This document shows, piece by piece, positions 1-64,000 of a stretch of DNA of 64,000 nt. Position 1 is the stretch's first letter. The number at the start of each line of letters is the position of its first letter. The translations under genes were made by a program, and so were the position numbers. The DNA lies in the IMG/VR virus record IMGVR_UViG_3300021431_000084, one strand, 5' to 3'. The notes under the pieces are model-generated. The model made no database searches. It saw only the letters and a list, made by a program, of their open reading frames with translations, and was not told the DNA's origin. This stretch comes from a virus. Taxonomy: Duplodnaviria > Caudoviricetes.

Positions 1-1688
1 ATCTCTACTTTTGGTATAGATAAATACTTGTAAACTTCATCGGCTTCTGTATAATCAAAATTCCATAAAGCCTCTGTTTTACTTTCTGCAAAACCTTCGT
101 AAATAGAAAAGTCAAATCGAGAATCAATAGCATTTCTAAATTCTTCATAAGTGGGATAATACTTTACGATTTCTTTAGAAACTCCATTTCCGATTAAAGG
201 AATTCCAAGAGAGCAGATAAACTTGTCAAGACTTACCTCGCGGGCAGTATCGATGGCGTTTAAAATCTTGTCGACAGACGTTGGTCCAAATCCAGGGAGC
301 TGTATCCACTGAGAACGATATTGTTTTAATTCAAATATCGAACTCAAAGATTTAACCCAATCGTTATCTATCAATTTTTCCAAAGTCGCACTTGATAGGC
401 CCTTAATGTCTAATCCCTTCTTACCCACAAAATGGTCTAATCTATTGATTAGTTTAAATGGGCAAGCTGGGTTAGAACAAACAAGAGTAAGTGTTCCACT
501 CTCCGACTTTACTAACTCCGTTTCTCCACCGCAATTACAGTTCTTAGGTAAGGTTATCAGCCTATCCCCGTCGTAATCGTCGCATTTGTCTGCGCTCTCA
601 ATATAAGGTATTATCTGATTTCTTTTGGATACACAAACTTGTTGACCCTGATAAGGAGTCGCACCCAATGTTTCATATAACATACTTATATTGGAGAGTG
701 AAGCTCTGTTGACTGATGTTCCATCAATATCAATTGGATCGAACACCGCAACCGGAGTCAGAACGCCACGTCTACTGGTATCATAAGTGATACCAAGCAA
801 GTGAGTTTCATAACTTTCGTCATAAAACTTGTAAGCAATAGCGTTCTTAAAGTGATGCTCTGTTTGACCAAGAGTTTCTCCATATTGCTTACTTTCAAAC
901 TTAAATACAACTCCATCAATTGGATACTTTTCAGCAGCCAAATTTTGAAGTAAATTAATTGAGCCTTGAATAGCTTCATTATCACTATTAGTAAGACTAA
1001 TATATGGAACTGTTTCAAAACCCAAATAACTTAAAGCTCTAAGTCTGTCACTAAGAAAATCATCTTGTATTCCCTTAATTACTTCCCAAGCAATAAAAGA
1101 CAAGTTTCTGGTCGCACAACACTCAGAATCAAGTAATCTAATAGAACCTGATGCAAAATTGCGGGGGTTCTTAAAAGCATTACTCCAAAACTCAAATTCC
1201 TTTAAGTTACAAATTACTTCACCATCAACTATAAGTTCATCGGTATAAGCAATTTTTTGAGGAATGTTTTTGATTACTTTGGCATTGTGTAAGATATCCT
1301 CTCCCACAAGACCATTTCCACGTGTTTCAGCACTAACTAAATTGCCATCTACATATCTTAATGAACAGGTTAATCCATCCATTTTGCACATAGCAATAAA
1401 AGGGACATTTCCTACAAACTCTTTAACTTCTTCTATACTCTTTGTTTTATCCAAAGAAAGCATAGGGTGGTTATGTTCCACCTTTGAAAGACCTCCCTTA
1501 ATTTCAGTATAATGAATAGACTGAGTTGGGGAGTCGGGATAAATTATGCCGGTTTCCTGTTCTAACTTTTCAAGAGCGAAATAATTATCGTCCCACTCTT
1601 TGTCGGAAATTTCAGGATGACCTTCATCATAAAGTTCCGTGTGTCTGTTCAAGAAATCAATGAGTTCTCGAATTTGTTCCTTTACCAT
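1..1688 (-). CDS. ligA: NAD-dependent DNA ligase (partial, runs off left edge)
   Basis: Manual minus-strand translation from ATG at 1688: MVKEQIRELIDFLNRHTELYDEGHPEISDKEWD...HPMLSLDK...KMDGLT (adenylation motif)...TRGNG...KNPRNFASGS. Absent from the ORF track because it is truncated. Confidence 0.93.
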   Translation of the reverse strand, partial: MVKEQIRELIDFLNRHTELYDEGHPEISDKEWDDNYFALEKLEQETGIIYPDSPTQSIHYTEIKGGLSKVEHNHPMLSLDKTKSIEEVKEFVGNVPFIAMCKMDGLTCSLRYVDGNLVSAETRGNGLVGEDILHNAKVIKNIPQKIAYTDELIVDGEVICNLKEFEFWSNAFKNPRNFASGSIRLLDSECCATRNLSFIAWEVIKGIQDDFLSDRLRALSYLGFETVPYISLTNSDNEAIQGSINLLQNLAAEKYPIDGVVFKFESKQYGETLGQTEHHFKNAIAYKFYDESYETHLLGITYDTSRRGVLTPVAVFDPIDIDGTSVNRASLSNISMLYETLGATPYQGQQVCVSKRNQIIPYIESADKCDDYDGDRLITLPKNCNCGGETELVKSESGTLTLVCSNPACPFKLINRLDHFVGKKGLDIKGLSSATLEKLIDNDWVKSLSSIFELKQYRSQWIQLPGFGPTSVDKILNAIDTAREVSLDKFICSLGIPLIGNGVSKEIVKYYPTYEEFRNAIDSRFDFSIYEGFAESKTEALWNFDYTEADEVYKYLSIPKVE

Positions 1689-1783
1689 TTAGTTAGTTTC
1701 CTTTTCACTTTTCTATATATATATTATATCAAAAAAAATAAGAAAAGTCAACTAAGATTTTTTGACTTAGTTGACTTTGTATC

Positions 1784-4105
1784 TTATATTTTAGATATTG
1801 AGTTAATATCGCCCTTGATAAGTGCATTACCAACAGACGCTCTACTTAAAAGAGGTATCTCCTTAGCAGATATGCATATGGAGTTATTCGTACCTATAAT
1901 AAGAACTGAATCTTCATCAGAGATCAAGGCACCGCCCGCAACCTCTGTCTTTGTTAATTTAATACCCTTTCCTCCACGCTTCTGTGTAATAAGTTCAGAT
2001 AACTTAATTTTCTTACCAGAACCATTTACATTAAAGATACCAAGAGAGTCATTAGCATCTCTTATAGGAAGTGCGGCTATTACATAATCATCGGGGTTTA
2101 AGTTAATTCCCTTGACACCACCGGCAGTTCTACCAGTAGGAGATACATCGGTACTCTTAAACTTAATTCCCATTCCTTGTCTTGTCATAATTACAATATC
2201 TTCTTCTGAAAGAAGACTTACTGATACAATATGGTCTCCTTCTGCAAGATTGATTGCGGCAATACCTGTTCTCTTTCTTGTTTTTGTGAATTCTTCCAAA
2301 CTTGTCTTTTTAATGACACCATTTTGAGTTACAAACAAGACATATTTTGCATCTGTACCATGAACAATTGAGTAAATAAGACTTGGCTCTTCACCCTGTT
2401 CCATTTCTACTAATGCATGAACAGAAGTACCAACAGACACATTAGTTCCTACGGGAATATTATCTACAAGAATTCTATACATTTTTCCCTTATTTGTGAA
2501 TATCATAAGCGAATCAATAGTATTAGTTCTAATAGTTGCAACTGTAATATCACCAGTTGTCTTAACTCCCTTACCATTTTTACGTTGTGTGCGGAAGCTT
2601 GTTGCTGGGATCCTCTTGATCAGGCCCGATTCGGTCATTGTTACGATGCACTTTTCCGGTTCAACATAAACAATTTCCTTCTCTTCCTTTGTTGGAGTAT
2701 CCAATTGAAGTAATTCTGTTCTTCTATTGTCTCCATACTTTTCAACGATTTTGTGAAGTCTTTCCTTAATAATGTCTTTAACTCTTTCAACATCAGCAAG
2801 AATAGCCTTCATATCGGCTATCTTTTCAACCAACTCCTTCTTCTCTTGCTCAAGTTCAATCTTCTCCAATTTAGCAAGACTTGACAATCTCATAGCAAGA
2901 ATAGCTTTTGCCTGTACGTCATCCAGGCCATACTTTGCACAGAGGGCACTGGCCGCACTTGCACTATTCTCAGATTTTTTAATTAACTGAATAACATTAT
3001 CAATATCTTCAAGAGCAATTAACAAACCTTCAACAATGTGAAGTCTTGCTTCAGCTGCATCCAAATCGAACTTAACTTCTCTTCTAATGCACTCAATATT
3101 ATGCTCAACATATGTCTTACAACAATCCTTAAGGCTCATTAAAGTAGGAACCTTGTTTACTAATGCCACTTGGTTATAAGCATATGACTTCTGTAAATCA
3201 GTCTTTGCGAATAACTTTCTCATTACTACTTCTGGGTTGGTGTCTTTGTTACATTTAATTAAAATCTTAACACCCTTATTATTAGTCTGGTCTAATACCT
3301 CACTAATTCCCATGTTATCAGTTTCAGTAACACTATCAATATCGTCAAGAATTTTTTCAATAGTGGTTTCATAAGGAATTTCAGTTATAGTAATAACCTG
3401 TCCCTTAACAGAGTATTTTGCTCTTACTTTTACCGAGCCCTTACCTGACTTCATAATATTAGCAAAGTCATTCTTATTTATAACTACTCCACCTGTTGGG
3501 AAATCAGGACCGGGAAGTGTAGGTTCCTCACCATTCATATAAGCCAAGATAGCTTTTTCAACTTCTCTTAAGTTATGACAACCCCACTTACAAGCCATCG
3601 CAACTCCAATTCCTGCATTTGGGTTACATAATAAGTTAGGAAAGATAGCGGGAAGAATAGTAGGTTCTTCATCAGCATCATCATAAGTTGGCATAAAAGG
3701 AACATTATTCTTTTTAATTCCAGCCAATAATCCTTCTTCACTTAATTTAGCAAGACGTCCTTCTGTATATCTGTGTGCGGCCGGGCCATCTCCATTAATT
3801 GAACCTTGGTTACCATGGAAATCAATCAACGGATATCTCATTACCCAGTCTTGAGATAAACGAACAAGTGCTTCGTAAATTGAACTATCTCCATGAGGGT
3901 GATATGAACCCATTACATCACCAACAATTCTTGCATTTTTTACATAAGGCTTACTTGAAGTTCTACCATTTGCATAAGCACCATATAAAATTCGTCTTGC
4001 TACTGGTTTTAAACCTGTTACGTCCGGGATAGCACGATCCATGTTTACCGCAGCAGCATAGTCTATAAAGTTTTGTGACATTTCATGTGTTAAATCTAAA
4101 CTCAT
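1784..4105 (-). CDS. gyrA: Type IIA topoisomerase subunit A (GyrA/ParC-like)
   Basis: RAIPDV.GLKPV.RR, YHPHGDSSIY, AAHRYTE catalytic Tyr, C-terminal pinwheel repeats (QRKNGKG, QKRGGKG). Confidence 0.95.
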   Translation of the reverse strand: MSLDLTHEMSQNFIDYAAAVNMDRAIPDVTGLKPVARRILYGAYANGRTSSKPYVKNARIVGDVMGSYHPHGDSSIYEALVRLSQDWVMRYPLIDFHGNQGSINGDGPAAHRYTEGRLAKLSEEGLLAGIKKNNVPFMPTYDDADEEPTILPAIFPNLLCNPNAGIGVAMACKWGCHNLREVEKAILAYMNGEEPTLPGPDFPTGGVVINKNDFANIMKSGKGSVKVRAKYSVKGQVITITEIPYETTIEKILDDIDSVTETDNMGISEVLDQTNNKGVKILIKCNKDTNPEVVMRKLFAKTDLQKSYAYNQVALVNKVPTLMSLKDCCKTYVEHNIECIRREVKFDLDAAEARLHIVEGLLIALEDIDNVIQLIKKSENSASAASALCAKYGLDDVQAKAILAMRLSSLAKLEKIELEQEKKELVEKIADMKAILADVERVKDIIKERLHKIVEKYGDNRRTELLQLDTPTKEEKEIVYVEPEKCIVTMTESGLIKRIPATSFRTQRKNGKGVKTTGDITVATIRTNTIDSLMIFTNKGKMYRILVDNIPVGTNVSVGTSVHALVEMEQGEEPSLIYSIVHGTDAKYVLFVTQNGVIKKTSLEEFTKTRKRTGIAAINLAEGDHIVSVSLLSEEDIVIMTRQGMGIKFKSTDVSPTGRTAGGVKGINLNPDDYVIAALPIRDANDSLGIFNVNGSGKKIKLSELITQKRGGKGIKLTKTEVAGGALISDEDSVLIIGTNNSICISAKEIPLLSRASVGNALIKGDINSISKI

Positions 4106-4116
4106 TCTTTTCTCCT

Positions 4117-6021
4117 TTATACCTCATACTTTGCTTCTGCAGAATGTTTCTGGATAAATTCTTTTCTTGGTGTTACACTTGTGCCCATAAGGTCGTCAAA
4201 TAATTTATCTGCCTTCTTAGCGTCTTCAACAAGAACCTGATTAATTATTCTCTGTTCTGGATCAACCAAAATCATGGTCTCGTCCTTGTCCATCTCACCC
4301 AATCCCTTCATTCGAGTCAAAGTCAACTTCTTACCGGGATGTGCGGCACGATATTCTTCAAGAGCTTTATCATCCTTTAAGTAAACATACTTATCTTTTG
4401 TCTCTGTAACTCTATAAAGAGGAGGGATACCAGCATATACATAACCTTGTTCAATAAGTTCAGGACAAAAAGTCCAAATGAATGTATAGAACAGGTTCTT
4501 GATGTGCGCGCCATCTACATCGGCATCTGACTCAATGATAATCTTACCATATCTTAATTCATCTGGCTTGAAAGTTAATTTCATTGTCTTAGGATTAACA
4601 GTAAGACCAAAAGCATCTATCATTGTCATAATCTCTGCATTTTTCTGAATATCTGATAAACTTGCTTTTCTTACATTCAAAATCTTACCACGAATAGGAA
4701 GTACCGCTTGATACTCATTATCTCTTGCAAGTTTAAGATTACCGGAAGCAGAATCTCCCTCTGTAATATAAATCTCACACTTCTTTCTATCTTTTGAACT
4801 TGCATCAGCAAGTTTACTATCAAACTTAAGAGCCTTTTGCTTTTTCTTTTCAGCTCCAGTTCTCGCTGCATCTCTTGCTTTTCTTGCAGCCTCTCTTGCC
4901 TTTCTTGCGTTGATAGACTTATCAGCAATTAATTTAATTTCTTTCTCATTGACCAACATCCAATTATATAATTCTGTTGCAATTGCTGATGTAAAAGGAA
5001 GCATATCAATTTTAGTTACTGTACTCTTAACCTGTGCATCATAAGAAACATTTGGAGTAGTAACATTAAATACTACATACATTCCCTCTTGAAGGTCATC
5101 ACCAGAAAGATTTTCATCTTTTTCTTTAAGCCAACCTTTTTCTCTAAAGAACTTATTAAATTCTCTTGTGAAAATTGTCTTTATTAAGGTAATATGAGTA
5201 CCTTTTTCTGTTAAACCTGTATTTACATAAGGTATTAAAGTAAGACTATAATTAGAAGTATAAGTTAAAACCATATCTAACTTATATTTACCACTTATAA
5301 AATTCATATTAAATCTATTTTGAATTAACTCAGTATCTTTAACACCAGCAGTAACTAAGTCATTAAGTCCATTTTTAGAATAATAAACTACATTTGTACC
5401 ATTATCATTTAAGTTAATGATTAAACCAGGACATAAACAAGCCAAAGTATTAAATAAAGATTTAATTTTACTTATTTCTACTTCAGTATGAGTAAAAAAT
5501 TCTTCACTTGGGAGCCAAGAAACCGTTGTTCCATGTTCACTCTTGTCACAAGTACCTTTTTCTCTTTTTTCAAATACGCCCTCTTTGAACCAAACTTTTT
5601 CTGTTTTACCATCTCTTTTGGTTTCAACAATAAGCCAATGTGAAAGAAACGTAGTAATTTTACTTCCAATACCAAAACTACCAAGAGACGTGCCCTCATA
5701 GGTGCCATCCTCTCTGTATTTTCCCGAGGTATTTAATACACTAAAAGCAGCTTCAAGAATTGACTTTCCATCTTCTCTAAATTCATTGGGAATAAAACCT
5801 TGACCAAAATCTTGTACTGTTATTTCAGAATTATTAATAGAAACATTAATTTTATCACCGTGACCCAATCTAAACTCATCAATAGAGTTAGAAATTATCT
5901 CTACCAAAAGTTGTGTACTATAATTTGTGTCACCACAATATACACCAGGCTTTAATCTCGTAAAAGACAATGGATCAAGTGACTCAATAGAATCTTTATT
6001 ATATAAATTCTTATCAGTCAT
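4117..6021 (-). CDS. gyrB: Type IIA topoisomerase subunit B (GyrB/ParE-like)
   Basis: GHKL ATPase motifs (EIISNSIDE, DFGQG), TOPRIM EGDSA, PIRGKILN, DADVDG, KGLGEM. Start set at MTDKNLY after an AGGAG RBS. Confidence 0.95.
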   Translation of the reverse strand: MTDKNLYNKDSIESLDPLSFTRLKPGVYCGDTNYSTQLLVEIISNSIDEFRLGHGDKINVSINNSEITVQDFGQGFIPNEFREDGKSILEAAFSVLNTSGKYREDGTYEGTSLGSFGIGSKITTFLSHWLIVETKRDGKTEKVWFKEGVFEKREKGTCDKSEHGTTVSWLPSEEFFTHTEVEISKIKSLFNTLACLCPGLIINLNDNGTNVVYYSKNGLNDLVTAGVKDTELIQNRFNMNFISGKYKLDMVLTYTSNYSLTLIPYVNTGLTEKGTHITLIKTIFTREFNKFFREKGWLKEKDENLSGDDLQEGMYVVFNVTTPNVSYDAQVKSTVTKIDMLPFTSAIATELYNWMLVNEKEIKLIADKSINARKAREAARKARDAARTGAEKKKQKALKFDSKLADASSKDRKKCEIYITEGDSASGNLKLARDNEYQAVLPIRGKILNVRKASLSDIQKNAEIMTMIDAFGLTVNPKTMKLTFKPDELRYGKIIIESDADVDGAHIKNLFYTFIWTFCPELIEQGYVYAGIPPLYRVTETKDKYVYLKDDKALEEYRAAHPGKKLTLTRMKGLGEMDKDETMILVDPEQRIINQVLVEDAKKADKLFDDLMGTSVTPRKEFIQKHSAEAKYEV

Positions 6022-6145
6022 TCTTTTTCTCCTTTTTATAGTTTTCAATAATATTATAACATAAAATTTCAAAATTGTCAAATTAGAGTTTTATGACCAA
6101 GAATTTTGGAATTTTTCAAAAAAATTGTATAATATTTTTAGGCAT

Positions 6146-6196
6146 AAAAAAAATCCCCCGATAGATAAAGACAAACATCTAAATCTATCGGGGGGT
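6146..6196 (-). terminator. Intrinsic terminator after endolysin
   Basis: CCCCCGATAGA...TCTATCGGGGG inverted repeat followed by a T-run on the minus strand. Confidence 0.7.
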
Positions 6197-6238
6197 AATA
6201 ATAATAATTAAATTAAATATATAATATGTTTATCTTTA

Positions 6239-7240
6239 TCAAATTTTAGTAGTGTATTTAAGTGAAATATATTGTTCTGTTCCAATTTTTCCCCAACCAT
6301 TGGTTTCTTCAAGAATAGTTACAACATAACCAAAAGGAAGAGCACTTCTTACAGTACGATAATTTGTACCAGGGCCCTTTCTTACATTAAGTCCTGATTT
6401 TGAAGTTACTTTTGCTTTGTAACCCATTGCCTGAGTAGGTGTAGAAGCTGTTCTAAGTGCGGAGAGAGCATTAGCCATTGCCGCACGAGAATGCTTACCA
6501 TAAATGCCATCTTGTTTTAAACCAAACTTTTTCTGGAAGGCTAAAAGAGCATTATTAGTATTCTTACCGAAATCACCATCAATAGTTAAATTAGTACCAA
6601 GAACTGCATTTAAATTTCTTTGAAGTTCTCTAACATCGTCACCCTCACAACCTTTTAACAAATCTCTTACTGTTGGAGTGGAAGTTGTACTTTCATTTGC
6701 TTTAGAACCATTCTCAATAGCAATTACAACATGGTGCTTTTCATTAAGAATAATATCTCCTTCAAGTAAGTAATCACCTGATGTAAGGTACTTCTTCTCG
6801 GTCAGAATCGTGAACTCGCCACTGGCCGCACACAAACTCTTCAAATCGCCAGTATATGCCAATTTGTTTTCTCTATTTTTATTTCTCATTTTCTCTTCTG
6901 GTGTACCAGTAGCAACAATAACTGCAGCAACAAGAGCACTACAATCTGTTTCTGTTGGTTTTGTAATCTTAGAGAAATCATTACCAACCTTTTTAACCTC
7001 AGTTAAAAGACTTTCTCTTTGCCACTGGTCATATCCAATATTATCATTGGCACAAGCAGCCTTCATTGCTTCAGCCATTCTATGTGCCTTTTTTCTATCT
7101 TTTGGTCGTATAACTACGTCCCAACCAGTTTTACCATAACTATACCAATTAGTAATTTTTACCTCTTTTCCATTTTGGTCTCCGGCCTTGCCGCCGTGAG
7201 CCTGTCCCTTTTCATCTATTGAGGCTTGTGCTATTCTCAT
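6239..7240 (-). CDS. Endolysin: NlpC/P60-CHAP-like catalytic domain + peptidoglycan-binding domain + SH3b
   Basis: TDCSAL (Cys) and HHV motifs; GDDVRELQ..L...DGDFG..T..AL..FQ...GL..DGIYG PG-binding motif; LNVRKGPGTNY..GWG SH3b. Confidence 0.85.
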   Translation of the reverse strand: MRIAQASIDEKGQAHGGKAGDQNGKEVKITNWYSYGKTGWDVVIRPKDRKKAHRMAEAMKAACANDNIGYDQWQRESLLTEVKKVGNDFSKITKPTETDCSALVAAVIVATGTPEEKMRNKNRENKLAYTGDLKSLCAASGEFTILTEKKYLTSGDYLLEGDIILNEKHHVVIAIENGSKANESTTSTPTVRDLLKGCEGDDVRELQRNLNAVLGTNLTIDGDFGKNTNNALLAFQKKFGLKQDGIYGKHSRAAMANALSALRTASTPTQAMGYKAKVTSKSGLNVRKGPGTNYRTVRSALPFGYVVTILEETNGWGKIGTEQYISLKYTTKI

Positions 7241-7421
7241 TTTTCATTTCCTCCTTTACCAATATGTTTTTTGTAAACCCAATGTACAAAGACATATACC
7301 TGAACCACCATTTTTAGGATTATTAGAACAGGTATCACAAGGACTTATAGTTTTATATTCTTGTTTTGTATAATTATAAAAACTTATATCTTTAAATTCA
7401 AAATCTTCATACTTGTCCATA

Positions 7422-8654
7422 TTACATCTCCTCTGCCTTTTGGGCAATCTTACTTCTGTGACAGTTCTTTAAATAAGCAGTACCAAAATACGGCTCATTT
7501 TTAAAGACCTGACATAATCTTTTTAATCCATTATTCGCACCTTCATAATCTACCATATCAACTTGTGTGAAATCATCGCCACAGATAACGCAAACTGAAT
7601 CTTCTCCAATTCTCTGTAACATTAATTTCATCATTTCAACAGTTGAATTTTGTGCTTCATCTATATAAATTCCACAATTCATACCTGTACTATCAAAACC
7701 TCTAATATCAGATACGGGGAGCAATAGTAATTTATCCTCTGCAATAAGTTTTTCTACTGCAACAATATCTCCAAGTTTACTAGCCAATAAGTTACCCACT
7801 TGCGAGTCCAAAAGTTTTTCATCTCTGGTGCCAGGGTAGAATCCAAGCTTGGCACTTCCCTTCGTAGCGACCGTGTTGCAAAAAACAATGATCTTGTCAA
7901 TCTTTCCATTGTCCAACAGGGCAAAAAGATATCCAAGACCCAGATAACTCTTACCAGTACCAGCTGGGCCGCGCAGGACAGTCAACTTATTTCTTATTAA
8001 ACTATCACATGCCATTTTCTGATATATATCATCTTTTAAAGGTTTTGTTTCACCAAAATAGTTAGAGAAGAAAGCATTGGTTTTAATTCTTTTATGCTCT
8101 TCTCCTGTCCATACATATAAGTCTAATATATTTCCAAAAGTATCTTTGATAACCACATATTCATTAACAAAAAGATTAAACATATTATTTCCCAAATTAG
8201 AATAAAAGTCACACATTTGAGCTTCAGTAAGCATAACTTCCTTATACCCAAAATATTCTTCTTCTTTGACTTCTTCTACTGGTGTTACTTGTTTTAGTAC
8301 CAGTTGTGCAATATTGCGACAAGCTCTATCGCCAGTTACAAACTCAACATCTTTTCTTTTAGAATAAAAATGTGGTTTGTTTAAGTAACATGCACAAGCA
8401 ACTATTTTAGCATCATCGTTAATTTCTAAGTCAAGTTTCTTCAATGGTTTAAGCATTTTATTTTGAAAAGTTACTACTTCGTGACGAACTGCATCCAAAT
8501 CACGTAGTGCTCTTCTTGCCTTGTATTTCACTTCGTCACTTTTTCTTTCAGAGTTCTTAATATTTTCCAACTCTTTTAAAGTAATTGAAGATATTGCAAA
8601 GTCCTCTGCAGGCAGTTTTCCAGATAACAAAGCGTTAGTATCTAAGAATTTCAT
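7422..8654 (-). CDS. phoH: PhoH-family protein with N-terminal PIN domain
   Basis: N-terminal LDTN PIN motif, GPAGTGKS Walker A, LGFYPG, IRG, IDEAQN, GD..Q.D, HRS. Confidence 0.9.
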   Translation of the reverse strand: MKFLDTNALLSGKLPAEDFAISSITLKELENIKNSERKSDEVKYKARRALRDLDAVRHEVVTFQNKMLKPLKKLDLEINDDAKIVACACYLNKPHFYSKRKDVEFVTGDRACRNIAQLVLKQVTPVEEVKEEEYFGYKEVMLTEAQMCDFYSNLGNNMFNLFVNEYVVIKDTFGNILDLYVWTGEEHKRIKTNAFFSNYFGETKPLKDDIYQKMACDSLIRNKLTVLRGPAGTGKSYLGLGYLFALLDNGKIDKIIVFCNTVATKGSAKLGFYPGTRDEKLLDSQVGNLLASKLGDIVAVEKLIAEDKLLLLPVSDIRGFDSTGMNCGIYIDEAQNSTVEMMKLMLQRIGEDSVCVICGDDFTQVDMVDYEGANNGLKRLCQVFKNEPYFGTAYLKNCHRSKIAQKAEEM

Positions 8655-8899
8655 TCTTCTTCTTCCTCCGGTTCTTCTTCATCATCATTACAAATATAAC
8701 AACTTGTATCAAAACCAATAGCTGGAGCACGCTCCACCTCATCGTTGTCTATTTCTTGTTGAATTTTCACCATTTGTAATTGAATTTTTCCTTTTAATAG
8801 TTCAAGTTTCATACAAATGAATGATATAAAAGATTCAATAACCGGTAATGCAATTTCAGCAAATGCTATACCAAGGATAAAATATAACAATTCTGTCAT
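8651..8899 (-). CDS. Small membrane protein (single N-terminal TM, acidic tail)
   Basis: Hydrophobic LLYFILGIAFAEIALPVI segment; AGGAGG RBS; first gene of the PhoH/endolysin unit. Confidence 0.55.
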   Translation of the reverse strand: MTELLYFILGIAFAEIALPVIESFISFICMKLELLKGKIQLQMVKIQQEIDNDEVERAPAIGFDTSCYICNDDEEEPEEEEE

Positions 8900-8968
8900 A
8901 TTATGTCCTCCTTTTCCTCTTACTTCTGGGAACATTCCCTAATATATATAAAAAATAAGGAGGGTTTT

Positions 8969-9409
8969 TTATCCCTCCTTGACCAATCCTCTATGTTTAC
9001 GAGTTTTTTGATAAAATTCTTCTTTCAATTTAATATATTCAGCGGTTTCTTCTAATTTAAATTTCTTAAATTCATTAAGTTCAGTTATATCAGATCGAAT
9101 TTCATGCATCTTTTTACGCATACGTCTTGCCTCGAAAGATTTAGGATTGAATTTCTTACATTGAGCCATTTCATTATACAAAGATTCAATTGCTTTAAGT
9201 TGAGGTTTAAGTTCTTTATTTATAATATAAGTTAAATGTTTAACCTGAGCTCTGTTAAGTGCGATAAATGTTCCAACTTTTTCACTCTTCATATCCTGAT
9301 CTTGCTCATGGCACTTAGCGGTACCAACAAAGGTCATTCCATTTTCGTGAATTGTAACAATGGCTAGACCAAGTTCTTCTTCCCAACTATACACATATTT
9401 TACTGACAT
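8969..9409 (-). CDS. Hypothetical protein
   Basis: 146-aa ORF with RBS; G.AKCH..D...EK.G..IA..RA motif and coiled C-terminus. Confidence 0.65.
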   Translation of the reverse strand: MSVKYVYSWEEELGLAIVTIHENGMTFVGTAKCHEQDQDMKSEKVGTFIALNRAQVKHLTYIINKELKPQLKAIESLYNEMAQCKKFNPKSFEARRMRKKMHEIRSDITELNEFKKFKLEETAEYIKLKEEFYQKTRKHRGLVKEG

Positions 9410-9534
9410 AGAAAACTCCTTTTATCATTTTCTAATATTGTAACATTTTTTTTGACTTTTCCAAAGAAAAATTTGTATAGGTGCGGGCGTTGTTCAAGAC
9501 GATCGCGGGGGTTAATTAAAACCCCCCGCATTGA

Positions 9535-9801
9535 TTACCTCCAACTTGATCTAACTATCCAACGCTTTCTTCCTTTGTCAAGATATAAAATACCGTGGTC
9601 ATCAAGATCGTACTCAGCCATATTATTAAGTGCCTCCATAGCTTCTTCCTTTGTGTCACAAACTATATCGTAATGTAGAGTTAAGTTACCATGATAACCT
9701 TTGGCAAGACCGGGAGTAAACGCAAACGCGTTCAAATGTCTAAGTATCTTGGACTCAGAAGTATTAAAATCATATGTAGTATATTTATAGTTAAGTAACA
9801 T
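9535..9801 (-). CDS. Hypothetical protein
   Basis: Tightly coupled to the upstream ORF. Confidence 0.6.
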   Translation of the reverse strand: MLLNYKYTTYDFNTSESKILRHLNAFAFTPGLAKGYHGNLTLHYDIVCDTKEEAMEALNNMAEYDLDDHGILYLDKGRKRWIVRSSWR

Positions 9802-9803
9802 AT

Positions 9804-10121
9804 TTAATTCACCCCCATTATCTTGTTCTCGTTCTTGAGTGTCGCATCGACCCTCGCCGCAAGCTCTCCATAAGTTAAAATTCTATTTTGATGTTCATCA
9901 AAATTACCATTATTAAACTCAAATAAAAAATCTTCGTAAGTATAATTGTCATCACACTCACAAAAATTAACTTCTTGTTTACAATGAATACAGTAAAGTT
10001 TTTTTAAATGTCCTTGTTCTCGATACTGACATCGTTTTCGAGCAATATTTATGCCCTTATTCCCACACTTGCAACAATAAAACTCGTGCGAGAAATCAAA
10101 GCTTCTATTTTGTTTTCCCAT
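9804..10121 (-). CDS. Zn-ribbon protein
   Basis: CCKC and CIHC pairs; has its own sigma-A promoter. Confidence 0.6.
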   Translation of the reverse strand: MGKQNRSFDFSHEFYCCKCGNKGINIARKRCQYREQGHLKKLYCIHCKQEVNFCECDDNYTYEDFLFEFNNGNFDEHQNRILTYGELAARVDATLKNENKIMGVN

Positions 10122-10162
10122 TCATTATCACTTCTTTCTTTTCTATTTTTTTTTACATATAT

Positions 10163-10191
10163 ATTATATCATAAAAAAGAAGTTCTGTCAA
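10163..10191 (-). promoter_or_regulatory. Representative strong sigma-A promoter (more than 25 similar copies in the window)
   Basis: TTGACA-N17-TATAAT with extended TG and an ATATAT tail. Similar sites near 1750, 6080, 19310, 21690, 36060, 38440, 39535, 41230, 44710, 44960, 45850, 49105, 50705, 50805, 52645, 53600, 55045, 56670, 62540 and 63857. Confidence 0.85.
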
Positions 10192-10249
10192 TATAAATTT
10201 TTATAAATAGGTATAAAAAAAGAGGACTCTAAACGAGTCCTCTAAAATT

Positions 10250-11464
10250 TTAAACAGTAGGTTTTGGATAAATAGCTTCCATATCATAGTAAGCATTTTG
10301 AATTTCTGTCCAACAGTTTCTAGTAGAACTTTGTAAAGTTGGAAGATGTTCTGTTTTAGTAAAATCACGAACATATGTTTTAATGTTTACTAATGCTTCA
10401 TCAAGATTACCTTTTAAAGTTTCACCAAGGCTATGATAAGTAGCATTTTCTTCTTCATCTGGTAATTCAACATCTACTGAATAAGTATAATAATCTTTAT
10501 AGAAATTATAACCAAAATCAGATGCAGTAGGTTGGCATAAGAACTTGAATAATAAGTTCTCAAAACCATCAATAACATTAAGCAATCCTTCTGCTTCCAG
10601 CATAGCCACATCTATTGCCGTCATATTAGCAGCGGTTTGAGTAGTATCATAATCGTCAAATGTCTTTTTAACTGTTCCTGTTGGATTATTTTCATCTTCA
10701 AGATACAAACCAAGTCTATTAATATGAGTACCATACAATGCAGCGCACTGAGGATAATCTGTACCGAGGTTTGGTTCACCGGGATGTTGAGTTAAATATT
10801 CATAGATACTATTTCTTGCAGTCTTACAAGCATTAAAATCATTAAGTTGATTAGTATATGGATCATCCCAACCAATAATATATCTAATAGGAAGATATTT
10901 AGCAATAAAAGCTTCTCTTGCAGCATCCCATTCGCTTCTTCTAGTTTCTGGAAGAGGCATATCTGCCCAAGTTTGCATTTGATGACCAAGTTCTGACATT
11001 GTATTTATATCTTCAATAGGAATTTGCTTTTCCTCATGTACTCTTTCGGCTTCAGCAGCAACATATACATAATTGTAGTGATGATTATCTGTTCTTGTAA
11101 TTGTAGCCATAAAATCTTGCATTTCACGTTCAAAAAGAACATCTGAATTTTTATCAGCTTTTACATTACCTTGGTTATCAACATAGAGTCTATAATAAGT
11201 ATATCCACCTCCTTGTTCTTCTTGACCAAGAATAAGTGTAGTGAATACATTATTATCTCTTGCATCTTGAATTTGTCTCTCAATTGTTTTATGTTCACTA
11301 CCAACAGTAAAACGAGAGAAAAAAGCTTGAAGAATATTAGATAAACTTGTACTTTTTGAACGTCTAATTTGGTTTGTGTCTTGTGAACTTAATTCTATTA
11401 AATCAGATGTATATAACTGATCACTTGAGGAAGCAGGAAGGTCATATATTTTCTTATTTGCCAT
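10250..11464 (-). CDS. Putative tail-associated structural protein
   Basis: N-terminal KKIYDLP...DLIELS motif shared with 13837 and 14726; last gene of the operon, terminator at 10215-10243. Confidence 0.55.
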   Translation of the reverse strand: MANKKIYDLPASSSDQLYTSDLIELSSQDTNQIRRSKSTSLSNILQAFFSRFTVGSEHKTIERQIQDARDNNVFTTLILGQEEQGGGYTYYRLYVDNQGNVKADKNSDVLFEREMQDFMATITRTDNHHYNYVYVAAEAERVHEEKQIPIEDINTMSELGHQMQTWADMPLPETRRSEWDAAREAFIAKYLPIRYIIGWDDPYTNQLNDFNACKTARNSIYEYLTQHPGEPNLGTDYPQCAALYGTHINRLGLYLEDENNPTGTVKKTFDDYDTTQTAANMTAIDVAMLEAEGLLNVIDGFENLLFKFLCQPTASDFGYNFYKDYYTYSVDVELPDEEENATYHSLGETLKGNLDEALVNIKTYVRDFTKTEHLPTLQSSTRNCWTEIQNAYYDMEAIYPKPTV

Positions 11465-11477
11465 TTATTTAACCTCC

Positions 11478-13112
11478 TTATACTTGTGTAAGTGTATATT
11501 GAATTTGCATCGCTTGGTCTTCTGTCTTAGAGACAGGTGACGCAAGATTATTAATTGTTGCGAGATATGGAGTAAAGAGATAAGTAGTAAAGAATTCCTC
11601 TCTTGCACCACTACCAATGCCAATATCATTCGCTCTAGCTTCAACCAACCATAAAGGTGAAATTGGATTAGGTTCTACAAATTTAGCGAAAAATCTACTT
11701 TCATATTCAGAAGTTTCAATGTCAATTCCTGACCTGTAATAACTAGAAGGATAAAGCTTATCATTATTTATACACCAGCCATTACAACTATAATAATTAC
11801 CCACCCAACGAGTCATCGCAGTAGTATGTGAATAATGTCCAGCATAAAAAGTAAACAAAGGATGATCAGTTGCTGGATTTTGAACCTGTTCTATTTGAGT
11901 AGTCGTACCAGTACTTATATTTACCTTTCTTAAATATTGGAAGCCGTATTGATCAGTATAATAAATTGGATAATAAAATGAATTATCATGAATAGGAATT
12001 TTAGGATTATATTGACTATAAATTTCACTGCTTGCAAACATTTCATCATAAGAAGCAATACTTTGATTTAATAAAGTAATGTCAATTTCATCATTAGCAT
12101 TTATTGCAAATTCATACATTTGACATTTATTTACATCTACATTTGGTTCTCCCCTAAACAAGACAACCCATCTATTATTATCTGGATCAGGATACATAAT
12201 TGGCACAGGACAATATTCAGGGGTATAATTAGTATTGTGAACACTATTCCAAGTTAAATCATAAGTTTTGTAAAAAATTCTTACATTATCCTTATATTGC
12301 GACCATGTATTGTAGTATGGATAATCATTTAAACCATAGTTAAGAGGATTTATTTTTATTTTTGTAAAAGTAAAATGCCAAATTCGTGTTTGACCCCAAC
12401 TATCACTTCTACCAGGAGCACGTTCTCCATATTCACCCCAGACTTGTAAACCATATCCATAATTTGTATTATAGTCATACCATTGATAACCAATATTTTG
12501 ATTTGGATTTACTGTATAAAGATAATTAAAATCTGTATTTCTTGAAAAATGTCTACCATTAGTTATATTTATAAAATTATAACAATTGTCAAGATTTTGA
12601 TTGGCAGTTAAACCAACATTTCCTCCCCATTTAGAAGTTAAACACACAGATTGAATAATTCCATTACCTTTATCAGGTCCAAAGTCCCAAATATAGGTGT
12701 AACTATTTCTATCGGCTCCTTGTGCTGAAAGGTTTGAAAGTGTTCCAAGTTTTGGGTTGAGAACTGCGGCGTTGGTGTTGTAACCCGCATGGGCCACTAA
12801 ACGATTTTCGTTTTCACAAGGCGGATAAATATTATCAGCATTTTCCGTAATAGGATTTTCAAAACACATTACTCCACCAAATAATTGTCTAATAGGAAGA
12901 AGCAAATTATTACCAAAACAGATATTACCAAAATAATTGGTTCTAAACATATTTGGAACCGCATTGGTAATCATATTGTCTTTTTCAATAATATCATTTA
13001 TTTTACCCGACTTGGCATCGGTTAAAATAATTTTTGTATGTCCCTTAATTTCTGGCAAAGAGGGACCTGCATGTCCCAAAGTAGGGACAGGTATATCATT
13101 ACTTATTTTCAT
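11478..13112 (-). CDS. Putative tail/baseplate receptor-binding protein
   Basis: KGHTKIIL...N.IT N-terminus, WDFG....NG.I..VCLT, C-terminal LATINNLASPVSKT....M.IQYTL; aromatic/Asn-rich beta centre. Confidence 0.6.
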   Translation of the reverse strand: MKISNDIPVPTLGHAGPSLPEIKGHTKIILTDAKSGKINDIIEKDNMITNAVPNMFRTNYFGNICFGNNLLLPIRQLFGGVMCFENPITENADNIYPPCENENRLVAHAGYNTNAAVLNPKLGTLSNLSAQGADRNSYTYIWDFGPDKGNGIIQSVCLTSKWGGNVGLTANQNLDNCYNFINITNGRHFSRNTDFNYLYTVNPNQNIGYQWYDYNTNYGYGLQVWGEYGERAPGRSDSWGQTRIWHFTFTKIKINPLNYGLNDYPYYNTWSQYKDNVRIFYKTYDLTWNSVHNTNYTPEYCPVPIMYPDPDNNRWVVLFRGEPNVDVNKCQMYEFAINANDEIDITLLNQSIASYDEMFASSEIYSQYNPKIPIHDNSFYYPIYYTDQYGFQYLRKVNISTGTTTQIEQVQNPATDHPLFTFYAGHYSHTTAMTRWVGNYYSCNGWCINNDKLYPSSYYRSGIDIETSEYESRFFAKFVEPNPISPLWLVEARANDIGIGSGAREEFFTTYLFTPYLATINNLASPVSKTEDQAMQIQYTLTQV

Positions 13113-13814
13113 TTAATTCCCTCCTTGTTGTGTTAATACTATATCTATTGAACTATTATTTTCTATAAATACACTACAACCCGTGTCTTCGGTTGTTGTG
13201 TAGCTAGAATCTAACAGATTAGTCAATTCCATTTCAAAATGAATACCAAGTTCGTCTATTGAATATTTATGATTTACATTGGTTGTATCATAAACTAAAG
13301 CAGAAGGGTTTAATTTCATTCCTTCATATATAGAAACTGATAAATCAATATTATCTAAAGAATCCACATCTTTTAATTGTTTATTTATTGGTAAAAAGAA
13401 ATGTAAAGTATAAACTCCTGTATTTTTATATTTCAAAATTCCACTATAAATTTGTTTTGATAATTCAATAGTTTCTCCATCTTGAACAAAAACATCTTCA
13501 AGAGCAGTTTTTATATTACCAATATCTGTTGTATTTGTTTCAATAGCGGGTGTAATTGCATTATTCAAATAGGTTGCAATAGTGGTAAAAGTACCACCAA
13601 TTCTTCCTTCCAAACCATTTAAATTAGTACAACTAATAGGTGTACCAGGACGACTTACCGTTCCATCTGAACGCTGAACATCAACTACTAAGGTCTGAAC
13701 ATTTAAGCCAGAACCTTCAAAATTTTGAATTGTAAGTTGTCTTCTGATAGGATTTTCCGCTATTCTTGTTTGCCATTGAAAGGGTTGCCAACCCGGATCA
13801 AATGTACCGGCCAT
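13113..13814 (-). CDS. Putative tail/baseplate protein
   Basis: W..R.AE.P.RR...G.V...GTP.S..NLN.LE.RI N-terminus of the kind seen in phage tail proteins. Confidence 0.5.
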   Translation of the reverse strand: MAGTFDPGWQPFQWQTRIAENPIRRQLTIQNFEGSGLNVQTLVVDVQRSDGTVSRPGTPISCTNLNGLEGRIGGTFTTIATYLNNAITPAIETNTTDIGNIKTALEDVFVQDGETIELSKQIYSGILKYKNTGVYTLHFFLPINKQLKDVDSLDNIDLSVSIYEGMKLNPSALVYDTTNVNHKYSIDELGIHFEMELTNLLDSSYTTTEDTGCSVFIENNSSIDIVLTQQGGN

Positions 13815-13836
13815 TTTTCGCCTTTACCTCCTTATA

Positions 13837-14721
13837 TTAAAATAATCCACAGGTTATGCAAGTTGCACCATCTGTAATCTCGTTTTCATTGTCATATAGG
13901 TCATCTCCTGCATCATAGGCACCCTCTGCCGCATTATTACCATTACATCCCCTTAAAACATAGTCCAGAGTCCAAACAGAAGGAGTGACAAGACCTGAAT
14001 CCTGAATTCCTTGAAAAGTTTGTGTTTCTGAAAAATAAGGAATATTTTCATAGTAATGCCCTTTAATCGAAAGTATGTCAGCATTAACACTTGGTTGAGA
14101 AATTGCAAATGGCTTAATTGTTTGTTGGTCACTAAATCTACCAACTTCTAATTCCATTCCAATTGTACCATCCCAACGCTGTTCTTCAGAGAAACCAATT
14201 ACTGTAAGAACTGTAACCGATGAGTTTCTTTCAACTACACCAGTTCCGCCTTCTAATCGAATATAAACTTCCCATCTATATTGTGTTTCAGCGACAAGAG
14301 AAGGAATATGATAACCAAGGTTTAAAGTATGATAACCATCACTTTTCCATGTTTCTATTGGTGTTCTACTCATTTCTGTACCATTCAAGCGATAAGAAAT
14401 ATAAGCAACAATTTGAGTAGAACCTTCATTGAATGTCGTGTTTATTGTTGTTTCTGTCCAGTTATCTACATCAGTATCTCTATTAAGAGAAAAACTTAAT
14501 TTATTAATCATCATATTTGATGTAGAAACTGGAATATCATAAGCATTAGCCTGATAGAAGAATCCTAATTGAGTATTAACACCCAAAGCCTCTCCTAACT
14601 GACCTAAACTCATTTTGTTAGAAAGTATACCCCCAAAACGAGGTTGAGAGATTTCTAACATATCACTTGTATTTAAGTCTTCAGCAGAACTTAATTCTGA
14701 TATTTTAACTAAATCTGACAT
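13837..14721 (-). CDS. Putative tail protein, paralog of 14726..15295
   Basis: KISEL..AEDL...DMLEISQ N-terminus; shares Y.LNG....R.P..T....GYHT.NLG with the neighbouring gene. Confidence 0.55.
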   Translation of the reverse strand: MSDLVKISELSSAEDLNTSDMLEISQPRFGGILSNKMSLGQLGEALGVNTQLGFFYQANAYDIPVSTSNMMINKLSFSLNRDTDVDNWTETTINTTFNEGSTQIVAYISYRLNGTEMSRTPIETWKSDGYHTLNLGYHIPSLVAETQYRWEVYIRLEGGTGVVERNSSVTVLTVIGFSEEQRWDGTIGMELEVGRFSDQQTIKPFAISQPSVNADILSIKGHYYENIPYFSETQTFQGIQDSGLVTPSVWTLDYVLRGCNGNNAAEGAYDAGDDLYDNENEITDGATCITCGLF

Positions 14722-14725
14722 TTTA

Positions 14726-15295
14726 TCAACCTCCTACTGTTTGGCATACACAAATGCATTTATATGGATCTACTATACAGGTTCCGCCTTCCGCCCTCAT
14801 ATACACACCAAAAGTATATTCTTCTTCTGGTCTAAGCATTGCGGATATTGCACCTAAATTAACCGTATGATAGCCGCCAACATCAAAAGTAACAACTGGT
14901 CGTCTACCAATAATTGCACCATTTAGTACATAAGCTACTTGTAAAGTTATTTTATCTGAACCTTCAGGCATATATGTTCTAAATTGAACTTCGCACCACG
15001 CATCCCAGTTTGTCCAATTTTCTAATTCATCATTTTTAGATTGAGGAGAAAAAGTTACATTTACAACTGGTCGTAAGATATCATCTGGATAAAAACCAAT
15101 TTCAAGTTCATTAGTTCCAGTATAGTAACCTAATGAAGTCATTTTCTTATACTTGTTTTCAAGTTGCTCTAAAGTTACTTTCTTTGTAATAAAATCATAC
15201 TCTGGATTTTCTGTATTTACTTGAGAGATTTCAAACATATCTTGATAAGCTAAATCATTAGCTGAATTTAAATCAGATATTTTAAGTTTATCCAT
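14726..15295 (-). CDS. Putative tail protein, paralog of 13837..14721
   Basis: Same KISDL and GYHTVNLG motifs. Confidence 0.55.
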   Translation of the reverse strand: MDKLKISDLNSANDLAYQDMFEISQVNTENPEYDFITKKVTLEQLENKYKKMTSLGYYTGTNELEIGFYPDDILRPVVNVTFSPQSKNDELENWTNWDAWCEVQFRTYMPEGSDKITLQVAYVLNGAIIGRRPVVTFDVGGYHTVNLGAISAMLRPEEEYTFGVYMRAEGGTCIVDPYKCICVCQTVGG

Positions 15296-15377
15296 AACTT
15301 TCCTCCTTTATCTCAATATTTCTCTATAAAATATGAAAAAAAAGAGGGGTAGATTATAAAAATCTACCCCTATATAA

Positions 15378-15563
15378 TTAGGCTTTTTCTTCCCAAACTT
15401 TCTCAGAAGAAAGTATATAAGTTTTTGAATTTTCAATACAAAATATTTCACTACCCGGTACGATGCCTTCAGTTGGAGCTGTTTCAATATCAGAGGCATT
15501 GTCCGCGCAGAATTTTTTAATACCATGAGCAATATGATTTCCATTCTGTGTGATTGAATACAT
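15378..15563 (-). CDS. 61-aa protein homologous to the N-terminus of the 973-aa adhesin
   Basis: GIKKFCAD..SDI....PGS.IF.I...KTY..S....W.E matches the N-terminus of 29853..32774; AGGAGG RBS. Confidence 0.7.
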   Translation of the reverse strand: MYSITQNGNHIAHGIKKFCADNASDIETAPTEGIVPGSEIFCIENSKTYILSSEKVWEEKA

Positions 15564-15601
15564 TTATCATTCCTCCTTTTTGTAAATTTTACTTTCATAG
15601 A

Positions 15602-15642
15602 ATTTGAAATTTTATAAATATAAGTTTATACTTTCTGTCCAA
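15602..15642 (-). promoter_or_regulatory. Candidate late promoter TTGGACAG-N25-TTTCA
   Basis: Identical spacing at 32813-32850, 44308-44345 and 8949-8986. Confidence 0.55.
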
Positions 15643-15662
15643 ATAAAAAAAGGACGGAAGGA

Positions 15663-16235
15663 TTAAACCATTCCGCCCATTATCTTATTATATTCTTCTG
15701 TAACTTCTCTTTCTATTTGCTCTATTGGAACCGGCTTTAAATCATGTGCATCAACCTCACAATGATATATTAAACTTTTATTAAAATCAAGAAATCTATC
15801 TTGTGTATGGCGATGACCACACAAGTTAATAATTCGTCTTTCTAATGGCTTCTCATAATCATAATTTTCTGTTATTGTTGGATAATGAGTTAACCAAAAG
15901 GAAAAACCATTATGTTTAAGAGCAATTACTGGTTTAATTTCTACAATTTGTTTTAATTTAAGATATTCTTGTATCTTCTTTTCTGAGTCATGATTGCCTA
16001 TAACTACATGGATACGACCATTTAATCTTCGTATTTTATTCAAACCATCTTGTATATCGCGTCCAAATACCAAGTCACCAAGAACATATACATCATCATC
16101 CCATCCAACTACCTTATTATGATTTTCTATAACTGCTTTATTCATTTCTTCCACATTGGCACAACCACGAGGGCCCCATATAAAGTTGCGGTCGTGATTA
16201 AAATGCCAATCACTTGTTACATAAATAGCACTCAC
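15663..16235 (-). CDS. Calcineurin-like metallophosphoesterase
   Basis: SDWHFNH, LGD, GNHD, THYP, GHRH motifs. Confidence 0.88.
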   Translation of the reverse strand: MSAIYVTSDWHFNHDRNFIWGPRGCANVEEMNKAVIENHNKVVGWDDDVYVLGDLVFGRDIQDGLNKIRRLNGRIHVVIGNHDSEKKIQEYLKLKQIVEIKPVIALKHNGFSFWLTHYPTITENYDYEKPLERRIINLCGHRHTQDRFLDFNKSLIYHCEVDAHDLKPVPIEQIEREVTEEYNKIMGGMV

Positions 16236-16250
16236 TTATTCTTCACCTCT

Positions 16251-16631
16251 TTACCAATACCTTGTTCCACAAAATTCACAATAATTGTCTTTTCCTATTC
16301 TGCCTCCGCAACAAGAACATATCGCGGGAGTGAGTCGAGCCTGCGGCTTACTCTTACCCTCAAGGAAGTACATAGCATCATTGTTCTTTTCTTCATATGA
16401 AAGTGCATCATAATCATCTTGTGTCTTTTCTGTTATATGAAACATTGTATTATCAAAACCAAAAGCCTTAGCAAAAGAAGAACTAAATTGTTCTGCTGTT
16501 ACTGTAAAAGTAGTCGAAAAACCATCTACCGCTTTTACGAAATCATCTAAGACTCCCTCTAATTCAAAACTCGTGCGGCGCGGCGTTCCCGGGATCTTCA
16601 TGACCAAGGACCGCACTCTCCCTTTAGACAT
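16251..16631 (-). CDS. Hypothetical protein with C-terminal Zn ribbon
   Basis: CSCCGG...CEFCGT. Confidence 0.55.
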   Translation of the reverse strand: MSKGRVRSLVMKIPGTPRRTSFELEGVLDDFVKAVDGFSTTFTVTAEQFSSSFAKAFGFDNTMFHITEKTQDDYDALSYEEKNNDAMYFLEGKSKPQARLTPAICSCCGGRIGKDNYCEFCGTRYW

Positions 16632-17075
16632 TATCTTTGTCTCCTCTCGCGAATCGTTCTTCTGTATACTCGACACTACAAATATAGCAAAGCCACGATT
16701 TACAAGGCTTATCAGTATAAGGGCATATACCCTTAAAATACTCTTGACTTCCTATATTATTCATTATCTCTCTCCTTTTGTACATTGGCAAAATATACAC
16801 ATCCATTAACATCACCTATTTTATCTCGGTATGGATGTGTACATCCGTGAAATGACATAAAAACGCACGGTACACATTTGTCATAATTTGCATAAGCACC
16901 ATAATTTTTATTGCTCATTCTTCACCTCTCAGCCAGCCAATACTAATTGACCATTTAATAAGATTAATAAACAGGTATGTTTCATCAAAGGAATGTGTTA
17001 TACAAGAACCAATACTCCACATCTTTTCCCATTGTTTATCAATTTTAATTCTGAATTTACATTTACTTTCGGGCA

Positions 17076-17354
17076 TTATATATCTCCTCCCATATCCGCA
17101 CTACAATTGGGACAAGTTTTATAATTGTCCATACATACTCCTGTTTCGGCATCCCAACTAAACTCTGTTTGACAATTAGAACATACTACCATATCAAATG
17201 ATCTATCTTTTGCAATTACTCGTCTATGAATCCAATACCCTGTTGGTCTTCCGGATATTCTTATACCTTGATTAACTCCATCTTTAAAACCTTCGTTATA
17301 GGCTTTATATTCTGCCCTGATTAATTCGCTTTTACTAATTAAATCATCACTCAT
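17076..17354 (-). CDS. Zn-ribbon hypothetical (G.W...CSNC...CPNC family)
   Basis: C-terminal domain shared with 17781 and 18451. Confidence 0.6.
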   Translation of the reverse strand: MSDDLISKSELIRAEYKAYNEGFKDGVNQGIRISGRPTGYWIHRRVIAKDRSFDMVVCSNCQTEFSWDAETGVCMDNYKTCPNCSADMGGDI

Positions 17355-17625
17355 TTTCTGCCACTTTCGTTGCTATATAGATTAACCCCTTAGTATAATC
17401 CATATCTTTTATTTCTTCCTTATACTCCTCGTATTCTTCTGGTATATTATCATAACCAAAGCCGCACTCAACCGCCCAACTAAGTAAAAGTCTTAATCCT
17501 TCATTCTCTTTAAGTGCTTCAACAGCAAGATTATAGGCCTCTTGCTGTTTTAAATATTCGTTATATGAACGTGTACTTGTTGCGAATGGTCGAATTAAAT
17601 ATTTATTAGCTTCTTTACTTGTCAT
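17347..17625 (-). CDS. Hypothetical protein
   Basis: Start/stop coupling with neighbours, RBS. Confidence 0.55.
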   Translation of the reverse strand: MTSKEANKYLIRPFATSTRSYNEYLKQQEAYNLAVEALKENEGLRLLLSWAVECGFGYDNIPEEYEEYKEEIKDMDYTKGLIYIATKVAENE

Positions 17626-17780
17626 TATTTATTTCCTCTCGATTTATATGTTTTACAATCAATGGACAGTTTAATGAAGTAAATTCTAATTTACAACTAA
17701 ATTTTTCATCTATATATTGTTGATTTTCAAAATATGATTTAACACATAAAGGACATTTTAAGCAGTTACCTGTTTCATAA

Positions 17781-18200
17781 TCATCTGGAACATTGAGAAT
17801 CGCTATTAAGGTTGCTTGTTTCATTCTTCTTCTCCTCTCTCATGTCAGCCCCGCAATTAGGACAGAAATCAGACAATAATTCGACCTCATTAACAAGAAC
17901 TTGTGCTGAATCGTGGCAACAGGAACATTCGTGTCTATTAGGAGAGGCAATATAATTTCCTGCTTCTTCCCACGTTATCCACTCACCGTGAAGTCTTTCT
18001 TCCATTGGCCCCTTTTGGTGTCTTATATCATCAAACCATAAAACAGTTACACATTCATTCATTGGAATAATTTTCTGAATATGAAACATAGCTTGTTCCA
18101 TATTCTTAAATGCACCGTCTTTTGTTGCTAATGCAACTTCTTGGTCAAGATTTATATCAGGATTATTAAGTAATTCAATTATCAATTCTCTTCCTGTCAT
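17781..18200 (-). CDS. Zn-ribbon hypothetical (CPNCGADM family)
   Basis: HGEW...CSCC...FCPNCGADM. Confidence 0.6.
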   Translation of the reverse strand: MTGRELIIELLNNPDINLDQEVALATKDGAFKNMEQAMFHIQKIIPMNECVTVLWFDDIRHQKGPMEERLHGEWITWEEAGNYIASPNRHECSCCHDSAQVLVNEVELLSDFCPNCGADMREEKKNETSNLNSDSQCSR

Positions 18201-18450
18201 TCCTTATTTTCCTTGCTGGTCTTGTATTAAGTTATTAAGTTCAATTAAAAGTTTAGCCTGTTCTTCTGTATATGCTTCTTTTCCTGACTCGTCCCAGTCT
18301 TCAATCAGACCATTTTCATCTAACAAGCCAAATTCACAACAACCAATAGCTTGTGGGTTGCTTTTGCGTGGTTTACATTCGTTGATATATTTACAATCTT
18401 CACAACAAAATGTCATTCTTTATCACCTCTCCAAATCTGCCCATTCCTCA

Positions 18451-18861
18451 TCACCTTATCAATAGATAAATAATAAGAATAAATTCTATTATATTGACAA
18501 CTATACTACATATTCTTAAAATTTTATCCCCATAATAATAAACTTTATTTTGAATTTCAAGTTTATATATAGTTTTTCTCTTATTCATCCGCTTATCTCT
18601 TTGTCTCATATCTGCTCCACAAGTCGGACAAAAGTCTAATATTTTATTGGGGTCTAAATATTGTCCACAATTAGAACATATCAAGTATTTAGTACCTTTA
18701 CATTTCATCCAATGTCCCGTTGGTTTTGCGTGTCTTTCTTCATAAAGTTTACCATTACGAATTGCTCGGTCAATTGCTTCTCTGTCTTCCGAACTTGTTT
18801 CAACTCCATTATCAAATAATCGAGTAAATGCATTTTCATCAAGATCAATTACAATTTTCAT
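18451..18861 (-). CDS. Zn-ribbon hypothetical (CPTCGADM family)
   Basis: TGHW...CSNCG...FCPTCGADM. Confidence 0.6.
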   Translation of the reverse strand: MKIVIDLDENAFTRLFDNGVETSSEDREAIDRAIRNGKLYEERHAKPTGHWMKCKGTKYLICSNCGQYLDPNKILDFCPTCGADMRQRDKRMNKRKTIYKLEIQNKVYYYGDKILRICSIVVNIIEFILIIYLLIR

Positions 18862-19208
18862 TTCTGTATTCCCTTCTTCTTAACAAAGTATTTACAGTTT
18901 TGAATAGGAACACATTCTCCTGCATATTGACAGTAATCGTCTATCGCATCCTCGTATAAATCGCAATTATAGCAATTTTTGCTACCATTACACCCAGCAC
19001 AGTGCCAGTATACATAGTCATTACAATGGTGTTTACGTTCACAAGTTTCTTCTCGATATGGTTCGTATCCAATATCTAAAGGCTTAATGGGTTTAACATC
19101 TTTACCTTCGGATAAACAGGTGAAAGCAGACAAAATATCATTACCACTATAAATGCTATGCCCGGCAACTAATCTATAAACATCATCTATATCAATTGCT
19201 TTTTTCAT
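18858..19208 (-). CDS. Cys-rich hypothetical protein
   Basis: First ORF after the sigma-A promoter at about 19285-19312; GGAG RBS. Confidence 0.55.
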   Translation of the reverse strand: MKKAIDIDDVYRLVAGHSIYSGNDILSAFTCLSEGKDVKPIKPLDIGYEPYREETCERKHHCNDYVYWHCAGCNGSKNCYNCDLYEDAIDDYCQYAGECVPIQNCKYFVKKKGIQK

Positions 19209-19489
19209 TCTTTTCTCCTTCTATTGGTTCTCCGTATTACATACTCACTTGTTATTCTTATTCTATTCTATCTTCATATATATATTATAACATATTTTTA
19301 TTTGTTTGTCAAGAGAAATTTTTACAAAAATTTATAAAATCATTCTTATTTGGACAATTTACTCTCAAAATTTTGAAGAGTGTTTTTTGTCTGTGAGACG
19401 ATTTGTGCGCTTGGGCGCGGCGCGAGCAACCCATGAAAACTTTTTTATTAAATAAAAAAAGGGGAGATTTCAATTAAGAAATCTCCCTT

Positions 19490-19562
19490 TGGAGTGCCCC
19501 GTGGGAGTTGAACCCACCCCAACGATTTTGCAGACCGCTTGCCCTCCGCGAACATGAGGCAC
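19490..19562 (-). tRNA. tRNA-Cys(GCA), atypical short D-loop, outside main cluster
   Basis: GTGCCTC/GGGGCAC acceptor, CTGCAAA loop, GTGGG-TTCAACT-CCCAC T-arm, U73, encoded CCA. Confidence 0.75.
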
Positions 19563-19564
19563 AT

Positions 19565-19673
19565 TTTGGGTAAGGATTTGCACCTTACATGAGGTCATCC
19601 ATTCTTTATTTACACCGTCCTCAGACCTCTTAATGCACGGTCACGAACTGTGTCTACCTATTCCGCCACCAAA
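19565..19673 (-). ncRNA. Anticodon-less tRNA-like RNA, copy A
   Basis: GTGGCGGAATAGGTAGACAC D-arm...GTAAGG-TGCAAAT-CCTTAC T-arm; homologous to 33826 and 34318. Confidence 0.65.
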
Positions 19674-19893
19674 GTTTATTATTCTAACTTATCATCATAA
19701 TCATCAACATAAAATCTATCATCATCATAATAAGTGCTTAACATATATCTTAAATCAAAGGCTAAATCTTGGATATGTAATTCCCGACTTTCATTTTCTA
19801 TTTTAGTCAAACCACTCCAACATCTTTCTATAAGAGCATCACGATTATCAGCACCCAATTTATTGTTTAATTGATATTTAGTTCTCATAATAA

Positions 19894-20403
19894 TTACTCC
19901 CAATCAATATCTTTCTTCAAAAGCTCCATAATAATTAGGTTACGATAATTACCTGTTCTATCTCTCATGTAACCTGTGAGCTGGATCTTGTTCTTCTCAT
20001 AGGCGCCGGCCGCAAACTCCACTATCTTTTGGTATCCTAAGCCTGCTTTATTATCGCTTACATATCTAAATTCAATTCTACGAGGATTGAGATATAAAAT
20101 CTGTTTAATAATATCTACAATACCTAATGCCATTGTCATTTTATATTTACTATTTTGATTAAAACAAATTAAACCAAAATTACAAACTTGATGTGAATAA
20201 AAGTCAACTCTATAACTAACATATCCAACAATCTCACCATCCTCTTGGTTTACAATAGCAAATTGATATTTTCCATCTTCTTCTTTCATGGTCCATTCAT
20301 AGTTCTCAATACACCCATTATAGAAGATGATTTCATCAGTATATAAATAGTTTTTAAATAAGGCTTCAACTTCACTCTTGCGGCTTATGGCTGGAACTAA
20401 CAT
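19894..20403 (-). CDS. GNAT (RimJ/RimL-like) acetyltransferase-fold protein
   Basis: FAIV...GEIVGYVSY, R.IEF..V..N.A...Y.K, G..RD..G.Y....I.E pattern. Confidence 0.6.
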   Translation of the reverse strand: MLVPAISRKSEVEALFKNYLYTDEIIFYNGCIENYEWTMKEEDGKYQFAIVNQEDGEIVGYVSYRVDFYSHQVCNFGLICFNQNSKYKMTMALGIVDIIKQILYLNPRRIEFRYVSDNKAGLGYQKIVEFAAGAYEKNKIQLTGYMRDRTGNYRNLIIMELLKKDIDWE

Positions 20404-20584
20404 AAATATCTATTCTCTCCTCGACCTTCATTATCTTATCAACACAATAATCTATGTATTCATAAGGTACATCTTTTACAAAACCTCTAAATACAAGTTC
20501 ACCCGAATAATGAATTCCAATTTTATCTCCAAGTTTTGGAATTAAATTAAGTAAATCGCCAAGTTGAATTATTTTATACTCCAT
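20372..20584 (-). CDS. Small paralog family (L..LL..I...F.G...DVPY)
   Basis: Pattern shared with 20594, 53925 and 58924. Confidence 0.55.
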   Translation of the reverse strand: MEYKIIQLGDLLNLIPKLGDKIGIHYSGELVFRGFVKDVPYEYIDYCVDKIMKVEERIDIYVSSSHKPQE

Positions 20585-20593
20585 ATTTACTCC

Positions 20594-20857
20594 TTAAATT
20601 ATACTAATTATTAGGCAAGGTATTGTTTGTCCTTCATATTCCATAGATTTAACCCAACACTTACTTACACTATATGGTTCTGAATATTTAAAAGGTACAT
20701 CGCCTGCTTTTCCAATAAATTCTATATTATCTCTTGTTGTTTCAAAGGAATAATTAGTTGAGCAATGAGTTAACACAACCATTTCTTCCCAAGAAATTCG
20801 AGTTAATAATTCTTTTAAAGGCAAATAATCTTCTTCAATAGTTAAACAAGCCGCCAT
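20594..20857 (-). CDS. Small paralog family member
   Basis: LKELL..I...FIGKAGDVPF. Confidence 0.5.
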   Translation of the reverse strand: MAACLTIEEDYLPLKELLTRISWEEMVVLTHCSTNYSFETTRDNIEFIGKAGDVPFKYSEPYSVSKCWVKSMEYEGQTIPCLIISII

Positions 20858-20860
20858 AAT

Positions 20861-21112
20861 TTATTCTCCAAATACCTCGTTAAGTATATCATATATTTCT
20901 TCTGGTGTATTGCAGACATCATATGCTCTCTGAATAGTGTACAGCTGTGTTAGCCAATCTGCTACTTGTCTGTCACGATCAGCATATCTTAGCTCTTGGG
21001 CTGCAGAACTATCAAAACTATCTCTTGCGAATCTATGAGCCTGCTCCACATGCTCCATAGCAGAATTTTGTAAATTTCCAATTTCCTTTTCTATTTCATT
21101 CATAATTTTCAC
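20861..21112 (-). CDS. Hypothetical protein
   Basis: Helical ORF with AGGAG RBS. Confidence 0.55.
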   Translation of the reverse strand: MKIMNEIEKEIGNLQNSAMEHVEQAHRFARDSFDSSAAQELRYADRDRQVADWLTQLYTIQRAYDVCNTPEEIYDILNEVFGE

Positions 21113-21115
21113 TCC

Positions 21116-21631
21116 TTATATAATTTCGGCTCTTTCCTTAAACTTTTCTTCAGCAAATTCTTCTGCTTTTATATCACCAGCTTTTATTATTAAACCTCTA
21201 TCTTTTCCAGATTTAGTCCAATAGTAAAATGTACCCGCATAGGCATTTTCATTTATAATAACCGTGCACTCATACACTCCATCTGCTTCTGGTAAATGAG
21301 TAACATAGCACCCATCAAAACCATTTTCCTTTTCCAGTTCACCGTGAAGATAAACATAAGGAGTTGCTTTGAAGGTATAATCTTTAACTCCTATAACCTT
21401 TACATAATCTACTATGGTAACAAAATATACACTCCAAGAACCGAAGTCGCAATAAACTTCTCCCCTGTCTCCCAACCAGCTACGAGTGAAATGAGGGTTA
21501 GAAAAACCCCATTTTTCCATTTCTTCTAAACGAGCCTTGTAATATTCTTCATAGGAGAAATATTCGCCTATTTTAGTACGACTTTTAATACCTTCTGCTG
21601 GATATTCAAGATATAACATATATTTCTTCAT
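21116..21631 (-). CDS. Hypothetical protein (RSW...DFGSWS motif)
   Basis: N-terminal half resembles 33567..33782; own promoter. Confidence 0.6.
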   Translation of the reverse strand: MKKYMLYLEYPAEGIKSRTKIGEYFSYEEYYKARLEEMEKWGFSNPHFTRSWLGDRGEVYCDFGSWSVYFVTIVDYVKVIGVKDYTFKATPYVYLHGELEKENGFDGCYVTHLPEADGVYECTVIINENAYAGTFYYWTKSGKDRGLIIKAGDIKAEEFAEEKFKERAEII

Positions 21632-21759
21632 AGGGCATATTTCTCCTTTATTTTATATATATATTATATCACAATTTTTTATTTTTGTCAATAAAGAATT
21701 TTTTGACACAGTGGTGGCTCTTTTTGGTTTTACTACATAAAGAGCTTGAAAAAGTAGGG

Positions 21760-22086
21760 TTAATTACATACTTTTAGTACAATATTTATATCTACATCTG
21801 GTTTTTGTTGAGGTGCAATAAATGTAAGCAATCCATCACAACTAAAGTTATATGTAATATAACCAAACTGCTCCATTATTTGTTTATCTTTTTCCTCATC
21901 TCCCGTAGAAACCAATCCGACTACCTGATAATCTACATTCTCCTCGGGGATATCCATTATGATACAGTACGACGATGGAACACAGTCCGCCCAATTATCC
22001 TTATTAAGCGTAAAGTAAATCTCATTTGTATCATTAGGAAATAATATAAGTTCTTTAGGTATATCAATTCTTTTAATATCTGACAT
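21760..22086 (-). CDS. Tail-associated small beta protein
   Basis: Last gene of the tail operon; L....W...G.LTF.A....P..DI.I pattern. Confidence 0.5.
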   Translation of the reverse strand: MSDIKRIDIPKELILFPNDTNEIYFTLNKDNWADCVPSSYCIIMDIPEENVDYQVVGLVSTGDEEKDKQIMEQFGYITYNFSCDGLLTFIAPQQKPDVDINIVLKVCN

Positions 22087-22097
22087 ATTAACTCTCC

Positions 22098-22853
22098 TTA
22101 TGATAAGTTCTTTATTCCTACTACTGAAGTTATAATATAGTTAGATGCAGAAGTATTTGGAGTAATATCTCCACGAGTAATACCACTTGTAGTTGCTGTT
22201 AATGAAATAGAATAACAGTTACTAAGCACCCATCCATAATTCCTACCCATAACGCCAGCAGCACGTGCGCCACCACCAACAGGCAACATACAACTTCCTT
22301 GTGGCTGTTCGGGGTAATCAGCAGTAGTTTTTAAAGTCACATAAACCCATTTGTATGCAGATAAATTAACCGATATATTGCCGGTACTACTACCACTCCA
22401 TGCAGTCACACGAGAAGCCGTAGGAACGTTTACAGTAACTTTAGAAAAACCTAATTTTCCACTCGATGGTGTATATGTACCATTTGAAGTAATAGATTTC
22501 GTTTCAGTAGCCTGATTAACGCTAACTGTTACTTTAGAGAAACCTATTTTACCTGAAGAAGGTGTGTATGTACCATTTGAGGTAATAGATTTCGTTTCAG
22601 TAGCTTGGTTGACATTAACAGTAACTTTAGAAAATCCAACTTTACCACTCGATGGGGTATAAGTACCATTTGCAGTTATTGATTTTTCTTCAGTAGAAGC
22701 ATTTACATTAACAGTTACTTTAGAATATCCGTCTGCATCGTCGCTCGTGGCATTATATGTACCATTAGCCGTTATTGTTTTCTCTTTTAAAGTGGCATCT
22801 GGGCCACTTCCGAATATAAAATACTCGTGTCCATTATGTACTATTTTTGGCAT
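22098..22853 (-). CDS. Adhesin-like tail protein with about 4 KSITxNGTYTPSSGKxGFSKVTVNV repeats
   Basis: Tandem ~31-aa repeats; MPKI..NG.EY N-terminus. Confidence 0.65.
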   Translation of the reverse strand: MPKIVHNGHEYFIFGSGPDATLKEKTITANGTYNATSDDADGYSKVTVNVNASTEEKSITANGTYTPSSGKVGFSKVTVNVNQATETKSITSNGTYTPSSGKIGFSKVTVSVNQATETKSITSNGTYTPSSGKLGFSKVTVNVPTASRVTAWSGSSTGNISVNLSAYKWVYVTLKTTADYPEQPQGSCMLPVGGGARAAGVMGRNYGWVLSNCYSISLTATTSGITRGDITPNTSASNYIITSVVGIKNLS

Positions 22854-22864
22854 ATGTTACTCCT

Positions 22865-23530
22865 TTAATGTATTCGTTTCCAAGCATACTGCCCTATCGG
22901 ATAGCCAAGTTCTATAACAGTACAGCAGGGTGCTTCTGTATTACCACCCTCTTGAAAATTTATTGGGCCAGAACCAACATGAACTCTAAATTTATAAGTA
23001 TGCTGACCTGCGGAAACACCTTTATCTAAATAAACAATACCACCATCGCCGTTATATGAATTTCCGCCACTGCATTGTACCGTTCGAACGGCTATTTGTG
23101 AGCCATCTCGAAATATGTATAGTGAAAACCAAACCGCCGTAGCTGATAGAGGGTTAGCATCTGCATCAAAAGCTAACAACACAGGATTTCCATTAGTTGT
23201 TACCACAATATTTTTATCCGTATCAACCCCGCTTGCAACATTGGTTAACCCCGTAATTCTTTCACATGCATTTGCAATATTAACCGCCGTCCAAGTTGTC
23301 CCACTTAACCACGTACTCGGATTTGCGCTTGATGAACTTGTAAGAATAGACCCAACAGGATAGATAATATCAACAATAGATGGTGCATCTGTAATCACAT
23401 AAAGAGTACCATTATTTTTCTGTTCAGATGGTAAAGCATCATATTCTGCTTGGGTTATTTCAATTGTTATAGTATTACCGGTGCCACCACTACCCGCGTA
23501 TTCTATACCATTAAGCATTATCTTAGGCAT
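22865..23530 (-). CDS. Tail fiber/baseplate-like protein
   Basis: MPKI..NGIEY, EITQAEYDAL..K.NGTLY.ITD, IYPVGSI and AWKR motifs (gp10-C/collar-like). Confidence 0.65.
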   Translation of the reverse strand: MPKIMLNGIEYAGSGGTGNTITIEITQAEYDALPSEQKNNGTLYVITDAPSIVDIIYPVGSILTSSSSANPSTWLSGTTWTAVNIANACERITGLTNVASGVDTDKNIVVTTNGNPVLLAFDADANPLSATAVWFSLYIFRDGSQIAVRTVQCSGGNSYNGDGGIVYLDKGVSAGQHTYKFRVHVGSGPINFQEGGNTEAPCCTVIELGYPIGQYAWKRIH

Positions 23531-23544
23531 ATTTTATCCCCCCA

Positions 23545-24363
23545 TTAAACGTAAGTCATTGTATTTGCTATATTAAGAGTACCGGTTGCTGTACTATAAT
23601 TATAAATTAAAACAGTTCCATCAGTTTTAATGTTAAACCTTATAGCCACATCATCCGCAGAAGGAACAAAAAGAGTCTCATAAACATCCATCTGTGGTCT
23701 AAAATTAGTGGGGAGGGTAAAGTCAAGTGTTGTATACGCTTTAGCAGTTAAATTTTTTGGATCAACAATACGCACAATCTTAATTCCATTTATTTCAGTA
23801 AAATAAAATTTTCCATAATTAGAGGTTCTTTGATCAAATACCTCTACCCATCCGTATTGAGTATAATCAACCATTCTCCAAGACGTACCATCATAAGTAA
23901 ATGATATAACTTGATTATTATTCCACGATTCATATGGATTTGTGCTAGGACTTACAGTGCCATATCTATAAATAAGTTTTGCCCCTGTACCACTAACATT
24001 GAGTGTTGGAGAAGTAGCACTATTTGAATTGATAAATAATACTCTAATAGATACGCCTGCAATAAGATTAGTTGAAGAAAAACCCAATATATTTACTTCC
24101 TTCTCCGCCACATCGGCATTTGTATTACAAACACCATAAAAAGCAGTATCAACAGAAGAAGAACTGTCTGTAATACAGTACATAGTACCATTGTTTTTCT
24201 CGTCTTCACTCAAAGCATCATAATCGGCTTGAGTGATTTCTACTATCTTTCCTTCGATTTCATCTATTTTATCAGCTACAGTTTTCGTAGGACTATATTG
24301 TACTTGATTGGCAGTAGTAGCTGTACCGCCATATTCTATTCCATTTCTTATTATTTTTGACAT
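23545..24363 (-). CDS. Tail fiber-like protein
   Basis: SKIIRNGIEY, EITQADYDAL, PTLNVSGTGAK..YDG..W, TLP..FRP C-terminus. Confidence 0.65.
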   Translation of the reverse strand: MSKIIRNGIEYGGTATTANQVQYSPTKTVADKIDEIEGKIVEITQADYDALSEDEKNNGTMYCITDSSSSVDTAFYGVCNTNADVAEKEVNILGFSSTNLIAGVSIRVLFINSNSATSPTLNVSGTGAKLIYRYGTVSPSTNPYESWNNNQVISFTYDGTSWRMVDYTQYGWVEVFDQRTSNYGKFYFTEINGIKIVRIVDPKNLTAKAYTTLDFTLPTNFRPQMDVYETLFVPSADDVAIRFNIKTDGTVLIYNYSTATGTLNIANTMTYV

Positions 24364-24440
24364 ATGATGGTCTCCTTAAATATCTGAAAGTTTCAAAACC
24401 ATTGACGGAACATATAGAATCAAGTTCTTAGTTATTCTCC

Positions 24441-24956
24441 TTATTCCGAAATCCACCAACCCTGCCCCCATAGCCTCATATTTGCGGTCGGAGAATATAC
24501 TTGTATAAGACCATCGGTTGTGATTCGGCATTCTGCATTATTGAAGCCTCCTGCTTCATCTACTAAATAGAACTCCATTATTCCCTTTGGTTTATGACCT
24601 TCAGGAACTGTTGCCTGAGTCACCCACCCTGAACCAGCATTTACCGTAGCGAAATAGAGTCTCAAAGAGTGAATTTTTCCGTAAATCGTACATTGATTGT
24701 CCCTCAGTGCCGCACTTCCTGTGGTCGTTACAAAATTATTAACAAACTGCGTCGTTAGCATTTCCGCCACACTCGTATTATCACTCGTACTCATAGCTAT
24801 TTCAGTAGCTAAAGGAGCACCTGCTTGTGCATCAGTAATATAGTAGTCAACTCCATCAGTCAATTTACTTGAGGGTAAAGCATCATATTGAGCTTGTGTA
24901 AGTTCTACTGAATTATCTCCAAAGTATTTTATTCCATTTCTGATTATATATCCCAT
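24441..24956 (-). CDS. Tail fiber-like protein
   Basis: YIIRNGIKY, ELTQAQYDAL, VPEGHKP..I..DG.I. Confidence 0.6.
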   Translation of the reverse strand: MGYIIRNGIKYFGDNSVELTQAQYDALPSSKLTDGVDYYITDAQAGAPLATEIAMSTSDNTSVAEMLTTQFVNNFVTTTGSAALRDNQCTIYGKIHSLRLYFATVNAGSGWVTQATVPEGHKPKGIMEFYLVDEAGGFNNAECRITTDGLIQVYSPTANMRLWGQGWWISE

Positions 24957-24959
24957 AGA

Positions 24960-26009
24960 TTATGCATCCTTTATATATAAAACATCTAAACGTAGTGTTG
25001 TGGTAAGACTTCCCGTGGTATTGTTCCTATAGTAAACTCTTGCAGTAGATGAATTAGCCAAATAGAAGTCAGAATATGCCAAACCTGATGTACCACTACC
25101 TGTAATACCGACAATCCCGATTGCAGTATATCCAGCTTTTGTAATTGTAATATCCACATAGCTATTTGTCGCTGCAGCTATTACAAATTGAGCAGAAGCT
25201 ACTCGCGTTACACTGAATAAATTTCTAACGATAGCAGAAACAGTATCGGAACTTGCTTTGTCTGCAACTTCATCAATAGCACCCTGAACATTAGTAGCAC
25301 TTAAACTGCTATCAGAATTATCATACATTACTTGAGAAGCGGTAGCTACATTTGGATTATTAGTATCTTTGATATAATAAGTAACATCTGATTCTAAAGT
25401 TCCGGCTTGCTCCCAAGTATCATATTGAGCTTGTGTACACTCTATATAAGTAGTCTTGTCATCTAATGTATCGGATAATGATGTACTTCCATTAAATGTA
25501 AGATCTCCTGCAATAGTTTCATTACCTTGCCAGTCAAGTGTACGAGCATTGGAACGAGTATTAGCAGTACCGTTACCTATGATTTCTGCGTAAGTATTAT
25601 TATTGTCTGCAATATTATATCTACCACTCACATGTTGGGCAGACCCCGCTGCAATTGTATGGTTTCCTTCAGCATGAGAATAAACACCACTTGTGGTTGT
25701 ATAATTTCCTTCAGCATGTGAACTACTACCAGAAGCAGTAGTTTGTGACCCTTCTGCATGAGAATAATAACCAGAAGCAGTAGTTTGTGACCCTTCTGCA
25801 TGAGAATGATTACCAGAAGCAGTAGTATTATAACCTACAGCCACAGAATCAGCACCAATAGTAGTACTAGCTTTTCTATTTAAACTCAAACTACCACTAC
25901 CTGTTGGATTAACCTTATCCATCTTGTTAGATAAATCACTACGGGCTTTAAGGTCTTTAATATCATACTCATTACCATCAGGTGTTGTTATCTTACTAAT
26001 ATCAGCCAT
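24960..26009 (-). CDS. YadA-like head (SHAEG repeat) tail fiber protein, short
   Basis: About 4 TTASG.xSHAEG repeats; SNARTLDWQGNE; TQAQYD motif. Confidence 0.75.
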   Translation of the reverse strand: MADISKITTPDGNEYDIKDLKARSDLSNKMDKVNPTGSGSLSLNRKASTTIGADSVAVGYNTTASGNHSHAEGSQTTASGYYSHAEGSQTTASGSSSHAEGNYTTTSGVYSHAEGNHTIAAGSAQHVSGRYNIADNNNTYAEIIGNGTANTRSNARTLDWQGNETIAGDLTFNGSTSLSDTLDDKTTYIECTQAQYDTWEQAGTLESDVTYYIKDTNNPNVATASQVMYDNSDSSLSATNVQGAIDEVADKASSDTVSAIVRNLFSVTRVASAQFVIAAATNSYVDITITKAGYTAIGIVGITGSGTSGLAYSDFYLANSSTARVYYRNNTTGSLTTTLRLDVLYIKDA

Positions 26010-26022
26010 ATTATCACCTCAT

Positions 26023-26574
26023 TTACGGAGTATATGACACAGTACCACTTGCAGGTGTGCCTGTGAATGTGGGGGCGGTTGCTTCATACTCCGCATCACC
26101 CGTTTTAGCTTGAACCGCCGTGGCAAGAGTAGGAACTGCACCAGCTGTAATAATAAGTCTCTCACCCTGTACGGTGTATGTCGGCATAGAGCCTGCATTT
26201 GTAACACCTGTAATAGGTGTCGTAGCACCTGCTGTCTTTACAGAAATACCTGGGGCGGACACATTACCTGTTGCTACTGTACTTACGGATACGCCGTCCT
26301 TATAAGCGAGTGCCCCAAGTGCCCCAAGGTCACCAAAAGCTGCCCAAGCCGTACCATCAAATATAAATTCACTATTACCATAAAGGGCAATGCCACCTGC
26401 TTCTGCTGTCACACTCTCCCCATTTATCGTAATGGGGTTAGTTGTTGAACCGTCGGAAAGAGGTGTTGTTGTTTTACCGAGGTACTTTGTAAAGCCCTCA
26501 AGATTGTCAACACGACTATCTCTTAAATCATATACGCTACCACTCGGCAATTCGATTTGACTTAAATTTGGCAT
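26023..26574 (-). CDS. Tail fiber-associated protein
   Basis: YLG.TTT.L.DG.TTNPI.I.G, W...GDL..LG.LAYKD, PTFTGT. Confidence 0.6.
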   Translation of the reverse strand: MPNLSQIELPSGSVYDLRDSRVDNLEGFTKYLGKTTTPLSDGSTTNPITINGESVTAEAGGIALYGNSEFIFDGTAWAAFGDLGALGALAYKDGVSVSTVATGNVSAPGISVKTAGATTPITGVTNAGSMPTYTVQGERLIITAGAVPTLATAVQAKTGDAEYEATAPTFTGTPASGTVSYTP

Positions 26575-26587
26575 AATTAAATCTCCT

Positions 26588-27085
26588 TTACTTTGTTGTA
26601 AATATCAACCGTTTATCATTATTAGGATCTATATAACACCTAACTTTATCGTTCCAAAAATTTCTTTCTTCTTGAGTTATGTGAATGACAGTATTATTAA
26701 TGTGTTCAACAATCTCATCGTCAGTAAACGGTAAATCAATTAAATATGCTTTACCATCACCGATCTTAATAGCAGGCTTTCCATCTCTATAATCTGAATA
26801 AATATAAATAAACCCTGCTTTAGAAAGAGTTTTTGGTTTACTGTTCCATGTTGCTGTTGAAGCATACAATACTTTGCAATCTCCTCCTTCAACAACATAA
26901 ACAGTACCAAAAGATGCTTCTAATGGTAAATTTTCACCAAAGGAAATATCAAGAGTCTGATCAATACCATAATCAGCATCAATAACTTCATTTGTCTTTA
27001 AATCAACATTTACATTAGGTGGTGATGATCCTATTTTTGTATCTAAACTTGGATTAGAATTAAAATTAATTGGGAGTTCATTCAC
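26588..27085 (-). CDS. Tail protein with hyaluronidase/Mtd-N-like module
   Basis: W...P......G.IYIY....KIGDG...L.DLPF; H..N..IHIT..ER..WN.K. Confidence 0.6.
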   Translation of the reverse strand: MNELPINFNSNPSLDTKIGSSPPNVNVDLKTNEVIDADYGIDQTLDISFGENLPLEASFGTVYVVEGGDCKVLYASTATWNSKPKTLSKAGFIYIYSDYRDGKPAIKIGDGKAYLIDLPFTDDEIVEHINNTVIHITQEERNFWNDKVRCYIDPNNDKRLIFTTK

Positions 27086-27398
27086 TTATAACGCCTCCCT
27101 TATAAACTTCTATAATAGATATAGACTTAGCTATACAAGCCAAAGCCGTTCCATCAGTCATTAAAAGACGAATTTGAAATAACGCACCACCTTCTTTTAG
27201 TCCTAAAGTATCATTTTGACTAAGAGTAACTTTTATGGTATGTGTGTTAGCATCAATATTAACATCTTCAATCTTTTTATCAACCACAACTCGCTTGTAT
27301 TGAGAAATATAAACCCAGATTTCGGCAACCTTGGTCAAGTCTATATCTGATTTTACATTTATTGTTATTGTTGGGGTTGTCCCTCGAATTATTTCCAT
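27078..27398 (-). CDS. BppU-like baseplate protein
   Basis: IIRGTTPT....V.LSQ.DTL.L..G....QIR pattern. Confidence 0.6.
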   Translation of the reverse strand: MEIIRGTTPTITINVKSDIDLTKVAEIWVYISQYKRVVVDKKIEDVNIDANTHTIKVTLSQNDTLGLKEGGALFQIRLLMTDGTALACIAKSISIIEVYKGGVISE

Positions 27399-27423
27399 AG
27401 ATTACCTCTTTTCTGAAAAATGA

Positions 27424-28095
27424 TTAAGTGAATTTATAACCTGTTAATACATACAATGATCCAGAGCCATAATGAGCAAAATTTATACCATCATTACTTG
27501 CCCACATTGGACCATTGGTATTATTATAACCATGGCCTACAAAACTGGTTGTTGATATTAATTCATTTACGTTGGGTTTAACTAAAAATGGACCTACTTC
27601 ATCTACATTACCACTACCAGAAATGACAGATATAAAATCATAATTGTTAATATTTTCTTCTAATACTATATTACTATTGGTACTACCGGAATGTAATATT
27701 GTTTTTGTTATTGTTTTATTCGTGCAATTAAGCCCTTCTATTTTTGAGATGAATGTATCACGATACCATCTGCGAGTAAGTGTGGTTCCATCTGTCGGAG
27801 TTATACAACAGCCTCTAGAACTATTGGATGGACAATGTGGGAAAAATCCCATATATATATTTAAATTATTACAAAGTTCATCAAATTCTTCTGGCGAAAA
27901 TATATATTCCTGATAGTTATAATATACATCACTATTGTTATATAAAGTAACTTTTAGAAAATCATAATTATGATAATCATCAGATAATGCATAAGAAGAA
28001 TCACTATAACCACTACCAGTAAATAATGTTGTTATAGAGAATATAGGCCCAGTATCTCCACCACCAGACTCTTTAACACTTCTAAAATATGCCAT
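27424..28095 (-). CDS. Tail-tip/receptor-binding-like protein
   Basis: Two TTL(F/H).G....L.D/E...NYDF repeats. Confidence 0.55.
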   Translation of the reverse strand: MAYFRSVKESGGGDTGPIFSITTLFTGSGYSDSSYALSDDYHNYDFLKVTLYNNSDVYYNYQEYIFSPEEFDELCNNLNIYMGFFPHCPSNSSRGCCITPTDGTTLTRRWYRDTFISKIEGLNCTNKTITKTILHSGSTNSNIVLEENINNYDFISVISGSGNVDEVGPFLVKPNVNELISTTSFVGHGYNNTNGPMWASNDGINFAHYGSGSLYVLTGYKFT

Positions 28096-28109
28096 GTTTA
28101 GTTACCTCC

Positions 28110-28913
28110 TTAATTAAGCCATCTAAACTTAAAGGAATTGATAGTACCTCTTTGGAATCTGCTACTATCATCTTTTGTACCACCAACTGTTAATGTGTTA
28201 GAGTCGTCAAGTGTATTATCCCAAGCTACAGAATATAAAATCTCATCTTCCATATTGTAGAAAATTAAATTTTGTCCATTTTTAAGAATTCGTATTTGTA
28301 ATGTTGTTAAATTAGCTAATGCAGATATTGTATTAGCGTTAAACATCCATCTTACAGAAGAACTTGTACTTTCATGAATAACACTTAATAATTGTCGATT
28401 AGCATATTCTAAAGACCAACGGTAAACATTGTCAGTATCGTTTATTGTAGTATCTAATAACATTTCCCAATCACGAGTTCTATTAGCTTCACTTCTTAAT
28501 TTAATTCCAGTATCTACATAAGAGGAAGCATCATAATCACTTAATTCATAATCATAAATAATTGGGTCATTATCATTGAAAAATACTAATTTTACTCTCA
28601 TATCAGAAGATTGAGCAGGATATGTTAGTACAGCATTACCACTATTTAATCTATTAGATGTATAATTTACTCCATCAATAGAAGTATATACATCAACAGT
28701 TGAATCTGGCGTAATATCTGCATTATAAATAGTTACTGATGTTTCTCCAGCGGGTAACTTGCCAAGAGCAGTTTTTCTACCTGAAGAGTTTCTATTTTCC
28801 CACTTATCTTCAGTTTCGTTATATGTTACAACTTGTCCATCTGATAAATTTGAAAAATTAACATCAGATAATTTGCTTAATTTTTCATTTTTTTCGGTTT
28901 TTGTCCAAGCCAT
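28110..28913 (-). CDS. Tail protein with C-terminal LamG/ConA-like domain
   Basis: LSKLSDV.F..L.DGQV..Y.....KW.N and L.AGETSVT segments shared with the 973-aa protein; YVDTG, L.VGG..RF..G.I..F. Confidence 0.6.
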   Translation of the reverse strand: MAWTKTEKNEKLSKLSDVNFSNLSDGQVVTYNETEDKWENRNSSGRKTALGKLPAGETSVTIYNADITPDSTVDVYTSIDGVNYTSNRLNSGNAVLTYPAQSSDMRVKLVFFNDNDPIIYDYELSDYDASSYVDTGIKLRSEANRTRDWEMLLDTTINDTDNVYRWSLEYANRQLLSVIHESTSSSVRWMFNANTISALANLTTLQIRILKNGQNLIFYNMEDEILYSVAWDNTLDDSNTLTVGGTKDDSSRFQRGTINSFKFRWLN

Positions 28914-29048
28914 TTATTTTCTCCTTTCTTGCGGCGAGCTGGTCCTGAGAACTTTTTAATTAGTTCTTGAGTATCTCAGGACCACCGGCCGCACGTTCTT
29001 TAATAAAAAGACTTATGTAATTTCAAGATAATTATTAATTAACATGAT

Positions 29049-29345
29049 TTACGCGGAAGGTAGTCCTGTTTCTGAGCTTCCTCCACAAGCTGTGATTCCT
29101 GCATCATAGTCTATCATCGAAGTTCCAAGAGCGTTCTCCTGTTCTTTATTGAGAAGATAACATCCATCGAACCACTGCGAAAGCGGCATTATCTTTCCCT
29201 GCTCCATCATGGAATGGAAATTACCTGCACCGATTGCATTCTGCACCCACGGTGTAATGTTGTTCTTCTTCTTGCCCGAAGAGAAGTCAATATGCTTGAA
29301 CTTATCGTAAGAAAATTGAAGTTCTGTATATCCCTGTAAAGCCAT
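29049..29345 (-). pseudogene. Truncated N-terminal fragment homologous to 11478..13112
   Basis: LQGYTELQF...KNNIT...IMPLSQWFDG...ITACGG aligns by eye with IKGHTKIIL...DNMIT...LLPIRQLFGG...LVAHAG, then stops at 98 aa. Confidence 0.55.
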
Positions 29346-29350
29346 TCTGT

Positions 29351-29842
29351 TTATCCTCCTGTTGTAAATCCTGTCAGATTGAAAATTTCATAGTTAGCAT
29401 CGTAAAGAGTTTCTTTTGTCGCTTCGGTCTCTCCCCCAATCGCCATCGAGCCTATGAAATTCAAATAGCAATTCGTGTGCGAGCCTGTCCATCCATAGAA
29501 TATTTCTATCGTATCGCCTGCATTGAAATCAATAGCCGTGAAATCATCAAGAGTAACTGTCGAGCTTGTCGGAAGAGCCTTATTGTAAACCTCCGTTCCG
29601 TTCTTCTCTACCGATAGATATGCGTGATTGCTTCCGCAGTTCGTGATAGCGGTCGAAGCCGTATCCATCATAAAAGAACCACTCGAAGTGCAATCTATGT
29701 GTAAAAAAGGCTTGGCAGGATTTAGGTCATACAAGCCTGTCGCTCCATAAGAAAAATGAAGAGCAACCGAAGAAGCTCCGCCGCCGCTCCCCAGATGCAC
29801 ATTCCCGAAAATCGTCTGTCCGTTTATTATTGCTTTTGCCAT
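29351..29842 (-). CDS. Small tail-tip-like protein
   Basis: MAKAIINGQTIFG N-terminus resembling the family motif; AGGAGG RBS. Confidence 0.55.
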   Translation of the reverse strand: MAKAIINGQTIFGNVHLGSGGGASSVALHFSYGATGLYDLNPAKPFLHIDCTSSGSFMMDTASTAITNCGSNHAYLSVEKNGTEVYNKALPTSSTVTLDDFTAIDFNAGDTIEIFYGWTGSHTNCYLNFIGSMAIGGETEATKETLYDANYEIFNLTGFTTGG

Positions 29843-29852
29843 TTTAGCCTCC

Positions 29853-32774
29853 TTATGCAAGAGTTATAATTTGTTGTTCATACATAATTTGAATTGAGCA
29901 AGGGGTATTATTTAAGTTAGATGGCGCATTAACATTTGCCTGAACAAATAAACCCATCCCGTTTGAACTCACGCTGTATGAATTAGATATCGTTGAAAAC
30001 TTCGCATTATCAATAAGATAAGAACCATCTATCATTCTGATTGTCATCTTTACATCATTTAGAGATATATTCCTTATTCCCGTTTCATTAAAGGGTTTGT
30101 TAAGTGGAATATAAAATCTCAAACTTTTAGCACTTGAAGTAATGTAGCCTGCCGAGACAATTCCAGCTATTAACACATTGTCTCCAACATGATACATAGA
30201 ATTAGATAGTAATTCCGCTATCTGCCCATTTGCATCAGCAATCCCTTCATCTATTGTTCTTGTATCTGTACTCGATACTTGTATATCTTCTCCTGTCGTC
30301 TCTGCATTGGTCTGAATGTAAATAGTGCCGTTATTCTTCTCGGCTGTTGTTAGTGCTTCGTACTGTGCTGTCGTCAATTCTTTGACGGGATGATACTCTT
30401 CATCGAGGCAATACATTTTCGCATTATCGGTTATCTTATAAATCGAACCATTCATCTTCTCAACCGATGTGAGAAGGTCATATTCAGCTTGTGTTTTTTG
30501 GATTACTATTTTACTAAGTGCTTGTGTTACTGACTGATTACCATTGATTGTCAAATCGCCAGCGAGTACCTCATTACCTTGCCAGTCAAGTGTACGAGCG
30601 TTGGAAAGATTCTTACCATCAATACCATTACCGACTATTTCTACATATGTACCCTTTTCAGTAGCAGGATTAGTAGATTCGTCTAATATATTACATGTAC
30701 CAAATACATGCTGAGCATAGTGAGTGGCAGTTGTATTGTACCCTTCAGCATGAGATAAATCACCACTTGCGGTTGTATAATTTCCTTCAGCATGTGAATT
30801 ACTACCAGAAGCAGTTGTACTTTGTCCTTCAGCATGAGAACTAATACCAGTTGCATGCGTACCATAACCTTCTGCGTGAGCATAATTTTTAGTAGCTGTG
30901 GTAGCTGCACCCTCTGCATGAGAATCAGTCCCGGAGGCAGTTGTATTAGATCCTTCAGCATGAGAAGATTCACCAGAAGCAGTGGTATAAATGCCTTCAG
31001 CATGAGAATTAACCTGAAAGGCTTTGGTATAATATCCTTCTGCATGGGCTCTTTGATAAGTAGCCTGTGAATAATAACCTTCTGAATGAGAATAATCTCC
31101 AGAAGCAGTGGTACCAACACCTTCTGCATGAGAACAAACACCAGAAGCAGTAGTATTATAACCTTCAGCATGAGCATTTTCCGCGTTAGCTTGAGAACTA
31201 CTACCTTCTGCATGAGAGTAGTTGCCTAAAGCAATGGTATTAGCCCCTTCCGCATGAGAACCTTGACCAGAAGCTTTGGTATAATATCCTTCTGCATGGG
31301 AGCTTTGACCAGAGGCAGTAGAATTTTGACCTTCAGAGTGTGCAGCAGTTTGTGTTGTTGTAGTGTAACTTCCTTCTGCATGACTATATTGTCCTTTTGC
31401 AGTTGAATTTCCTTCAGAGTGAGAATATGTCCCTTCTGCTTTACTATAATTTTCAGCGTGAGAGGATCCTCCTAATGCTTGAGAACTACTACCTTCTGCA
31501 TGAGAGTAGTCACCCACTGCCACAGTACGATAGCCTTCTGCGTGAGAACCCTGGCCAGGAGCATTAGTTTCACAACCTTCTGCATGAGCATAAGGTTTAG
31601 AAGCAGTTCCCTTACCCTCTGCATGGGAATAGTCACCAGCAGCTACTGAACTATTACCTTCAGCATGAGAAGAATCACCATAAGCAGTGGTACCACTACC
31701 TTCTGCGTGAGAATTGGCCCCAATAGCTTTAGTGCTATAACCTTCTGCATGTGCATAAGAACTAGAAGCTGTGGTGCTATTACCTTCTGCATGAGAACCA
31801 GTAGCAGAAGCTGTAGTACCGCCACCTTCTGCATGAGAGTAATAGCCAGAAGCCTCATTACCTTCACCCTCAGCTACAGAATTAAGACCAATAGCTGTAC
31901 CGGCTTTTCTATTCAAGCTCAAACTACCACTACCTGTAGGATTAATTTTATCCATCTTATTATTAACATTAGTAAAAATATCAGACAAAGAAACTTCCTG
32001 CCATTTGGTTGGGTCAAATTCCTCTCCGGGGTCAGGTATTGCAGTAATATTTATATAATACTTATCATTATGAATAGTCAAATCTCCTACACTATAAGAA
32101 GAACTATTATCATATTCATCAGCAAATTCAGTTTTATCTACTTTCTTTTCTGATTCTTGTGCAATTTTAGTACTTGACCAAGTTGAATTAAGATTTGTTT
32201 CGTCATCATCAATTTCTACTCCAGCCGTACCAACTCCCTTAATCCAAACACGCGCCATTACTGGCATATCATTTTCTTGTTCAGGGAAAGTATAAGTAAC
32301 ACTTCCATCTGTTACTTCTCTGGATATATATTCAACTCCATCAAAAGCATCATCTACATAATCTTCAATGACAGAATTAGCTGTAATATAATCACTTGTT
32401 AAAGTGACAGTGGTTTCACCGGCCGTTAATATACCTTGTAATTCAGCATATATGTCTTTTCCGGTACCATTTTTCCACATACCAGATTCTACATCATATA
32501 CAAGATATTCTCCATCTTTGAGTTGACTAAGATTTACGTCAGTAAGTCCACTTAAGGCTGAAGCTCCACCAGAGCCACCACCAGTAATTATCTCGACCCA
32601 TTGACCTTTACTATTATACATATAGGTCTTTTTAGAATCAATAACATATACTGTACTACCCGGGGCGATTGCTTCTCCATTGTCTTCAAATGGAATATCA
32701 TCTAAGGTATCGCACAAATAATGTTTAATACCATAACTTATTTTTCCACTATTAGCAATTATAAATAAAGCCAT
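29853..32774 (-). CDS. Large tail fiber/adhesin with YadA-like SHAEG head repeats
   Basis: More than 20 tandem 13-14 aa ..A.G..SHAEG repeats; two (K/L)T.A.Y..L..EK.NG.IY motifs. Confidence 0.85.
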   Translation of the reverse strand: MALFIIANSGKISYGIKHYLCDTLDDIPFEDNGEAIAPGSTVYVIDSKKTYMYNSKGQWVEIITGGGSGGASALSGLTDVNLSQLKDGEYLVYDVESGMWKNGTGKDIYAELQGILTAGETTVTLTSDYITANSVIEDYVDDAFDGVEYISREVTDGSVTYTFPEQENDMPVMARVWIKGVGTAGVEIDDDETNLNSTWSSTKIAQESEKKVDKTEFADEYDNSSSYSVGDLTIHNDKYYINITAIPDPGEEFDPTKWQEVSLSDIFTNVNNKMDKINPTGSGSLSLNRKAGTAIGLNSVAEGEGNEASGYYSHAEGGGTTASATGSHAEGNSTTASSSYAHAEGYSTKAIGANSHAEGSGTTAYGDSSHAEGNSSVAAGDYSHAEGKGTASKPYAHAEGCETNAPGQGSHAEGYRTVAVGDYSHAEGSSSQALGGSSHAENYSKAEGTYSHSEGNSTAKGQYSHAEGSYTTTTQTAAHSEGQNSTASGQSSHAEGYYTKASGQGSHAEGANTIALGNYSHAEGSSSQANAENAHAEGYNTTASGVCSHAEGVGTTASGDYSHSEGYYSQATYQRAHAEGYYTKAFQVNSHAEGIYTTASGESSHAEGSNTTASGTDSHAEGAATTATKNYAHAEGYGTHATGISSHAEGQSTTASGSNSHAEGNYTTASGDLSHAEGYNTTATHYAQHVFGTCNILDESTNPATEKGTYVEIVGNGIDGKNLSNARTLDWQGNEVLAGDLTINGNQSVTQALSKIVIQKTQAEYDLLTSVEKMNGSIYKITDNAKMYCLDEEYHPVKELTTAQYEALTTAEKNNGTIYIQTNAETTGEDIQVSSTDTRTIDEGIADANGQIAELLSNSMYHVGDNVLIAGIVSAGYITSSAKSLRFYIPLNKPFNETGIRNISLNDVKMTIRMIDGSYLIDNAKFSTISNSYSVSSNGMGLFVQANVNAPSNLNNTPCSIQIMYEQQIITLA

Positions 32775-32809
32775 TTGTTTACCTCCTTTTATTTTTATTC
32801 TCTAATTTA

Positions 32810-32850
32810 ATATGAAAATTATATTTTTGTTTCTATTTTATTTCGCCCAA
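32810..32850 (-). promoter_or_regulatory. Candidate late promoter TTGGGCGA-N25-TTTCA
   Basis: Heads the tail/adhesin operon, which has no TTGACA/TATAAT promoter and is preceded by a terminator (32853-32890). Confidence 0.55.
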
Positions 32851-32906
32851 CGAAAAAAGGTGGGATTGATTAAACAATCCCACCCAAAAAATTTTTTTAT
32901 TTAAAT

Positions 32907-33374
32907 TTAAAAATATCTTTCTAATGTTTCTTCTGGTATTTTCAAAACCTCACCAGTTTTCTTATCTCTTCTCTCCATACTTAAAATTTTATCTGTTCCA
33001 TCTTCATCTTTTCCTATTAGGAATAAATGATTATATTTATTATTAAGAATAGTATTATTTATTATACATTTACCTTTTGTAATAAAATTATGATTAGTAA
33101 AAAACCATTGTCCCCTATCATACCAAACCAACTGTACATCAAACAAATCCCACATTGGATCAGAATAACCCCAACATACCGGTCGCAAAGTATTAATATC
33201 AATTACCATATCGCTTGCTTCTTCAACAAGAGGGATATTATAATCACTTTCTTGAGTTCTTGAGAATTTTACATATTTACCATTTCTAATAATATGAAGA
33301 TTATAAGGTGCCTGTCTTAAAGTTTCAAACCAATCAATATCACTTCTCATAAAATTAGCAATTAATGATTCCAT
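32907..33374 (-). CDS. Degenerate T4 Rnl1-like RNA ligase N-terminal homolog
   Basis: W...L...PYNL.I...G.YV.F...Q.SD...P.V.EA...ID..T.RPVC resembles Rnl1-family N-termini; no KxDG motif visible. Confidence 0.4.
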   Translation of the reverse strand: MESLIANFMRSDIDWFETLRQAPYNLHIIRNGKYVKFSRTQESDYNIPLVEEASDMVIDINTLRPVCWGYSDPMWDLFDVQLVWYDRGQWFFTNHNFITKGKCIINNTILNNKYNHLFLIGKDEDGTDKILSMERRDKKTGEVLKIPEETLERYF

Positions 33375-33566
33375 ACTTTTTACTCCTTTTCTATCATCTA
33401 TATATATTATATCATAAAATTGAAACGTTGTCCATAGAAATTTTTTATTTTCACTATATTTGCTCTCAAAATTTTGAAGAGCAGTTTTTGTTCAGGACAC
33501 GGTTCTTCGTTTGGGTGCGGTGCAAGCAAAACAAAATAAAAAAAAGGGAAGATATTACATCTTCCC

Positions 33567-33782
33567 TTAATTTATCTTCTTAACCAAATATGTCGACCAA
33601 GAGCCAAAGTCAGAATAGGTTTCAGAAGGATCTGTTTCACTTATCCAACTTCGCCAATACTTTGATACTGTTTTAAACTTTTTTTGAATTGCTTCTTGTG
33701 CGGCCTTGTAGGCGTCCTTCTCAGTGTTGTAGTCCCCGAGATGCTCACGGCGGCCCGCACGCTCAAAATATATCGATATCAT
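33567..33782 (-). CDS. Hypothetical protein (DFGSWS family)
   Basis: Start reset to MISIYFE after an AGGAG RBS; the longer ORF-track version overlaps the ncRNA. Confidence 0.6.
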   Translation of the reverse strand: MISIYFERAGRREHLGDYNTEKDAYKAAQEAIQKKFKTVSKYWRSWISETDPSETYSDFGSWSTYLVKKIN

Positions 33783-33825
33783 ACTTATTCTCCTTTTGGT
33801 CAAAAAGTTCCCCAATGCGGTTTTA

Positions 33826-33979
33826 ATCTTGAAGATAAGGATTTGCACCTTATATAGCAATACTATTTCAACTATGGATTCGTGTTGTCGTTTCACCAAC
33901 ATCGGTTTAGTTTCCTGTCTTTTCGACAATCAATAATTGCCTTACCTTTAAGCGTCTACATATTCCGCCACTTCAAGAT
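33826..33979 (-). ncRNA. Anticodon-less tRNA-like RNA, copy B
   Basis: ATCTTGAAG/CTTCAAGAT terminal stem, GTGGCGGAATATGTAGACGC, ATAAGG-TGCAAAT-CCTTAT. Confidence 0.7.
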
Positions 33980-33982
33980 ATT

Positions 33983-34059
33983 TGGGTGGATAGACTGGAC
34001 TTGAACCAGCAACTACCGGTTCCACAGACCGGGGTTCTACCTATTGAACTACTAACCAC
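33983..34059 (-). tRNA. tRNA-His(GTG)
   Basis: Cloverleaf, CTGTGGA loop, G-1, CCA. Confidence 0.9.
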
Positions 34060-34064
34060 ATATT

Positions 34065-34276
34065 TAGATACAGTATAACTCGGCGCGGTTTACCACACCA
34101 CAAAAGTTAAGGTTAGCAAAATACTTTGCCCATATAGAACTGGCAATTGAATTACGACACGATACATTCAGGATCAGACTCAGACACTTCCGTGCGCTTT
34201 AGCCAAATGTACGATTCAACTCTATACGAAAATCGTTCGCCTCGGTTACCAGCCATTAAACGCCATACTGTATCTA
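34065..34276 (-). ncRNA. Candidate ~210-nt structured RNA
   Basis: Perfect 12-bp closing helix TAGATACAGTAT/ATACTGTATCTA, between RNA genes. Confidence 0.5.
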
Positions 34277-34317
34277 CTGGTGACAAGTTTTTGAAAAGAT
34301 ACCTGACAAACTTTATA

Positions 34318-34464
34318 GTCTTGAGGGTAAGAATTTGCATCTTACATAATACACTTTCAGCATTGGTTTTCATCACTTGCATACGGTAAGTCAATGTTAT
34401 GCCCACAGGACGTTGTGTATCTTCCCATCTTCATCAGCGTTTACCTATTCCGCCACCTCAAAAT
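34318..34464 (-). ncRNA. Anticodon-less tRNA-like RNA, copy C
   Basis: TTTGAGG/CCTCAAG stem, GTGGCGGAATAGGTAAACGC, GTAAGA-TGCAAAT-TCTTAC. Confidence 0.7.
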
Positions 34465-34467
34465 ATT

Positions 34468-34559
34468 TGGCGATGGTACTCAGACTCGAACTGAGACGTC
34501 GCTTACACGACTACTCATGGTTTAGCAAACCACTGCCTTACCATTAGGCTTATACCATC
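34468..34559 (-). tRNA. tRNA-Ser(GCT)
   Basis: TTGCTAA loop, long variable arm, G73, CCA. Confidence 0.9.
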
Positions 34560-34678
34560 ATTAATGACAGCGACTGCACCTTGTACTTCGGCATCGAAAC
34601 TGTTAAATGGTATCGGTGTCGTAACCCCGTCTCCATCAAACCCTTCCGGTTTTCTGCACTCTTTAATTCTCACTTCCT

Positions 34679-34755
34679 TGGCAGCCGCGAAAGGAATCGA
34701 ACCTTTATCTTCTGGTTCAGAGCCAGATATACTGAGCCTTTATACGACACGGCCA
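34679..34755 (-). tRNA. tRNA-Gln(CTG)
   Basis: CTCTGAA loop, CCA. Confidence 0.88.
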
Positions 34756-34778
34756 TTTTAGAAAGAGCAAAGCCCTTT

Positions 34779-35270
34779 CTACTTACTATACTTATTAGCA
34801 ATACCACTTGCGGTATAACTATAAGGCTTAATCAAACAAGTGTAACCGCAAGCAGTTACCCACTTTGTGATTTCATTTATTAACATAGAAGTCTTTCCAT
34901 CTTGTCCAATATCACAATGAATTTGGAAAGTTAAGTCGAGATTATTTATATCAATATCGTATTCATATAAAGCCAACTCTAACTTGTCAACCAAGCCATT
35001 AGCAATCTCAAGACTTCTTGATGTTTCGGTACTGATTTTTTGCTTCAAATTAGAAATTTTACGCATATATTCTATATTATAGAAATATATACCACCATGA
35101 CCTAATCTGTGTACCGCTATAACCTCAACCATTTTTGTTTGTCTGTGGTTTTGGCTATCAGTACCAACAGTGAACTCATAAGTTGCATTAGGTTGGTCAG
35201 CGATGTACTTAGCTATCTTGTTAATAATCTGATCTTCAGTCATTTCTTGACCAGAAGCTGACCTAAACAT
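34779..35270 (-). CDS. RNase H-like YkuK/DUF458 family protein
   Basis: VGTDSQ, HR.G.GG.YFY, IH.DIG..G.T, IKP.S..AS..A.K. Confidence 0.85.
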   Translation of the reverse strand: MFRSASGQEMTEDQIINKIAKYIADQPNATYEFTVGTDSQNHRQTKMVEVIAVHRLGHGGIYFYNIEYMRKISNLKQKISTETSRSLEIANGLVDKLELALYEYDIDINNLDLTFQIHCDIGQDGKTSMLINEITKWVTACGYTCLIKPYSYTASGIANKYSK

Positions 35271-35298
35271 GACAACTTATCTCCTTTCGTTTTTGTTT

Positions 35299-35375
35299 TG
35301 GCACACCGGGAGGGATTTGAACCCATTCATCGTGCGGTTTTGGAGACCGCTGTTTTACCGTTAAACTACCAGTGC
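35299..35375 (-). tRNA. tRNA-Trp(CCA)
   Basis: CTCCAAA loop, CCA end. Confidence 0.88.
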
Positions 35376-35381
35376 ATATTT

Positions 35382-35457
35382 TGGTTGGAAGTGTGAGAGT
35401 CGAACTCACCGCAACCGCTTTATAAGAACGGCCCCATAACCGCTTGGGTAACTTCCA
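35382..35457 (-). tRNA. tRNA-Ile(TAT)
   Basis: CCGTT-CTTATAA-AGCGG anticodon arm, A73, CCA. Confidence 0.85.
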
Positions 35458-35466
35458 GTAAATAAA

Positions 35467-35577
35467 TGGTGCACGAGGTAGGACTCGAACCTACACACTA
35501 CCCATAGTATCTAACATATACCGCGAATCTAATATTAGACTTGTGGGTTAGCCGTCTTCCTGTTGCGGCACTCGTCC
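35467..35577 (-). tRNA. Leu-type tRNA body with expanded/interrupted anticodon arm
   Basis: Acceptor (one mismatch), D-arm, long variable arm, T-arm and ACCA present; the anticodon loop is replaced by about 31 nt containing a hairpin. Confidence 0.65.
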
Positions 35578-35583
35578 ATAAAA

Positions 35584-35668
35584 TGGTGGGCAGGGTGAGT
35601 GTCGATCTCACTATTCCCGAAGGAGTCGGATTTACAGTCCGATGCAGTTGCCGATTTGCTACCTACCC
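35584..35668 (-). tRNA. tRNA-Tyr(GTA)
   Basis: CTGTAAA loop, variable arm, CCA. Confidence 0.9.
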
Positions 35669-35672
35669 GTAT

Positions 35673-35746
35673 TGGAGTCGCATACGAGATTTGAACTCGT
35701 ACTGTCAGTTTGGAAGACTGAAGTGCTACCATTACACCAATACGAC
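35673..35746 (-). tRNA. tRNA-Gly(TCC)
   Basis: CTTCCAA loop, U73, CCA. Confidence 0.9.
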
Positions 35747-35935
35747 TTATAATAATAAAATTAACTTAATCCTTTTGTGCGGTCAGGTCTACGATTGGTA
35801 TCCGCACTTTTTGCTACCTGAATCCTGTTATTGTTTGTCGAACCATTTTTTACAACCTTGCGCCGCAAGGCGGACTCTCTCTCACTTCAATCCGGAACTG
35901 TACATGTCAAGTGAGAGTGACATTGTTAATTTTAA

Positions 35936-36009
35936 TGGTAGCTTCACCGAGATTCGAACTCGAATAGACAATCTTATGAGAATTGTTTGGGAACCAAACC
36001 CATGAAGCC
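35936..36009 (-). tRNA. tRNA-CAT (elongator Met or Ile2), short D-arm
   Basis: CTCATAA loop, GGCTTCA/TGAAGCT acceptor, CCA. Confidence 0.78.
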
Positions 36010-36102
36010 ATATCTCTTATTTTCTATATATATATTATAACATAAAAAATTAGAGTTGTCAAGGAAAATTTAAAGGGCCAACACTAATTGCGCGGCCCCC
36101 GT

Positions 36103-36177
36103 TGGAGTGAGTAACGGGATTTGGACCCGTGTCCCTGCCTTGGCAAGGCAGAATAATAACCACTATACGATACCCAC
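36103..36177 (-). tRNA. tRNA-Gly(GCC)
   Basis: TTGCCAA loop, U73, CCA. Confidence 0.88.
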
Positions 36178-36184
36178 ATTTATT

Positions 36185-36262
36185 TGGTGCTCGCACAAGG
36201 ATTCGAACCTTGGACCCCTTGCTTGTAAGGCAAATGCTCTCGACCAGCTGAGCTATGCGAGC
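36185..36262 (-). tRNA. tRNA-Val(TAC)
   Basis: CTTACAA loop, CCA. Confidence 0.92.
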
Positions 36263-36268
36263 ATGTAA

Positions 36269-36364
36269 ATGACGCTTTAAAGCCTCCCATAGGCGATTAC
36301 AAATTAAATGGCTTGTAATATAAGAATCGAACTTATTGTTAATTTGATTTGCTGTAAGCGTCAT
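36269..36364 (-). ncRNA. CAGCAA-stem RNA E1: Y-RNA-like, circularly permuted tRNA module
   Basis: ATGACGCTT/AAGCGTCAT stem, ACAGCAA, T-arm, ATTACAA-G-CCA, linker, TTGTAAT, D-like hairpin. Confidence 0.75.
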
Positions 36365-36376
36365 AAAAGAAGTTAA

Positions 36377-36473
36377 ATGACCCGAAGTGCTACGGGATTC
36401 GAACCCGCAATGTTTGATTAGCAGTCAAATTGTTTACCATAAACGAGCGTTTTGATTTGCTGATAAGGGTCAC
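36377..36473 (-). ncRNA. CAGCAA-stem RNA E2 enclosing Ser(GCT)-like D/anticodon/T arms
   Basis: GTGACCC/GGGTCAT stem, TCAGCAA, TTTGA-CTGCTAA-TCAAA, GCGGG-TTCGAAT-CCCGT; no CCA. Confidence 0.7.
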
Positions 36474-36749
36474 AAAAAAATAAATTGGGGGAGAGGGAAG
36501 ATAGGCGTTCCCCAACGCAATAGTTCCCTCAGGTGGGCTCTTTTTTACCCGCATCACCCAAGTCCGGAGCGGTACATTGACGGCTGTCCGCAAGCCTCTG
36601 GTGGGGATTTTGAAGTATCCCTAAACTTTAGAATGAGAGAAGTTAAGTTCAAATTTGATATTACGATACTGCCCCGCACCTTTTGGATAGTACTCTCCAA
36701 ATGTTCTTCTCTATTAAACTATCACAAATTTGATACTTAAAGTCCTCGT

Positions 36750-36829
36750 TGGTGGAGGATACGGGCACCGACCCCGTCTGAATTTTCTGCTTGCAAGGCA
36801 GACGACCACTCCGAGCAGTCCCATCCCCC
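36750..36829 (-). tRNA. tRNA-Ala(TGC)
   Basis: G3:U70, CTTGCAA loop, atypical T-loop, CCA. Confidence 0.85.
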
Positions 36830-36836
36830 ATAATGA

Positions 36837-36895
36837 ATGACGCACATAAAAAGAGATTTCAGGTCTTTTTGTTTTTGCTTTGCTGTTGGCGTCAT
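36837..36895 (-). ncRNA. CAGCAA-stem RNA E3 (minimal)
   Basis: ATGACGC/GCGTCAT stem, ACAGCAA, one internal hairpin. Confidence 0.65.
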
Positions 36896-36913
36896 ATAAA
36901 CTAAGTAAAAGTA

Positions 36914-36989
36914 TGGTGGGCCATAGAGGACTTGAACCTCCAACCTTCAGATTAAGAATCTGCTATTCTACCGATTGAATTAATGACCC
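36914..36989 (-). tRNA. tRNA-Lys(CTT)
   Basis: TTCTTAA loop, CCA. Confidence 0.9.
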
Positions 36990-36997
36990 ATATAAAA

Positions 36998-37369
36998 TCA
37001 ATTATCTCTAAAGTGCTTTTCTGCATGACAATTTGCACATAATAATTGGCATTTATCTATTTCTTTATACATTGGTTCTATATCATAATGACCTCTATTG
37101 TATAAAGCCGCTATTTCAAAATCTTTTTCATTTTCATCTATATGATGAAATTGAAGTGCTCCTATACACTTATTATAACCACAAATTTCACATTTTCCGC
37201 CTTTGTATTTAACAAGTTGTTTTTTTATAGCATGACGAATTGCAGTAATAGAAGCCGCTCTTGATTTATTATCATTAAAAGAAGGACTACATTCAAAGCA
37301 ATATTTTCTACTTTCACCATGTGATTTAGTTTCAAAATCTGCTCCACATATTATACATTTCTTTGTCAT
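36998..37369 (-). CDS. HNH endonuclease
   Basis: GGKCEICGY..C..AL.FHH...C.LLCANCH...H. Confidence 0.85.
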   Translation of the reverse strand: MTKKCIICGADFETKSHGESRKYCFECSPSFNDNKSRAASITAIRHAIKKQLVKYKGGKCEICGYNKCIGALQFHHIDENEKDFEIAALYNRGHYDIEPMYKEIDKCQLLCANCHAEKHFRDN

Positions 37370-37383
37370 AATAATTCTCCTCT

Positions 37384-37459
37384 TGGTGGTCAGTGTTGGT
37401 TTCGATCCAACCTCCTATGCTCTTCAGGCATATGCTTTCACCAGATTAGCTTACTGACC
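37384..37459 (-). tRNA. tRNA-Phe(GAA)
   Basis: CTGAAGA loop, CCA. Confidence 0.88.
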
Positions 37460-37466
37460 ATGATTT

Positions 37467-37543
37467 TGGTGCCCAAGACGGGAATTGAACCCGTAAAACC
37501 CTGATTTTGAAACAGATATCTATGCCAATTCGATTACTCGGGC
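37467..37543 (-). tRNA. tRNA-Leu(CAA) lacking a long variable arm
   Basis: Leu-type D-loop GAATTGGCATAGA, TTCAAAA loop, 5-nt variable region, A73, CCA. Confidence 0.7.
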
Positions 37544-37548
37544 ATAAC

Positions 37549-37624
37549 TGGCAGGTCGTGCAGGACTCGAACCCGCAAATACGGAGTAGAAATCCGAGGT
37601 TTTATCCAGTTAGACTAACGACCC
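37549..37624 (-). tRNA. tRNA-Arg(TCT)
   Basis: TTTCTAC loop, A20, CCA. Confidence 0.85.
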
Positions 37625-37631
37625 ATATGCT

Positions 37632-37715
37632 TGGTATCCGTGGAGAGACTTGAACTCTCATGCCGCGAAGCACTAGATCCTTAGTCTAGCGTGTCTGCCA
37701 TTCCACCACACGGAC
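37632..37715 (-). tRNA. tRNA-Leu(AAG)
   Basis: CTAGA-CTAAGGA-TCTAG arm, variable arm, CCA. Confidence 0.88.
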
Positions 37716-37826
37716 ATATAATGTCATTTGCTTTCTCACTCGCAAGTGGTTTGATGCTAACTGCCAATGACTTGACGGGGAGTAGGTTTTCATCTCCCGT
37801 GAACTCCTTGAAGTCCACCCGCTATT

Positions 37827-37902
37827 TGGTGACGCGTGCCGGACTCGAACCGACATCTCCAGCTTGAGAGGCTAGCCACCTATTCCATTAGTAGAACGCG
37901 CC
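37827..37902 (-). tRNA. tRNA-Glu(CTC)
   Basis: CTCTCAA loop, CCA. Confidence 0.87.
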
Positions 37903-37954
37903 ATGTATTAAAGATATTTCCACTTAAAGCCATAAGCAGATCTGTATGTTTTAC

Positions 37955-38028
37955 TGGTGCGGGTAGGGAGAATCGAACTCCCATCTCAAGTCCCCAAAGC
38001 TCGAAGTCTTCCTTTGACCTATACCCAC
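37955..38028 (-). tRNA. tRNA-Pro(GGG)
   Basis: TTGGGGA loop, CCA. Confidence 0.82.
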
Positions 38029-38035
38029 ATTTTGA

Positions 38036-38194
38036 TGGTTAACATCTTGAATATCATAAGAATATTAAACTCTCGCAAGCTTGGTTAATGCATCGTAGTA
38101 ATTCGCCATAATTTTTCACTACTCTTTCATTTGGCGTCCGAACCACTACTTGTTTAATATTTCAAGCACCTTATGATACTCAAGATGCTAACCA
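38036..38194 (-). ncRNA. Candidate ~160-nt rod-like RNA
   Basis: 25-bp terminal helix plus a 10-bp AATATTAAAC/GTTTAATATT helix. Confidence 0.55.
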
Positions 38195-38201
38195 GTTTAT
38201 T

Positions 38202-38277
38202 TGGCACCCCCGGAAGGACTTGAACCTTCAACCTTTCGGTTAACAGCCGCTTGCTCTACCGATTGAGCTACGAGGGT
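38202..38277 (-). tRNA. tRNA-Asn(GTT)
   Basis: CTGTTAA loop, G73, CCA. Confidence 0.9.
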
Positions 38278-38315
38278 ATATTCGGAGCCGTTTAACGTCA
38301 TTGCTCAGGACGCGT

Positions 38316-38390
38316 TGGTTGCAGAGGTGGGAGTCGGACCCACTACTTCAAGGTTATGAGCCTTGCGAACAACCGTTGCTCTTCTCTGCT
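38316..38390 (-). tRNA. tRNA-Met(CAT), initiator-like
   Basis: 1:72 mismatch, CTCATAA loop, CCA; first RNA after a promoter. Confidence 0.8.
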
Positions 38391-38464
38391 ATATCTCTTA
38401 CTTTTTACATATATATTATAACAAATTTTTTCAAGTTTGTCAATAACGATTTTTTTAACAAGTT

Positions 38465-38539
38465 TGGCAGCCGTAATAGGATTCGAACCTATAACTGTGG
38501 TTCCAAAGACCATCGTGTTGCCATTACACCATACGGCCA
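38465..38539 (-). tRNA. tRNA-Gln(TTG)
   Basis: CTTTGGA loop, CCA. Confidence 0.9.
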
Positions 38540-38546
38540 TTACAAG

Positions 38547-38623
38547 TGGTGGGTTTGAGGAGACTTGAACTCCCGCCCCTCTGATTAAAAGTCAGATGCT
38601 GCTACCAACTGAGCTACAAACCC
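38547..38623 (-). tRNA. tRNA-Lys(TTT)
   Basis: CTTTTAA loop, CCA. Confidence 0.92.
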
Positions 38624-38720
38624 ATAAGGTATAAGTACAAACGAAGAAGAAAAAGCGTGAAAAAGAACTATCGTTTGTTGAGTTACTTTTATGAAAAATA
38701 AGTGAGGTACGAGATATTGT

Positions 38721-38805
38721 TGGTGCGAGTAACGGGAGTTGAACCCGTATGAATTTCTTCGATGAATTTTAAGTCCATTGTGTATGCCAATTCCACCATA
38801 CTCGC
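38721..38805 (-). tRNA. tRNA-Leu(TAA)
   Basis: CTTAAAA loop, variable arm, CCA. Confidence 0.9.
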
Positions 38806-38829
38806 ATATTGGAGAGGGCGTGAGCCCTC

Positions 38830-39231
38830 TCAAACTTCATTTATTATTACTGTACCTGAGCCAAAGCAAATTATATGTCTTTGTCCATTTTCATCATCAA
38901 AAAGTATTTGATTTTCTTCATACTCAACATCAAACTTGCCTTGATATTCCTCAATTATATCGCCATTAGCATCATATACAATAACTTGTCTTTCAATACC
39001 ACCATTGAAATTGCTGTCCTGTGTCTTTAATGCTCTTGCACCATCTTCGGTATTATGGTAATACCAAGCAGTACCTCCCCATAAAGTAGCAGTTACTATA
39101 AAAGTAACAAAGACAGAAATTATCGTTCCAATAAAACTACATTCATCATAGGCTGTATATGCAATAAAAGCCCCCAAACCTACAATACAAAATGTAAATA
39201 TTAAACAAAGAACAACTGCTCCAAGCGTCAT
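38830..39231 (-). CDS. Membrane protein (2 TM) with soluble C-terminus
   Basis: Two hydrophobic segments; R...VYD.NG..I..Y.GKFD. Confidence 0.7.
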   Translation of the reverse strand: MTLGAVVLCLIFTFCIVGLGAFIAYTAYDECSFIGTIISVFVTFIVTATLWGGTAWYYHNTEDGARALKTQDSNFNGGIERQVIVYDANGDIIEEYQGKFDVEYEENQILFDDENGQRHIICFGSGTVIINEV

Positions 39232-39470
39232 AGTAAGCCATTCTCTCTTTCTTCGGCAACCTGTTGAGAAACAACAGTAAACATCTGATCAAAGAAATGA
39301 ACCGGATCTACACCATGCTTCTCACACCAAGTATGTACGGTTGCACAAATGGCCGCAGCCAATCCAGTATCGGTTTTATACTTTTCAATGATTCGAGTTA
39401 ATTCATCAAAATTCTCGTAATCAGGAATAAACATATTCATTAACAACTTACCAAAATCGACATCGTTCAT
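39228..39470 (-). CDS. Hypothetical protein
   Basis: Follows a promoter, GAGG RBS. Confidence 0.6.
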   Translation of the reverse strand: MNDVDFGKLLMNMFIPDYENFDELTRIIEKYKTDTGLAAAICATVHTWCEKHGVDPVHFFDQMFTVVSQQVAEERENGLL

Positions 39471-39556
39471 AGGTATTAAACCTCTTTCTTATTTTTCTTA
39501 CATATATATTATATCATTTTTTTTCTTGTTTGTCAAGAAAGATTTTTCTGTGGAGA

Positions 39557-41056
39557 TTATCTCTCCACAGAAATTTGTGCATATCTATCACTTAAGATAG
39601 TGGCAAGCATAGCCTCATAAGGTGTCTTATCAAGATTAGCAAGCAAAGTCTTAAATGTAGTTGCAGAGTGACCAGACAAAAGCTGTACGCCCTTTCTGTT
39701 GGCATCTGCATGGAATGTGTCAGACTGGCTGTTTACATTCCAGAAGATGACGTTAGGAATATCGTAACCGTAGTTAGCGAACTTTCTTCTCCAATCATCA
39801 TAGAATGTACCAGAAGCACGAACACAGCCGTTAATCTGCATATCAGAGATAATTACGAGTGCCTTAGGAAGATCCTTAGCGGCGATACGGTTGTTAACCG
39901 CAGTCTCAAGAACTACTCTGAAAGCAGCATCAAGATCTGTACTTCCAGCCCAATCTGCATTAACCATGTTACGAACTCTATCACACACAGTAGCACCTGT
40001 TACAGTAACCAACTTAGGGTTAGTAGAGAAAGTCATGAACTTATTGTGGAAAGGGCCGGTCGCACGCTCTGCGAAGTACATCGCCAAGCCAACAGAAGAT
40101 GCCATAGGCAAGTTGTTGTTGCTAGTCATAGAACCAGATACGTCTGCCATAATGAGTACGTTTGTACCGTCCTCAACATAGTTAGGAAGTGCCTTCCACT
40201 GGGCCTCAAGTACATCGTCTACTGTGCAACGAGAGTTATACCAAAAGCCATAACCACCAGCATTAAGATACTTCTGGACAATATCATAAGGGAAAAGAGT
40301 ATTAGCCTTAATCTCCTTCTTACCAGACTTTACATCATCGAGATACTCAACGAATCTTGCACCGTCCTTGCGTGAGAACAAGTTACGATACTTAGTCATA
40401 GCATTAGAAGGAACCTTATCATATGCGATAGTGCTTAACTCATTTGCAGAGATAGCAATCTCAACAATCTTAAGATACTTACGAAGTGCCTTAAGAGGTA
40501 CCTTAAATGAACGAACATTCTTAAATCCCAACTTCTGGGAAGTCAAAATGCCCAACTTACGAGTTGTAGGTGAAGATGCGTCAGGTGTCTTGATCCACTT
40601 CGCAAGAAGTGAAACAGGCTTTCCGGCAAGCATTGCTGCTCTATCCTTCTCGAACTGCTCCTTCATAACTCTCCACATATCGTTCTCACACTTAGTTCCG
40701 ATAAGGAAATACAAGTCATCAAAACGACCATAGTAACCAATAAGACCAATGTTAGGTCTTACAATCTCAGGATATCTATCTGCTGCATATGCAAGCAAAG
40801 TACGGAAAGTATCTCTCTCTCCGAGACCCTCACGAACATCTCTTCCGTAGAAGAGTATCTTTGCGGCGAGCTCCTTGTCCTCTGCGCAGGCTCTGTCGAA
40901 AAGCTCGTATCTACGAGCATCAGGAGCATTACGAAGTGCTCCAATAGTAGCGAAGAGGTCTACAAGACCCTCACCTGAAGATGACAAGCACTTTCTACCA
41001 TTAGCAGTAGAAGTCCAAGAAGTCTCTCTACCAAGTAAATCTGCGAAATTAGCCAT
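39557..41056 (-). CDS. DUF2828-family TROVE/Ro60-like protein with C-terminal vWA domain
   Basis: T.NG.....SS....VDLF, K.LFY.RD.R.G.GER..F, GRFDDL, SLLAKW, I.Y..VPS.AM, EAQW..L, MIDAS DVSGS, ISDMQ, IFWNV, LSG.S. Confidence 0.88.
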   Translation of the reverse strand: MANFADLLGRETSWTSTANGRKCLSSSGEGLVDLFATIGALRNAPDARRYELFDRACAEDKELAAKILFYGRDVREGLGERDTFRTLLAYAADRYPEIVRPNIGLIGYYGRFDDLYFLIGTKCENDMWRVMKEQFEKDRAAMLAGKPVSLLAKWIKTPDASSPTTRKLGILTSQKLGFKNVRSFKVPLKALRKYLKIVEIAISANELSTIAYDKVPSNAMTKYRNLFSRKDGARFVEYLDDVKSGKKEIKANTLFPYDIVQKYLNAGGYGFWYNSRCTVDDVLEAQWKALPNYVEDGTNVLIMADVSGSMTSNNNLPMASSVGLAMYFAERATGPFHNKFMTFSTNPKLVTVTGATVCDRVRNMVNADWAGSTDLDAAFRVVLETAVNNRIAAKDLPKALVIISDMQINGCVRASGTFYDDWRRKFANYGYDIPNVIFWNVNSQSDTFHADANRKGVQLLSGHSATTFKTLLANLDKTPYEAMLATILSDRYAQISVER

Positions 41057-41088
41057 TGTCTTTTCTCCTTTATCGCTTTAGTTTTTAG

Positions 41089-41176
41089 TGGCGCTGTGGG
41101 AGAGATTCGAACTCTCAGAGCTTTCACACCCGACGGTTTTCAAGACCGCGCCTCCTCCCCACTAAGGTACCACAGC
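41089..41176 (-). tRNA. tRNA-Ser(TGA)
   Basis: CTTGAAA loop, long variable arm, G73, CCA; directly upstream of the DUF2828 gene. Confidence 0.88.
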
Positions 41177-41429
41177 GTATTTATTTCTTTAACTTTTGTA
41201 TATATATTATATCAAAAATTTTCTTGTTTGTCAATTAAAATTTTTTAGACAAATAAAAAATGTAGGTTTTCCGCACTTCCGTCAATTTCCATGCTTGGTG
41301 CTTACCCACTATTGGAGATAACTCCTCAACGCGACCTACAAACCCTTTGACTCTATGCCGGTTGTGTTCAGATACCGGAAAACTTTTTGGGGACTTTGTT
41401 TTTATGACGTTGCTCCAACCCTCGTCAAG

Positions 41430-41504
41430 TGGTGCTTGCAGCAGGAATTGAACCCGCACCCTCTGTTCCGTAGACAGAAAGTCTATCCTTTAGCCTATGC
41501 AAGC
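41430..41504 (-). tRNA. tRNA-Arg(ACG)
   Basis: CTACGGA loop, A20, CCA. Confidence 0.9.
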
Positions 41505-41663
41505 ATTATTTTCTTTTTTCAACTGATGTTTGGCTTCTTCAAGCCAATCACAATATTGAGTGAAAGAACATTCTGAATAAAAACAATTTGGTGAGTGTCT
41601 ACGAGAACACATACAACAATGTTTTGTATAAACTATATCTTGAGCCTCCATAAACACTCTCCT

Positions 41664-42395
41664 TTATGCGTAAATAACTGTTTTATCTTCAAGGCGAATT
41701 GCCGCAAGCTTTCCTCCTGCGAATACACACCCACAATCTATATTGATACTATGTTCTCTGAAATATACATCAGACTTATTAGTATCATTCCATACAAATT
41801 GTGTAGGTGTATGCCCATGAATAAGAATTTCCTCATGCTCAGGCACATAATCATTGGTTAATACATTCGTATAATTGTTAATATCACGATACCAAAGAAT
41901 ATCATCACGATTAAGATTAGGACCATACCAAGCATGAGCAATTATATAATCTTGTTTATCTTTAATACTAACCTTTTTATATAAAGGCAAAGAAGAAAAC
42001 CAATCTACTATTGGTTTTACTGAAGCAACTGTATCAAACCCAGCTTCAGACATATAAGACACAAAGTCATAAGTACAATCAAGAGCTGAAATATCAAAAT
42101 CGTCCATACTTTGTATAGATGGAGAACACCAACCTTTTAAAAATCTACGATAACAACGATTATAATCATTGATTATATTGTCCTCATGATTTCCACATAT
42201 CATTTGGTATTTACCATCTTCGGTGACATGCTCCATGGCCCATTGAATCATTTTATATGACTCAACTCCACGGTCAATAATATCACCTATCAAAATGATA
42301 CAATCATCTGGTTCAATATCAGGCATTGATAAGAGTTTCATAAATCTTGTATAACAACCATGAATATCACCAACAACCCAAGTAGCCATAAACAT
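41664..42395 (-). CDS. PPP-family Ser/Thr phosphatase-like metallophosphoesterase
   Basis: GDIHG, GDIIDRG, GNHE, HGHTP, IDCGC. Start reset to MFMATW (the ORF-track start overlaps tRNA-Cys). Confidence 0.88.
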   Translation of the reverse strand: MFMATWVVGDIHGCYTRFMKLLSMPDIEPDDCIILIGDIIDRGVESYKMIQWAMEHVTEDGKYQMICGNHEDNIINDYNRCYRRFLKGWCSPSIQSMDDFDISALDCTYDFVSYMSEAGFDTVASVKPIVDWFSSLPLYKKVSIKDKQDYIIAHAWYGPNLNRDDILWYRDINNYTNVLTNDYVPEHEEILIHGHTPTQFVWNDTNKSDVYFREHSINIDCGCVFAGGKLAAIRLEDKTVIYA

Positions 42396-42412
42396 ATCTC
42401 CTTTCTTTAATT

Positions 42413-42490
42413 TGGAGCTAATGGTGGGATTCGAACCCACGAAACAACAGTTTTGCAAACTGAGGGCTTAAACCACTTACCTACATTAGC
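42413..42490 (-). tRNA. tRNA-Cys(GCA)
   Basis: TTGCAAA loop, U73, CCA. Confidence 0.85.
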
Positions 42491-42496
42491 ATTTAT

Positions 42497-42616
42497 TGGT
42501 GGAAACTGTTGGATTCGAACCAACTCCGCTGCTCCCCAAGTGCATAGAAAACAAGTTGCTGTCTTAATCATAAACATGATCGCGTCTTAAGCGTGCTACC
42601 TTTACACCAAGTTCCC
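42497..42616 (-). tRNA. tRNA-Pro(TGG)-like gene with a ~46-nt ACAGCAA-containing insertion
   Basis: Intact acceptor, D and T arms and CCA; removing TTAAGAC...TTTTCTA restores GCTGC-ACTTGGGGA-GCAGC. Confidence 0.68.
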
Positions 42617-42631
42617 ATATATTGTTTTAGT

Positions 42632-42708
42632 TGGTGCGTACACTTGGACTTGAACCGAGGACCTCTCGCTTATCAGACGAGTGCTCTAACCTACTGAGCT
42701 ATGCACGC
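42632..42708 (-). tRNA. tRNA-Ile(GAT)
   Basis: CTGATAA loop, CCA. Confidence 0.92.
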
Positions 42709-42821
42709 ATAATGATTCAGTAACCACTCGCGTCCCACCACCCTGTTTCATGTGCCAAAGCCTTGTCCGTTACTGAAAGGTACTGGTTTGGTTTAACCTC
42801 CTGAAGCCAGTAAAAGGGAGG

Positions 42822-42897
42822 TGGAGCTTCCAGTGGGGCACGATCCCACGACCTAGTGATTACTAATCACTCGCTCTGCCAACTGAGCTACGGAAGC
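42822..42897 (-). tRNA. tRNA-Thr(AGT)
   Basis: AGTGA-TTAGTAA-TCACT arm, CCA. Confidence 0.87.
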
Positions 42898-42903
42898 ATT
42901 AGG

Positions 42904-42979
42904 TGGGGCTGGAGGTGAGACTTGAACTCACAACTTGAAACTTACAGGGTTCCCGCTCTACCATTGGAGCTACTCCAGC
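42904..42979 (-). tRNA. tRNA-Thr(TGT)
   Basis: CCTGTAA loop (C33), CCA. Confidence 0.82.
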
Positions 42980-42985
42980 GTGTAA

Positions 42986-43075
42986 ATGACCCCAGACGCG
43001 GTTTCTTCAAAACCGCTTAAAAAACAATGGCGAAGAAAAAATATTTAATCAAGATTGTTTTGCGGTTGAGGTCAT
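42986..43075 (-). ncRNA. CAGCAA-stem RNA E4
   Basis: ATGACCTC/GGGGTCAT stem, AACCGCAA, internal GCGGTTT..AAACCGC hairpin. Confidence 0.62.
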
Positions 43076-43083
43076 ATATAAAA

Positions 43084-43260
43084 ATGACTGATAGGGACTA
43101 CTTTCTCAGATTTCTGGCGAGTCTACCCCAGTGTGCCTTTTCTGGATAAAAGTTTCATAGGAATAATTTTAGCACTTTTATCAGTCTGCATTTCCCATAT
43201 TTGCATAGTAGAATTTTATACTATAAACCATTTTAATAGAATTTGCAGTTAATCAGTCAC
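43084..43260 (-). ncRNA. CAGCAA-stem RNA E5 (long)
   Basis: GTGACTGAT/ATCAGTCAT stem, AACTGCAA. Confidence 0.62.
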
Positions 43261-43265
43261 AAAAA

Positions 43266-43340
43266 TGGCGGTGATACGGGGAATTGAACCCCGGTCTCTC
43301 GGCTGACAACCGAGTATGATTACCACTATACCATACCACC
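43266..43340 (-). tRNA. tRNA-Asp(GTC)
   Basis: TTGTCAG loop, G73, CCA. Confidence 0.9.
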
Positions 43341-43551
43341 GTATAAATGCCCCGTAATATAAATCTGGTATACCAAATATAATATCTACGAGGACTTTAG
43401 GAAATTGAGTTACCTATGTACTCCGATTACGCAACGTGAATTCCCTATACGCCTGCGACATCATTTTCACACAGTACAAACTGGTCGGTTGATGTTCACC
43501 GCTAAATTGCTAAGTTTAATGACATTGGCGGGTCAATATAATTAAAATAAA

Positions 43552-44268
43552 TTATATACTATTCCATTCTTCATCACTATAAGAGTTTATCTCTTTTTTA
43601 GTGCGAGGTAAATCAAGTTTATCACAATATTTTCTAATAGCATTATCAGAACAATTAAATTGTTTACCTATTGATGTAAAACTCTGTTTTCGTATTAACT
43701 CTTTTAACACTTCTCTTGACATAGGAGCCTCTTCAGCTCTTGCTTTACCAGCACAACTTAAACATCTTATACTGTTTTTGTCAATTTCTTTTCCACAATC
43801 TATACAATAAGTTCTCTTATCTTCTTTTTTAAGATTTTTAGAACCGGTTGTAGGTAATTGCTGATTACAATTAGGACAAACCCATCTGAGATTTTCTAAT
43901 CTATCATCATTGTTTATACCATTTATATGGTCTAAAATAAGAGTTAATTCTTTTCCTTGCCATATAGGTTCTAAATTACAAATAGAACATTTGTATTCAG
44001 AATATTGACCTTTAAGATAAAACTTTCGTAATGTACTTTGGTCAGCCGTAGAATTTAGAACAAAAACATTTTCTTCTGTTCTTTTTATTCCGGGTTTTTT
44101 AACCTTTAAATTAGATACATCTATTTCTTCTTCTTCTATTCTTTTTCTTAAAGAATTATAGCTATCTCCACTTGCTGATATACCTAATTTACGCAAGACA
44201 TCTTTATAAGAAGAACTATTTTTTATTATGTTTTGCAATTCCTCTTTTGAATATTGACTTAACTTCAT
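43552..44268 (-). CDS. HNH homing endonuclease
   Basis: CSIC..W.G..L.L.LDHING...D.R.ENLR.VCPNC; extra Zn finger and HTH. Confidence 0.88.
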   Translation of the reverse strand: MKLSQYSKEELQNIIKNSSSYKDVLRKLGISASGDSYNSLRKRIEEEEIDVSNLKVKKPGIKRTEENVFVLNSTADQSTLRKFYLKGQYSEYKCSICNLEPIWQGKELTLILDHINGINNDDRLENLRWVCPNCNQQLPTTGSKNLKKEDKRTYCIDCGKEIDKNSIRCLSCAGKARAEEAPMSREVLKELIRKQSFTSIGKQFNCSDNAIRKYCDKLDLPRTKKEINSYSDEEWNSI

Positions 44269-44357
44269 TTTATTTTTCTCCTTTTCATATTATTCTCTAA
44301 TATATTATGAAAATTCGAACTAAAGTTTTTGAAGTTTTTGTCCAAAAATTGGTTCGA

Positions 44358-44435
44358 TGGTGACGCGTAGGGGGCTTGAACCCCTAATCTTCGGGTTGAA
44401 GGCCCGATGTGTTGGACCAGTTCCACTAACGCGCC
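44358..44435 (-). tRNA. tRNA-Glu(TTC)
   Basis: TCGGG-CCTTCAA-CCCGA arm, CCA. Confidence 0.85.
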
Positions 44436-44738
44436 ATGTAAATGGCTTTAAGGTCAGCCAACCACACATCATTTGCCTTAAAGTATTCAGATTTTGTTAT
44501 CTGGTCCTGTCGGGTTGTTTAAAGTCATTATTCATACTCTACCTGTCCCGACTTACAGACCACCCAAAGTGTTAGCCGTTGAATAATGACTGTATAAGTT
44601 ACTGGCTTATTTAACGTCCACGACCTTTAGAAACTTATTAGAAGGACAAACGCTTTATCATATCTCTTAACTTTCTTACATATATATTATATCATATTTT
44701 TTGAAAGTTGTCAATTAAGATTTTTTGGTTAAGAATTT

Positions 44739-44913
44739 TTATCGGCTCACACGAGGCCAGGGGGATTTGAACCCCAATCCGTTCCCATTTAAAACTGGTT
44801 CCTCTTCCGGATGAAGTGAAAGGTACTTCGCTAACGCAATACTTCTCTTTGGCTAAAGCTGATTACTCGGATGCTCCCCTGATGCATCAATCTGGCTTCC
44901 TGTCAGCCGATAA
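44739..44913 (-). ncRNA. Stand-alone ~175-nt RNA with long terminal helix and tRNA-like D/T arms
   Basis: Own TTGACA/TATAAT promoter at 44935-44964; TTATCGGCT..GCCAG/CTGGC..AGCCGATAA stem; GGGG-TTCAAAT-CCCC. Confidence 0.6.
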
Positions 44914-44998
44914 CCTTCTTAACTTTTGTATATATATTATAACATAAAAATTTTTCTTTGTCAAAGAAGATTTTTTTAGGGGTGTATAAGTATATAAA

Positions 44999-45793
44999 TT
45001 ATTCTAATAACTCTTTTAACATCTTTGCCCTAAGAGGATTACGCAATTTTCTATATGCTCTCAATTCTATCTGTCTAATACGCTCCTCACATCTATGAAA
45101 AGTTTTAGCTATTTCCGCAACGGATTTCTCCTCAAAAAAGTGCATTTCTAATATCTGTGCTTCTCTATCTGAGAGAGAACCAAATATCTTCTTGATCCTG
45201 TCAATGCGATCCGCTTCCTCAGCCGCCGCACTTGGAGATTCAATAGAAGTATCTTCAATTAATGCATCAAAGCCATCATCTTCATCTTCATTAATTTGAG
45301 CATTTAAACTTGAAGGCTCATACATTAAAATCATCAATTCCTTCACCTTATCAAGTCCAAATTTAGTCTTTTCTGCTATTTCCTCTTCTTTTGGTTCTCT
45401 CTGCAAAGTTGCATATAACTCTCTTTTGGCGTCTTTAATCTTCTTCAAGTCAGCACTTACATTTTCCGGTCTGGTAATCATATGTCCTTGTTCATATAAA
45501 GCCCTTGTTATTCTCTGTCTTATCCACCAAGTAGCATGTGTACTAAACCTGCATCCTCTTTCAGGATTGTATCTCTTTGCCGCCTCAATGAGACCTATAT
45601 TTCCCTCTTGGATTAAATCCAAAAGGGAAAGACCTCTATTCATAAACTTCTTTGCAATAGAAACGACCAATCTCAAGTTACTATTTATTAACTTTTCTGT
45701 ATCTCCTGTATTTGCAGCTTCTACCTCTTCACCAAAAGTAAGAAGAGGAAACTGAGAAATTTCTTTAAGATACATCTGAACTGAATCGTCCAT
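44999..45793 (-). CDS. Phage sigma-70 family factor (RpoD-like regions 1.2-4)
   Basis: DSVQMYLKEI..PLLT, NLRLVVSIAK, DLIQEGNIGL, RFST.ATWWIRQ, ERIRQIE..A.RKLR. Confidence 0.93.
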   Translation of the reverse strand: MDDSVQMYLKEISQFPLLTFGEEVEAANTGDTEKLINSNLRLVVSIAKKFMNRGLSLLDLIQEGNIGLIEAAKRYNPERGCRFSTHATWWIRQRITRALYEQGHMITRPENVSADLKKIKDAKRELYATLQREPKEEEIAEKTKFGLDKVKELMILMYEPSSLNAQINEDEDDGFDALIEDTSIESPSAAAEEADRIDRIKKIFGSLSDREAQILEMHFFEEKSVAEIAKTFHRCEERIRQIELRAYRKLRNPLRAKMLKELLE

Positions 45794-45868
45794 TCAATTT
45801 CTCCTTTATTTCATTCTATGTTTATATTATATCATAAATAATAATACTTGTCAAGAGAAATTTTTTCA

Positions 45869-46198
45869 TCAAAGACCAAACTTTGCAAGCATATTTGCCA
45901 AATTATCCAGTTCTTCCTGAGAAGGCTCTGTCGGAGTTGGTGCGGTCGTTGGCTTGGGTTCCTCTTCCCACGGCGGTGTTTCACTTGAAGTAACAAGATT
46001 AGATGTCGCTGGCGCGGCCGGGGTCGCCCCAACCATGTTCTTAACTCCGGTGAGCGAGATCGCGATCTGGACCTTTTCACCTCCATCGTCTGCCCATACA
46101 TAAATCTTCTTGTCTTGGGTCGTGATGTATGCATCACCGAATGCCGCAACAATCTGCTTTTCTACTGATTCTTTTGCTTGACTGAACTTAACTGCCAT
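45869..46198 (-). CDS. Hypothetical protein
   Basis: MAVKFSQ start with AGGAG RBS; Pro/Thr linker. Confidence 0.65.
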   Translation of the reverse strand: MAVKFSQAKESVEKQIVAAFGDAYITTQDKKIYVWADDGGEKVQIAISLTGVKNMVGATPAAPATSNLVTSSETPPWEEEPKPTTAPTPTEPSQEELDNLANMLAKFGL

Positions 46199-47556
46199 TA
46201 TTCTTCTCCTCTCTCTCGCATAGTGTCTCCATAACAATTAGTACATAACCACATACCATTTACCTCATACATTGATTCTGAATCATCGTCGAACCACTGA
46301 TTACAACCTTCACAATATGTATGGTGTTCCATCCAACAATACTCACACCAATCATCGCCATTGTCATCAGTCCATCTTTCATCTATATCAGTTCGCTCGC
46401 CGCAGTTGCAACAATAGAAATAATGACTATCATAGTCCGCACATTTATCACAGAACATATATTCTGATTCTGTTATATATTCCTCGTTACAGCTTAAACA
46501 TTTAACCTCACTTCCAATTATAAACTTGGTATTGGGGCTAACCCACAAATATTTATTAAATGTATAAACTGGATCATAACAGGTTGACTTTAACAAATCG
46601 TTATAATGTAGGCAACAACCATCATGACAAGTATCTACAACCAACTTCTTAATAGACTTTAACTTATGTCCTACTGGTATATAAGGATCATCAAGATAAA
46701 TCTCTCCTACTTCAGTATCAACAGAAGTAATCTTCTTTGAACGCCACAAGTTCTCCCAAGTTCCGAATGGGCATACCTTTCTTACAATATCGAGGCCAAC
46801 TGATGATGCAAACGGGTACTGGCGGCCCGCAAACATCATATCTTCTTTGTCAGAAAAGAAGAGCAATACTCTCCACTTCTTATTATTCCAAGGTACATCA
46901 CTTGGAAAACGAGGAAGTTTGGTGTTTTCATCTGACCTCAAATAGCAAACAATTGTACAAGCGTCACCCATGTATGAAAGATTTCCAGCCCTATATTCTC
47001 CATCAAGAGCATGACAAGAACGCCAGCCATGGTCATTTTCACTTGTACTCAAAAAGTCAAGAGGATGAACTGAAAAACAAAGAGTACCCTCAACTTTATT
47101 CAACTGAATAATTCTACTTGCTTCATTTATGAGATGTTCCCTCAACTCCTTATCTTTAACAAAGTGCTTAAAACATCTCATAAGTTTTGTTCCTTCCTGC
47201 ACTTTCTGGTCTCCCTTATCGGTAGGAATAACTAAATCTGACCTTACTACTCTATTTTCAAAAAACCCTTTAACTCCATTAGCTTCCAGAAAATCATGTA
47301 ATTCTAAAAGTCTAAAGCAATTTACTCTATTAAGATAATCAGTAAAATACTTTTCCTGAGCCTTATCATTTAAAGTAATTGCAACCTTTTCAGGATGTGT
47401 CCAAATAAGTCCACCAAAAGCTTCAATAAATTTCTGCTTATTTCGCTGCCACTTTTCAAATAAATCATCGGAATTTATACTTCCCTCATAATCTTGAGAA
47501 TAAGCAATAACCTTATTAAACTGCTCTTGGATTTCCTTATATTCTTCTTTAATCAT
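46198..47556 (-). CDS. Conserved phage protein (S.HPLD..S.N..W.SC family) with C-terminal Zn-finger repeats
   Basis: Paralog of 50821..52605. Confidence 0.7.
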   Translation of the reverse strand: MIKEEYKEIQEQFNKVIAYSQDYEGSINSDDLFEKWQRNKQKFIEAFGGLIWTHPEKVAITLNDKAQEKYFTDYLNRVNCFRLLELHDFLEANGVKGFFENRVVRSDLVIPTDKGDQKVQEGTKLMRCFKHFVKDKELREHLINEASRIIQLNKVEGTLCFSVHPLDFLSTSENDHGWRSCHALDGEYRAGNLSYMGDACTIVCYLRSDENTKLPRFPSDVPWNNKKWRVLLFFSDKEDMMFAGRQYPFASSVGLDIVRKVCPFGTWENLWRSKKITSVDTEVGEIYLDDPYIPVGHKLKSIKKLVVDTCHDGCCLHYNDLLKSTCYDPVYTFNKYLWVSPNTKFIIGSEVKCLSCNEEYITESEYMFCDKCADYDSHYFYCCNCGERTDIDERWTDDNGDDWCEYCWMEHHTYCEGCNQWFDDDSESMYEVNGMWLCTNCYGDTMRERGEE

Positions 47557-48612
47557 TTATGTACCTTCTTTAGTAAATTTATGACCACACACTGGACATT
47601 CATCATCATATTTAGTTTTATCAACCGCTATATCACACATAGGGCACCAAGCCACTTTTTCCAAACAACATTCAGAACAAACAATCTTTGGCTCTTCTTC
47701 TCCAAATAAGTCAAGAGGAACTACTTCATTTTCATAAAATATTCCCTTACAGAAATGACATTGATAAGTTGCTGGTTTAGTGTTAGGTGTTAACTTATGT
47801 CCCTTACCATACGTATCATACCAATCATCTTCATCGTCCCAACCGGGATATGCATATGGAGTAGAATACTTGTACCATTTTCTCGCAAGTATAACATTTT
47901 CAATATAAATATACTTCTTCAAATCTTTAGTATTCAAGATTTTACATACCTTATCAATTGTGTCATACATATCATCTACATTGAGAATTTCTGATATAGT
48001 ATGCTCTCTTATATAACCAATAGAGAGATTAACTCCGGCGATACCCCATATAGGACACAAAATACTAATATCTGTAAAACTACCAAAGTTTTCCTTGAAG
48101 CCATAACTTTCAATAAAATTTACAAATTCCCTATTATCACAATCATAGAATACACAATCATCACTACCTCTACGGTCAAGTTGAATAAGGAACTTTAAAT
48201 CAGATACAGGCTTTTTTACTTCGTCTGCTAACTGAAATGCTCCCAATCCACCTACTTCTTCATTGGTAGTAAAGATGATCGATGGACGCAGTTTAGTTTG
48301 CTGAAGTATTTTCAAGATTGCAAACACTCCTGCCCTATCATCTGCACCCAATCCCTGTGGACTCCATATTACATTTTGTCTTGTATCATAATAAATCTCT
48401 TCCGGGGGTGCCTTAAATACTGTATCCATATGAGCCAACAAACCAATAGGAACATCACCTACCGCATAGATATAATCTTCTGTTGCTATTATCTTCTTAT
48501 ACTTTCTTTTAAGATGGGCGAACAAAAGATTTCTCAACTGCTCTTGCGTCAATTCAGCCAATGCTCTAAATAACTGATAGTCGTTTTCACTCATTATTTT
48601 CTTTTTGTTCAT
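47557..48612 (-). CDS. M20/M28-family zinc peptidase
   Basis: AHMDTV, LGADDRAG, EEVGG.G, DRRG, GSFTD, NLS.GY..EH. Confidence 0.85.
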   Translation of the reverse strand: MNKKKIMSENDYQLFRALAELTQEQLRNLLFAHLKRKYKKIIATEDYIYAVGDVPIGLLAHMDTVFKAPPEEIYYDTRQNVIWSPQGLGADDRAGVFAILKILQQTKLRPSIIFTTNEEVGGLGAFQLADEVKKPVSDLKFLIQLDRRGSDDCVFYDCDNREFVNFIESYGFKENFGSFTDISILCPIWGIAGVNLSIGYIREHTISEILNVDDMYDTIDKVCKILNTKDLKKYIYIENVILARKWYKYSTPYAYPGWDDEDDWYDTYGKGHKLTPNTKPATYQCHFCKGIFYENEVVPLDLFGEEEPKIVCSECCLEKVAWCPMCDIAVDKTKYDDECPVCGHKFTKEGT

Positions 48613-48615
48613 GTG

Positions 48616-49050
48616 TCACCACCAATCTGTATACATTACTACTTCTGTATCCCAATCAACTGTTTGCAAGGCATTTTCACATATCTTTATGGTATCCTCA
48701 AGAGACTTAAAATACCAATCATCATAATGTGTATCTCCGAAGAAAAAACCAGAAGAAGTGGGAAGAAGTTCTGGGGCTTTGTCAGGATGTTTGAGGACTT
48801 CTTCACAAGTTTCTTTTAACTGTTCGATATCCTCTTTAGAAACTTCAACATATTCACAATTTCCATCTTCCGGATAACCACAAACATCTATAAACCATTT
48901 TCTGATAGCGTTAGCTTTTCTCCAATAACCAAGTTCCATAAAAACTTCATCGCAGTCTTCCCATTCTTCTTCTCCGGGAAGGGCTTCAAGAAAATCATTC
49001 ACTATTTTACGATTACCACATTTTAGGTACATATCAAGCCCCATAAACAT
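48616..49050 (-). CDS. Conserved phage hypothetical (MGLDMY...YWRKAN.I..WF)
   Basis: Characteristic motifs including LLPT..GFFFG. Confidence 0.75.
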   Translation of the reverse strand: MFMGLDMYLKCGNRKIVNDFLEALPGEEEWEDCDEVFMELGYWRKANAIRKWFIDVCGYPEDGNCEYVEVSKEDIEQLKETCEEVLKHPDKAPELLPTSSGFFFGDTHYDDWYFKSLEDTIKICENALQTVDWDTEVVMYTDWW

Positions 49051-49116
49051 ATCTCCATTCTTATTTTTTTCTATATATATTATATCATAAAATAAGTATC
49101 TTGTCAATTAAGATTT

Positions 49117-49926
49117 TTATGGTTGAGTATCTAAAGGGTATTTTTCAAAATATTTCTTTGCTTTCTCTGGATCTGCCATGCGGAACGCCAGGTCACACAT
49201 GTGACATGTACCAGTCTTAGTACATTTTTGACCGCAGAACATACGGGTTCTTGTAAATTCTGGAATTATCATTCGATTTGCGGCGTCCTTGTCCCCGAGA
49301 TTATTGATGATCTGGGACAAATTTCCCGGCCACTCGTGTTCTTCTGCATAAATTCTATACAATGCTCTTTCTTTCTTGAGCCAGCTATCCAAATCCTTGT
49401 CAACTGATGGGAAGAACTCAACAACGGAAATATATTCATTATAGAGGGCCAGATCCTCCGGTCTTATCCACGGGCCGCACAATCCATCTGCTCTCGGTAA
49501 CCCATCTACATTTGCTTCATTGGCATATACTCTTACTTCTGGTCTATCCGGTAAATGTTCCAAATCAAAAAAGAGAGGTGCCGTAATATATACATATACT
49601 ACTCCAAGTTCGCGTAGGGCCTGGAGATCATAATAGTTAGAAACTGGTCGTGCGTGATAGAAGTCAATTCTTTCTTCTTTCGCCTTTAAGCAGTCTTGAA
49701 TATTATCAAGACAAAGTACAAAACCTTTTTTCTTAACACTATTCAAGGCTTTAATTTCTTTCCAATCAATTTTATCATTATTTCTATCGTGTCTTAATAT
49801 GATAGTTGCTTTTGGGTATTCATCAAAATAAGACTTAATACCTTTTCTATCACCATACATAAACATGATTTCATCTGCTTTAGCTAAATATTCTTTTGTT
49901 TGCTTTGCTGATAAACAAAACTTCAT
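49117..49926 (-). CDS. Possible U32-like TIM-barrel protein
   Basis: IRPEDL..Y motif and C-terminal C...C....C..C cluster; weak family assignment. Confidence 0.4.
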   Translation of the reverse strand: MKFCLSAKQTKEYLAKADEIMFMYGDRKGIKSYFDEYPKATIILRHDRNNDKIDWKEIKALNSVKKKGFVLCLDNIQDCLKAKEERIDFYHARPVSNYYDLQALRELGVVYVYITAPLFFDLEHLPDRPEVRVYANEANVDGLPRADGLCGPWIRPEDLALYNEYISVVEFFPSVDKDLDSWLKKERALYRIYAEEHEWPGNLSQIINNLGDKDAANRMIIPEFTRTRMFCGQKCTKTGTCHMCDLAFRMADPEKAKKYFEKYPLDTQP

Positions 49927-50207
49927 TCCTTTACCTCCTTTTCAATACGGGATTTCATTTCTTCTACCCCTCTCGTATATCCTTCAAAATAGCCTTGGTC
50001 ATATGCAATCTTTCTCACAGCCTCAATATACTCTAAGGCTTCTTCTGATAAAATTTCTGTGCATATGGGGGCATTTTCAGTAACGGTTGCGGGCATACCA
50101 TGATTTAATAATTCCATAACTGCTTTATATTTGTCCATATTATTCCTCCTCATACTCGAAAAGGGGTCTCAGGTGAGACCCCTCATTGATTTGATATTTA
50201 AGACCTA

Positions 50208-50630
50208 TCAAGCAATCTTGTAAGCCTTAACAGTTCTTGCTCTCTTACCCTCGCCGCCGGGGATCTTTACATCAGTCTTCTCAGCCTTGCCAGCTTCAAC
50301 AAGTGCGTTCAATCTGTATGTAACCTTAGCGATTGTAGCGTTAGGGTCTTCGATCTTTGCAGCGATGTCAGCGATTGTTACGAAATCCTCTGTAAGAGCA
50401 GCAGCAACAGCCTCTGCAAGTGCATCAGGCTCAGCAGCCTTCTCAGCCTTTCTTGCCTTAGCCTTAGCAGCTGTGTTGTCGAGCAACTCGATCTCATGCT
50501 TAGCGAATGTAGCAAGAGCCTCAGCAGGAACCTCTACCTTAGCACCCTCTGCATCTGTGTAAGCAAACTCGCCATTCTCAACATAGTTTACGATTGCTGT
50601 AAATACGTTTCTCTTTGTGAACTTCTCCAT
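50208..50630 (-). CDS. Winged-helix DNA-binding protein, family copy 1
   Basis: T..DIA...T..KV..RL..LV..G..EK; strongly biased codons. Confidence 0.65.
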   Translation of the reverse strand: MEKFTKRNVFTAIVNYVENGEFAYTDAEGAKVEVPAEALATFAKHEIELLDNTAAKAKARKAEKAAEPDALAEAVAAALTEDFVTIADIAAKIEDPNATIAKVTYRLNALVEAGKAEKTDVKIPGGEGKRARTVKAYKIA

Positions 50631-50820
50631 TGTTTTTACCTTTTTAACCTTTCTTTTTTGTTTTTCTTTTATATTTATATTATATCATTTTTTTACTTCT
50701 TTGTCAATGACTTTTTTATTATCTTGTCAAAGAAGTTCACTCTTTGTAAAAAGTATATCTTTCTTACTTTTTACACTTATATTATAACATTTTTTTGTTT
50801 CTTTGTCAAGAAAGTTTTTT

Positions 50821-52605
50821 TTATGCTGCCTCTGTTTTGATAACGAAGTCAGCAAATTCCTTTCCAGCGGCTTTAACCTTAGAAGCTTGAGTATCAAGAC
50901 AAGTGCTACTCAGATTCTCGGCACCATAAATTTTTACAAACTCATTATCACCGTTCAGAAGTGCTTCCCAGCAATAACTTGAGATGTAGTAAGAACGTTC
51001 AGTTCTCCAGAAGGAACAAAATTTATCTACAATTTCTCTACCCAAATCGGTCAATTCATCAGTGAATACCAAATAAGTTTCATTTAAAAGGTAATCCTGC
51101 ATTGCTCTATTTATACCATAACCCTGTCTAAGTCTACCTATCGAGTGAACAGCAGTGCAGAATTTAGCCATATATTCAGATGTATTATTATTTAACTTGT
51201 CCCAATCCAAATCAAGAGAAGTTATTTTATTATTCTCTCTATCATAGATTATAATTTTATCAGAATTGGCAAGTAATTCTCCCTCATTGAAGGGATCTTC
51301 TGGCATATCTTCATAGCAGCTATCACAATAATAACAACCATCTACATAGTGCAAATCTTCCAAATTGTATTCCCAATGTCCGCATTTTTCACAGTAAAAC
51401 TTCTCAGGAGCGCAGTCTTCACATACGAGAGAACTACCCTCTCCATCATCATCGGGGTGTCCATATTCACCACAAGCCATGCAAATGAAATCACCAGAGT
51501 ATCCACAATACAATCTATCTCCACTATGGTCTCCATTGGTTATATAGTAGAAATGACGAGTATATGCTTCTTCAATATCGTTGTACATGAATTGTGTATC
51601 GAACTGGACACTCTCATAACCACCAAAATTATAGCCGTCATTAGGATTCCACTTGCTATACTTTTCCTTGAAATTAGTCCAACCAATATTCTTTTCTACA
51701 AGTTCTCTAATCCATCTAAGACAACCAAGAGTGAGTTCATCATTCTCATAAGGATATGACTTAATATTCATAATAAGTTCAGGATTAACAATGAACAACT
51801 CACGCCACTTCTTGCTATTCCACTCGCCAGAAGCATCAGGCATAGGCATGCTCTCGCTCTTAGACTTAAAGTAACCGACAAGAACCATACCAGAGTTCAT
51901 CATTTCAACTGTACCAGCTCTATAACAACCGCAATCCTGCCATGACATACAAGAAGACCAGTTGTTCTCATTATCACTCATTGTCATATAGTCCAAAGGG
52001 TGAATAGAAAGACAAAGTGTACCCTCAAGCTTTGAAGTATTCAAAGCCATTGAATGGTCAATTCTGAACTTCTCAAAACCCGCTTCAATTCCAAGCCACT
52101 TTACCAACTTGCCAATAAAAGGTACGACCTTAGAACCCTTTTGGACAGAGAACTTCTTAACCTCTCCTTCGGGATTGGTAACCATAAGAGTAAGAGGGCG
52201 TTCAAATCTGTTCGTAGAAAGAGTGTGAGTTCTTGTAATGTCCTCAAGATACCAACGAGGACAATTAACACAAGTTATTCTCTGATCTTCGTCTGACCAA
52301 CTATCTGTAAAACTTCTAAGGGTTTCAATAAAAGGATAGTTAGAAGTAAGAACATTTACCATTCTATCTTCAGTATATTCGATAGGCTCTGAAAAAACAA
52401 AAGGCTTTTCAAGAATAAAATTATTGCCGAGCAATCTATAAAGATACTCGTCCTTCATCTCTGCCCAACCACGCATAAGATATTCAAGTGAAGCAGTTCT
52501 ATCACGCCCCTGCAACGCATAGGCGTTGATATATGCATCCATCATCTTCTTCTCATTCTCAGGAATAGCTTCAAACAAATTCATATCAAATACCTTCTTT
52601 ATCAT
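50821..52605 (-). CDS. Conserved phage protein (SIHPLDYMTMSDN..WSSC family)
   Basis: Paralog of 46198..47556; KKWR and Zn-finger repeats. Confidence 0.7.
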   Translation of the reverse strand: MIKKVFDMNLFEAIPENEKKMMDAYINAYALQGRDRTASLEYLMRGWAEMKDEYLYRLLGNNFILEKPFVFSEPIEYTEDRMVNVLTSNYPFIETLRSFTDSWSDEDQRITCVNCPRWYLEDITRTHTLSTNRFERPLTLMVTNPEGEVKKFSVQKGSKVVPFIGKLVKWLGIEAGFEKFRIDHSMALNTSKLEGTLCLSIHPLDYMTMSDNENNWSSCMSWQDCGCYRAGTVEMMNSGMVLVGYFKSKSESMPMPDASGEWNSKKWRELFIVNPELIMNIKSYPYENDELTLGCLRWIRELVEKNIGWTNFKEKYSKWNPNDGYNFGGYESVQFDTQFMYNDIEEAYTRHFYYITNGDHSGDRLYCGYSGDFICMACGEYGHPDDDGEGSSLVCEDCAPEKFYCEKCGHWEYNLEDLHYVDGCYYCDSCYEDMPEDPFNEGELLANSDKIIIYDRENNKITSLDLDWDKLNNNTSEYMAKFCTAVHSIGRLRQGYGINRAMQDYLLNETYLVFTDELTDLGREIVDKFCSFWRTERSYYISSYCWEALLNGDNEFVKIYGAENLSSTCLDTQASKVKAAGKEFADFVIKTEAA

Positions 52606-52832
52606 TTTTCATATATATATTATATCATAAAAATTAAGAGTTGTCAATAAAGATTTAAACCGCCACTTAAAATGGCGGTTTATGATTGGTTAATCCCAAA
52701 TAGGGATCCAATGGCCGCAAGCTGGGCATACAAAGTGCGGCCATGGCTCTACCCAGATCTCGTAATCTTCATATTCCCAAAGTCTTCCGCAAGTACATTC
52801 TTTTACATACTTCATTTTACTTCACCTTCTTT

Positions 52833-53543
52833 TTATTTGCACTCGCTGCATCGCGTGAGCACGGTCTGGTGCACGTTTCTATAAGTCTTATGTTCTTTTA
52901 CAGTTCCTCTTATATTCTTTTTGGAACCTACTGCCCAATCTTTAGTTGTTGTTGTCCAAACAAACACATTGCCGTCATCAGATCGCATTACGTGCATGTG
53001 CTGGATCCCGTAGTAACCTTCAAGTGTGATATTCTTCTCAACTATTACTTCAACAACAATTCTCTCTCCAATTGTTCCAACGAACTGGGACTCATCTTCA
53101 GGATAAAGAAGAGAATCAAGGTAAACCTTAATCTCACTTTCCTTTTTGAGAGTTTCATCATTGACAGCTACCTTTTCCCACTCAACCTTCTTGAGTGTAA
53201 GACCTTCGGGAAATGCCAACTTATCAACATCAATATCACTTATGAAATACCAGTTGAAAAGATTGTTAAATCTACCACCGTGCTCCTTGATCCAGTCCTT
53301 GTGATCGTAGGACTCGCCGCACACTATGTTTATATATCCCTTATCAAAACCAAGAATGTTCTTCAAAGGCTTTAACTTCTTAACTACTTCTTCTTCTGGG
53401 TACATCTTAGCATACTGAGCTTCAGTATACCATCTAACCTTCTTTTTTGTATCTACATTTATATAGATATATACATAAGACTTTCCATTTTCTATGAAAG
53501 GTTCTCCTACGATTGTATACTTCTGATAAGATTTAGCTACCAT
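52833..53543 (-). CDS. Hypothetical protein with C-terminal OB-fold
   Basis: S.FVG..GER...D.GN.FVW.T...GTVK.H..Y....QT.L.RC. Confidence 0.6.
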   Translation of the reverse strand: MVAKSYQKYTIVGEPFIENGKSYVYIYINVDTKKKVRWYTEAQYAKMYPEEEVVKKLKPLKNILGFDKGYINIVCGESYDHKDWIKEHGGRFNNLFNWYFISDIDVDKLAFPEGLTLKKVEWEKVAVNDETLKKESEIKVYLDSLLYPEDESQFVGTIGERIVVEVIVEKNITLEGYYGIQHMHVMRSDDGNVFVWTTTTKDWAVGSKKNIRGTVKEHKTYRNVHQTVLTRCSECK

Positions 53544-53924
53544 ATTAAAAACCTCACTTTCATTTTCTATATATATTATAGCATAAAAAGTGAGGTTTGT
53601 CAATATAAATTTATTTAATACGACTTTTTCGTTGTCGCAAATAATCCTTGAGATAATACTTCGCCCAAGTTAAAAACTCTATTAACCCATAGAAAGCAAA
53701 ACCGCCCATAAGAGCTAATATCAAAAATACAAGTAACTCATTTGTTGTCATAGCTATATCTATACAAGTCTACACAAGTAATAAAAAACCATAATCCAGT
53801 AGTTATAAACCACGCAATACCACCCTGTCCGCTAATCATATCCCGCAAAGCAGTATAGAGGTTTAACATAAATAATAAACTATCAAGTCCTAACTTTAAG
53901 CATATGAACAAATAAGTTTTAATA

Positions 53925-54152
53925 TCATTCACCGTCTTTTACCTCCACTACAAGAGCTCCAAATGTTACCTCATGTTCATTAACATATTTAGTAGTACAC
54001 AGATCTCCAACTATTGTCATATCCAAAAGCCAATAGGGCATATCACAAAGAAAACCTCTGTAAGCTGGCTCTTTCTCATCATCTTCTGGTTTCCACACTA
54101 TGATATTAGTATCGAACATATCAAAAAGTTTAAGTAATTTTCTTAATTTCAT
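53925..54152 (-). CDS. Small paralog family member
   Basis: MKL..LL...YRGF..DMPY. Confidence 0.55.
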   Translation of the reverse strand: MKLRKLLKLFDMFDTNIIVWKPEDDEKEPAYRGFLCDMPYWLLDMTIVGDLCTTKYVNEHEVTFGALVVEVKDGE

Positions 54153-54154
54153 AT

Positions 54155-54610
54155 TTAAATCTCCTCTTCACATACCGGACACTCATGTCCATTCTCTACA
54201 AACAACTCGGGATAATCAGCGAATAGGATCGGCTCGCCGCACTCAGGACACTCGAACCATAGATCCGCAGTAGCTACTTCATTCTCATCGTCATAGCAAG
54301 ACCGCACACCATAAGTATCAATCATATACTTCACATACTCTTCTGGCGTCTTTATGTTTTCTCCTTTTAAATCTACCTCTTTTGAGATAATTGTATAATT
54401 ATGGAATTCTCTATTATTCTCATTGTCAACAAGAATAACCTCTGTTCCTTCTTCGGTTTCATTTAATTTCAGTTTTGTAGCTTCAACATTAACATCTACC
54501 TTATCATTGATAAAGTAAAGATCAAAAGCACCATTTATTGCTTCCTCTTTTGTAGCATAAGCACCAAGATAGTCATTGTAATTGTCTACTATAATAAAAA
54601 TATAATCCAT
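54155..54610 (-). CDS. Zn-ribbon hypothetical
   Basis: CPECGEPI...CPVCE. Confidence 0.6.
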   Translation of the reverse strand: MDYIFIIVDNYNDYLGAYATKEEAINGAFDLYFINDKVDVNVEATKLKLNETEEGTEVILVDNENNREFHNYTIISKEVDLKGENIKTPEEYVKYMIDTYGVRSCYDDENEVATADLWFECPECGEPILFADYPELFVENGHECPVCEEEI

Positions 54611-55082
54611 AAAACTTTAAACCTCACTTTTATTTTCTTATATATATTATATCATAAAAACAGGGCATTGTAAAGTAAGATTTTATTGATGAACATATGC
54701 TTCACATCTTCTGGGGTAGACTGTGCCCGCACATTCCTCTCCATATCTACAAGTGCCCTTGTCATTATAATGACAGCCAACGCAAAATTGTTTTACTTTT
54801 TCATTAGTTTCCATTACACTTCTTCCTTAATTCTATCTACTACTTTGTTTGCCTTCATTTCAAACACGCGTTCTCTTCCATCAGAAGTGGTTATTACAGA
54901 ATAATCAGGGTTCCTCACATAAGGACGAATGGAAGTTATTTGCGTAACATTTACATATTCATCACCACATAAAAGAAATTTCATATCCAATTTTACCTCT
55001 TTTTCATTTTTCTATATATATTATATCATAAAAAAGAATTTTTGTCAATAAAAATCTCCGGGTTTAATCCCGGAGCTCTTAT

Positions 55083-55421
55083 CTACTTAGTAGAAGCAAT
55101 TATAATTCTCTCATTTTCATCATCGGGTAGATTGATATGCCTGTAATTATATGGATCTATGAGGTTTGGGTCTACTTCCTGCCCATCTATATAGAAAGTA
55201 TATCCATGTTCAATTCCATAATCATATATTTCTTTTCGGGAAGGAATGTCAAAAACCCAATAGCCAACACCACAAATAAGCATCAAAGCTGTTGCAATAC
55301 AACCAATAGTCATAGCAAAATTACTATCAAATATTAAACCAATAGCAAACACTATGAGAGCCACTACCATAAATACTAACAAACCCAAGCCAAAAAAGGC
55401 ACAAATATAAGTATAAACCAT
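55083..55421 (-). CDS. Membrane protein
   Basis: Two N-terminal TM segments, AGGAGG RBS. Confidence 0.6.
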   Translation of the reverse strand: MVYTYICAFFGLGLLVFMVVALIVFAIGLIFDSNFAMTIGCIATALMLICGVGYWVFDIPSRKEIYDYGIEHGYTFYIDGQEVDPNLIDPYNYRHINLPDDENERIIIASTK

Positions 55422-55430
55422 ATATCCTCC

Positions 55431-55883
55431 TTAATCCCAAAGATTTCTATAAGCGTTATCTAACATATCAAGACCGAGCGTATATTCTATATCCGCTGCA
55501 TTAGAAAGCTCTTCCAAAAGTGAAGCATTAAATGGCTCCTCGTAGTAGTCATCATACTCTTGTGCCTTCTTAAAATGATCCACTATTTTTAAAAGATACT
55601 GAGTCCACTCTTCATCATCTTTTATTTTTGTACCATCTTTAAGATAAACAGCATAACCCATATGATTTTCTGCAAGATTAGACAATGCGGCAATTATCAA
55701 ATTTGTATGATAAACATCAAAATTCCACACATCTAAATCACAATAGCCACGAGTGGCTCTTTGCCATGCCCATTTTATTCTTCTGAAGAAATCTACAATA
55801 TTCTTGCCCCAATTTCTTGGGTATCTCCAATAAAGCCAATTATGCTTAAAGACATTTAAGTTATCTTCTTGTGGTATCATCAT
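55431..55883 (-). CDS. Conserved phage hypothetical
   Basis: WQRA.RGY...D.W..D...LWD pattern. Confidence 0.65.
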   Translation of the reverse strand: MMIPQEDNLNVFKHNWLYWRYPRNWGKNIVDFFRRIKWAWQRATRGYCDLDVWNFDVYHTNLIIAALSNLAENHMGYAVYLKDGTKIKDDEEWTQYLLKIVDHFKKAQEYDDYYEEPFNASLLEELSNAADIEYTLGLDMLDNAYRNLWD

Positions 55884-56302
55884 ACTTCTCCTAATCTATC
55901 AAAGTATTCTTCAGAGAGGTGATAATTGTCCACCCCTCTAAGTAACTTCTGCGGCACGCCGGTCTTGCGATAATCACGTACACACTCACGAGGATTTTCG
56001 GAACGCCAGACCGCACAATCAACAGTTATAAACTTGTTCATTATCTCCCATAACTTCCAATTACAATTCTTGCCATAATACTCGAAACGATAATCCTTAT
56101 AATATCCAGTTGCCTTATCAAATACTCTCATTCTGCAATATAAGATACCACCAGAATTATCGTCCCACTTCAAAAAGTGGGTTCCACCCTGTCTGATCTC
56201 AAATCTGCCGAGCCAGAGTTCATCTCTCTTTATATCTCTATTTACTCCCTTAAGAGCAGAAGCTAAATTCTTCTGATACTTCTTTCTCATTCTATTCTTC
56301 AT
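55880..56302 (-). CDS. Hypothetical protein
   Basis: Coupled ORF with D.LW.GRF. Confidence 0.6.
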   Translation of the reverse strand: MKNRMRKKYQKNLASALKGVNRDIKRDELWLGRFEIRQGGTHFLKWDDNSGGILYCRMRVFDKATGYYKDYRFEYYGKNCNWKLWEIMNKFITVDCAVWRSENPRECVRDYRKTGVPQKLLRGVDNYHLSEEYFDRLGEV

Positions 56303-56303
56303 T

Positions 56304-56612
56304 TCAAATCATCTCCCATACATATTTATACAAAAAATTATCTACATCTTCCTTTGTCACTGGTAAACCTGTGAAGGCATTAATTCCCGGAGCACCTACC
56401 GTACCTTCAACATCATATTCATCAATCAGATTTTTAATAAGATCAGCTACAAAAGGTTTCTTCTCATTAGCAAGAGCTCTATCATAACTTACATTTCTAC
56501 CATTAACATAGTGATCTTTAAAAAGAACCTTTTTTGTATCTGTATCTTCAATCTTAACCTTGAAACTATCTGCCTTTTTACCCAAACTTACAGTCCATGT
56601 CAATAATCTCAT
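56304..56612 (-). CDS. Hypothetical protein
   Basis: First ORF after a promoter. Confidence 0.6.
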   Translation of the reverse strand: MRLLTWTVSLGKKADSFKVKIEDTDTKKVLFKDHYVNGRNVSYDRALANEKKPFVADLIKNLIDEYDVEGTVGAPGINAFTGLPVTKEDVDNFLYKYVWEMI

Positions 56613-56735
56613 ATTAAAATCACCTTCTTTATCTTTTCTATGTATATTATAACATAAAATGCGGCCTTTGTCAATGAGGATTTTTTATACTAGAACAGGG
56701 GATCACATGGACCCCCTGCCGCACTTTTTCTTATT

Positions 56736-57212
56736 CTACTTTTGGTCAGTTATATCCTTAATAGTAGGATTTTCTCCAACTTCGATACCACAGTAGAGAT
56801 AAGTATCCTTACAATACTTGTCATCATATGCAATAGCGTCAAGGATTTCTTCCAAAGAACATACATAGCTACGTGCCTGCTTGAATTCGTTACGCTGTTC
56901 AACATAATCTTCAATATCGGAGTAAACCTCGTCAATAGCGACCATCTTATCTTCAACAGAATTATTACACTCTGTAATCAACTTGATTTTCTGCTCAAGT
57001 CCTACGATTTTATCGTTATACACTTCAATGCGATTGTCGATCTTTTCTATGAGATACATCAAGTCTTTTACAGTTATTGCGGCGATCTTCTCATAGGGAG
57101 CATTAAAATACTTCTCGAAGAAGTCATAAATTGCATTGCATCTGGAAAATACTCCAATAGGAAGAAATTCATTGGAATTAGACCTTATAAAAAACTGAAT
57201 ATACTGTGACAT
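56736..57212 (-). CDS. Coiled-coil hypothetical
   Basis: AGGAGG RBS, heptad pattern. Confidence 0.65.
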   Translation of the reverse strand: MSQYIQFFIRSNSNEFLPIGVFSRCNAIYDFFEKYFNAPYEKIAAITVKDLMYLIEKIDNRIEVYNDKIVGLEQKIKLITECNNSVEDKMVAIDEVYSDIEDYVEQRNEFKQARSYVCSLEEILDAIAYDDKYCKDTYLYCGIEVGENPTIKDITDQK

Positions 57213-57239
57213 ATTTACCTCCTTAAGAGCCGCAGACTC

Positions 57240-57737
57240 TTACCAATTCTGCTTAACCTTCAGACCCCAAGTACCGCACTTCTTACAACCGCAGCGTTCA
57301 GGTTCTCTGACTGTCTTACACATTCTACTATAACCCCCGATGACACCACAATTAGGACAAATGATGTCGTACTTATTCTTAACCTCGGTGTGTCTTTCAA
57401 CTTCACCTGAAGCCTTGGTAAGGGAACAACCCAACCGGCCGCACATTCTCTTGAAAACCGCGTCATGTCCATGAGATTTTTTTGTAAGTTCTGTTACGAT
57501 TGCATGAGCAGCCTCGTGAAGGATTACCTCATGGATAGAGTCGTCAGTAGCAGTTTCAATGAGCTGCTTGGAAAACTCGGCTCTTTCGGGGATAAGGTCA
57601 TTACCCTTCCAGTCGCTTATAACTCTTGCGTGAGTACGAGTAAGTCTGCCATTAAGAGAAACAGGAATTTCTCTTGTCATCCCACCTTTGCGGCAAGCCT
57701 CATAAAACTCATTCTTAATTCTATCAATATCATACAT
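57240..57737 (-). CDS. SprT-like zinc metalloprotease
   Basis: HEAAH...HGH...F, CPNC and C.KC. Confidence 0.85.
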   Translation of the reverse strand: MYDIDRIKNEFYEACRKGGMTREIPVSLNGRLTRTHARVISDWKGNDLIPERAEFSKQLIETATDDSIHEVILHEAAHAIVTELTKKSHGHDAVFKRMCGRLGCSLTKASGEVERHTEVKNKYDIICPNCGVIGGYSRMCKTVREPERCGCKKCGTWGLKVKQNW

Positions 57738-57849
57738 ACTTAAATTTACCTCTTTTATTTTTCTTACATATATATTATACCATAAATTTAAGCTGCCGTC
57801 AATATAGATTTTTTATAAACAATGATAGGGAGGTTTGCAACCCTCCCTA

Positions 57850-58258
57850 TCCGAGCAATATTGGTTTACCAGACCTGCATTTATGAACATATATTGCTAA
57901 ATGCCCATCGACCTCCTTTTACCCACAGTCGACGCGGGGCAAATCGTTTCACCGTTGCTAAGCGTGTGATCTTCAGTAACCCTCTCGTCACATGGAGCGG
58001 GACCTCTTTTGGTATTAGGTTAGGCAGACCTAAATAGGTTTTTTCCCGTTTCCGCGGATGGACGAACCTATAAGAACCGAGTGGGAAGGGAGTTTTATGG
58101 ATAACTCCCAACAGAAACCTCAAGTTTATTTTAGCCTCTCTAACCTACTTGTAAAGATCGAGGGTTCCATCGCATTTGTAAAGGTTTAGCGTCCACGAGC
58201 CTTGGGATGTGCGGATTAGGATCGACGGGTCGGTCTATGTGGGGGCCGCCACCCAATT
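57850..58258. ncRNA. Candidate ~400-nt structured non-coding RNA
   Basis: GC-elevated, no credible ORF, many local hairpins, bounded by two GATAGGG..CCCTATC hairpins. Confidence 0.45.
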
Positions 58259-58277
58259 TGATAGGGCGTAAGCCCTA

Positions 58278-58634
58278 TCAAACCCTAGTAAACAGAGTCT
58301 TTCTGTCCTTACCAGTAGTCTTAGTCTTCTCAATACCCTCGATAGTACGGATCAGACCAGAGAGCTTCTGAGTGGAGAAAGTCTCTCCGATGAGCTCGTT
58401 GATGTCAGCAAGAGTGTAAGCCTTGCCGGGCTCCATAGCCTCGTAAATCTTAGTACGGAGTGCATCGTTTGCAACCTGCTCCTTAGAAGGCTTACGCTCA
58501 CCAGATGCTCTACGCTCAAGGGAAGCCTTGAGAGCCTCAAGCTTTGCGATCTCGTCAGGGGAGAAACCCTCAACGCCCTTAAGGGACTCGATACCAGAAG
58601 TAAGTGCAGAAATGTAAGTAATCTTCTCAGCCAT
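58278..58634 (-). CDS. Winged-helix DNA-binding protein, family copy 2
   Basis: MAEKIT...N..LR..I...MEPGK.Y...D...S.QK.S.L, shared with 63344. Confidence 0.7.
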   Translation of the reverse strand: MAEKITYISALTSGIESLKGVEGFSPDEIAKLEALKASLERRASGERKPSKEQVANDALRTKIYEAMEPGKAYTLADINELIGETFSTQKLSGLIRTIEGIEKTKTTGKDRKTLFTRV

Positions 58635-58923
58635 AATTTTCACCTCATTTTTTTCTTTCTTTTTTATTTTTCTTACATCTATATTATACCACAAATTTTT
58701 AAGTTTGTAAAGTATAATTTTTTGAACCTCTTTGTAAGATTTCCAACTTTGGAATTAGGGTTCTTACTAACGCCTTCTCGAACTTGTACTTAACCAACTT
58801 GATAGGAACGCATTCCTCTAACGACAAGTAGGTTTTCAGAACCTTTATTTTCTTCTTTCTTTATCTTACATATATATTATATCATAAATTTGGCTTTTTG
58901 TAAAGACAAATTTTTTGAACTGC

Positions 58924-59175
58924 TTAATCCTCTTCCTCTACGAAGATAGCAACATGCTCCTTGATTCCATCCTTGAGGGTATAACCACAAGCTTCATAAC
59001 GAAGCTCAAAATAAGTTCCTTCTTCGCCTTTAATAAGTTCGTGGTTAGCAAGATACATAGGAGCATCTTCAATAAATCCCTCAAAGAGAGGAGAATTTTC
59101 ATCATCTCCCCATATTCTTACCCAAGTACCAAGAGGGAGAAAGTCGAGTACATTTATTAACTTCATATTTATCAT
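58924..59175 (-). CDS. Small paralog family member
   Basis: MKL..VL...FEGF..DAP.Y. Confidence 0.55.
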   Translation of the reverse strand: MINMKLINVLDFLPLGTWVRIWGDDENSPLFEGFIEDAPMYLANHELIKGEEGTYFELRYEACGYTLKDGIKEHVAIFVEEED

Positions 59176-59704
59176 TACCTTTCTTATCTTTCTTACATAT
59201 ATATTATATCATAAAAATAAGTATTTGTAAAGTTAGATTTTCCAGTCTACTTTTCTTCTCTCGGTTCCCAATCGGTATTTGATTTTCCAAAATAGGTGCA
59301 ATGTTTGTTAATATCACAAAAGAACCTATAAACAGGATAATTTTCCATTCCATATTCCTTTAGTTTTACACGCTTGCTGCAAGAGTGCTTGCAAGTCGCA
59401 CAACATTTTAACGGTTTTCCATTTTTATATATATACATATTTAATTCTCTTTTCTTATCTTTTCTATATATATTATATCATAAATTTAGGTTATTGTAAA
59501 GTTAGATTTTTCAATCTACTTGACATTTGCGGGAGCCCGTCCATGCAGATCCGCAGGAGCAACCGCCGCAAGGTTTTTCTAAATCCACTTTTGGTTTTGT
59601 GAGACGAGTGATGCATGTGCCAGCGGGGCGAGCCTCACAAGGTTTGAAATCTTAAAAAATTATGTTATAATAAATATAGGTAATTTTATAGGAGGAAAAT
59701 ATAG

Positions 59705-60064
59705 ATGCCTTTAGATGAATTAATAGTTTATGTTAGAAACAATTTTGACAAAATACCATATACAAGAGATATTCTTAAGAGAGTTGATTTGCTTTTGGAT
59801 AGTGCTGAGAAAATGAGGGAGAGTTTTGTTCAGATACCGGAAAAGTTTAATGCACTCTTGGGAGTTAAAAATGTTGGTTTTGTTTTGACAGAGTATGTAG
59901 GGTTTATTCAAGATAGACGGAGAACAATAATTTCAAGAGACGGAGATATCAGTTTATTAGAGGGAGATGATGTAACTGATATCGAAGCTACTTATTTTTA
60001 CAACAAGTATCCGTTCTTTGAGCAGGACTTTTACAATTGGTTTTTTGAGGAGTTTGGTAATTGA
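59705..60064 (+). CDS. Hypothetical protein (first plus-strand gene)
   Basis: TTGAAA..TGTTATAAT promoter at 59644-59671 and AGGAGG RBS. Confidence 0.65.
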   Translation: MPLDELIVYVRNNFDKIPYTRDILKRVDLLLDSAEKMRESFVQIPEKFNALLGVKNVGFVLTEYVGFIQDRRRTIISRDGDISLLEGDDVTDIEATYFYNKYPFFEQDFYNWFFEEFGN

Positions 60065-60267
60065 TGGAAGAAGATTTTGATATGTTCGTGCCTCAAACTG
60101 AGGTTGCAATTATATGTGCGCTATGTGATGAGGTAATAAAATCAGTTAGTTTTGATGAGTTTTGTTGCAAATATTCCAGCAACCCGTTCATTGTGTGTCC
60201 CAGCTGCAAGGCCGCATGGAAAGCAGTCAAAAAAGAAAAGTCGGCTCGGGAAGAAAAGAAGGAGTAA
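60061..60267 (+). CDS. Small Zn-finger protein
   Basis: CALC and CPSC; GAGGAG RBS. Confidence 0.55.
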   Translation: MMEEDFDMFVPQTEVAIICALCDEVIKSVSFDEFCCKYSSNPFIVCPSCKAAWKAVKKEKSAREEKKE

Positions 60268-60286
60268 GGAGAAAAATCTCGGAACC

Positions 60287-60488
60287 GTGTTAAAAAAATA
60301 GTAATGTTATATAGGTGTTAAAAAAGTAGTAATGTTGTAATGGTGTTAAAAAAATGTGTTAAAAAAGTAGTACAGAAGTGTTAAAAAACTAGTAATGTTG
60401 TATTAAAATAAGGGTGTTAAAAAACTAGTAATGTTTGTATTATGTGTTAAAAAAGTAGTAATATTGATGTTAAAAAAGTAGTAATGTT
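60287..60488 (+). repeat. Iteron-like direct repeats (8 copies, 2 partial)
   Basis: GTGTTAAAAAA(G/C)TAGTAATGTT at about 60287, 60315, 60343, 60356, 60378, 60414, 60444 and 60467. Confidence 0.9.
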
Positions 60489-60504
60489 GAAAGGAGGTAT
60501 TATT

Positions 60505-61068
60505 TTGGGAAGAAAAAGACAGATACCTAAGATAAAAGATATATGTGCTAATAGGGGATATAATGACTTGGTTTATGGTTATCTTCAGACTATCTCTGAT
60601 AATAATGGTAGGATTAAGAAGCTTGATATGAACTTTAGAGAAATAGGAGAGAAGGTTGGTTTAACAAGACAAACTGTTGGAACGAGAGTAAAAAATCTTT
60701 TGGAAATGGAATTACTTTTTTTAGATGCAGAGAGTGGAGATTATGAATTAACTTTATTAGAGCCTTATGTAGCAGCATTAATACCGGAAGAAACTATTAG
60801 GGTATTGGTAAATACTATGAATGAGCGTAGTATATCAGTTTATGTTTATTTGTTTATTCGCTATTATGCGGCGAAAAAACCATTTTTTATTACATATGCA
60901 GAGTTGAAAGAGTTTGTTGGATTATCATCTAGAACTAGATCGAATGATACTGTCATTCAGGATATATTAACAGTTTTGCAAAAATTGGGGTTGATTGACT
61001 ATGAGTTTGTAAACATGGGATATAAGTCAAAATATCAAATAAATAAGGTTAATTTGACCTTCAATTAA
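60505..61068 (+). CDS. Tandem winged-helix protein, putative replication initiator
   Basis: FREIGEKVGLTRQTV.....L...L and ITY.EL...VGL...IL..L..LGLI; TTG start after AAGGAGG; bracketed by repeats. Confidence 0.6.
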   Translation: MGRKRQIPKIKDICANRGYNDLVYGYLQTISDNNGRIKKLDMNFREIGEKVGLTRQTVGTRVKNLLEMELLFLDAESGDYELTLLEPYVAALIPEETIRVLVNTMNERSISVYVYLFIRYYAAKKPFFITYAELKEFVGLSSRTRSNDTVIQDILTVLQKLGLIDYEFVNMGYKSKYQINKVNLTFN

Positions 61069-61132
61069 GCGTTAAAAAACTAGTAATGTTGTGTTAAAAA
61101 ACTAGTAATGTTGGTGTTAAAAAAGTAGTAAC
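61069..61132 (+). repeat. Iteron-like direct repeats (3 copies)
   Basis: Same 22-mer at about 61069, 61091 and 61114. Confidence 0.9.
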
Positions 61133-61240
61133 CATATAAATATAATAGGGGGGTAAACCCCCTCGAGCACTGCTCGACCCCCAGTCGAAGTTTATAACTC
61201 GCTTCGCTCGTTATAAACTTCTCCTACGGGGGAGACTCGT

Positions 61241-61501
61241 TTGAAAGGAGGACGTAGACCAGTGGAAGAGATAGAAAGTAGGTATGTTGAGATAGAGTTA
61301 AGTTGTGAGGATAGGGAAATTCTATATAGAGTGATAACCTATTATAAGGATGGTAGAGTAGATCAGGAAATGAGAAAGTTGGGGGAGGGTTTTGATTTGG
61401 AAGCTTTATTCCAAGTTTTAGGGGGTAGCAGTTTGAGAGATGGAATTACTTTATTAATAGGGGATAAAGTAAAAAAGATTTTGGAAGGGAAAGAACATTA
61501 G
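61241..61501 (+). CDS. Hypothetical protein
   Basis: AAGGAGG RBS before a GTG at 61262 (likely true start). Confidence 0.5.
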   Translation: MKGGRRPVEEIESRYVEIELSCEDREILYRVITYYKDGRVDQEMRKLGEGFDLEALFQVLGGSSLRDGITLLIGDKVKKILEGKEH

Positions 61502-61864
61502 TATTAAGGAAGGAGAAGAAAACTGAGGATTCCGTTAGGAAGCCTCAGAGGAACAGTTTGGAAAATGAAACGAAAATTGATAGCTGAATTGGATAGTGAT
61601 TTGAAGTTAAAGTAGAAACAAATAGAGAAGAAGAAATTAGATTGGTTTGGGAGAAAATGAAATAGAAGCGTTTTTTAATGCAGTAGTACAAAGTTGTTTG
61701 GGGTGGTAATAGATGATGAGTTGGAAGAAAAATATGGATATAGACTGAGATAAAGTATAGTGAGATATAGTATAGAATGGTGTATGTTGCCAGGGCGACA
61801 CGCCCATGCGATATGCTCCTTCTAACCGCAAAGACGATTTCGGACATAAAAAAAGGACTCTTAT

Positions 61865-62215
61865 TCAGAGTCCAAAGAAATATCCACTATCCATCAATTT
61901 ATCTATAATCTTGGCTACACCCCGGGCCGCACTCTCAGTCATTGGTTCTGTTTTACCCAACTCACTTCCATACCACTTACGTTCCCACTTATCAAAATCC
62001 ATGATGAGTTGTACCAATTCATCTTCTCTATCTGTGGATTTCTTCTGCGCCGCAGCTCGTCTCTTCTCTGCTTCTGCCTCAGCTGCTTTCTTCCGATTAG
62101 CGGCGTCCGCAATCTTATCTAATATTACTTCTGCATCCTCTTGGTCCTGTCGCATAAGTAAATCAAACATTCTATCATACCAATCATCATTTAATCTTCC
62201 CATAGTGTAATTCAC
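61865..62215 (-). CDS. Hypothetical protein
   Basis: Coiled Ala/Glu-rich ORF, GAGG RBS. Confidence 0.6.
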   Translation of the reverse strand: MNYTMGRLNDDWYDRMFDLLMRQDQEDAEVILDKIADAANRKKAAEAEAEKRRAAAQKKSTDREDELVQLIMDFDKWERKWYGSELGKTEPMTESAARGVAKIIDKLMDSGYFFGL

Positions 62216-63343
62216 CTCTTTTTATTGTTATACTTATATTATAACAAAATATTTTTTAATTTCCAAATAAGTTTGCTCGAAAATTTGAGAACTACGGAAA
62301 GTCGTAGACTTAAAAACGGTCAATTGCTCATTGGGTATATAGAAGGTTATGTTTCTGAGAAAATTTTCAATACTGGAGCGCGAATCGAATGGAAAGAGTA
62401 TGAGCAAAATTTCGACCTTCTCGGAGATATATAAAAAGTGCGGCGACCCGTCCAAAAAATCTTCCTTGACAAGACCGCAAAAATGTGATAATATTTATAT
62501 TTATATTTCCCCTTTTATTATATCATATTTTTGAAGCTTTGTCAAGTAAGATTTTTTCTTCTTACTCTTGGTTTTATTTTGGGGCTTGTTAAAGCCCCAA
62601 TTTTCCAAAATTTACTTATCTTCTTTTGGTTTCCTTGCAACTTTTCATACGACTACTTTTTCTTTCACTGCAGCTCACTCTAGCTCTCTGATGAAATGGA
62701 AAAATGGAAGGCCTGTGCGGCCTTTTTATAATGCGGTTTTCCTGTTGGCGGGATCTGAAGGACCCGGTCAACAAATCTCTCTTGACAAGGAAGGAAAAAT
62801 GTGATATAATATATAGGGGGAAGTTTTTTGCTCACGAGAGAAACCGGGATTAAATAAAAAAAGGTTTTTTTATATATTGGTTTTCACGATCAATAAATTA
62901 ATGTGTGGTGTCCAAAGAATTTTTTGGGCCTGTAGAAAAAATCTACCTTGACACCGCCTTGTCAATAGGGATTTTTCGGACTAGGGAATCAAGGGCGAGC
63001 GTAGCAAGCCCATATGTAAATTTTGTGCGTGTTGCGGGCGTGGAAAGTTTTGGAGACGATTTCGGGATTTGGGAGGTGTGAGTCACGTGTGAGCATATGC
63101 TCGGCCATATGTGCTGAGGGGTCGCGTTGGTGGGAAACGGGCCAGACTCGCTCGCTCACGGCCCGTCGAGCAAGCCTTGTCAATAGGCATTTTGCACAAA
63201 ATTTTTATGAAGTTTTTATGCATACCACACAAATCCCCCAAATGTCAAGTAGCAGATTGCACAAATTTCGATCATTATTTTTGTGTACTAAAAAAAGGAC
63301 TATCCGAAGATAGTCCCAATTTTAGGTCAGTTAGGGCTTGACA

Positions 63344-63706
63344 TCAAGCCTCAACCTTGCGGAACCAAGCAACACGCTTGACCTCAACACGCTCAACCAA
63401 GCCATCACGCTTGAGTGGAGTCAGCAAGGCGGAAACCTTGTGGCTTGAAGCCGCCTCAAGACCGGGCACAACGGCGATAAGGTCGTTAATGCGGTAGAGC
63501 TTGCCGGGCTCCATAGTTGCGAGGATAGCCTCACGCAACTTCGCGTTTTCCTTGACCTCAGCCGATACCGCACGGGGTGCGTTAGCCTTCTTTTCAAGGG
63601 ACTTGATAAGGCTTTCAACCTTGTCCTTAACGTCAGTAGGCAACTGCTCGCCGTATGTAGCGATAACAAACTCAAGTGCGGACTTCTGTGTAATCTTTTC
63701 AGCCAT
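63344..63706 (-). CDS. Winged-helix DNA-binding protein, family copy 3
   Basis: MAEKIT...MEPGKLY..KVSALL..L...GLVER. Confidence 0.7.
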   Translation of the reverse strand: MAEKITQKSALEFVIATYGEQLPTDVKDKVESLIKSLEKKANAPRAVSAEVKENAKLREAILATMEPGKLYRINDLIAVVPGLEAASSHKVSALLTPLKRDGLVERVEVKRVAWFRKVEA

Positions 63707-64000
63707 AAAAATCACCTCATAAAATTAATATTTGTAATGGACTTGTACTTGTCAGTGTAGTCAAACTGTTCTTACTTGATAGGTCGCAACCTCTAAAGAC
63801 CGCTTAACTTTCCTTATCCTTTTTACACTTATATTATACATCTAAAATCTTGTTTTGTCAACAAGAATTTTATTGTCAAGTTTCAAGTGTCTATTTGGTT
63901 TGGTGTCCCTCGCCTTTCGACATTATTATTATAACATACTCATAACTAATTGCAATCCTTATTTTTTTGTGTAAAAAGTACAAAAAAACAAGAATTTTGT

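Follow-up and report, generated by a model that had tools for sequence, protein, structure and literature searches.

Introduction

Phage tRNAs counter defenses that target tRNA. The c4 antisense RNAs of phages P1 and P7 and the CI antisense RNA of P4 are processed by RNase P, and engineered tRNA scaffolds carry recombinant RNA. Bacterial Y RNAs are tRNA mimics encoded no more than 4 kb from Ro60 (PMC4201824), and the Ro60 protein of a Thermus phage binds phage Y RNAs (PMC12135203); we count both observations in favor of a Y RNA-like role, one of the alternatives weighed below.

Here we analyzed a 64,000-nucleotide stretch of viral DNA (IMGVR_UViG_3300021431_000084, hereafter the window), in which an earlier note had pointed out three anticodon-less tRNA mimics with a giant variable arm. 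Our best reading of the sequences, to which we assign a probability of roughly 0.55, is that these elements are non-decoding tRNA shells that would be freed by tRNA processing and would present a swappable arm.

Results

Three tRNA-Leu-like elements in the window

The minus strand of the 64 kb contains exactly three occurrences each of the D-region 20-mer and the T-arm 17-mer of these elements, and the plus strand none; ~0.01 and ~0.12 occurrences, respectively, are expected by chance. Both words are found at the places named in the earlier note and only there, and we refined the coordinates (Table 1). Each copy has a D arm of the tRNA-Leu type and a T stem of 6 bp that carries the loop UGCAAAU. 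The acceptor stems are paired in all three copies (CUUUGG/CCAAA(A), CUUGAAG/CUUCAAG and UUUGAGG/CCUCAAG for copies 1, 2 and 3, read on the minus strand). In minimum-energy folds every copy formed its T arm, copies 2 and 3 also formed their acceptor stem, and each of the proposed long-arm closing helices appeared (GAGGUC/GACCUC, GCAAU../..AUUGC and AUACAC/GUGUAU). None of the three copies has a 7-nt anticodon loop or an anticodon hairpin; constrained folds give a linker instead, in agreement with the claim that a short segment replaces this arm. The 3' end of copy 1 adjoins G+1 of a tRNA-Cys at position 19562 (minus strand), and copies 2 and 3 start 5 nt past the CCA of tRNA-His and tRNA-Ser, respectively.

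Table 1. Positions of the elements, their parts and associated features in the window.
Feature	Position	Strand	Details
Copy 1	19563-19675	minus	113 nt; CM R1 76.0 bits, E 2.4e-16
Copy 1, 5' acceptor strand	19675-19669	minus	
Copy 1, U8G9	19668-19667	minus	
Copy 1, D arm	19666-19650	minus	
Copy 1, linker and long arm	19649-19589	minus	
Copy 1, T arm	19588-19570	minus	
Copy 1, 3' acceptor strand	19569-19563	minus	
Copy 2	33827-33977	minus	151 nt; CM R1 74.4 bits
Copy 2, 5' acceptor strand	33977-33971	minus	
Copy 2, D arm	33968-33952	minus	
Copy 2, insert	33951-33854	minus	
Copy 2, T arm	33853-33835	minus	
Copy 2, 3' acceptor strand	33834-33828	minus	
Copy 2, discriminator	33827	minus	A
Copy 3	34319-34462	minus	144 nt; CM R1 77.4 bits
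Copy 3, 5' acceptor strand	34462-34456	minus	
Copy 3, D arm	34453-34437	minus	
Copy 3, insert	34436-34346	minus	
Copy 3, T arm	34345-34327	minus	stem GUAAGA/UCUUAC
Copy 3, 3' acceptor strand	34326-34320	minus	
Copy 3, discriminator	34319	minus	A
260-nt stretch	34059-34318	minus	other half of a 404-nt insertion/deletion; present or absent together with copy 3 (L193 alignment)
Ro60-like protein	39557-41056	minus	499 aa, DUF2828 and vWA; same tRNA array; candidate partner

All three copies match CM R1 over its full length (acceptor stem, Leu-type D arm, variable insert, 6-bp T stem and UGCAAAU-type loop) with 74-77 bits and E values of ~1e-16, scores to be read knowing that these copies were part of the seed alignment of CM R1. 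ARAGORN, run on the window, called none of them a tRNA, and the Rfam 15 tRNA family (RF00005) gave no match at the three sites, even at E<=5. A 3'-terminal CCA is encoded by 31 of the 32 ARAGORN tRNAs in the window, by none of the three copies and by none of the 92 family members described below; the absence of CCA from the copies thus stands as previously noted, while its presence in every true tRNA of the window holds for all but one. On balance, we think it somewhat probable that the three elements are genuine RNA genes whose products do not decode and descend from a class II tRNA-Leu.

A family with a covarying shell

The three elements belong to a single family that counts hundreds of members in phages and prophages. 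The T-arm 17-mer has 122 matches in IMG/VR, 86 of which carry a Leu-type D arm upstream, and we assembled 92 members from IMG/VR loci and the window, with ~70 distinct acceptor stems, 75 of the members pairing at all 7 positions. With CM R1, members outside the seed reach 40-90 bits. The family also occurs in 67 bacterial species, mostly Bacillota, and in the cultured phages LN34 of Leuconostoc, phiJL-1 and LP65 of Lactobacillus, EFDG1 of Enterococcus, and A511 and P100 of Listeria; temperate as well as lytic phages of many Bacillota carry members. The GenBank records of the member-bearing phages annotate no feature for the element, Rfam 15 scans of the window and nine family loci gave no match at the elements at gathering or permissive thresholds, and the literature we searched contained no description of a tRNA-Leu shell family. 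Thus, although tRNA mimics as such are already known, this family was not found in any of these three sources.

Covariation across homologs, on which the earlier note had staked its proposal, is found in the acceptor, D and T stems. In an alignment of 50 sequences, 98.3% of the cells in these stems are paired, compared to 35-45% when the partners are slid, and changes on both sides of the helix are seen in all 7 acceptor pairs, in T pair 6 and in D pair 11-25. The family stems also contain G-U pairs on the predicted strand, which together with the covariation indicates that selection acts on the RNA rather than on the DNA. U8, A14, A15, G19, the U48 equivalent before the T stem, U54, C56 and A58 are invariant in the family alignment and G18 is nearly so, an apparent invariance that is inflated by the membership criteria (an exact match to the T-arm pattern and no fewer than 5 of 7 acceptor positions paired). 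What is retained is therefore an acceptor/T-arm helix of 7 + 6 bp, a 3-bp D stem, and the bases of the elbow and core, so the Leu-like D region and the T arm with its non-canonical loop recur with the same anatomy at family scale. A linker of ~5-20 nt occupies the position of the anticodon arm. Of the 92 members, 46 have A and 37 have U as the base that follows the acceptor stem, and this stem often reaches 8-9 bp; given this variable base and the extension of the stem, canonical recognition by RNase P, RNase Z or LeuRS is not assured.

A variable arm that is exchanged between elements

Just before the T arm, where the variable arm of a class II tRNA emerges, each element carries a long arm of unrelated sequence, which across the family is 28-220 nt in length and unconstrained in sequence. 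In 43 of 77 members, 2 nt separate a closed helix from the T stem that follows it. Compared to shuffled sequences, the inserts of the family are mildly more structured (mean z -0.89, p 5e-7), whereas those of the window copies are no more stable (z +1.1, -1.0 and +0.2), so that the arm may be tolerated filler rather than a functional module. Motif enrichment in the inserts was limited to (U/C)CAU at the junction preceding the T stem and to weak signals for GUGUAC and GCGGAG. Exact 17-18-mers from two of the three window inserts had no match in IMG/VR, and those from the third had one chance match inside a coding region.

Comparisons between loci place the breakpoints of mosaicism within the element. 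Over the 150 nt upstream, L041 and L063 share 98% identity, which falls to 59% in the insert, and L052 and L056 share identical inserts within flanks of ~60% identity. The earlier proposal of a tRNA-elbow carrier with variable inserts is borne out as to the conserved scaffold and the exchanged inserts, and "carrier for a variable module" can reasonably be read from these sequences. Its suggestion that the payloads are guides, antisense RNAs or decoys found no computed support: a search for exact sense or antisense matches of at least 12 nt between inserts and their own loci yielded nothing above 25 control loci, except between related elements, and the complementarity to phage sequence that had been proposed as a check thus did not exceed controls.

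Elements are also gained and lost between closely related phages. A nucleotide search of GenBank phages returned no close relative of the window. The close relative L193 carries an ortholog of copy 2 (L193:16177-16327, ~96% identity) with a compensatory T-stem change (UAAGG/CCUUA to UGAGG/CCUCA), and the tRNA-His beside it is far more diverged between the two loci than copy 2 itself. Copy 1 differs from L193 by a clean insertion/deletion of ~115 nt. Copy 3 is missing from L193 as part of a 404-nt insertion/deletion between tRNA-Ser and tRNA-His, the remainder of which, the 260-nt stretch in Table 1, had no homolog in any fetched locus. A homolog of copy 3 is found in a Coprobacillaceae MAG (L166:6465-6609, 82% identity), with compensatory acceptor and T-stem changes. 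Among Listeria phages, a member is present in A511 and P100 and absent from CKA15 and AG20, which fits an accessory role; the hyper-abundant RNA in the CKA15 transcriptome (PMC12282133), from a phage without the element, is a different sequence.

The freedom of the arm in length and sequence, set against a shell in which function seems to be concentrated, raises the alternative that the RNAs are decoys or sponges, whose invariant elbow and acceptor helix would mimic tRNA and titrate a host factor that recognizes them, for example an anti-phage tRNA nuclease or a nucleotidyltransferase, and whose insert would be unconstrained filler. Gain and loss between close relatives and the range of temperate and lytic Bacillota phages would suit a role in defense or counter-defense. 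However, a decoy that lacks an anticodon and CCA cannot mimic the two sites that most tRNA-targeting toxins attack, the mean structure of the inserts and the helix next to the T stem oppose pure filler, and the wholesale exchange of cassettes suggests that the arm matters. We therefore regard a decoy role as unlikely.

A Ro60-like protein near some members

The same tRNA array of the window encodes, on the same strand as the three copies and 5-20 kb away from them, a protein with Pfam domains PF11443 and PF25043. Its AlphaFold2 model (pLDDT 87.9) had Ro60/TROVE proteins as its top 13 Foldseek matches in the PDB; a sequence-profile search against the PDB missed Ro60, which only the fold search found. 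This protein suggests that the elements could be Y RNA-like partners that tether the DUF2828/vWA ring to an RNase or to RNA substrates, as YrlA/Yrn1 do for bacterial Rsr. In L083 and L096, a Ro-like gene lies 36-47 nt downstream of a member and shares its strand, and in L009 and L088 the two are within 0.5-1.2 kb, such adjacency being seen in three lineages; in Enterococcus Schiekvirus and Listeria A511 the RNA and the Ro-like gene are within 3-4 kb on one strand. However, L083 and L096 are a single lineage, and both kinds of gene are in any case clustered in tRNA arrays. PF11443 is absent from two RNA-bearing phage genomes of 100% completeness (150-159 kb) and from all five small RNA-bearing phages or prophages, a FelixO1-like phage has a Ro-like protein with no member within 22 kb, and the Rfam YrlA family (RF02553) had no match at the elements at E<=5-10. 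The link between the RNA and the Ro60-like protein is not obligate, and a Y RNA-like function seems rather doubtful.

Genomic context

About 40% of members lie within tRNA arrays with no adjacent ORF, and tandem arrays of 2-4 different members exist. Among stand-alone members, many are placed 10-30 nt upstream of the next ribosome-binding site, as a rule at the boundary before HNH, TerS and TerL genes. This placement, along with the breakpoints inside the element, could indicate a cis-acting role, either as a processing or stability signal for neighboring mRNAs or mainly as a DNA-level recombination junction. We consider this improbable, as the genes immediately downstream are heterogeneous, the members in arrays have no adjacent ORF, the G-U pairs and covariation point to selection on RNA, and several stand-alone members appear to have a promoter (judged by eye) just upstream or an intrinsic terminator just downstream. 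HNH, TerS and TerL genes recur near prophage members, yet the same heterogeneity led us to reject the idea of a conserved neighboring protein.

Finally, the clearly tRNA-Leu-like D and T arms, and in some members a second, D-loop insertion between AAUAG repeats, might suggest tRNA-Leu genes that are decaying or interrupted (pseudogenes, or genes with an intron or insertion whose removal would restore a working tRNA), but this is very improbable: the flanking "exons" lack a 5-bp stem and 7-nt anticodon loop, the shortest insert is only 28 nt, Rfam scans gave no group I intron or tRNA match, the D-loop insertions have a covarying helix of their own (ACAnnn/nnnUGG), and compensatory changes around an invariant core over hundreds of phages indicate purifying selection on the present form. 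A tRNA gene with a group I intron was rejected, as such an intron needs ~200 nt or more with a group I core in the anticodon loop, compared to inserts of 28-220 nt here, and Intron_gpI was absent from the Rfam scans.

Discussion

We propose that the elements are non-decoding tRNA shells with a swappable arm. In the window phage, the RNAs would be co-transcribed with the tRNA array and excised from its transcript by tRNA-processing enzymes, with RNase P cleavage at the neighboring tRNA-Cys probably generating the 3' end of copy 1. The conserved shell would provide for folding, processing and stability and offer a surface for tRNA-binding proteins, and the variable arm would be a lineage-specific module swapped between phages, possibly through recombination at the D-arm and T-arm sequences, which are invariant over 20 nt. 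The RNAs would act in trans, as accessory rather than essential factors.

It is unusual for a structured RNA to join an extremely conserved tRNA core to an arm that is both hypervariable and recombining, and this pattern hints at a specificity module under diversifying pressure. More tentatively still, Bacillota phages may possess a natural "tRNA scaffold" system, in which host tRNA machinery excises and stabilizes an invariant leucine-tRNA shell and a swappable arm (aptamer, decoy or guide) sets which host or rival factor is bound, perhaps together with a Ro60-like ring in large phages; if so, cassette exchange and multi-arm arrays would record an arms race. At the least, phage annotation pipelines miss a common RNA gene, one present in well-studied or applied phages such as Listeria A511 and P100 and Enterococcus EFDG1-type therapy candidates, in dairy Leuconostoc and Lactobacillus phages, and in many gut and rumen prophages. 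Isolates that carry or lack the element exist in nature (A511 and CKA15; the window phage and L193), which makes its role directly testable.

Comparison with known RNAs

A close structural relative is class II tRNA-Leu of bacteria or phages (RF00005), which shares with the elements the 7-bp acceptor stem, U8, the 3-bp D stem with its loop GAAUAGGUAGA, A15/U48, G19/C56, U54-A58 of the T loop and a long arm that immediately precedes the T arm; as to the D arm, the elements are close to the window's own tRNA-Leu and to that of EFDG1. In contrast to this tRNA, the elements have no anticodon stem-loop, a 6-bp T stem that brings the stacked helix to 13 bp, G55 instead of U55 in most cases, no CCA, and usually U or A as first base.

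The tRNA-like domain of tmRNA likewise keeps the acceptor and T arm and has a large insert in place of the anticodon arm. We rejected tmRNA as an identity for the copies, which ARAGORN does not call as such and which have a full D arm, no CCA and, on reading their sequences, no tmRNA-like tag frame. T4 species 1 and 2 (rnaC and rnaD), encoded where a phage tRNA cluster ends, are stable RNAs of ~120-140 nt that carry no functional annotation; rnaC ends in a canonical T arm, but has the T loop UUCGAAU and no Leu-type D arm. They are not members, as they lack sequence similarity and CM R1 matches only true T4 tRNAs, with no more than 15 bits.

YrlA (RF02553) is, like the elements, a non-decoding tRNA mimic with D-like and T-like arms near a gene for a Ro60-fold protein; its Ro-binding stem is built from the two ends of the molecule and a loop closes off its acceptor-like stem (PMC4201824), whereas the ends of the elements form the acceptor stem. 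The elements differ from the c4 and CI RNAs in having no Rfam C4 match and no exact complementary target near the gene. By analogy, they may nevertheless share with c4, CI and the engineered scaffolds the idea of a tRNA-like handle by which tRNA machinery releases and stabilizes a variable RNA.

Three anticodon-less copies within a tRNA array

We located three copies of the tRNA-like scaffold in the window, all on the minus strand, as the earlier note had described: the D-region pattern (a 20-mer) and the T-arm pattern (a 17-mer) each occur exactly three times, where ~0.01 and ~0.12 occurrences, respectively, are expected by chance. From 5' to 3', the paired acceptor stem of each element leads through UG into a D arm (GCG-GAAUAGGUAGA-CRC); 61-98 nt and then (A/G)U separate this from a T arm of the form (G/A)UAAG(G/A)-UGCAAAU-(C/U)CUUA(C/U), which the other strand of the acceptor stem follows. 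By minimum-energy folding, every copy forms the T arm, copies 2 and 3 also form the acceptor stem, and each of the three closing helices previously proposed was recovered. Neither ARAGORN nor Rfam 15, the latter even at E<=5, called the elements a tRNA or anything else.

The window (GC content 36%) looks like a portion of a ~140-kb large phage genome, the longest contig encoding its Ro-like protein being 140,619 bp. All 32 tRNA genes predicted by ARAGORN lie on the minus strand; 31 of them encode CCA, whereas none of the three elements does, in agreement with the earlier note. Copies 2 and 3 start 5 nt past the CCA of tRNA-His and tRNA-Ser, respectively, and copy 1 directly abuts G+1 of tRNA-Cys with its 3' acceptor strand; RNase P cutting of this tRNA would leave copy 1 without a single-stranded tail.

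Features of the window discussed in the text
Feature	Position	Strand	Remarks
Copy 1	19563-19675	-	refined coordinates
Copy 2	33827-33977	-	refined coordinates
tRNA-His	33983-34058	-	L193 counterpart at L193:16097-16171
260-nt stretch	34059-34318	-	comes and goes with copy 3 relative to L193
Copy 3	34319-34462	-	refined coordinates
RNase H-like PF04308 protein	34779-35270	-	within or beside tRNA array
Oversized tRNA-like gene	35470-35577	-	108 nt
'tRNA-Ser(gct)'	36384-36452	-	69 nt; 35 bits in Rfam
Ro-like protein	39557-41056	-	499 aa, inside tRNA array; DUF2828 and DUF7788/vWA matches
Calcineurin-like phosphoesterase	41664-42458	-	within or beside tRNA array
Oversized tRNA-like gene	42500-42616	-	117 nt; 40.5 bits with RF00005
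Sigma-70 family factor, full	44999-45793	-	within or beside tRNA array

The lone CCA-less tRNA called by ARAGORN, a 'tRNA-Ser(gct)', is a doubtful call and is probably degenerate or another mimic. The two oversized tRNA-like genes encode CCA, have T loops of the canonical UUCGA type and carry long anticodon-region inserts; they are a class distinct from the three elements. A Thg1-like protein is also encoded by relative L195. Some large phage contigs that carry family members (L034, L048 and L096) contain amber-suppressor-type tRNAs with a CUA anticodon, which hints at stop-codon recoding in these phages.

A covarying family with an invariant tRNA core

The T-arm 17-mer matched at least 120 loci in IMG/VR. 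Among the matches listed, a Leu-type D arm lay 30-250 nt upstream in 86 of 122, and locating the acceptor stem yielded 92 members with lengths of 81-233 nt, 75 of which paired at all seven acceptor positions, with ~70 distinct stem sequences. The predicted covariation was evident in a 50-sequence alignment (A2): structure cells were paired in 98.3% of cases, compared with 35-45% when the 3' partners were slid by 1-3 columns, a fraction slightly inflated, as T-arm invariance is, by our selection of members on the exact T-arm pattern and at least 5/7 paired acceptor positions. Both partners vary in each of the seven acceptor pairs, in D pair 11-25 and in the outer pair of the T stem. The tRNA-core bases U8, A14, A15, G19, U54, C56, A58 and the equivalent of U48 (the U directly 5' of the T stem) were invariant, and G18 was nearly so. 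R1, a covariance model derived from A2, found further members beyond the exact T-arm pattern, including those of Enterococcus phage EfV12-phi1 (T stem GCAAGG/CCUUGC) and Listeria phage A511 (T loop UGAAAAU) and tandem-array members with UGCGAAU and canonical UUCAAAU T loops.

When members were folded with their stems fixed, a helix closed exactly 2 nt 5' of the T stem in 43 of 77 non-redundant members, bearing out the proposed arrangement, a class II variable arm in an RNA that has lost its anticodon arm. The linker after the D arm, often ~10 nt long, is single-stranded or weakly paired, and some members have an additional D-loop expansion with a covarying helix (ACAnnn/nnnUGG). The mean folding z-score was -0.89 over the 77 inserts (p 5e-7), with values of +1.1, -1.0 and +0.2 for the three in the window. 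The suggestion that inserts act as guides, antisense RNAs or decoys gained no support from complementarity, as exact sense or antisense matches within each insert's own locus did not exceed controls.

Gain, loss and exchange of elements

L193 is a close relative of the window phage whose Ro-like protein is 87% identical. It keeps copy 2 at ~96% identity, with the T stem changed from UAAGG/CCUUA to UGAGG/CCUCA. It lacks both other copies: copy 1 corresponds to a clean indel of ~115 nt showing AAT microhomology, and copy 3, along with the adjoining 260 nt, to an indel of 404 nt with AAATAT on its flanks. This 260-nt stretch has no homologue among the fetched loci and no convincing ORF. The tRNA-His gene next to copy 2 is far more diverged than copy 2 itself, and copy 2 and the flanking tRNA-Ser are ~95-100% identical between the two phages, which suggests that the tRNA-His gene itself was replaced. 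A copy 3 homologue in a Coprobacillaceae MAG is 82% identical, with compensatory acceptor and T-stem changes.

Prophages L041 and L063 share 98% identity in both the 150 nt upstream and the scaffold, and 59%, the background level, in the insert and downstream. The inserts of L052 and L056 are identical, although the two differ in their acceptor stems and lie in unrelated flanking sequence. From these patterns we infer that the invariant 20-nt arms may serve as recombination points, with the variable arm behaving as a cassette. Among Listeria Pecentumvirus phages, a member is present in A511 and P100 and missing from CKA15 and AG20; the element is therefore dispensable for laboratory growth.

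Distribution and genomic setting

An exact 19-mer was present in 67 of 185,579 species-representative genomes, nearly all matches being full-length R1 matches. The bacterial genomes were mostly Bacillota (Weissella, Leuconostoc, Pediococcus, Levilactobacillus, Bacillaceae, Paenibacillus, Lachnospiraceae, Megasphaera and Erysipelotrichaceae). GenBank phage carriers include Leuconostoc LN34-type phages, with the element near the genome end, Lactobacillus phiJL-1, LP65, LpeD and ATCC 8014-B2, siphoviruses of Weissella, Paenibacillus and Listeria, Enterococcus Schiekvirus and Listeria A511/P100; none of the phage records among the matches listed annotates the element as a feature. About 40% of members lie within tRNA arrays and the remainder stand alone, typically between the early/regulatory region and the HNH, TerS and TerL genes. 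Several appear to be served by a promoter a few nt upstream (by eye) or, 10-20 nt downstream, by an intrinsic terminator, and tandem arrays hold 2-4 different members. Nine further family loci matched no Rfam 15 family, and we found no description of this tRNA-Leu shell family in the literature searched.

A Ro60-like protein in the same array

The AlphaFold2 model of the Ro-like protein (pLDDT 87.9) has a predicted Ro60/TROVE fold: its top 13 PDB structure matches, which span the full length, are all Ro60/TROVE proteins, among them Thermus phage Ro60, Xenopus and human Ro60 and Deinococcus Rsr (E 1e-7 to 2e-4, TM 0.4-0.6). Sequence-only searches, including a sequence-profile search against PDB, missed this likeness. 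Homologues occur in 709 GenBank phage records; those of mycobacteriophages are annotated 'Ro-like RNA binding protein', and that of CKA15 has an HHpred match to Rsr (PMC12282133).

We consider it unlikely that the elements are Y-RNA partners of this protein. A member does precede the Ro-like gene by 36-47 nt in L083 and L096 (one lineage), and one lies within 0.5-1.2 kb of it in L009 and L088 and within 3-4 kb in Schiekvirus and A511, but both gene types favour tRNA arrays anyway. Moreover, two complete genomes of 150-159 kb and all five small (pro)phages with the RNA lack the protein, whereas a FelixO1-like phage has the protein and no RNA found nearby; the link is not obligate. CKA15 produces a hyper-abundant non-coding transcript upstream of its Ro-like gene (PMC12282133), which model R1 places outside the family (L198:3230-3810, record 26,236-26,727).

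Relationship to known RNAs

Together, these analyses demonstrate that the non-decoding, tRNA-Leu-derived RNAs form a real, selected and widespread family with an invariant tRNA core and a hypervariable, exchangeable arm; the window holds three copies. The elements would be released through tRNA processing and may act in trans in an accessory role. The earlier note's payload carrier is the best available candidate frame. As the family lacks defining features of tRNA, YrlA, tmRNA and intron-containing tRNA, each of which we tested, it falls outside all four, and we file it as a kind of tRNA mimic.

Follow-up and report, generated by a model that had tools for sequence, protein, structure and literature searches.

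A 96-nt element on the minus strand of a phage tRNA cluster is, in our judgment, probably a Y-RNA-like partner of a Ro60-like phage protein, built with a tRNA-like module of the YrlA type. That the element (positions 36269-36364) is a real structured RNA gene is very likely. The argument draws on its fold and on the conservation of that fold, on a family of small RNAs that share its outer part (which we call the handle), on the linkage of that family to one protein gene, and on the predicted structure of the protein.

The element lies in a 64,000-nt stretch of viral DNA, the whole of which was analyzed (the window) and which looks like a portion of a large phage genome. The long open reading frames (ORFs) of the window are all on the minus strand and include gyrase A and B, PhoH, a sigma factor, tail-fibre-like proteins, and HNH endonucleases; relatives of the window's proteins are found on gut and rumen metagenome contigs of 80 to 390 kb. 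A megablast search with 4 kb of array DNA against 50,697 phage records gave zero matches. ARAGORN, run on the whole window, called 32 tRNA genes on the minus strand, 31 of them within 33983-44435, and a whole-window Rfam scan at gathering thresholds returned tRNAs and no other family. A sigma-70-type promoter upstream (Table 1) probably drives the tRNA operon that includes the element. No terminator was predicted on the minus strand between this promoter and the element, and the element is likely to be co-transcribed with the tRNAs.

Several other features of the array deserve a record of their own. The array is split into short operons by seven copies of a 61-nt promoter cassette, each with perfect -35 and -10 hexamers, an extended TG, and then an A/T-alternating run (33386-33446, 36014-36074, 38395-38455, 39488-39548, 41186-41246, 44666-44726, and 44916-44976). 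An 80-nt tRNA-Ala(tgc) at 36750-36829 (minus strand) is called by ARAGORN while the Rfam tRNA model is silent at threshold; it is kept in a related locus, L025, and its D region is unusually long. Between a tRNA-like gene and the handle RNAs lies a noncoding segment of about 270 nt (window 36480-36750, minus strand; L025:13990-14240), with a G+C content above that of its surroundings. The segment is well conserved in L025, Rfam returned nothing above noise for it, and it is probably a further structured RNA. A PF04308 "RNaseH-like" gene occupies the same array position in three related phages (window 34779-35270, minus strand; L025:15287-15778; L055:15014-15505), and its product is a possible RNA-processing partner. 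In two related phages (L052:13602-14045 and L053:13716-14156), SmpB genes lie inside tRNA arrays about 2 kb downstream of the DUF2828 gene discussed below, which hints at phage tmRNA systems beside the Ro60-like module.

An earlier note, made from the sequence alone, had parsed the minus strand of the element as a T arm, a 7-bp acceptor-like stem, and a D-like hairpin enclosed by a closing stem. This parse is correct letter for letter, and all four helices are those of the minimum free energy (MFE) structure predicted by ViennaRNA. The MFE is -21.1 kcal/mol (z = -2.9), and 1 of 200 dinucleotide shuffles was as stable. The acceptor-like hairpin (AS) abuts the T stem with a 0-nt spacer; the CCA in its loop occupies 36309-36311 and is followed by a 6-nt linker. 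After the D-like hairpin come four bases and then the 3′ half of the closing stem. The two ends of the RNA make a plain stem of 9 bp; there is no anticodon arm or anticodon loop, and neither ARAGORN nor the Rfam tRNA model called the element a tRNA. Since the D loop has only 5 nt, a genuine T/D elbow is not assured.

Table 1. Features of the window discussed in the text; positions are those of the window
Feature	Position	Strand	Basis or remark
Closing stem (9 bp), 5′ strand, with conserved G-A-C near its base	36356..36364	-	MFE fold
Handle motif ACAGCAA, unpaired, 7 nt, directly 3′ of the stem strand	36349..36355	-	Recurs in many lineages
Single-stranded linker after the motif, to 36337 (19 unpaired bases including the motif)	36337..36355	-	MFE fold
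T arm: 5-bp stem closing in G-C, 7-nt canonical-type T loop	36320..36336	-	MFE fold
Acceptor-like hairpin (AS): 7-bp stem (8 with a G-U), 10-nt loop opening with G-CCA	36296..36319	-	MFE fold
D-like hairpin: 4-bp stem, 5-nt loop with GGG; 1 base after AS	36282..36294	-	MFE fold
Closing stem, 3′ strand	36269..36277	-	MFE fold; 6 nt before tRNA-Val (starts at 36262)
Sibling handle RNA with near-complete mini-tRNA body	36377..36473	-	ARAGORN tRNA-Ser(gct); L025 ortholog Cys(gca)
Sibling handle RNA, 59 nt, simple: stem, motif, variable loop with small hairpin	36837..36895	-	R1 match, E 0.016
Sigma-70-type promoter, consensus 12/12	38415..38443	-	Next such promoter at 36034-36062
DUF2828 + DUF7788/vWA protein, 499 aa, proposed partner	39557..41056	-	Pfam, PHROG, predicted fold
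Sibling handle RNA, motif variant with C at third position	42986..43075	-	Stem-plus-motif frame
Sibling handle RNA, 177-nt body, motif variant with U at third position	43084..43260	-	Stem-plus-motif frame

The closest relative is an ortholog at L025:14363-14464, next to a DUF2828 protein 87% identical to that of the window. All 25 base pairs are unchanged in it; the 10 alignment columns that differ are substitutions or indels in the linker, a hairpin loop, and the post-D segment, and they spare the pairs. More distant cases came from a descriptor search of about 2.3 Mb of loci, which required a T arm, an abutting hairpin, and a GG-containing D-like hairpin 1 to 3 nt further on and demanded neither the closing stem nor the handle motif. 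It gave 44 distinct matches, mostly tandem tRNA gene junctions, and two further handle-bearing cases, L046:2180-2296 (minus strand) and L017:9794-9908 (plus strand). Every helix in these two RNAs is standard-paired yet differs in sequence from its focal counterpart. The T stem runs into the next helix with a 0-nt spacer, and 2 nt then lead to the D arm, comparable to tRNA positions 8 and 9. The AS stem, unlike the focal one in sequence, has 6 bp in L046 and 7 bp in L017; the D loops are longer than the focal loop and contain GG. Each of the two adopts the permuted layout when folded alone. L017 has an additional hairpin ahead of the T arm, in the place of the YrlA V arm, and lies 93 nt upstream of its DUF2828 gene. 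L046 was found via the RNA alone, and its 137.7-kb contig has, 10 kb from the RNA and in the same orientation, a gene for a DUF2828 homologue of 33% identity.

The 7-bp acceptor-like helix of the earlier parse is kept in L025 and L017, and in L046 it has 6 bp, not 7. Because L046 and L017 keep the layout with all pairs standard and helix sequences that differ, the permuted elbow is a conserved design, found in three independent lineages and in these only. A fold better than that of shuffled sequences, together with two distant handle-bearing cases, is beyond chance. A strict descriptor of the permuted form matched the focal RNA, its L025 ortholog, and L046 only, and L017 was missed at E ≤ 10 by a covariance model, R1, made from two sequences that are nearly identical. 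We also tried a gapped pattern (motif, T loop, and part of the AS stem) on viral contigs and rejected it, as it matched mostly one unrelated coding sequence, with L046 the only relevant match.

The closing stem and the ACAGCAA that follows it form the handle, which is common to many small RNAs; the window holds the focal RNA and four more (Table 1). In loci obtained via the neighboring protein, the same stem-plus-motif frame recurs on the gene strand. The majority letters ahead of the motif are G at -9, G-A at -7/-6, and C-U-U at -3 to -1. Complementarity is kept across 85 distinct handle stems. In an alignment of 31 RNAs, which was fitted to model R1 and is for that reason biased towards structure, 8 of the 9 closing-stem pairs vary on both sides, and pairing holds in 93% of cells. 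The covariation observed was reached by 0 of 500 shuffles, and slid controls were far off. The G-C pair at stem position 3 and the A-U pair at position 4 hardly vary among the 31 R1 matches. G-U pairs in these stems would be A-C mismatches on the opposite strand, which points to an RNA of the tRNA sense. A loose scan for a stem with a 6-nt motif had given chance matches on both strands, and stricter rules were adopted.

What the handle encloses differs from one RNA to another. The commonest handle RNA is about 60 nt in total, with nothing but a loop as its cargo; other cargos are an anticodon-like stem-loop, a T arm alone, a near-complete tRNA body, and the permuted elbow of the focal RNA. Among close relatives, 60-nt handle RNAs have a 4- to 5-bp/7-nt anticodon-like stem-loop in which the "anticodon" is UUU, GCU, or GUU (L001:8626-8685, L002:9849-9910, L003:9841-9901, and L008:9847-9908). 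What we call the 53% clade also has tRNA-shaped RNAs with normal ends and acceptor, D, and T arms, in which a capped handle stem with its motif sits in the anticodon/variable-arm region and the cap loop is close to GUUU. These unpermuted RNAs (L002:9630-9745 and 9746-9845; L001:8300-8530; window 42497-42616, minus strand) were not called by ARAGORN. The focal element is indeed circularly permuted relative to them. Homology between its AS helix and a similar 6-bp helix of theirs was considered, but the two stand at different places in the fold.

The gene to which the handles are linked encodes a 499-residue protein that matches PHROG 850, "RNA-binding protein," over its full length. We modeled it with AlphaFold2 from an alignment of 44 homologues (pLDDT 88, pTM 0.88). 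The 12 best Foldseek matches of the model in the PDB are all Ro60/TROVE structures, from Thermus phage phiLo, Xenopus, human, and Deinococcus; they are full length, with E values of 2e-8 to 3e-4 and TM scores of 0.43 to 0.57, and the next matches are isolated vWA domains at a TM score of 0.24. VIA-align gave the same picture, with a Z score of 18.2 over 411 residues to Xenopus Ro60, Ro60 structures in all of the top 10 places, and then vWA-only matches at Z 8.7. The hallmark of Ro60/TROVE, a ring of helical repeats followed by a vWA domain with a MIDAS, is present in the predicted model, and the MIDAS-type D-x-S-x-S (D305, S307, and S309) is invariant among the 44 homologues. Identity to Ro60 is 12 to 18%, a match at the level of fold only. 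By sequence the ORF did not match Pfam TROVE (PF05731) even at E ≤ 10, giving only DUF2828, DUF7788, and a weak vWA match, and phmmer against PDB sequences found nothing at E ≤ 1. On full-length matches to Ro60 structures, yet with no TROVE membership by sequence, the model places the protein as Ro60-like at the fold level, from a family annotated as unknown. In Atlas feature and shape searches, DUF2828 clusters were viral, Bacillota, and plant-labelled only.

The focal element lies 3,193 nt downstream of this ORF on the same strand. Across the collected loci the association is much closer: a sense stem-plus-motif occurs within 600 nt of the gene in 95 of 104 DUF2828 loci and an antisense one in 0 of 104, counts that are not independent events because most loci were obtained via the protein gene and a single clade supplies many of them. 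No more than 600 nt upstream of the gene lie 117 of the 195 distinct sense elements, and 0 of 43 antisense elements are within that distance of it; 30 of the 31 R1 matches are on the gene strand. The association is seen with proteins 69, 65, 63, 53, 50, 40, 39, and 36% identical to that of the window. In a reverse test with a 15-nt handle pattern, 39 of 112 loci had a same-strand DUF2828 gene some 150 nt downstream. Those exact matches in gene-less contigs that we read were inside coding-looking sequence, and we set them aside as chance for that reason.

The leader of the DUF2828 gene in the 53% clade is itself a handle RNA, whose 3′ stem strand ends 4 nt before the ribosome-binding site (L002:9918-9983, L003:9911-9984, and L008:9919-9983). 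A position just before the ribosome-binding site fits a protein-binding site and suggests that the protein may autoregulate its own translation.

Shared residence in tRNA arrays could by itself create such a linkage, and we considered that the handle RNAs might be processing or stability cassettes of tRNA operons. They would then be spacers for RNase P, RNase E, or RNase Z, guiding or buffering these enzymes, or would be bound by some other host or phage factor, and their proximity to the gene would be incidental. All members do lie between or beside tRNA genes on the tRNA strand, the focal 3′ stem strand stops 6 nt before tRNA-Val, and the handle RNAs of the window are 2 to 3 kb from the DUF2828 gene and do not adjoin it. 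In most lineages, however, the handles are not spread over the arrays; they cluster within 600 nt of the gene start (in L021, just past the gene stop), and one copy is the leader of the gene itself. The conserved unpaired 7-nt motif and two invariant pairs also resemble a specific binding site, and the protein has the predicted fold of a known small-RNA-binding ring. We therefore regard the cassette explanation as unlikely.

The nearest known RNAs are the YrlA RNAs, Y RNAs of bacteria and mycobacteriophages. Their tRNA-like module runs in the order V, T, acceptor-like stem-loop, D, and their genes lie within 4 kb of that for Ro60, on the same strand (PMC4201824). They are bound by Ro60/Rsr, carry tRNA-type modifications (pseudouridine 55 and dihydrouridine), and have a 5′ motif, GNCGAA(N0-1)G, that is the likely Rsr contact (Chen 2014, PMC4201824). 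The focal RNA resembles YrlA (RF02553) in having a terminal stem formed from both ends that encloses a T arm, an AS stem-loop, and a D arm in that order, and the L017 RNA shares the V-like hairpin ahead of the T arm as well. The gene on the same strand within 4 kb of the focal RNA is DUF2828, which is Ro60-like by predicted fold but may not be an ortholog of Rsr. The focal RNA differs in the sequences of its T and D arms, in its 5′ end, where the G-A-C stem and then ACAGCAA stand and there is no GNCGAA-type motif, in its partner, which by sequence is not Rsr/TROVE, and in the many other cargo modules that the phage handle bears. When 1.1 kb and 124 nt around the element were searched with the Rfam YrlA model, the focal RNA gave no match at E ≤ 10, and at that cutoff Rfam as a whole, YrlA included, found nothing credible around it. 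L046 does align end to end with Rfam YrlA at 30.2 bits, for which the gathering threshold is 69 (E = 8e-4 in 3.2 kb and 4e-5 in 151 nt). Of the YrlA-type architecture that the earlier note had proposed, the T-AS-D order inside a closing stem stands, and membership in the Rfam family, the 5′ motif, and a TROVE partner do not. The focal RNA would work in the manner of YrlA, yet it does not belong in that family.

Partner RNAs have already been described for phage Ro60 proteins (PMC4201824, PMC12135203, and PMC7824862). Thermus phage phiLo encodes a Ro60-fold protein with small RNAs, Yrl1 and Yrl2, alongside it (PMC12135203; PDB 9KOP and 9L5Y), as our phage appears to do, and the phiLo structure is one of those that our AlphaFold2 model matches best, at only about 17% identity. 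Yrl1 and Yrl2 are unlike the focal RNA in that a CGAA motif was the basis for choosing them and no likeness to tRNA is described (PMC12135203).

From these comparisons we propose how the system may work. The element would be made within the phage tRNA operon as a small noncoding RNA and freed by tRNA-processing enzymes. In known particles, Ro60 binds its Y RNA by the terminal stem, while another part of that RNA brings in other factors or gates their access. In the same way, the handle, that is, the G-A-C/G-U-C stem core and ACAGCAA, could dock on the DUF2828 ring. The cargo would be a tRNA elbow in permuted order, with the T arm stacked on the AS helix and the D-like hairpin giving its GG to the T loop. 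To an enzyme that recognizes tRNA (for instance RNase P, a T-loop modifier, the CCA-adding enzyme, or exonucleases like PNPase), the surface of such a cargo could look like that of a tRNA; alternatively, it may serve as plain nuclease protection of the RNA.

A tRNA-like cargo also invites the idea of a decoy, a tRNA mimic that soaks up a host tRNA-directed defence nuclease or modifying enzyme and that the Ro60-like protein at most stabilizes. The cargos copy various parts of tRNA, among them the elbow, anticodon stem-loops with varying anticodons, and whole bodies, and the phage has 32 tRNA genes of its own. When a phage has many tRNA genes, the usual interpretation is that they make up for lost host tRNAs. 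The focal module, however, is without an anticodon arm, the usual target of anticodon nucleases, and no defence or counter-defence gene was identified adjoining the element. We consider a decoy quite unlikely as the whole explanation, although it overlaps the Y-RNA-like reading and does not exclude it.

Circularly permuted tRNA genes occur in Cyanidioschyzon merolae and some other algae, with the T-arm side encoded before the D-arm side and the acceptor ends joined by a linker. They give rise to normal tRNAs, the anticodon arm being restored at the termini, with the eukaryotic/archaeal splicing endonuclease. The focal RNA is like these genes in that its T side precedes its D side and a short linker joins the acceptor ends, but it has no anticodon loop, and its termini are a plain stem. 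Were it a true permuted tRNA gene, its ends would be joined or held by the stem, and opening of the loop at the CCA by RNase P with 3′ trimming would yield a chargeable molecule, either in two pieces or re-circularized. The 7-bp acceptor-like stem followed by G, CCA, and a 6-nt linker is what one would expect of such a gene, and the tRNA genes of this phage likewise encode CCA in the DNA. There is also a precedent: the YrlA of Mycobacterium smegmatis has a 7-bp stem as well, which makes it a substrate of RNase P; it is cut in vivo and given CCA, and both halves remain Rsr-bound (Chen et al. 2014, PMC4201824). In contrast to that RNA, the focal one already has the CCA encoded in its loop, and the CCA is not conserved in its distant homologues. 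The internal CCA singled out in the earlier note is present in the focal RNA and in its relative from L025 and is missing from the loops of L046 and L017, and any given triplet would follow a stem by chance in about 1 of 64 cases. With no anticodon arm and a 5-nt D loop besides, a true permuted tRNA gene is improbable.

The earlier note had also raised two points about the history and fate of this CCA. It is plausible that the module arose when the 3′ end of one tRNA gene was joined to the 5′ end of the next, since the tRNA genes of this phage encode the CCA. The suggested opening by RNase P to a chargeable end did not hold up in the same way: it stays speculative because the CCA is retained only in the close relative, and, its sole basis being the analogy with M. 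smegmatis YrlA, we would call such cleavage improbable too.

A decayed or rearranged tRNA remnant, or an inverted repeat at the DNA level with no RNA function, might be expected in a dense tRNA array prone to duplications and rearrangements and in AT-rich sequence that readily makes hairpins, but it fits the data poorly and is very improbable, given that all helices are kept while loops change, that distant phages have the same layout in other sequences, that G-U pairs are valid on the tRNA strand only, and that the strand bias is strict.

This leaves the Y-RNA-like reading as the one we prefer, and one lead may carry it beyond phages. The sole Rfam family that touches the handle is the Class I RNA of Dictyostelium (RF01414), at 12.7 bits for the focal RNA and 17.1 bits for a neighbor against a threshold of 41.5. 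Class I RNAs are about 60 nt long, with a covarying stem that joins the ends, an invariant 5′ G, and beside the 5′ strand an 11-nt unpaired motif in which positions 3, 6, 9, 10, and 11 are invariant; outside these features the RNA is variable (Kjellin et al. 2021, PMC7919456). They come with a promoter element of their own, an RRM protein is known to bind them, and no counterpart is known outside dictyostelids (PMC7919456). In the family consensus the motif comes after a terminal stem of 6 bp, and the focal RNA has the same letter at 10 of the 11 motif positions, including all five that are invariant in dictyostelids. The handle RNAs are alike as well in their end-joining stem, in the unpaired motif after its 5′ strand, in the variable rest, in their usual size of about 60 nt, and in the majority G nine bases before the motif core. 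Class I RNAs are unlike them in being eukaryotic, in a size range of 42 to 65 nt compared with the 96 nt of the focal RNA, in scores that fall below threshold, and in having no known DUF2828 link; a literature search on the DUF2828 domain names returned nothing relevant. The likeness may be convergence or chance, and a real connection between the handle and Class I RNAs is doubtful, though worth keeping in view. With similar reserve we offer a wider conjecture, also rather doubtful, in which the handle would be the recognition element of a widespread, unrecognized Ro60-like branch (DUF2828 in phages, Bacillota, and eukaryotes) and Class I RNAs would be its Y-like eukaryotic counterparts. If this is true, the phage family shows a ribonucleoprotein swapping its cargo (tRNA elbow, anticodon arm, whole tRNA bodies) on one handle, and if the Class I likeness is real, it suggests a partner protein and a mechanism for eukaryotic RNAs that have neither and whose role has been sought since 2004.

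Animals, some bacteria, and a few phages are known to have Ro60/Y-RNA particles, and one motif and one protein family were the route by which the RNA partners in them were discovered. The RNAs described here point to a second handle, unrelated in sequence, and to a divergent Ro60-like protein, common in gut phages and annotated solely as a domain of unknown function. Interchangeable tRNA-like modules on one handle give DUF2828 a testable function, and the many unexplained tRNA-like genes in phage tRNA arrays gain a possible purpose. The family amounts to a natural cargo-swap series in which to ask what the tRNA-like part of a Y RNA does.

What the first reader, a model, noticed from the sequence alone, without database searches (positions are those of the whole stretch)
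36377..36473. tRNA-Ser(GCT)-like arms capped by the CAGCAA stem instead of a normal acceptor end
Inside the GTGACCC/GGGTCAT stem are a D-arm (GTTT ATGGT AAAC), an anticodon arm TTTGA-CTGCTAA-TCAAA and a T-arm GCGGG-TTCGAAT-CCCGT, in normal order. There is no CCA, no full acceptor stem and no Ser variable arm, while a normal tRNA-Ser(GCT) exists at 34468. It looks like an unchargeable anticodon-presenting decoy tethered to the Ro-like protein. E4 likewise holds GCGGTTTTGAAGAAACCGC, resembling this phage's Ser(TGA) arm GCGGTCTTGAAAACCGT.
Basis: partly seen in the sequence, partly recalled or inferred. Interest (0 to 1): 0.72.

Follow-up and report, generated by a model that had tools for sequence, protein, structure and literature searches.

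The report
tRNA-shaped partner RNA of phage Ro60-like protein
This 97-base gene in a gut or rumen phage's tRNA cluster is not a decayed tRNA but a conserved small RNA: a tRNA body with its acceptor end cut to 3 base pairs, mounted on the "handle" that travels with a Ro60-like phage protein, so the anticodon arm is displayed, possibly as bait for host tRNA-cutting defences.

Summary
On the minus strand, 36377-36473 holds a 7-bp terminal stem (GUGACCC/GGGUCAU). An unpaired UUAU-CAGCAAA motif follows. Inside are a D arm, an anticodon arm (loop CUGCUAA) and a T arm in normal order. The acceptor stem is cut to 3 bp. There is no CCA, although all 31 other tRNA genes in the window encode one. There is no Ser variable arm.

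It is not simple decay. Close relatives keep the element, and none carries an intact tRNA there. Phages whose Ro-like proteins are only about 40% identical carry the same design, with every helix kept by compensatory changes.

The handle marks a large RNA family lying beside genes for a DUF2828 protein, whose predicted fold matches Ro60. Many members carry only an anticodon stem-loop. In those, the triplet switches between phages whose neighbouring gene is 99.6% identical.

My reading is a Y-RNA-like partner of the Ro60-like protein that displays a tRNA anticodon arm. Protein binding is inferred. The decoy role is plausible but untested.

It is a new variant of the Ro60/Y-RNA kind. The handle also matches the motif of Dictyostelium Class I RNAs. 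This scan has already noted the handle/Ro-like system on other DNA (10 notes hold these terms) and on sibling elements of this window.

The parts
36377..36473 (-). Whole element (E2): handle plus acceptor-truncated tRNA-like body, 97 nt
   Evidence: 97-99% identical in L027 and L029, and kept in L030
36467..36473 (-). Handle stem, 5' strand GUGACCC
   Evidence: Pairs with 36377-36383 at probability 0.73-1.0. Across the family this helix is 99.8% paired, and 6 of 7 pairs show changes on both sides.
36377..36383 (-). Handle stem, 3' strand GGGUCAU
36456..36462 (-). Unpaired handle motif CAGCAAA, preceded by UUAU
   Evidence: ACAGCAA is invariant or nearly so in alignment A3. It matches the Rfam RF01414 consensus CCUUA-CAGCAA.
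36446..36448 (-). Acceptor remnant, 5' strand GCU (pairs with AGC at 36389-36391)
   Evidence: Rfam tRNA alignment. The 3-bp remnant covaries in L072, L092, L068 and L018.
36389..36391 (-). Acceptor remnant, 3' strand AGC, followed by ACUUC; no CCA
36432..36444 (-). D arm GUUU-AUGGU-AAAC, with the GG of a D loop
36413..36429 (-). Anticodon arm UUUGA-CUGCUAA-UCAAA; anticodon GCU at 36420-36422; reads U36-A-A-U-C-A41
36392..36408 (-). T arm GCGGG-UUCGAAU-CCCGU with a canonical T loop
   Evidence: pairing probability about 1.0
39557..41056 (-). Gene for the Ro60-like protein (DUF2828 + DUF7788/vWA, 499 aa), the presumed protein partner
   Evidence: Pfam; PHROG 850 'RNA-binding protein'; model pLDDT 88.7; the top 13 PDB fold matches are all Ro60/TROVE
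38415..38443 (-). Perfect consensus promoter of the tRNA transcription unit that holds E2 (next perfect consensus promoter on this strand at 36034-36062)
36269..36364 (-). Sibling handle RNA E1, 12 nt downstream of E2
   Evidence: R1 hit of 23.4 bits
36837..36895 (-). Sibling handle RNA E3
42986..43075 (-). Sibling handle RNA E4
43084..43260 (-). Sibling handle RNA E5 (motif CUGCAAA)

Best explanation
E2 is a stable non-coding RNA, not a tRNA and not a pseudogene.

**What it is.** It belongs to a large family of phage RNAs built on one handle. The 5' and 3' ends pair in a 7-9 bp stem, followed on the 5' side by the unpaired motif (U)UA-CAGCAA. These RNAs are encoded beside, and on the strand of, a gene for a Ro60-shaped protein (the DUF2828 family). 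By analogy with Ro60 and Y RNAs, the handle is the protein-binding module and the variable interior is the cargo. This step is inferred.

**E2's cargo.** It is a nearly whole tRNA body in natural order (D arm, anticodon arm, T arm). The acceptor stem is cut to 3 bp and runs into the handle. The protein would therefore sit at the acceptor end. The elbow and the anticodon loop (CUGCUAA, anticodon GCU) would point away from it.

**How it probably works.** The RNA cannot be charged and is unlikely to be cut by RNase P as a tRNA would be. It is transcribed with the phage tRNAs from a strong promoter. The most likely role is tRNA mimicry on a Ro-like particle. The displayed anticodon arm would engage a protein that reads tRNA anticodon arms. 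The best candidate is a host tRNA-cleaving defence nuclease, with the RNA acting as bait, competitor or sensor. A tRNA repair or modification enzyme is the second candidate.

**Shown:** the anatomy, its conservation, covariation, linkage to the gene, and the Ro60-like predicted fold.
**Inferred:** protein binding, and mimicry of a particular tRNA.
**Speculative:** the decoy action.
For: **Anatomy**
- Stem, motif and arms are as described.
- No CCA is encoded, although all 31 other tRNAs of the window encode one.
- It is not a recent copy of any tRNA in the window.

**Conservation**
- L029 is 99% and L027 97% identical. Their few changes all fall in linkers.
- In L030 (protein 87% identical) the first 78 nt are identical except for U36 to A, giving anticodon GCA. 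The T stem shrinks to 3 bp.

**Same architecture in distant phages** (protein 39-41% identical)
- L072 and L092 (GCU), L068 (GCG), L018 twice, and L133 (GCU; its acceptor remnant was not resolved).
- In L072, L092, L068 and L018 the acceptor remnant, D, anticodon and T helices are all kept by compensatory changes.

**Family level**
- The covariance model finds 84 hits in 80 loci, 82 of them on the strand of the gene.
- The handle helix is 99.8% paired, with 6 of 7 pairs changed on both sides. The anticodon-type helix has 5 of 5 pairs changed on both sides.
- Handles occur 828 times against about 320 in shuffles. Handles with an anticodon-like hairpin occur 101 times against about 9.

**Anticodon-only members**
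- The triplet switches among GCU, GUU, UUU and UUG between phages whose neighbouring gene is up to 99.6% identical, while C32, U33, A37 and A38 stay.

**Protein**
- The predicted fold matches Ro60/TROVE over the full length.
- The homologue bas63_0130 (38% identical, E 8e-80) is gp130 of phage Bas63, reported to counter the Ppl defence. Bas63 also has a handle RNA among its tRNAs.

**Context**
- Perfect promoters place E2 in a tRNA operon.
- tRNA-cleaving defences, and phage tRNAs that evade them, are documented (PMC10264068, PMC11555353, PMC12409363).
- E2's arm reads U36-A-A-U-C-A41, the sequence at which AriB of PARIS cuts E. coli tRNA-Lys.
Against: - No binding, expression or processing data exist for this RNA.
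- The Rfam YrlA model does not hit it.
- My handle-plus-anticodon model (R1) does not recover E2 as a whole. Only its anticodon arm matches, at 9.8 bits.
- Thermodynamic folding prefers another fold of the interior: -22.3 against -15.6 kcal/mol for the cloverleaf.
- Bas63 gp130 countered Ppl when expressed alone in T7 or from a plasmid, so the protein can act without phage RNAs. Ppl is not known to cut tRNA.
- In E2-type RNAs G34-C35 is conserved across deep divergence. That fits poorly with a fast arms race at the triplet and suggests a fixed ligand or a link to the handle motif.
- The AriB motif match is 6 nt and was found after the fact.
- The hosts (probably Lachnospiraceae) and their defences are unknown.
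Confidence: 0.6

Rival explanations
1. The loop CUGCUAA is not an anticodon mimic. It is a second copy of the handle motif, or a pairing partner for it. Either would make E2-type RNAs bivalent (two Ro-like protomers per RNA) or self-regulating (loop-motif pairing that hides the motif until the protein binds).
For: - In 6 of 8 E2-type RNAs the loop is C-U-G-C-N-A-A, against the handle motif C-A-G-C-N-A-A (5-6 of 7 identical).
- In E2, CAGCAAAUCAAA (motif plus linker) against CUGCUAAUCAAA (loop plus 3' stem) is 10 of 12 identical.
- The minimum-energy fold pairs AGCA of the motif with UGCU of the loop.
- G34-C35 is kept across lineages whose stems have fully diverged.
- Phage phiLo Ro60 forms dimers on a Y-like RNA (PMC12135203).
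Against: - The alternative fold is not conserved in L072 or L092 (read from the sequences).
- Anticodon-only family members carry UUU, GUU, UUG, GUA, UCC and CAU, which do not resemble the motif.
- The loop keeps U33, where the motif has A.
- The full D and T arms would be unnecessary for this role.
Confidence: 0.15
2. A decaying tRNA pseudogene that happens to lie between inverted repeats.
For: The tRNA score is low (35.2 bits). The acceptor is degenerate and there is no CCA. In L030 the T stem is weakened.
Against: - The element and its stem are conserved in L027, L029 and L030.
- The same truncated architecture, with compensatory changes, is found in L072, L092, L068, L018 and L133.
- The handle motif is shared with more than 80 elements linked to the DUF2828 gene.
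- No relative has an intact tRNA at this site.
Confidence: 0.04
3. An unusual but working tRNA or tRNA precursor. The handle would be a processing signal, and the body would be released, CCA-tailed and charged.
For: M. smegmatis YrlA is cut by RNase P and gets CCA in vivo (PMC4201824). The D arm, anticodon arm and T arm are canonical.
Against: - Only 3 bp of acceptor stem remain. Chen et al. attribute RNase P cleavage to a 7-bp acceptor stem.
- Bacterial Ser identity rests on the long variable arm (established knowledge), which is absent.
- The phage already has a normal tRNA-Ser(GCU).
- The ortholog in L030 reads GCA on the same body.
Confidence: 0.05
4. A cis-acting processing or stability element of the polycistronic tRNA transcript, working without the Ro-like protein.
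For: It lies inside a tRNA operon. The elements are interleaved with tRNAs.
Against: - The handle follows the DUF2828 gene across phages of Firmicutes, Actinobacteria and Proteobacteria, even where few tRNAs are nearby.
- A conserved single-stranded motif plus a variable cargo is the design of a protein-bound RNA.
- Dictyostelium RNAs with the same motif are abundant, stable RNAs (PMC7919456).
Confidence: 0.08

Closest known systems
YrlA / bacterial and phage Y RNAs bound by Ro60 (Rsr); Rfam RF02553; Chen et al. 2014 (PMC4201824); Thermus phage phiLo Ro60 with Yrl1/Yrl2 (PMC12135203)
   Same: - A small RNA whose 5' and 3' ends form a stem, with a conserved unpaired motif on the 5' strand.
- Encoded near a gene for a Ro60-fold protein.
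- The interior mimics tRNA, with canonical T and D arms.
- Also found in phages.
   Different: - The protein belongs to Pfam DUF2828, not TROVE.
- The motif is (U)UACAGCAA, not GNCGAA(N)G or CGAA.
- In YrlA the order is permuted (T, acceptor-like stem-loop, D), the Ro-binding stem stands where the anticodon stem would be, and the acceptor-like end is exposed. In E2 the order is natural, the handle stands at the acceptor end, and the anticodon arm is exposed.
- RF02553 gives no hit on E2 at E < 10.
Deinococcus radiodurans Yrn1
   Same: According to Chen et al. it can be drawn with T and D features and a 5-bp anticodon-like arm between them, which is the natural order as in E2.
   Different: Yrn1's loop has 6 nt and there is no clear D arm or variable region. 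Its Ro-binding helix resembles the metazoan one. I did not compare sequences here.
Dictyostelium Class I RNAs (Rfam RF01414; Kjellin et al. 2021, PMC7919456)
   Same: - A short stem joins the 5' and 3' ends.
- An 11-nt motif CCUUACAGCAA lies next to the 5' strand. E2 has CCUUAUCAGCAA, and many phage members have GCUUACAGCAA.
- The interior is variable and the 5'-terminal region is G-rich.
- The Rfam model aligns E2's 5' half at 17.1 bits and the whole of L042:9891-9941 at 25.1 bits.
   Different: - All scores are below the gathering score of 41.5.
- Class I RNAs are 42-65 nt, eukaryotic, and were reported as unique to Dictyostelia.
- Their known direct binder is the RRM protein Rnp1A.
- No tRNA-like cargo has been described.
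- Whether dictyostelids have a DUF2828 protein could not be tested with these tools.
Phage tRNAs that evade tRNA-targeting defences (van den Berg et al. 2023, PMC10264068; Azam et al. 2024, PMC11555353; AriB/PARIS, PMC12409363)
   Same: tRNA-shaped RNAs encoded in a phage tRNA cluster whose anticodon-arm sequence matters in conflicts with host nucleases.
   Different: Those are working, chargeable tRNAs that replace the cleaved host tRNAs. E2 cannot be charged and is mounted on a protein-binding handle.

Membership tests
Functional bacterial-type tRNA (tRNA-Ser) | 7-bp acceptor stem with U8/N9 linker | tested here: not met
   Only the 3-bp remnant GCU/AGC is present. Rfam model positions 4-9 and 66-69 are deleted. 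ARAGORN's 7-bp version has 2 mismatches.
Functional bacterial-type tRNA (tRNA-Ser) | 3' CCA, encoded in every other tRNA of this phage | tested here: not met
   All 31 other tRNAs encode CCA. E2 continues AGC-ACUUC-GGGUCAU.
Functional bacterial-type tRNA (tRNA-Ser) | Long variable arm, the identity element for SerRS | tested here: not met
   The variable region is 4 nt (CAUU). The genuine Ser tRNAs at 34468 and 41089 have long arms.
Functional bacterial-type tRNA (tRNA-Ser) | D arm, 7-nt anticodon loop with U33 and a purine at 37, and a T loop UUCRANY | tested here: met
YrlA (Rfam RF02553) | Score at or above the family's gathering score (69 bits) | tested here: not met
   No RF02553 match on E2 at E <= 10.
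YrlA (Rfam RF02553) | GNCGAAN0-1G motif on the 5' strand of the Ro-binding module | tested here: not met
   The motif here is UUAUCAGCAAA.
YrlA (Rfam RF02553) | Permuted tRNA-like domain (T arm, acceptor-like stem-loop, D arm) | tested here: not met
   The order is natural: D, anticodon, T.
YrlA (Rfam RF02553) | Encoded near a Ro60 ortholog | tested here: inconclusive
   E2 lies 3.1 kb downstream of a protein with a Ro60-like fold, on the same strand. That protein is DUF2828, not TROVE, and shows no sequence match to solved Ro60 structures.
Dictyostelium Class I RNA (Rfam RF01414) | Terminal stem plus the 11-nt motif CCUUACAGCAA next to its 5' strand | tested here: met
   E2 reads GUGACC-CUUAUCAGCAA, with one inserted U.
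Dictyostelium Class I RNA (Rfam RF01414) | Gathering score of 41.5 bits; length 42-65 nt | tested here: not met
   17.1 bits on E2's 5' half, and E2 is 97 nt long. The best phage member scores 25.1 bits.
Handle RNAs linked to DUF2828 (Ro60-like) genes (family defined in this scan, not published as such) | 7-9 bp stem joining the ends, with G-C at the third pair and C-G closing the stem next to the motif | tested here: met
   E2 reads G-U-G-A-C-C-C / G-G-G-U-C-A-U. In the family, column 4 is G-C in 76 of 76 sequences and column 8 is C-G in 73 of 76.
Handle RNAs linked to DUF2828 (Ro60-like) genes (family defined in this scan, not published as such) | Unpaired ACAGCAA-type motif 1-4 nt after the 5' strand | tested here: met
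   UUAU-CAGCAAA.
Handle RNAs linked to DUF2828 (Ro60-like) genes (family defined in this scan, not published as such) | Same strand as, and near, a DUF2828 gene | tested here: met
   Gene at 39557-41056 (-). Five sibling handle elements lie within 7 kb. In the family, 82 of 84 hits are on the strand of the gene.
Handle RNAs linked to DUF2828 (Ro60-like) genes (family defined in this scan, not published as such) | Bound by the DUF2828 protein | not testable with these tools
   Needs pull-down or gel-shift experiments.

The most novel reading that the evidence does not exclude
Phage Ro60-like particles carry exchangeable anticodon stem-loops, or in E2 a whole acceptor-less tRNA body, as bait or sensor for host nucleases that cut tRNA anticodon arms. 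The displayed triplet sets which nuclease or tRNA is matched, and it is re-tuned by single substitutions between near-identical phages. The same handle/Ro-like pairing would also explain the orphan Class I RNAs of Dictyostelium.
Probability: 0.25. Interest if true: 0.85.

Novelty: new variant of a known kind. Interest (0 to 1): 0.62.

Why it matters
**Annotation.** tRNA finders call these RNAs tRNAs. Examples are ARAGORN's tRNA-Ser here, "tRNA-Asn" in the GenBank record of mycobacteriophage Gardann, and the ARAGORN calls of tRNA-Tyr, Pro, Leu and Arg in other loci. Phage tRNA counts and codon-usage arguments are inflated by RNAs that cannot be charged.

**Biology.** The element extends tRNA mimicry by Y RNAs to a second branch of Ro60-fold proteins (DUF2828) that is very common in large phages: 709 phage records match the protein. 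It does so with the opposite topology, hiding the acceptor end and showing the anticodon.

**A route to experiments.** One member of the protein family, Bas63 gp130, has a published anti-defence phenotype, and Bas63 carries a handle RNA. The role of these RNAs can therefore be tested directly in E. coli.

**If the bait idea holds,** it would be a new type of counter-defence against the growing list of tRNA-cleaving immune systems.

Tried and rejected
- **DNA search of phage records.** Megablast of 36000-38000 against 50,697 phage records gave no match.
- **Sequence search of PDB.** The protein gave no hit at E <= 1. Only the fold search shows the Ro60 likeness.
- **Rfam YrlA.** No hit on E2. 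There are only weak partial hits on real tRNA pairs, and 21-26 bits on relatives.
- **My model R1.** It finds E1 and E3 but not E2 as a whole, because the D and T arms count as long insertions. E2's family membership therefore rests on direct reading of the stem and motif and on its neighbours.
- **Single-sequence folding.** It does not return the cloverleaf.
- **The look-up of encoding contigs.** The contigs of the 87% and 69% identical proteins P0003 and P0005 could not be fetched that way. L030 and L088 from the metagenome scan served instead.
- **Strict DNA pattern for E2-type RNAs in IMG/VR.** It gave 3 hits, of which only L133 is real.
- **Origin by duplication.** E2 is not a recent copy of the phage's own tRNA-Ser(GCU) or of any other tRNA in the window.
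- **Anticodons as readers of handle triplets.** I asked whether cargo anticodons are complementary to triplets of the handle (UAC, ACA, AGC, CAA, AAU). By reading the sequences, 5 of about 14 distinct anticodons fit. The idea was post hoc and was dropped.
- **DUF2828 in Dictyostelium.** Its presence could not be tested. The libraries give no names for such hits, and I did not type sequences from memory.

Full report

Yes. On the minus strand, 36473-36377 reads as follows:
- GUGACCC, the 5' strand of the terminal stem;
- UUAU-CAGCAAA-UCAAAAC, unpaired;
- GCU, then C;
- GUUU-AUGGU-AAAC, the D arm, then AA;
- UUUGA-CUGCUAA-UCAAA, the anticodon arm;
- CAUU, the variable region;
- GCGGG-UUCGAAU-CCCGU, the T arm;
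- AGC, then ACUUC;
- GGGUCAU, the 3' strand of the terminal stem.

ARAGORN calls tRNA-Ser(gct) at 36384-36452. The Rfam tRNA model gives 35.2 bits, above its gathering score of 29. It reaches that only by deleting most of the acceptor stem and positions 8-9.

All 31 other tRNA genes found in the window encode their 3' CCA. This element does not. It has a 4-nt variable region, whereas the phage's genuine tRNA-Ser(GCU) at 34468 and tRNA-Ser(UGA) at 41089 have long variable arms. It is not a recent copy of any tRNA in the window.

**2. Is it simple decay?**

No.

*Close relatives.* The metagenome scan with the neighbouring protein returned close relatives.
- L029 and L027 (protein 93-95% identical) carry the element at 99% and 97% identity. 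Their few differences all fall in linkers.
- In L030 (protein 87% identical) the terminal stem, the motif, the D arm and the anticodon stem are unchanged.
- In L030 the anticodon has changed from GCU to GCA, and the T stem and acceptor remnant are remodelled.
- No relative has an intact tRNA at this site.

*Distant relatives.* I asked which ARAGORN tRNA calls in all fetched loci are enclosed by a handle. This found the same design in phages whose Ro-like proteins are only 39-41% identical to the window's:
- L072 and L092, both with loop CUGCUAA;
- L068, with CUGCGAA;
- two in L018;
- L133, from a pattern scan of IMG/VR, with CUGCUAA. It lies 230 nt upstream of a DUF2828 gene, and its acceptor remnant was not resolved.

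In L072, L092, L068 and L018 the acceptor is reduced to 3 bp. It reads GCU/AGC, UGC/GCA, UAG/CUA, UGA/UCA or AUA/UAU. The D, anticodon and T helices are kept with different sequences, the variable region is 4 nt, and no CCA follows the T arm (read from the sequences). A truncated acceptor that is maintained by compensatory changes is a design, not a remnant.

**3. What family is it?**

*The handle in the window.* The stem plus (U)UA-CAGCAA occurs five or six times on the minus strand, at 36269-36364, 36377-36473, 36837-36895, 42986-43075 and 43084-43260.

*The handle in relatives.* It lies directly beside relatives of the gene at 39557-41056. A covariance model built from nine 60-nt members found 84 matches in 80 loci. 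Of these, 82 are on the strand of the gene and most lie within a few hundred bases of it.

*Covariation.* On the resulting alignment:
- The handle helix is 99.8% paired, and 6 of 7 pairs change on both sides.
- One G-C pair is invariant in 76 of 76 sequences.
- The inner 5-bp helix has changes on both sides at all 5 pairs.
- That alignment is fitted to the model, which favours the structure.

*Controls.* The slid-partner controls fall to 24-54% paired. Shuffled sequence gives about 320 handles against 828 real ones. It gives about 9 handles with an anticodon-like hairpin against 101.

*Other phage groups.* The handle is also present next to:
- the "Ro-like RNA binding protein" of mycobacteriophage Gardann. 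There, an element annotated tRNA-Asn is in fact handle + CUGUUAA hairpin + T arm + stem-loop + D arm, a YrlA-like permuted domain;
- the tRNA genes of E. coli phage Bas63.

**4. The protein.**
- Pfam: DUF2828 + DUF7788/vWA.
- PHROG 850: "RNA-binding protein".
- No sequence match in PDB.
- The AlphaFold model is confident: pLDDT 88.7, pTM 0.89.
- Its 13 best PDB fold matches are all Ro60/TROVE structures. They include Xenopus and human Ro60, Deinococcus Rsr and Thermus phage phiLo Ro60, over the full length at TM 0.43-0.60.
- 709 phage records encode a relative.
- The relative in Bas63, bas63_0130, is 38% identical at E 8e-80. It is the gp130 shown by PhageMaP to counter the Ppl defence. It did so even when moved into T7. 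The authors guessed that some of the adjacent "tRNAs" might be Y RNAs.

**5. What is the cargo for?**

*What the family carries.* The interior of each RNA is a piece of tRNA:
- an anticodon-type hairpin alone (53-70 nt RNAs);
- a hairpin plus T arm;
- a T arm with a D-loop-like UGGU;
- or, as here, D arm + anticodon arm + T arm.

*The hairpin loops.* They follow the anticodon-loop rule, C32-U33-NNN-A37-A38. The central triplet varies: GCU, GUU, UUU, UUG, GUA, UGU, UCC, GCA, CAU, GCC and others.

*Triplet switching.* In one clade of 15 distinct orthologous 60-nt RNAs, the three anticodon positions are among the most variable columns, while the rest of the loop is fixed. On a tree of the adjacent gene the triplet changes at least six times. 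L006 (UUU) and L039 (GUU) differ there although their neighbouring genes are 99.6% identical.

*Contrast in E2-type RNAs.* These keep G34-C35 across deep divergence and vary only position 36 (U, A or G).

*Topology.* The handle replaces the acceptor end. A protein bound there would leave the elbow and anticodon loop exposed. In YrlA it is the reverse: the Ro-binding stem stands in place of the anticodon stem.

*Transcription.* E2 lies between perfect consensus promoters at 38443 and 36062. It is therefore made together with about 12 tRNAs.

**6. Mechanism.**

The best-supported reading is a Y-RNA-like partner RNA. The handle would bind the Ro60-like ring, and the tRNA-like module would act as a mimic that engages a tRNA-recognising factor.

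I favour a host nuclease that targets tRNA anticodon arms, for four reasons:
- Such nucleases are common anti-phage effectors, and phage tRNA clusters are known to answer them (PMC10264068, PMC11555353, PMC12409363).
- The family's protein has an anti-defence phenotype.
- The triplet turns over fast in the small members.
- E2's arm reads U36-A-A-U-C-A41, the site at which AriB of PARIS cuts E. coli tRNA-Lys and tRNA-Thr.

None of this shows decoy action. The AriB match is short and was found after the fact. Ppl is not known to cut tRNA. gp130 worked without phage RNAs.

A metallophosphoesterase gene at 41664-42458 in the same cluster resembles the end-healing domain of kinase-phosphatase-ligase RNA repair proteins in PHROG terms. 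A repair-platform role, as proposed for cellular Ro/TROVE proteins in PMC7824862, therefore stays open.

**7. An unexplained feature.**
- In E2 the motif plus linker, CAGCAAAUCAAA, is 10 of 12 identical to the loop plus 3' stem, CUGCUAAUCAAA.
- In six of eight E2-type RNAs the loop is CUGCNAA, against the handle's CAGCNAA.
- The minimum-energy fold pairs AGCA of the motif with UGCU of the loop and scores 6.7 kcal/mol better than the cloverleaf.
- This could mean a second protein-binding site or a conformational switch. I keep it as the main rival.

**8. Comparison with known families.**

E2 works like YrlA and Yrn1, that is, as a tRNA-mimicking Y RNA. It fails the membership tests for YrlA: a different motif, a different order of arms, a different protein family, and no Rfam hit.

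The handle is nearly the same as the defining stem plus CCUUACAGCAA motif of Dictyostelium Class I RNAs.
- The Rfam model RF01414 aligns E2's 5' half at 17.1 bits.
- It aligns a 51-nt phage member end to end at 25.1 bits.
- The gathering score is 41.5.
- Kjellin et al. used 25 as their candidate threshold and reported the class as unique to dictyostelids.
- I found this match independently. A later look-up showed that earlier reports of this scan had noted it on other genomes.

**9. Verdict.**

E2 is a new variant of the Ro60/Y-RNA kind: an acceptor-truncated, natural-order tRNA body on a DUF2828-type handle. Its function as bait is plausible at about 25-30% and can be tested directly in the Bas63/E. 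coli system.

Noticed in passing
window 36750-36829 (-): The tRNA-Ala(UGC) called by ARAGORN is aberrant. It keeps the acceptor stem with G3-U70, the CCA and the anticodon arm. Its D and T regions are replaced by unrelated sequence, and the Rfam tRNA model does not hit it. L030 has the same odd form, while L029 has a normal tRNA-Ala at this place.
   Followed up: partly
window 36480-36750 (-): About 270 nt between the odd tRNA-Ala and E2 is G+C-rich and has no ORF of 80 aa or more on the strand of the tRNA genes. It is about 95% conserved in L029 and L030. There is no Rfam match beyond weak tmRNA-like hits of 10-13 bits. It is probably another structured RNA.
   Followed up: no
L038:1318-1375 (+): A good match to the handle model (34.1 bits, E 1.6e-5) lies inside the coding sequence of that locus's DUF2828 gene (ORF 779-2275). 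It could be chance or a binding site in the protein's own mRNA.
   Followed up: partly
L124:4533-4655 (Mycobacterium phage Gardann, KX507361 42088-42210): The annotated tRNA-Asn lies inside a handle RNA: motif ACAGUAA, hairpin loop CUGUUAA, T arm, stem-loop and D arm. Two further handle RNAs flank it, directly after the 'Ro-like RNA binding protein' gene.
   Followed up: partly
window 41664-42458 (-): A calcineurin-like metallophosphoesterase gene sits among the tRNA and handle-RNA genes. In PHROGs it matches the middle part of families named NinI-like phosphatase and RNA ligase, so it may be an RNA end-healing enzyme.
   Followed up: no
window, minus strand, first hexamers at 44964, 44714, 41234, 39536, 38443 and 36062: Six perfect TTGACA-17-TGnTATAAT promoters punctuate the tRNA and Ro-like region. 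A sigma-70-family gene lies at 44999-45793.
   Followed up: no
L053:5179-5235, L055:3940-3995, L058:7612-7668: Several handle RNAs carry a hairpin loop CCUGAAA. This is a tRNA-Ser(UGA)-type loop with C instead of the universal U33.
   Followed up: no
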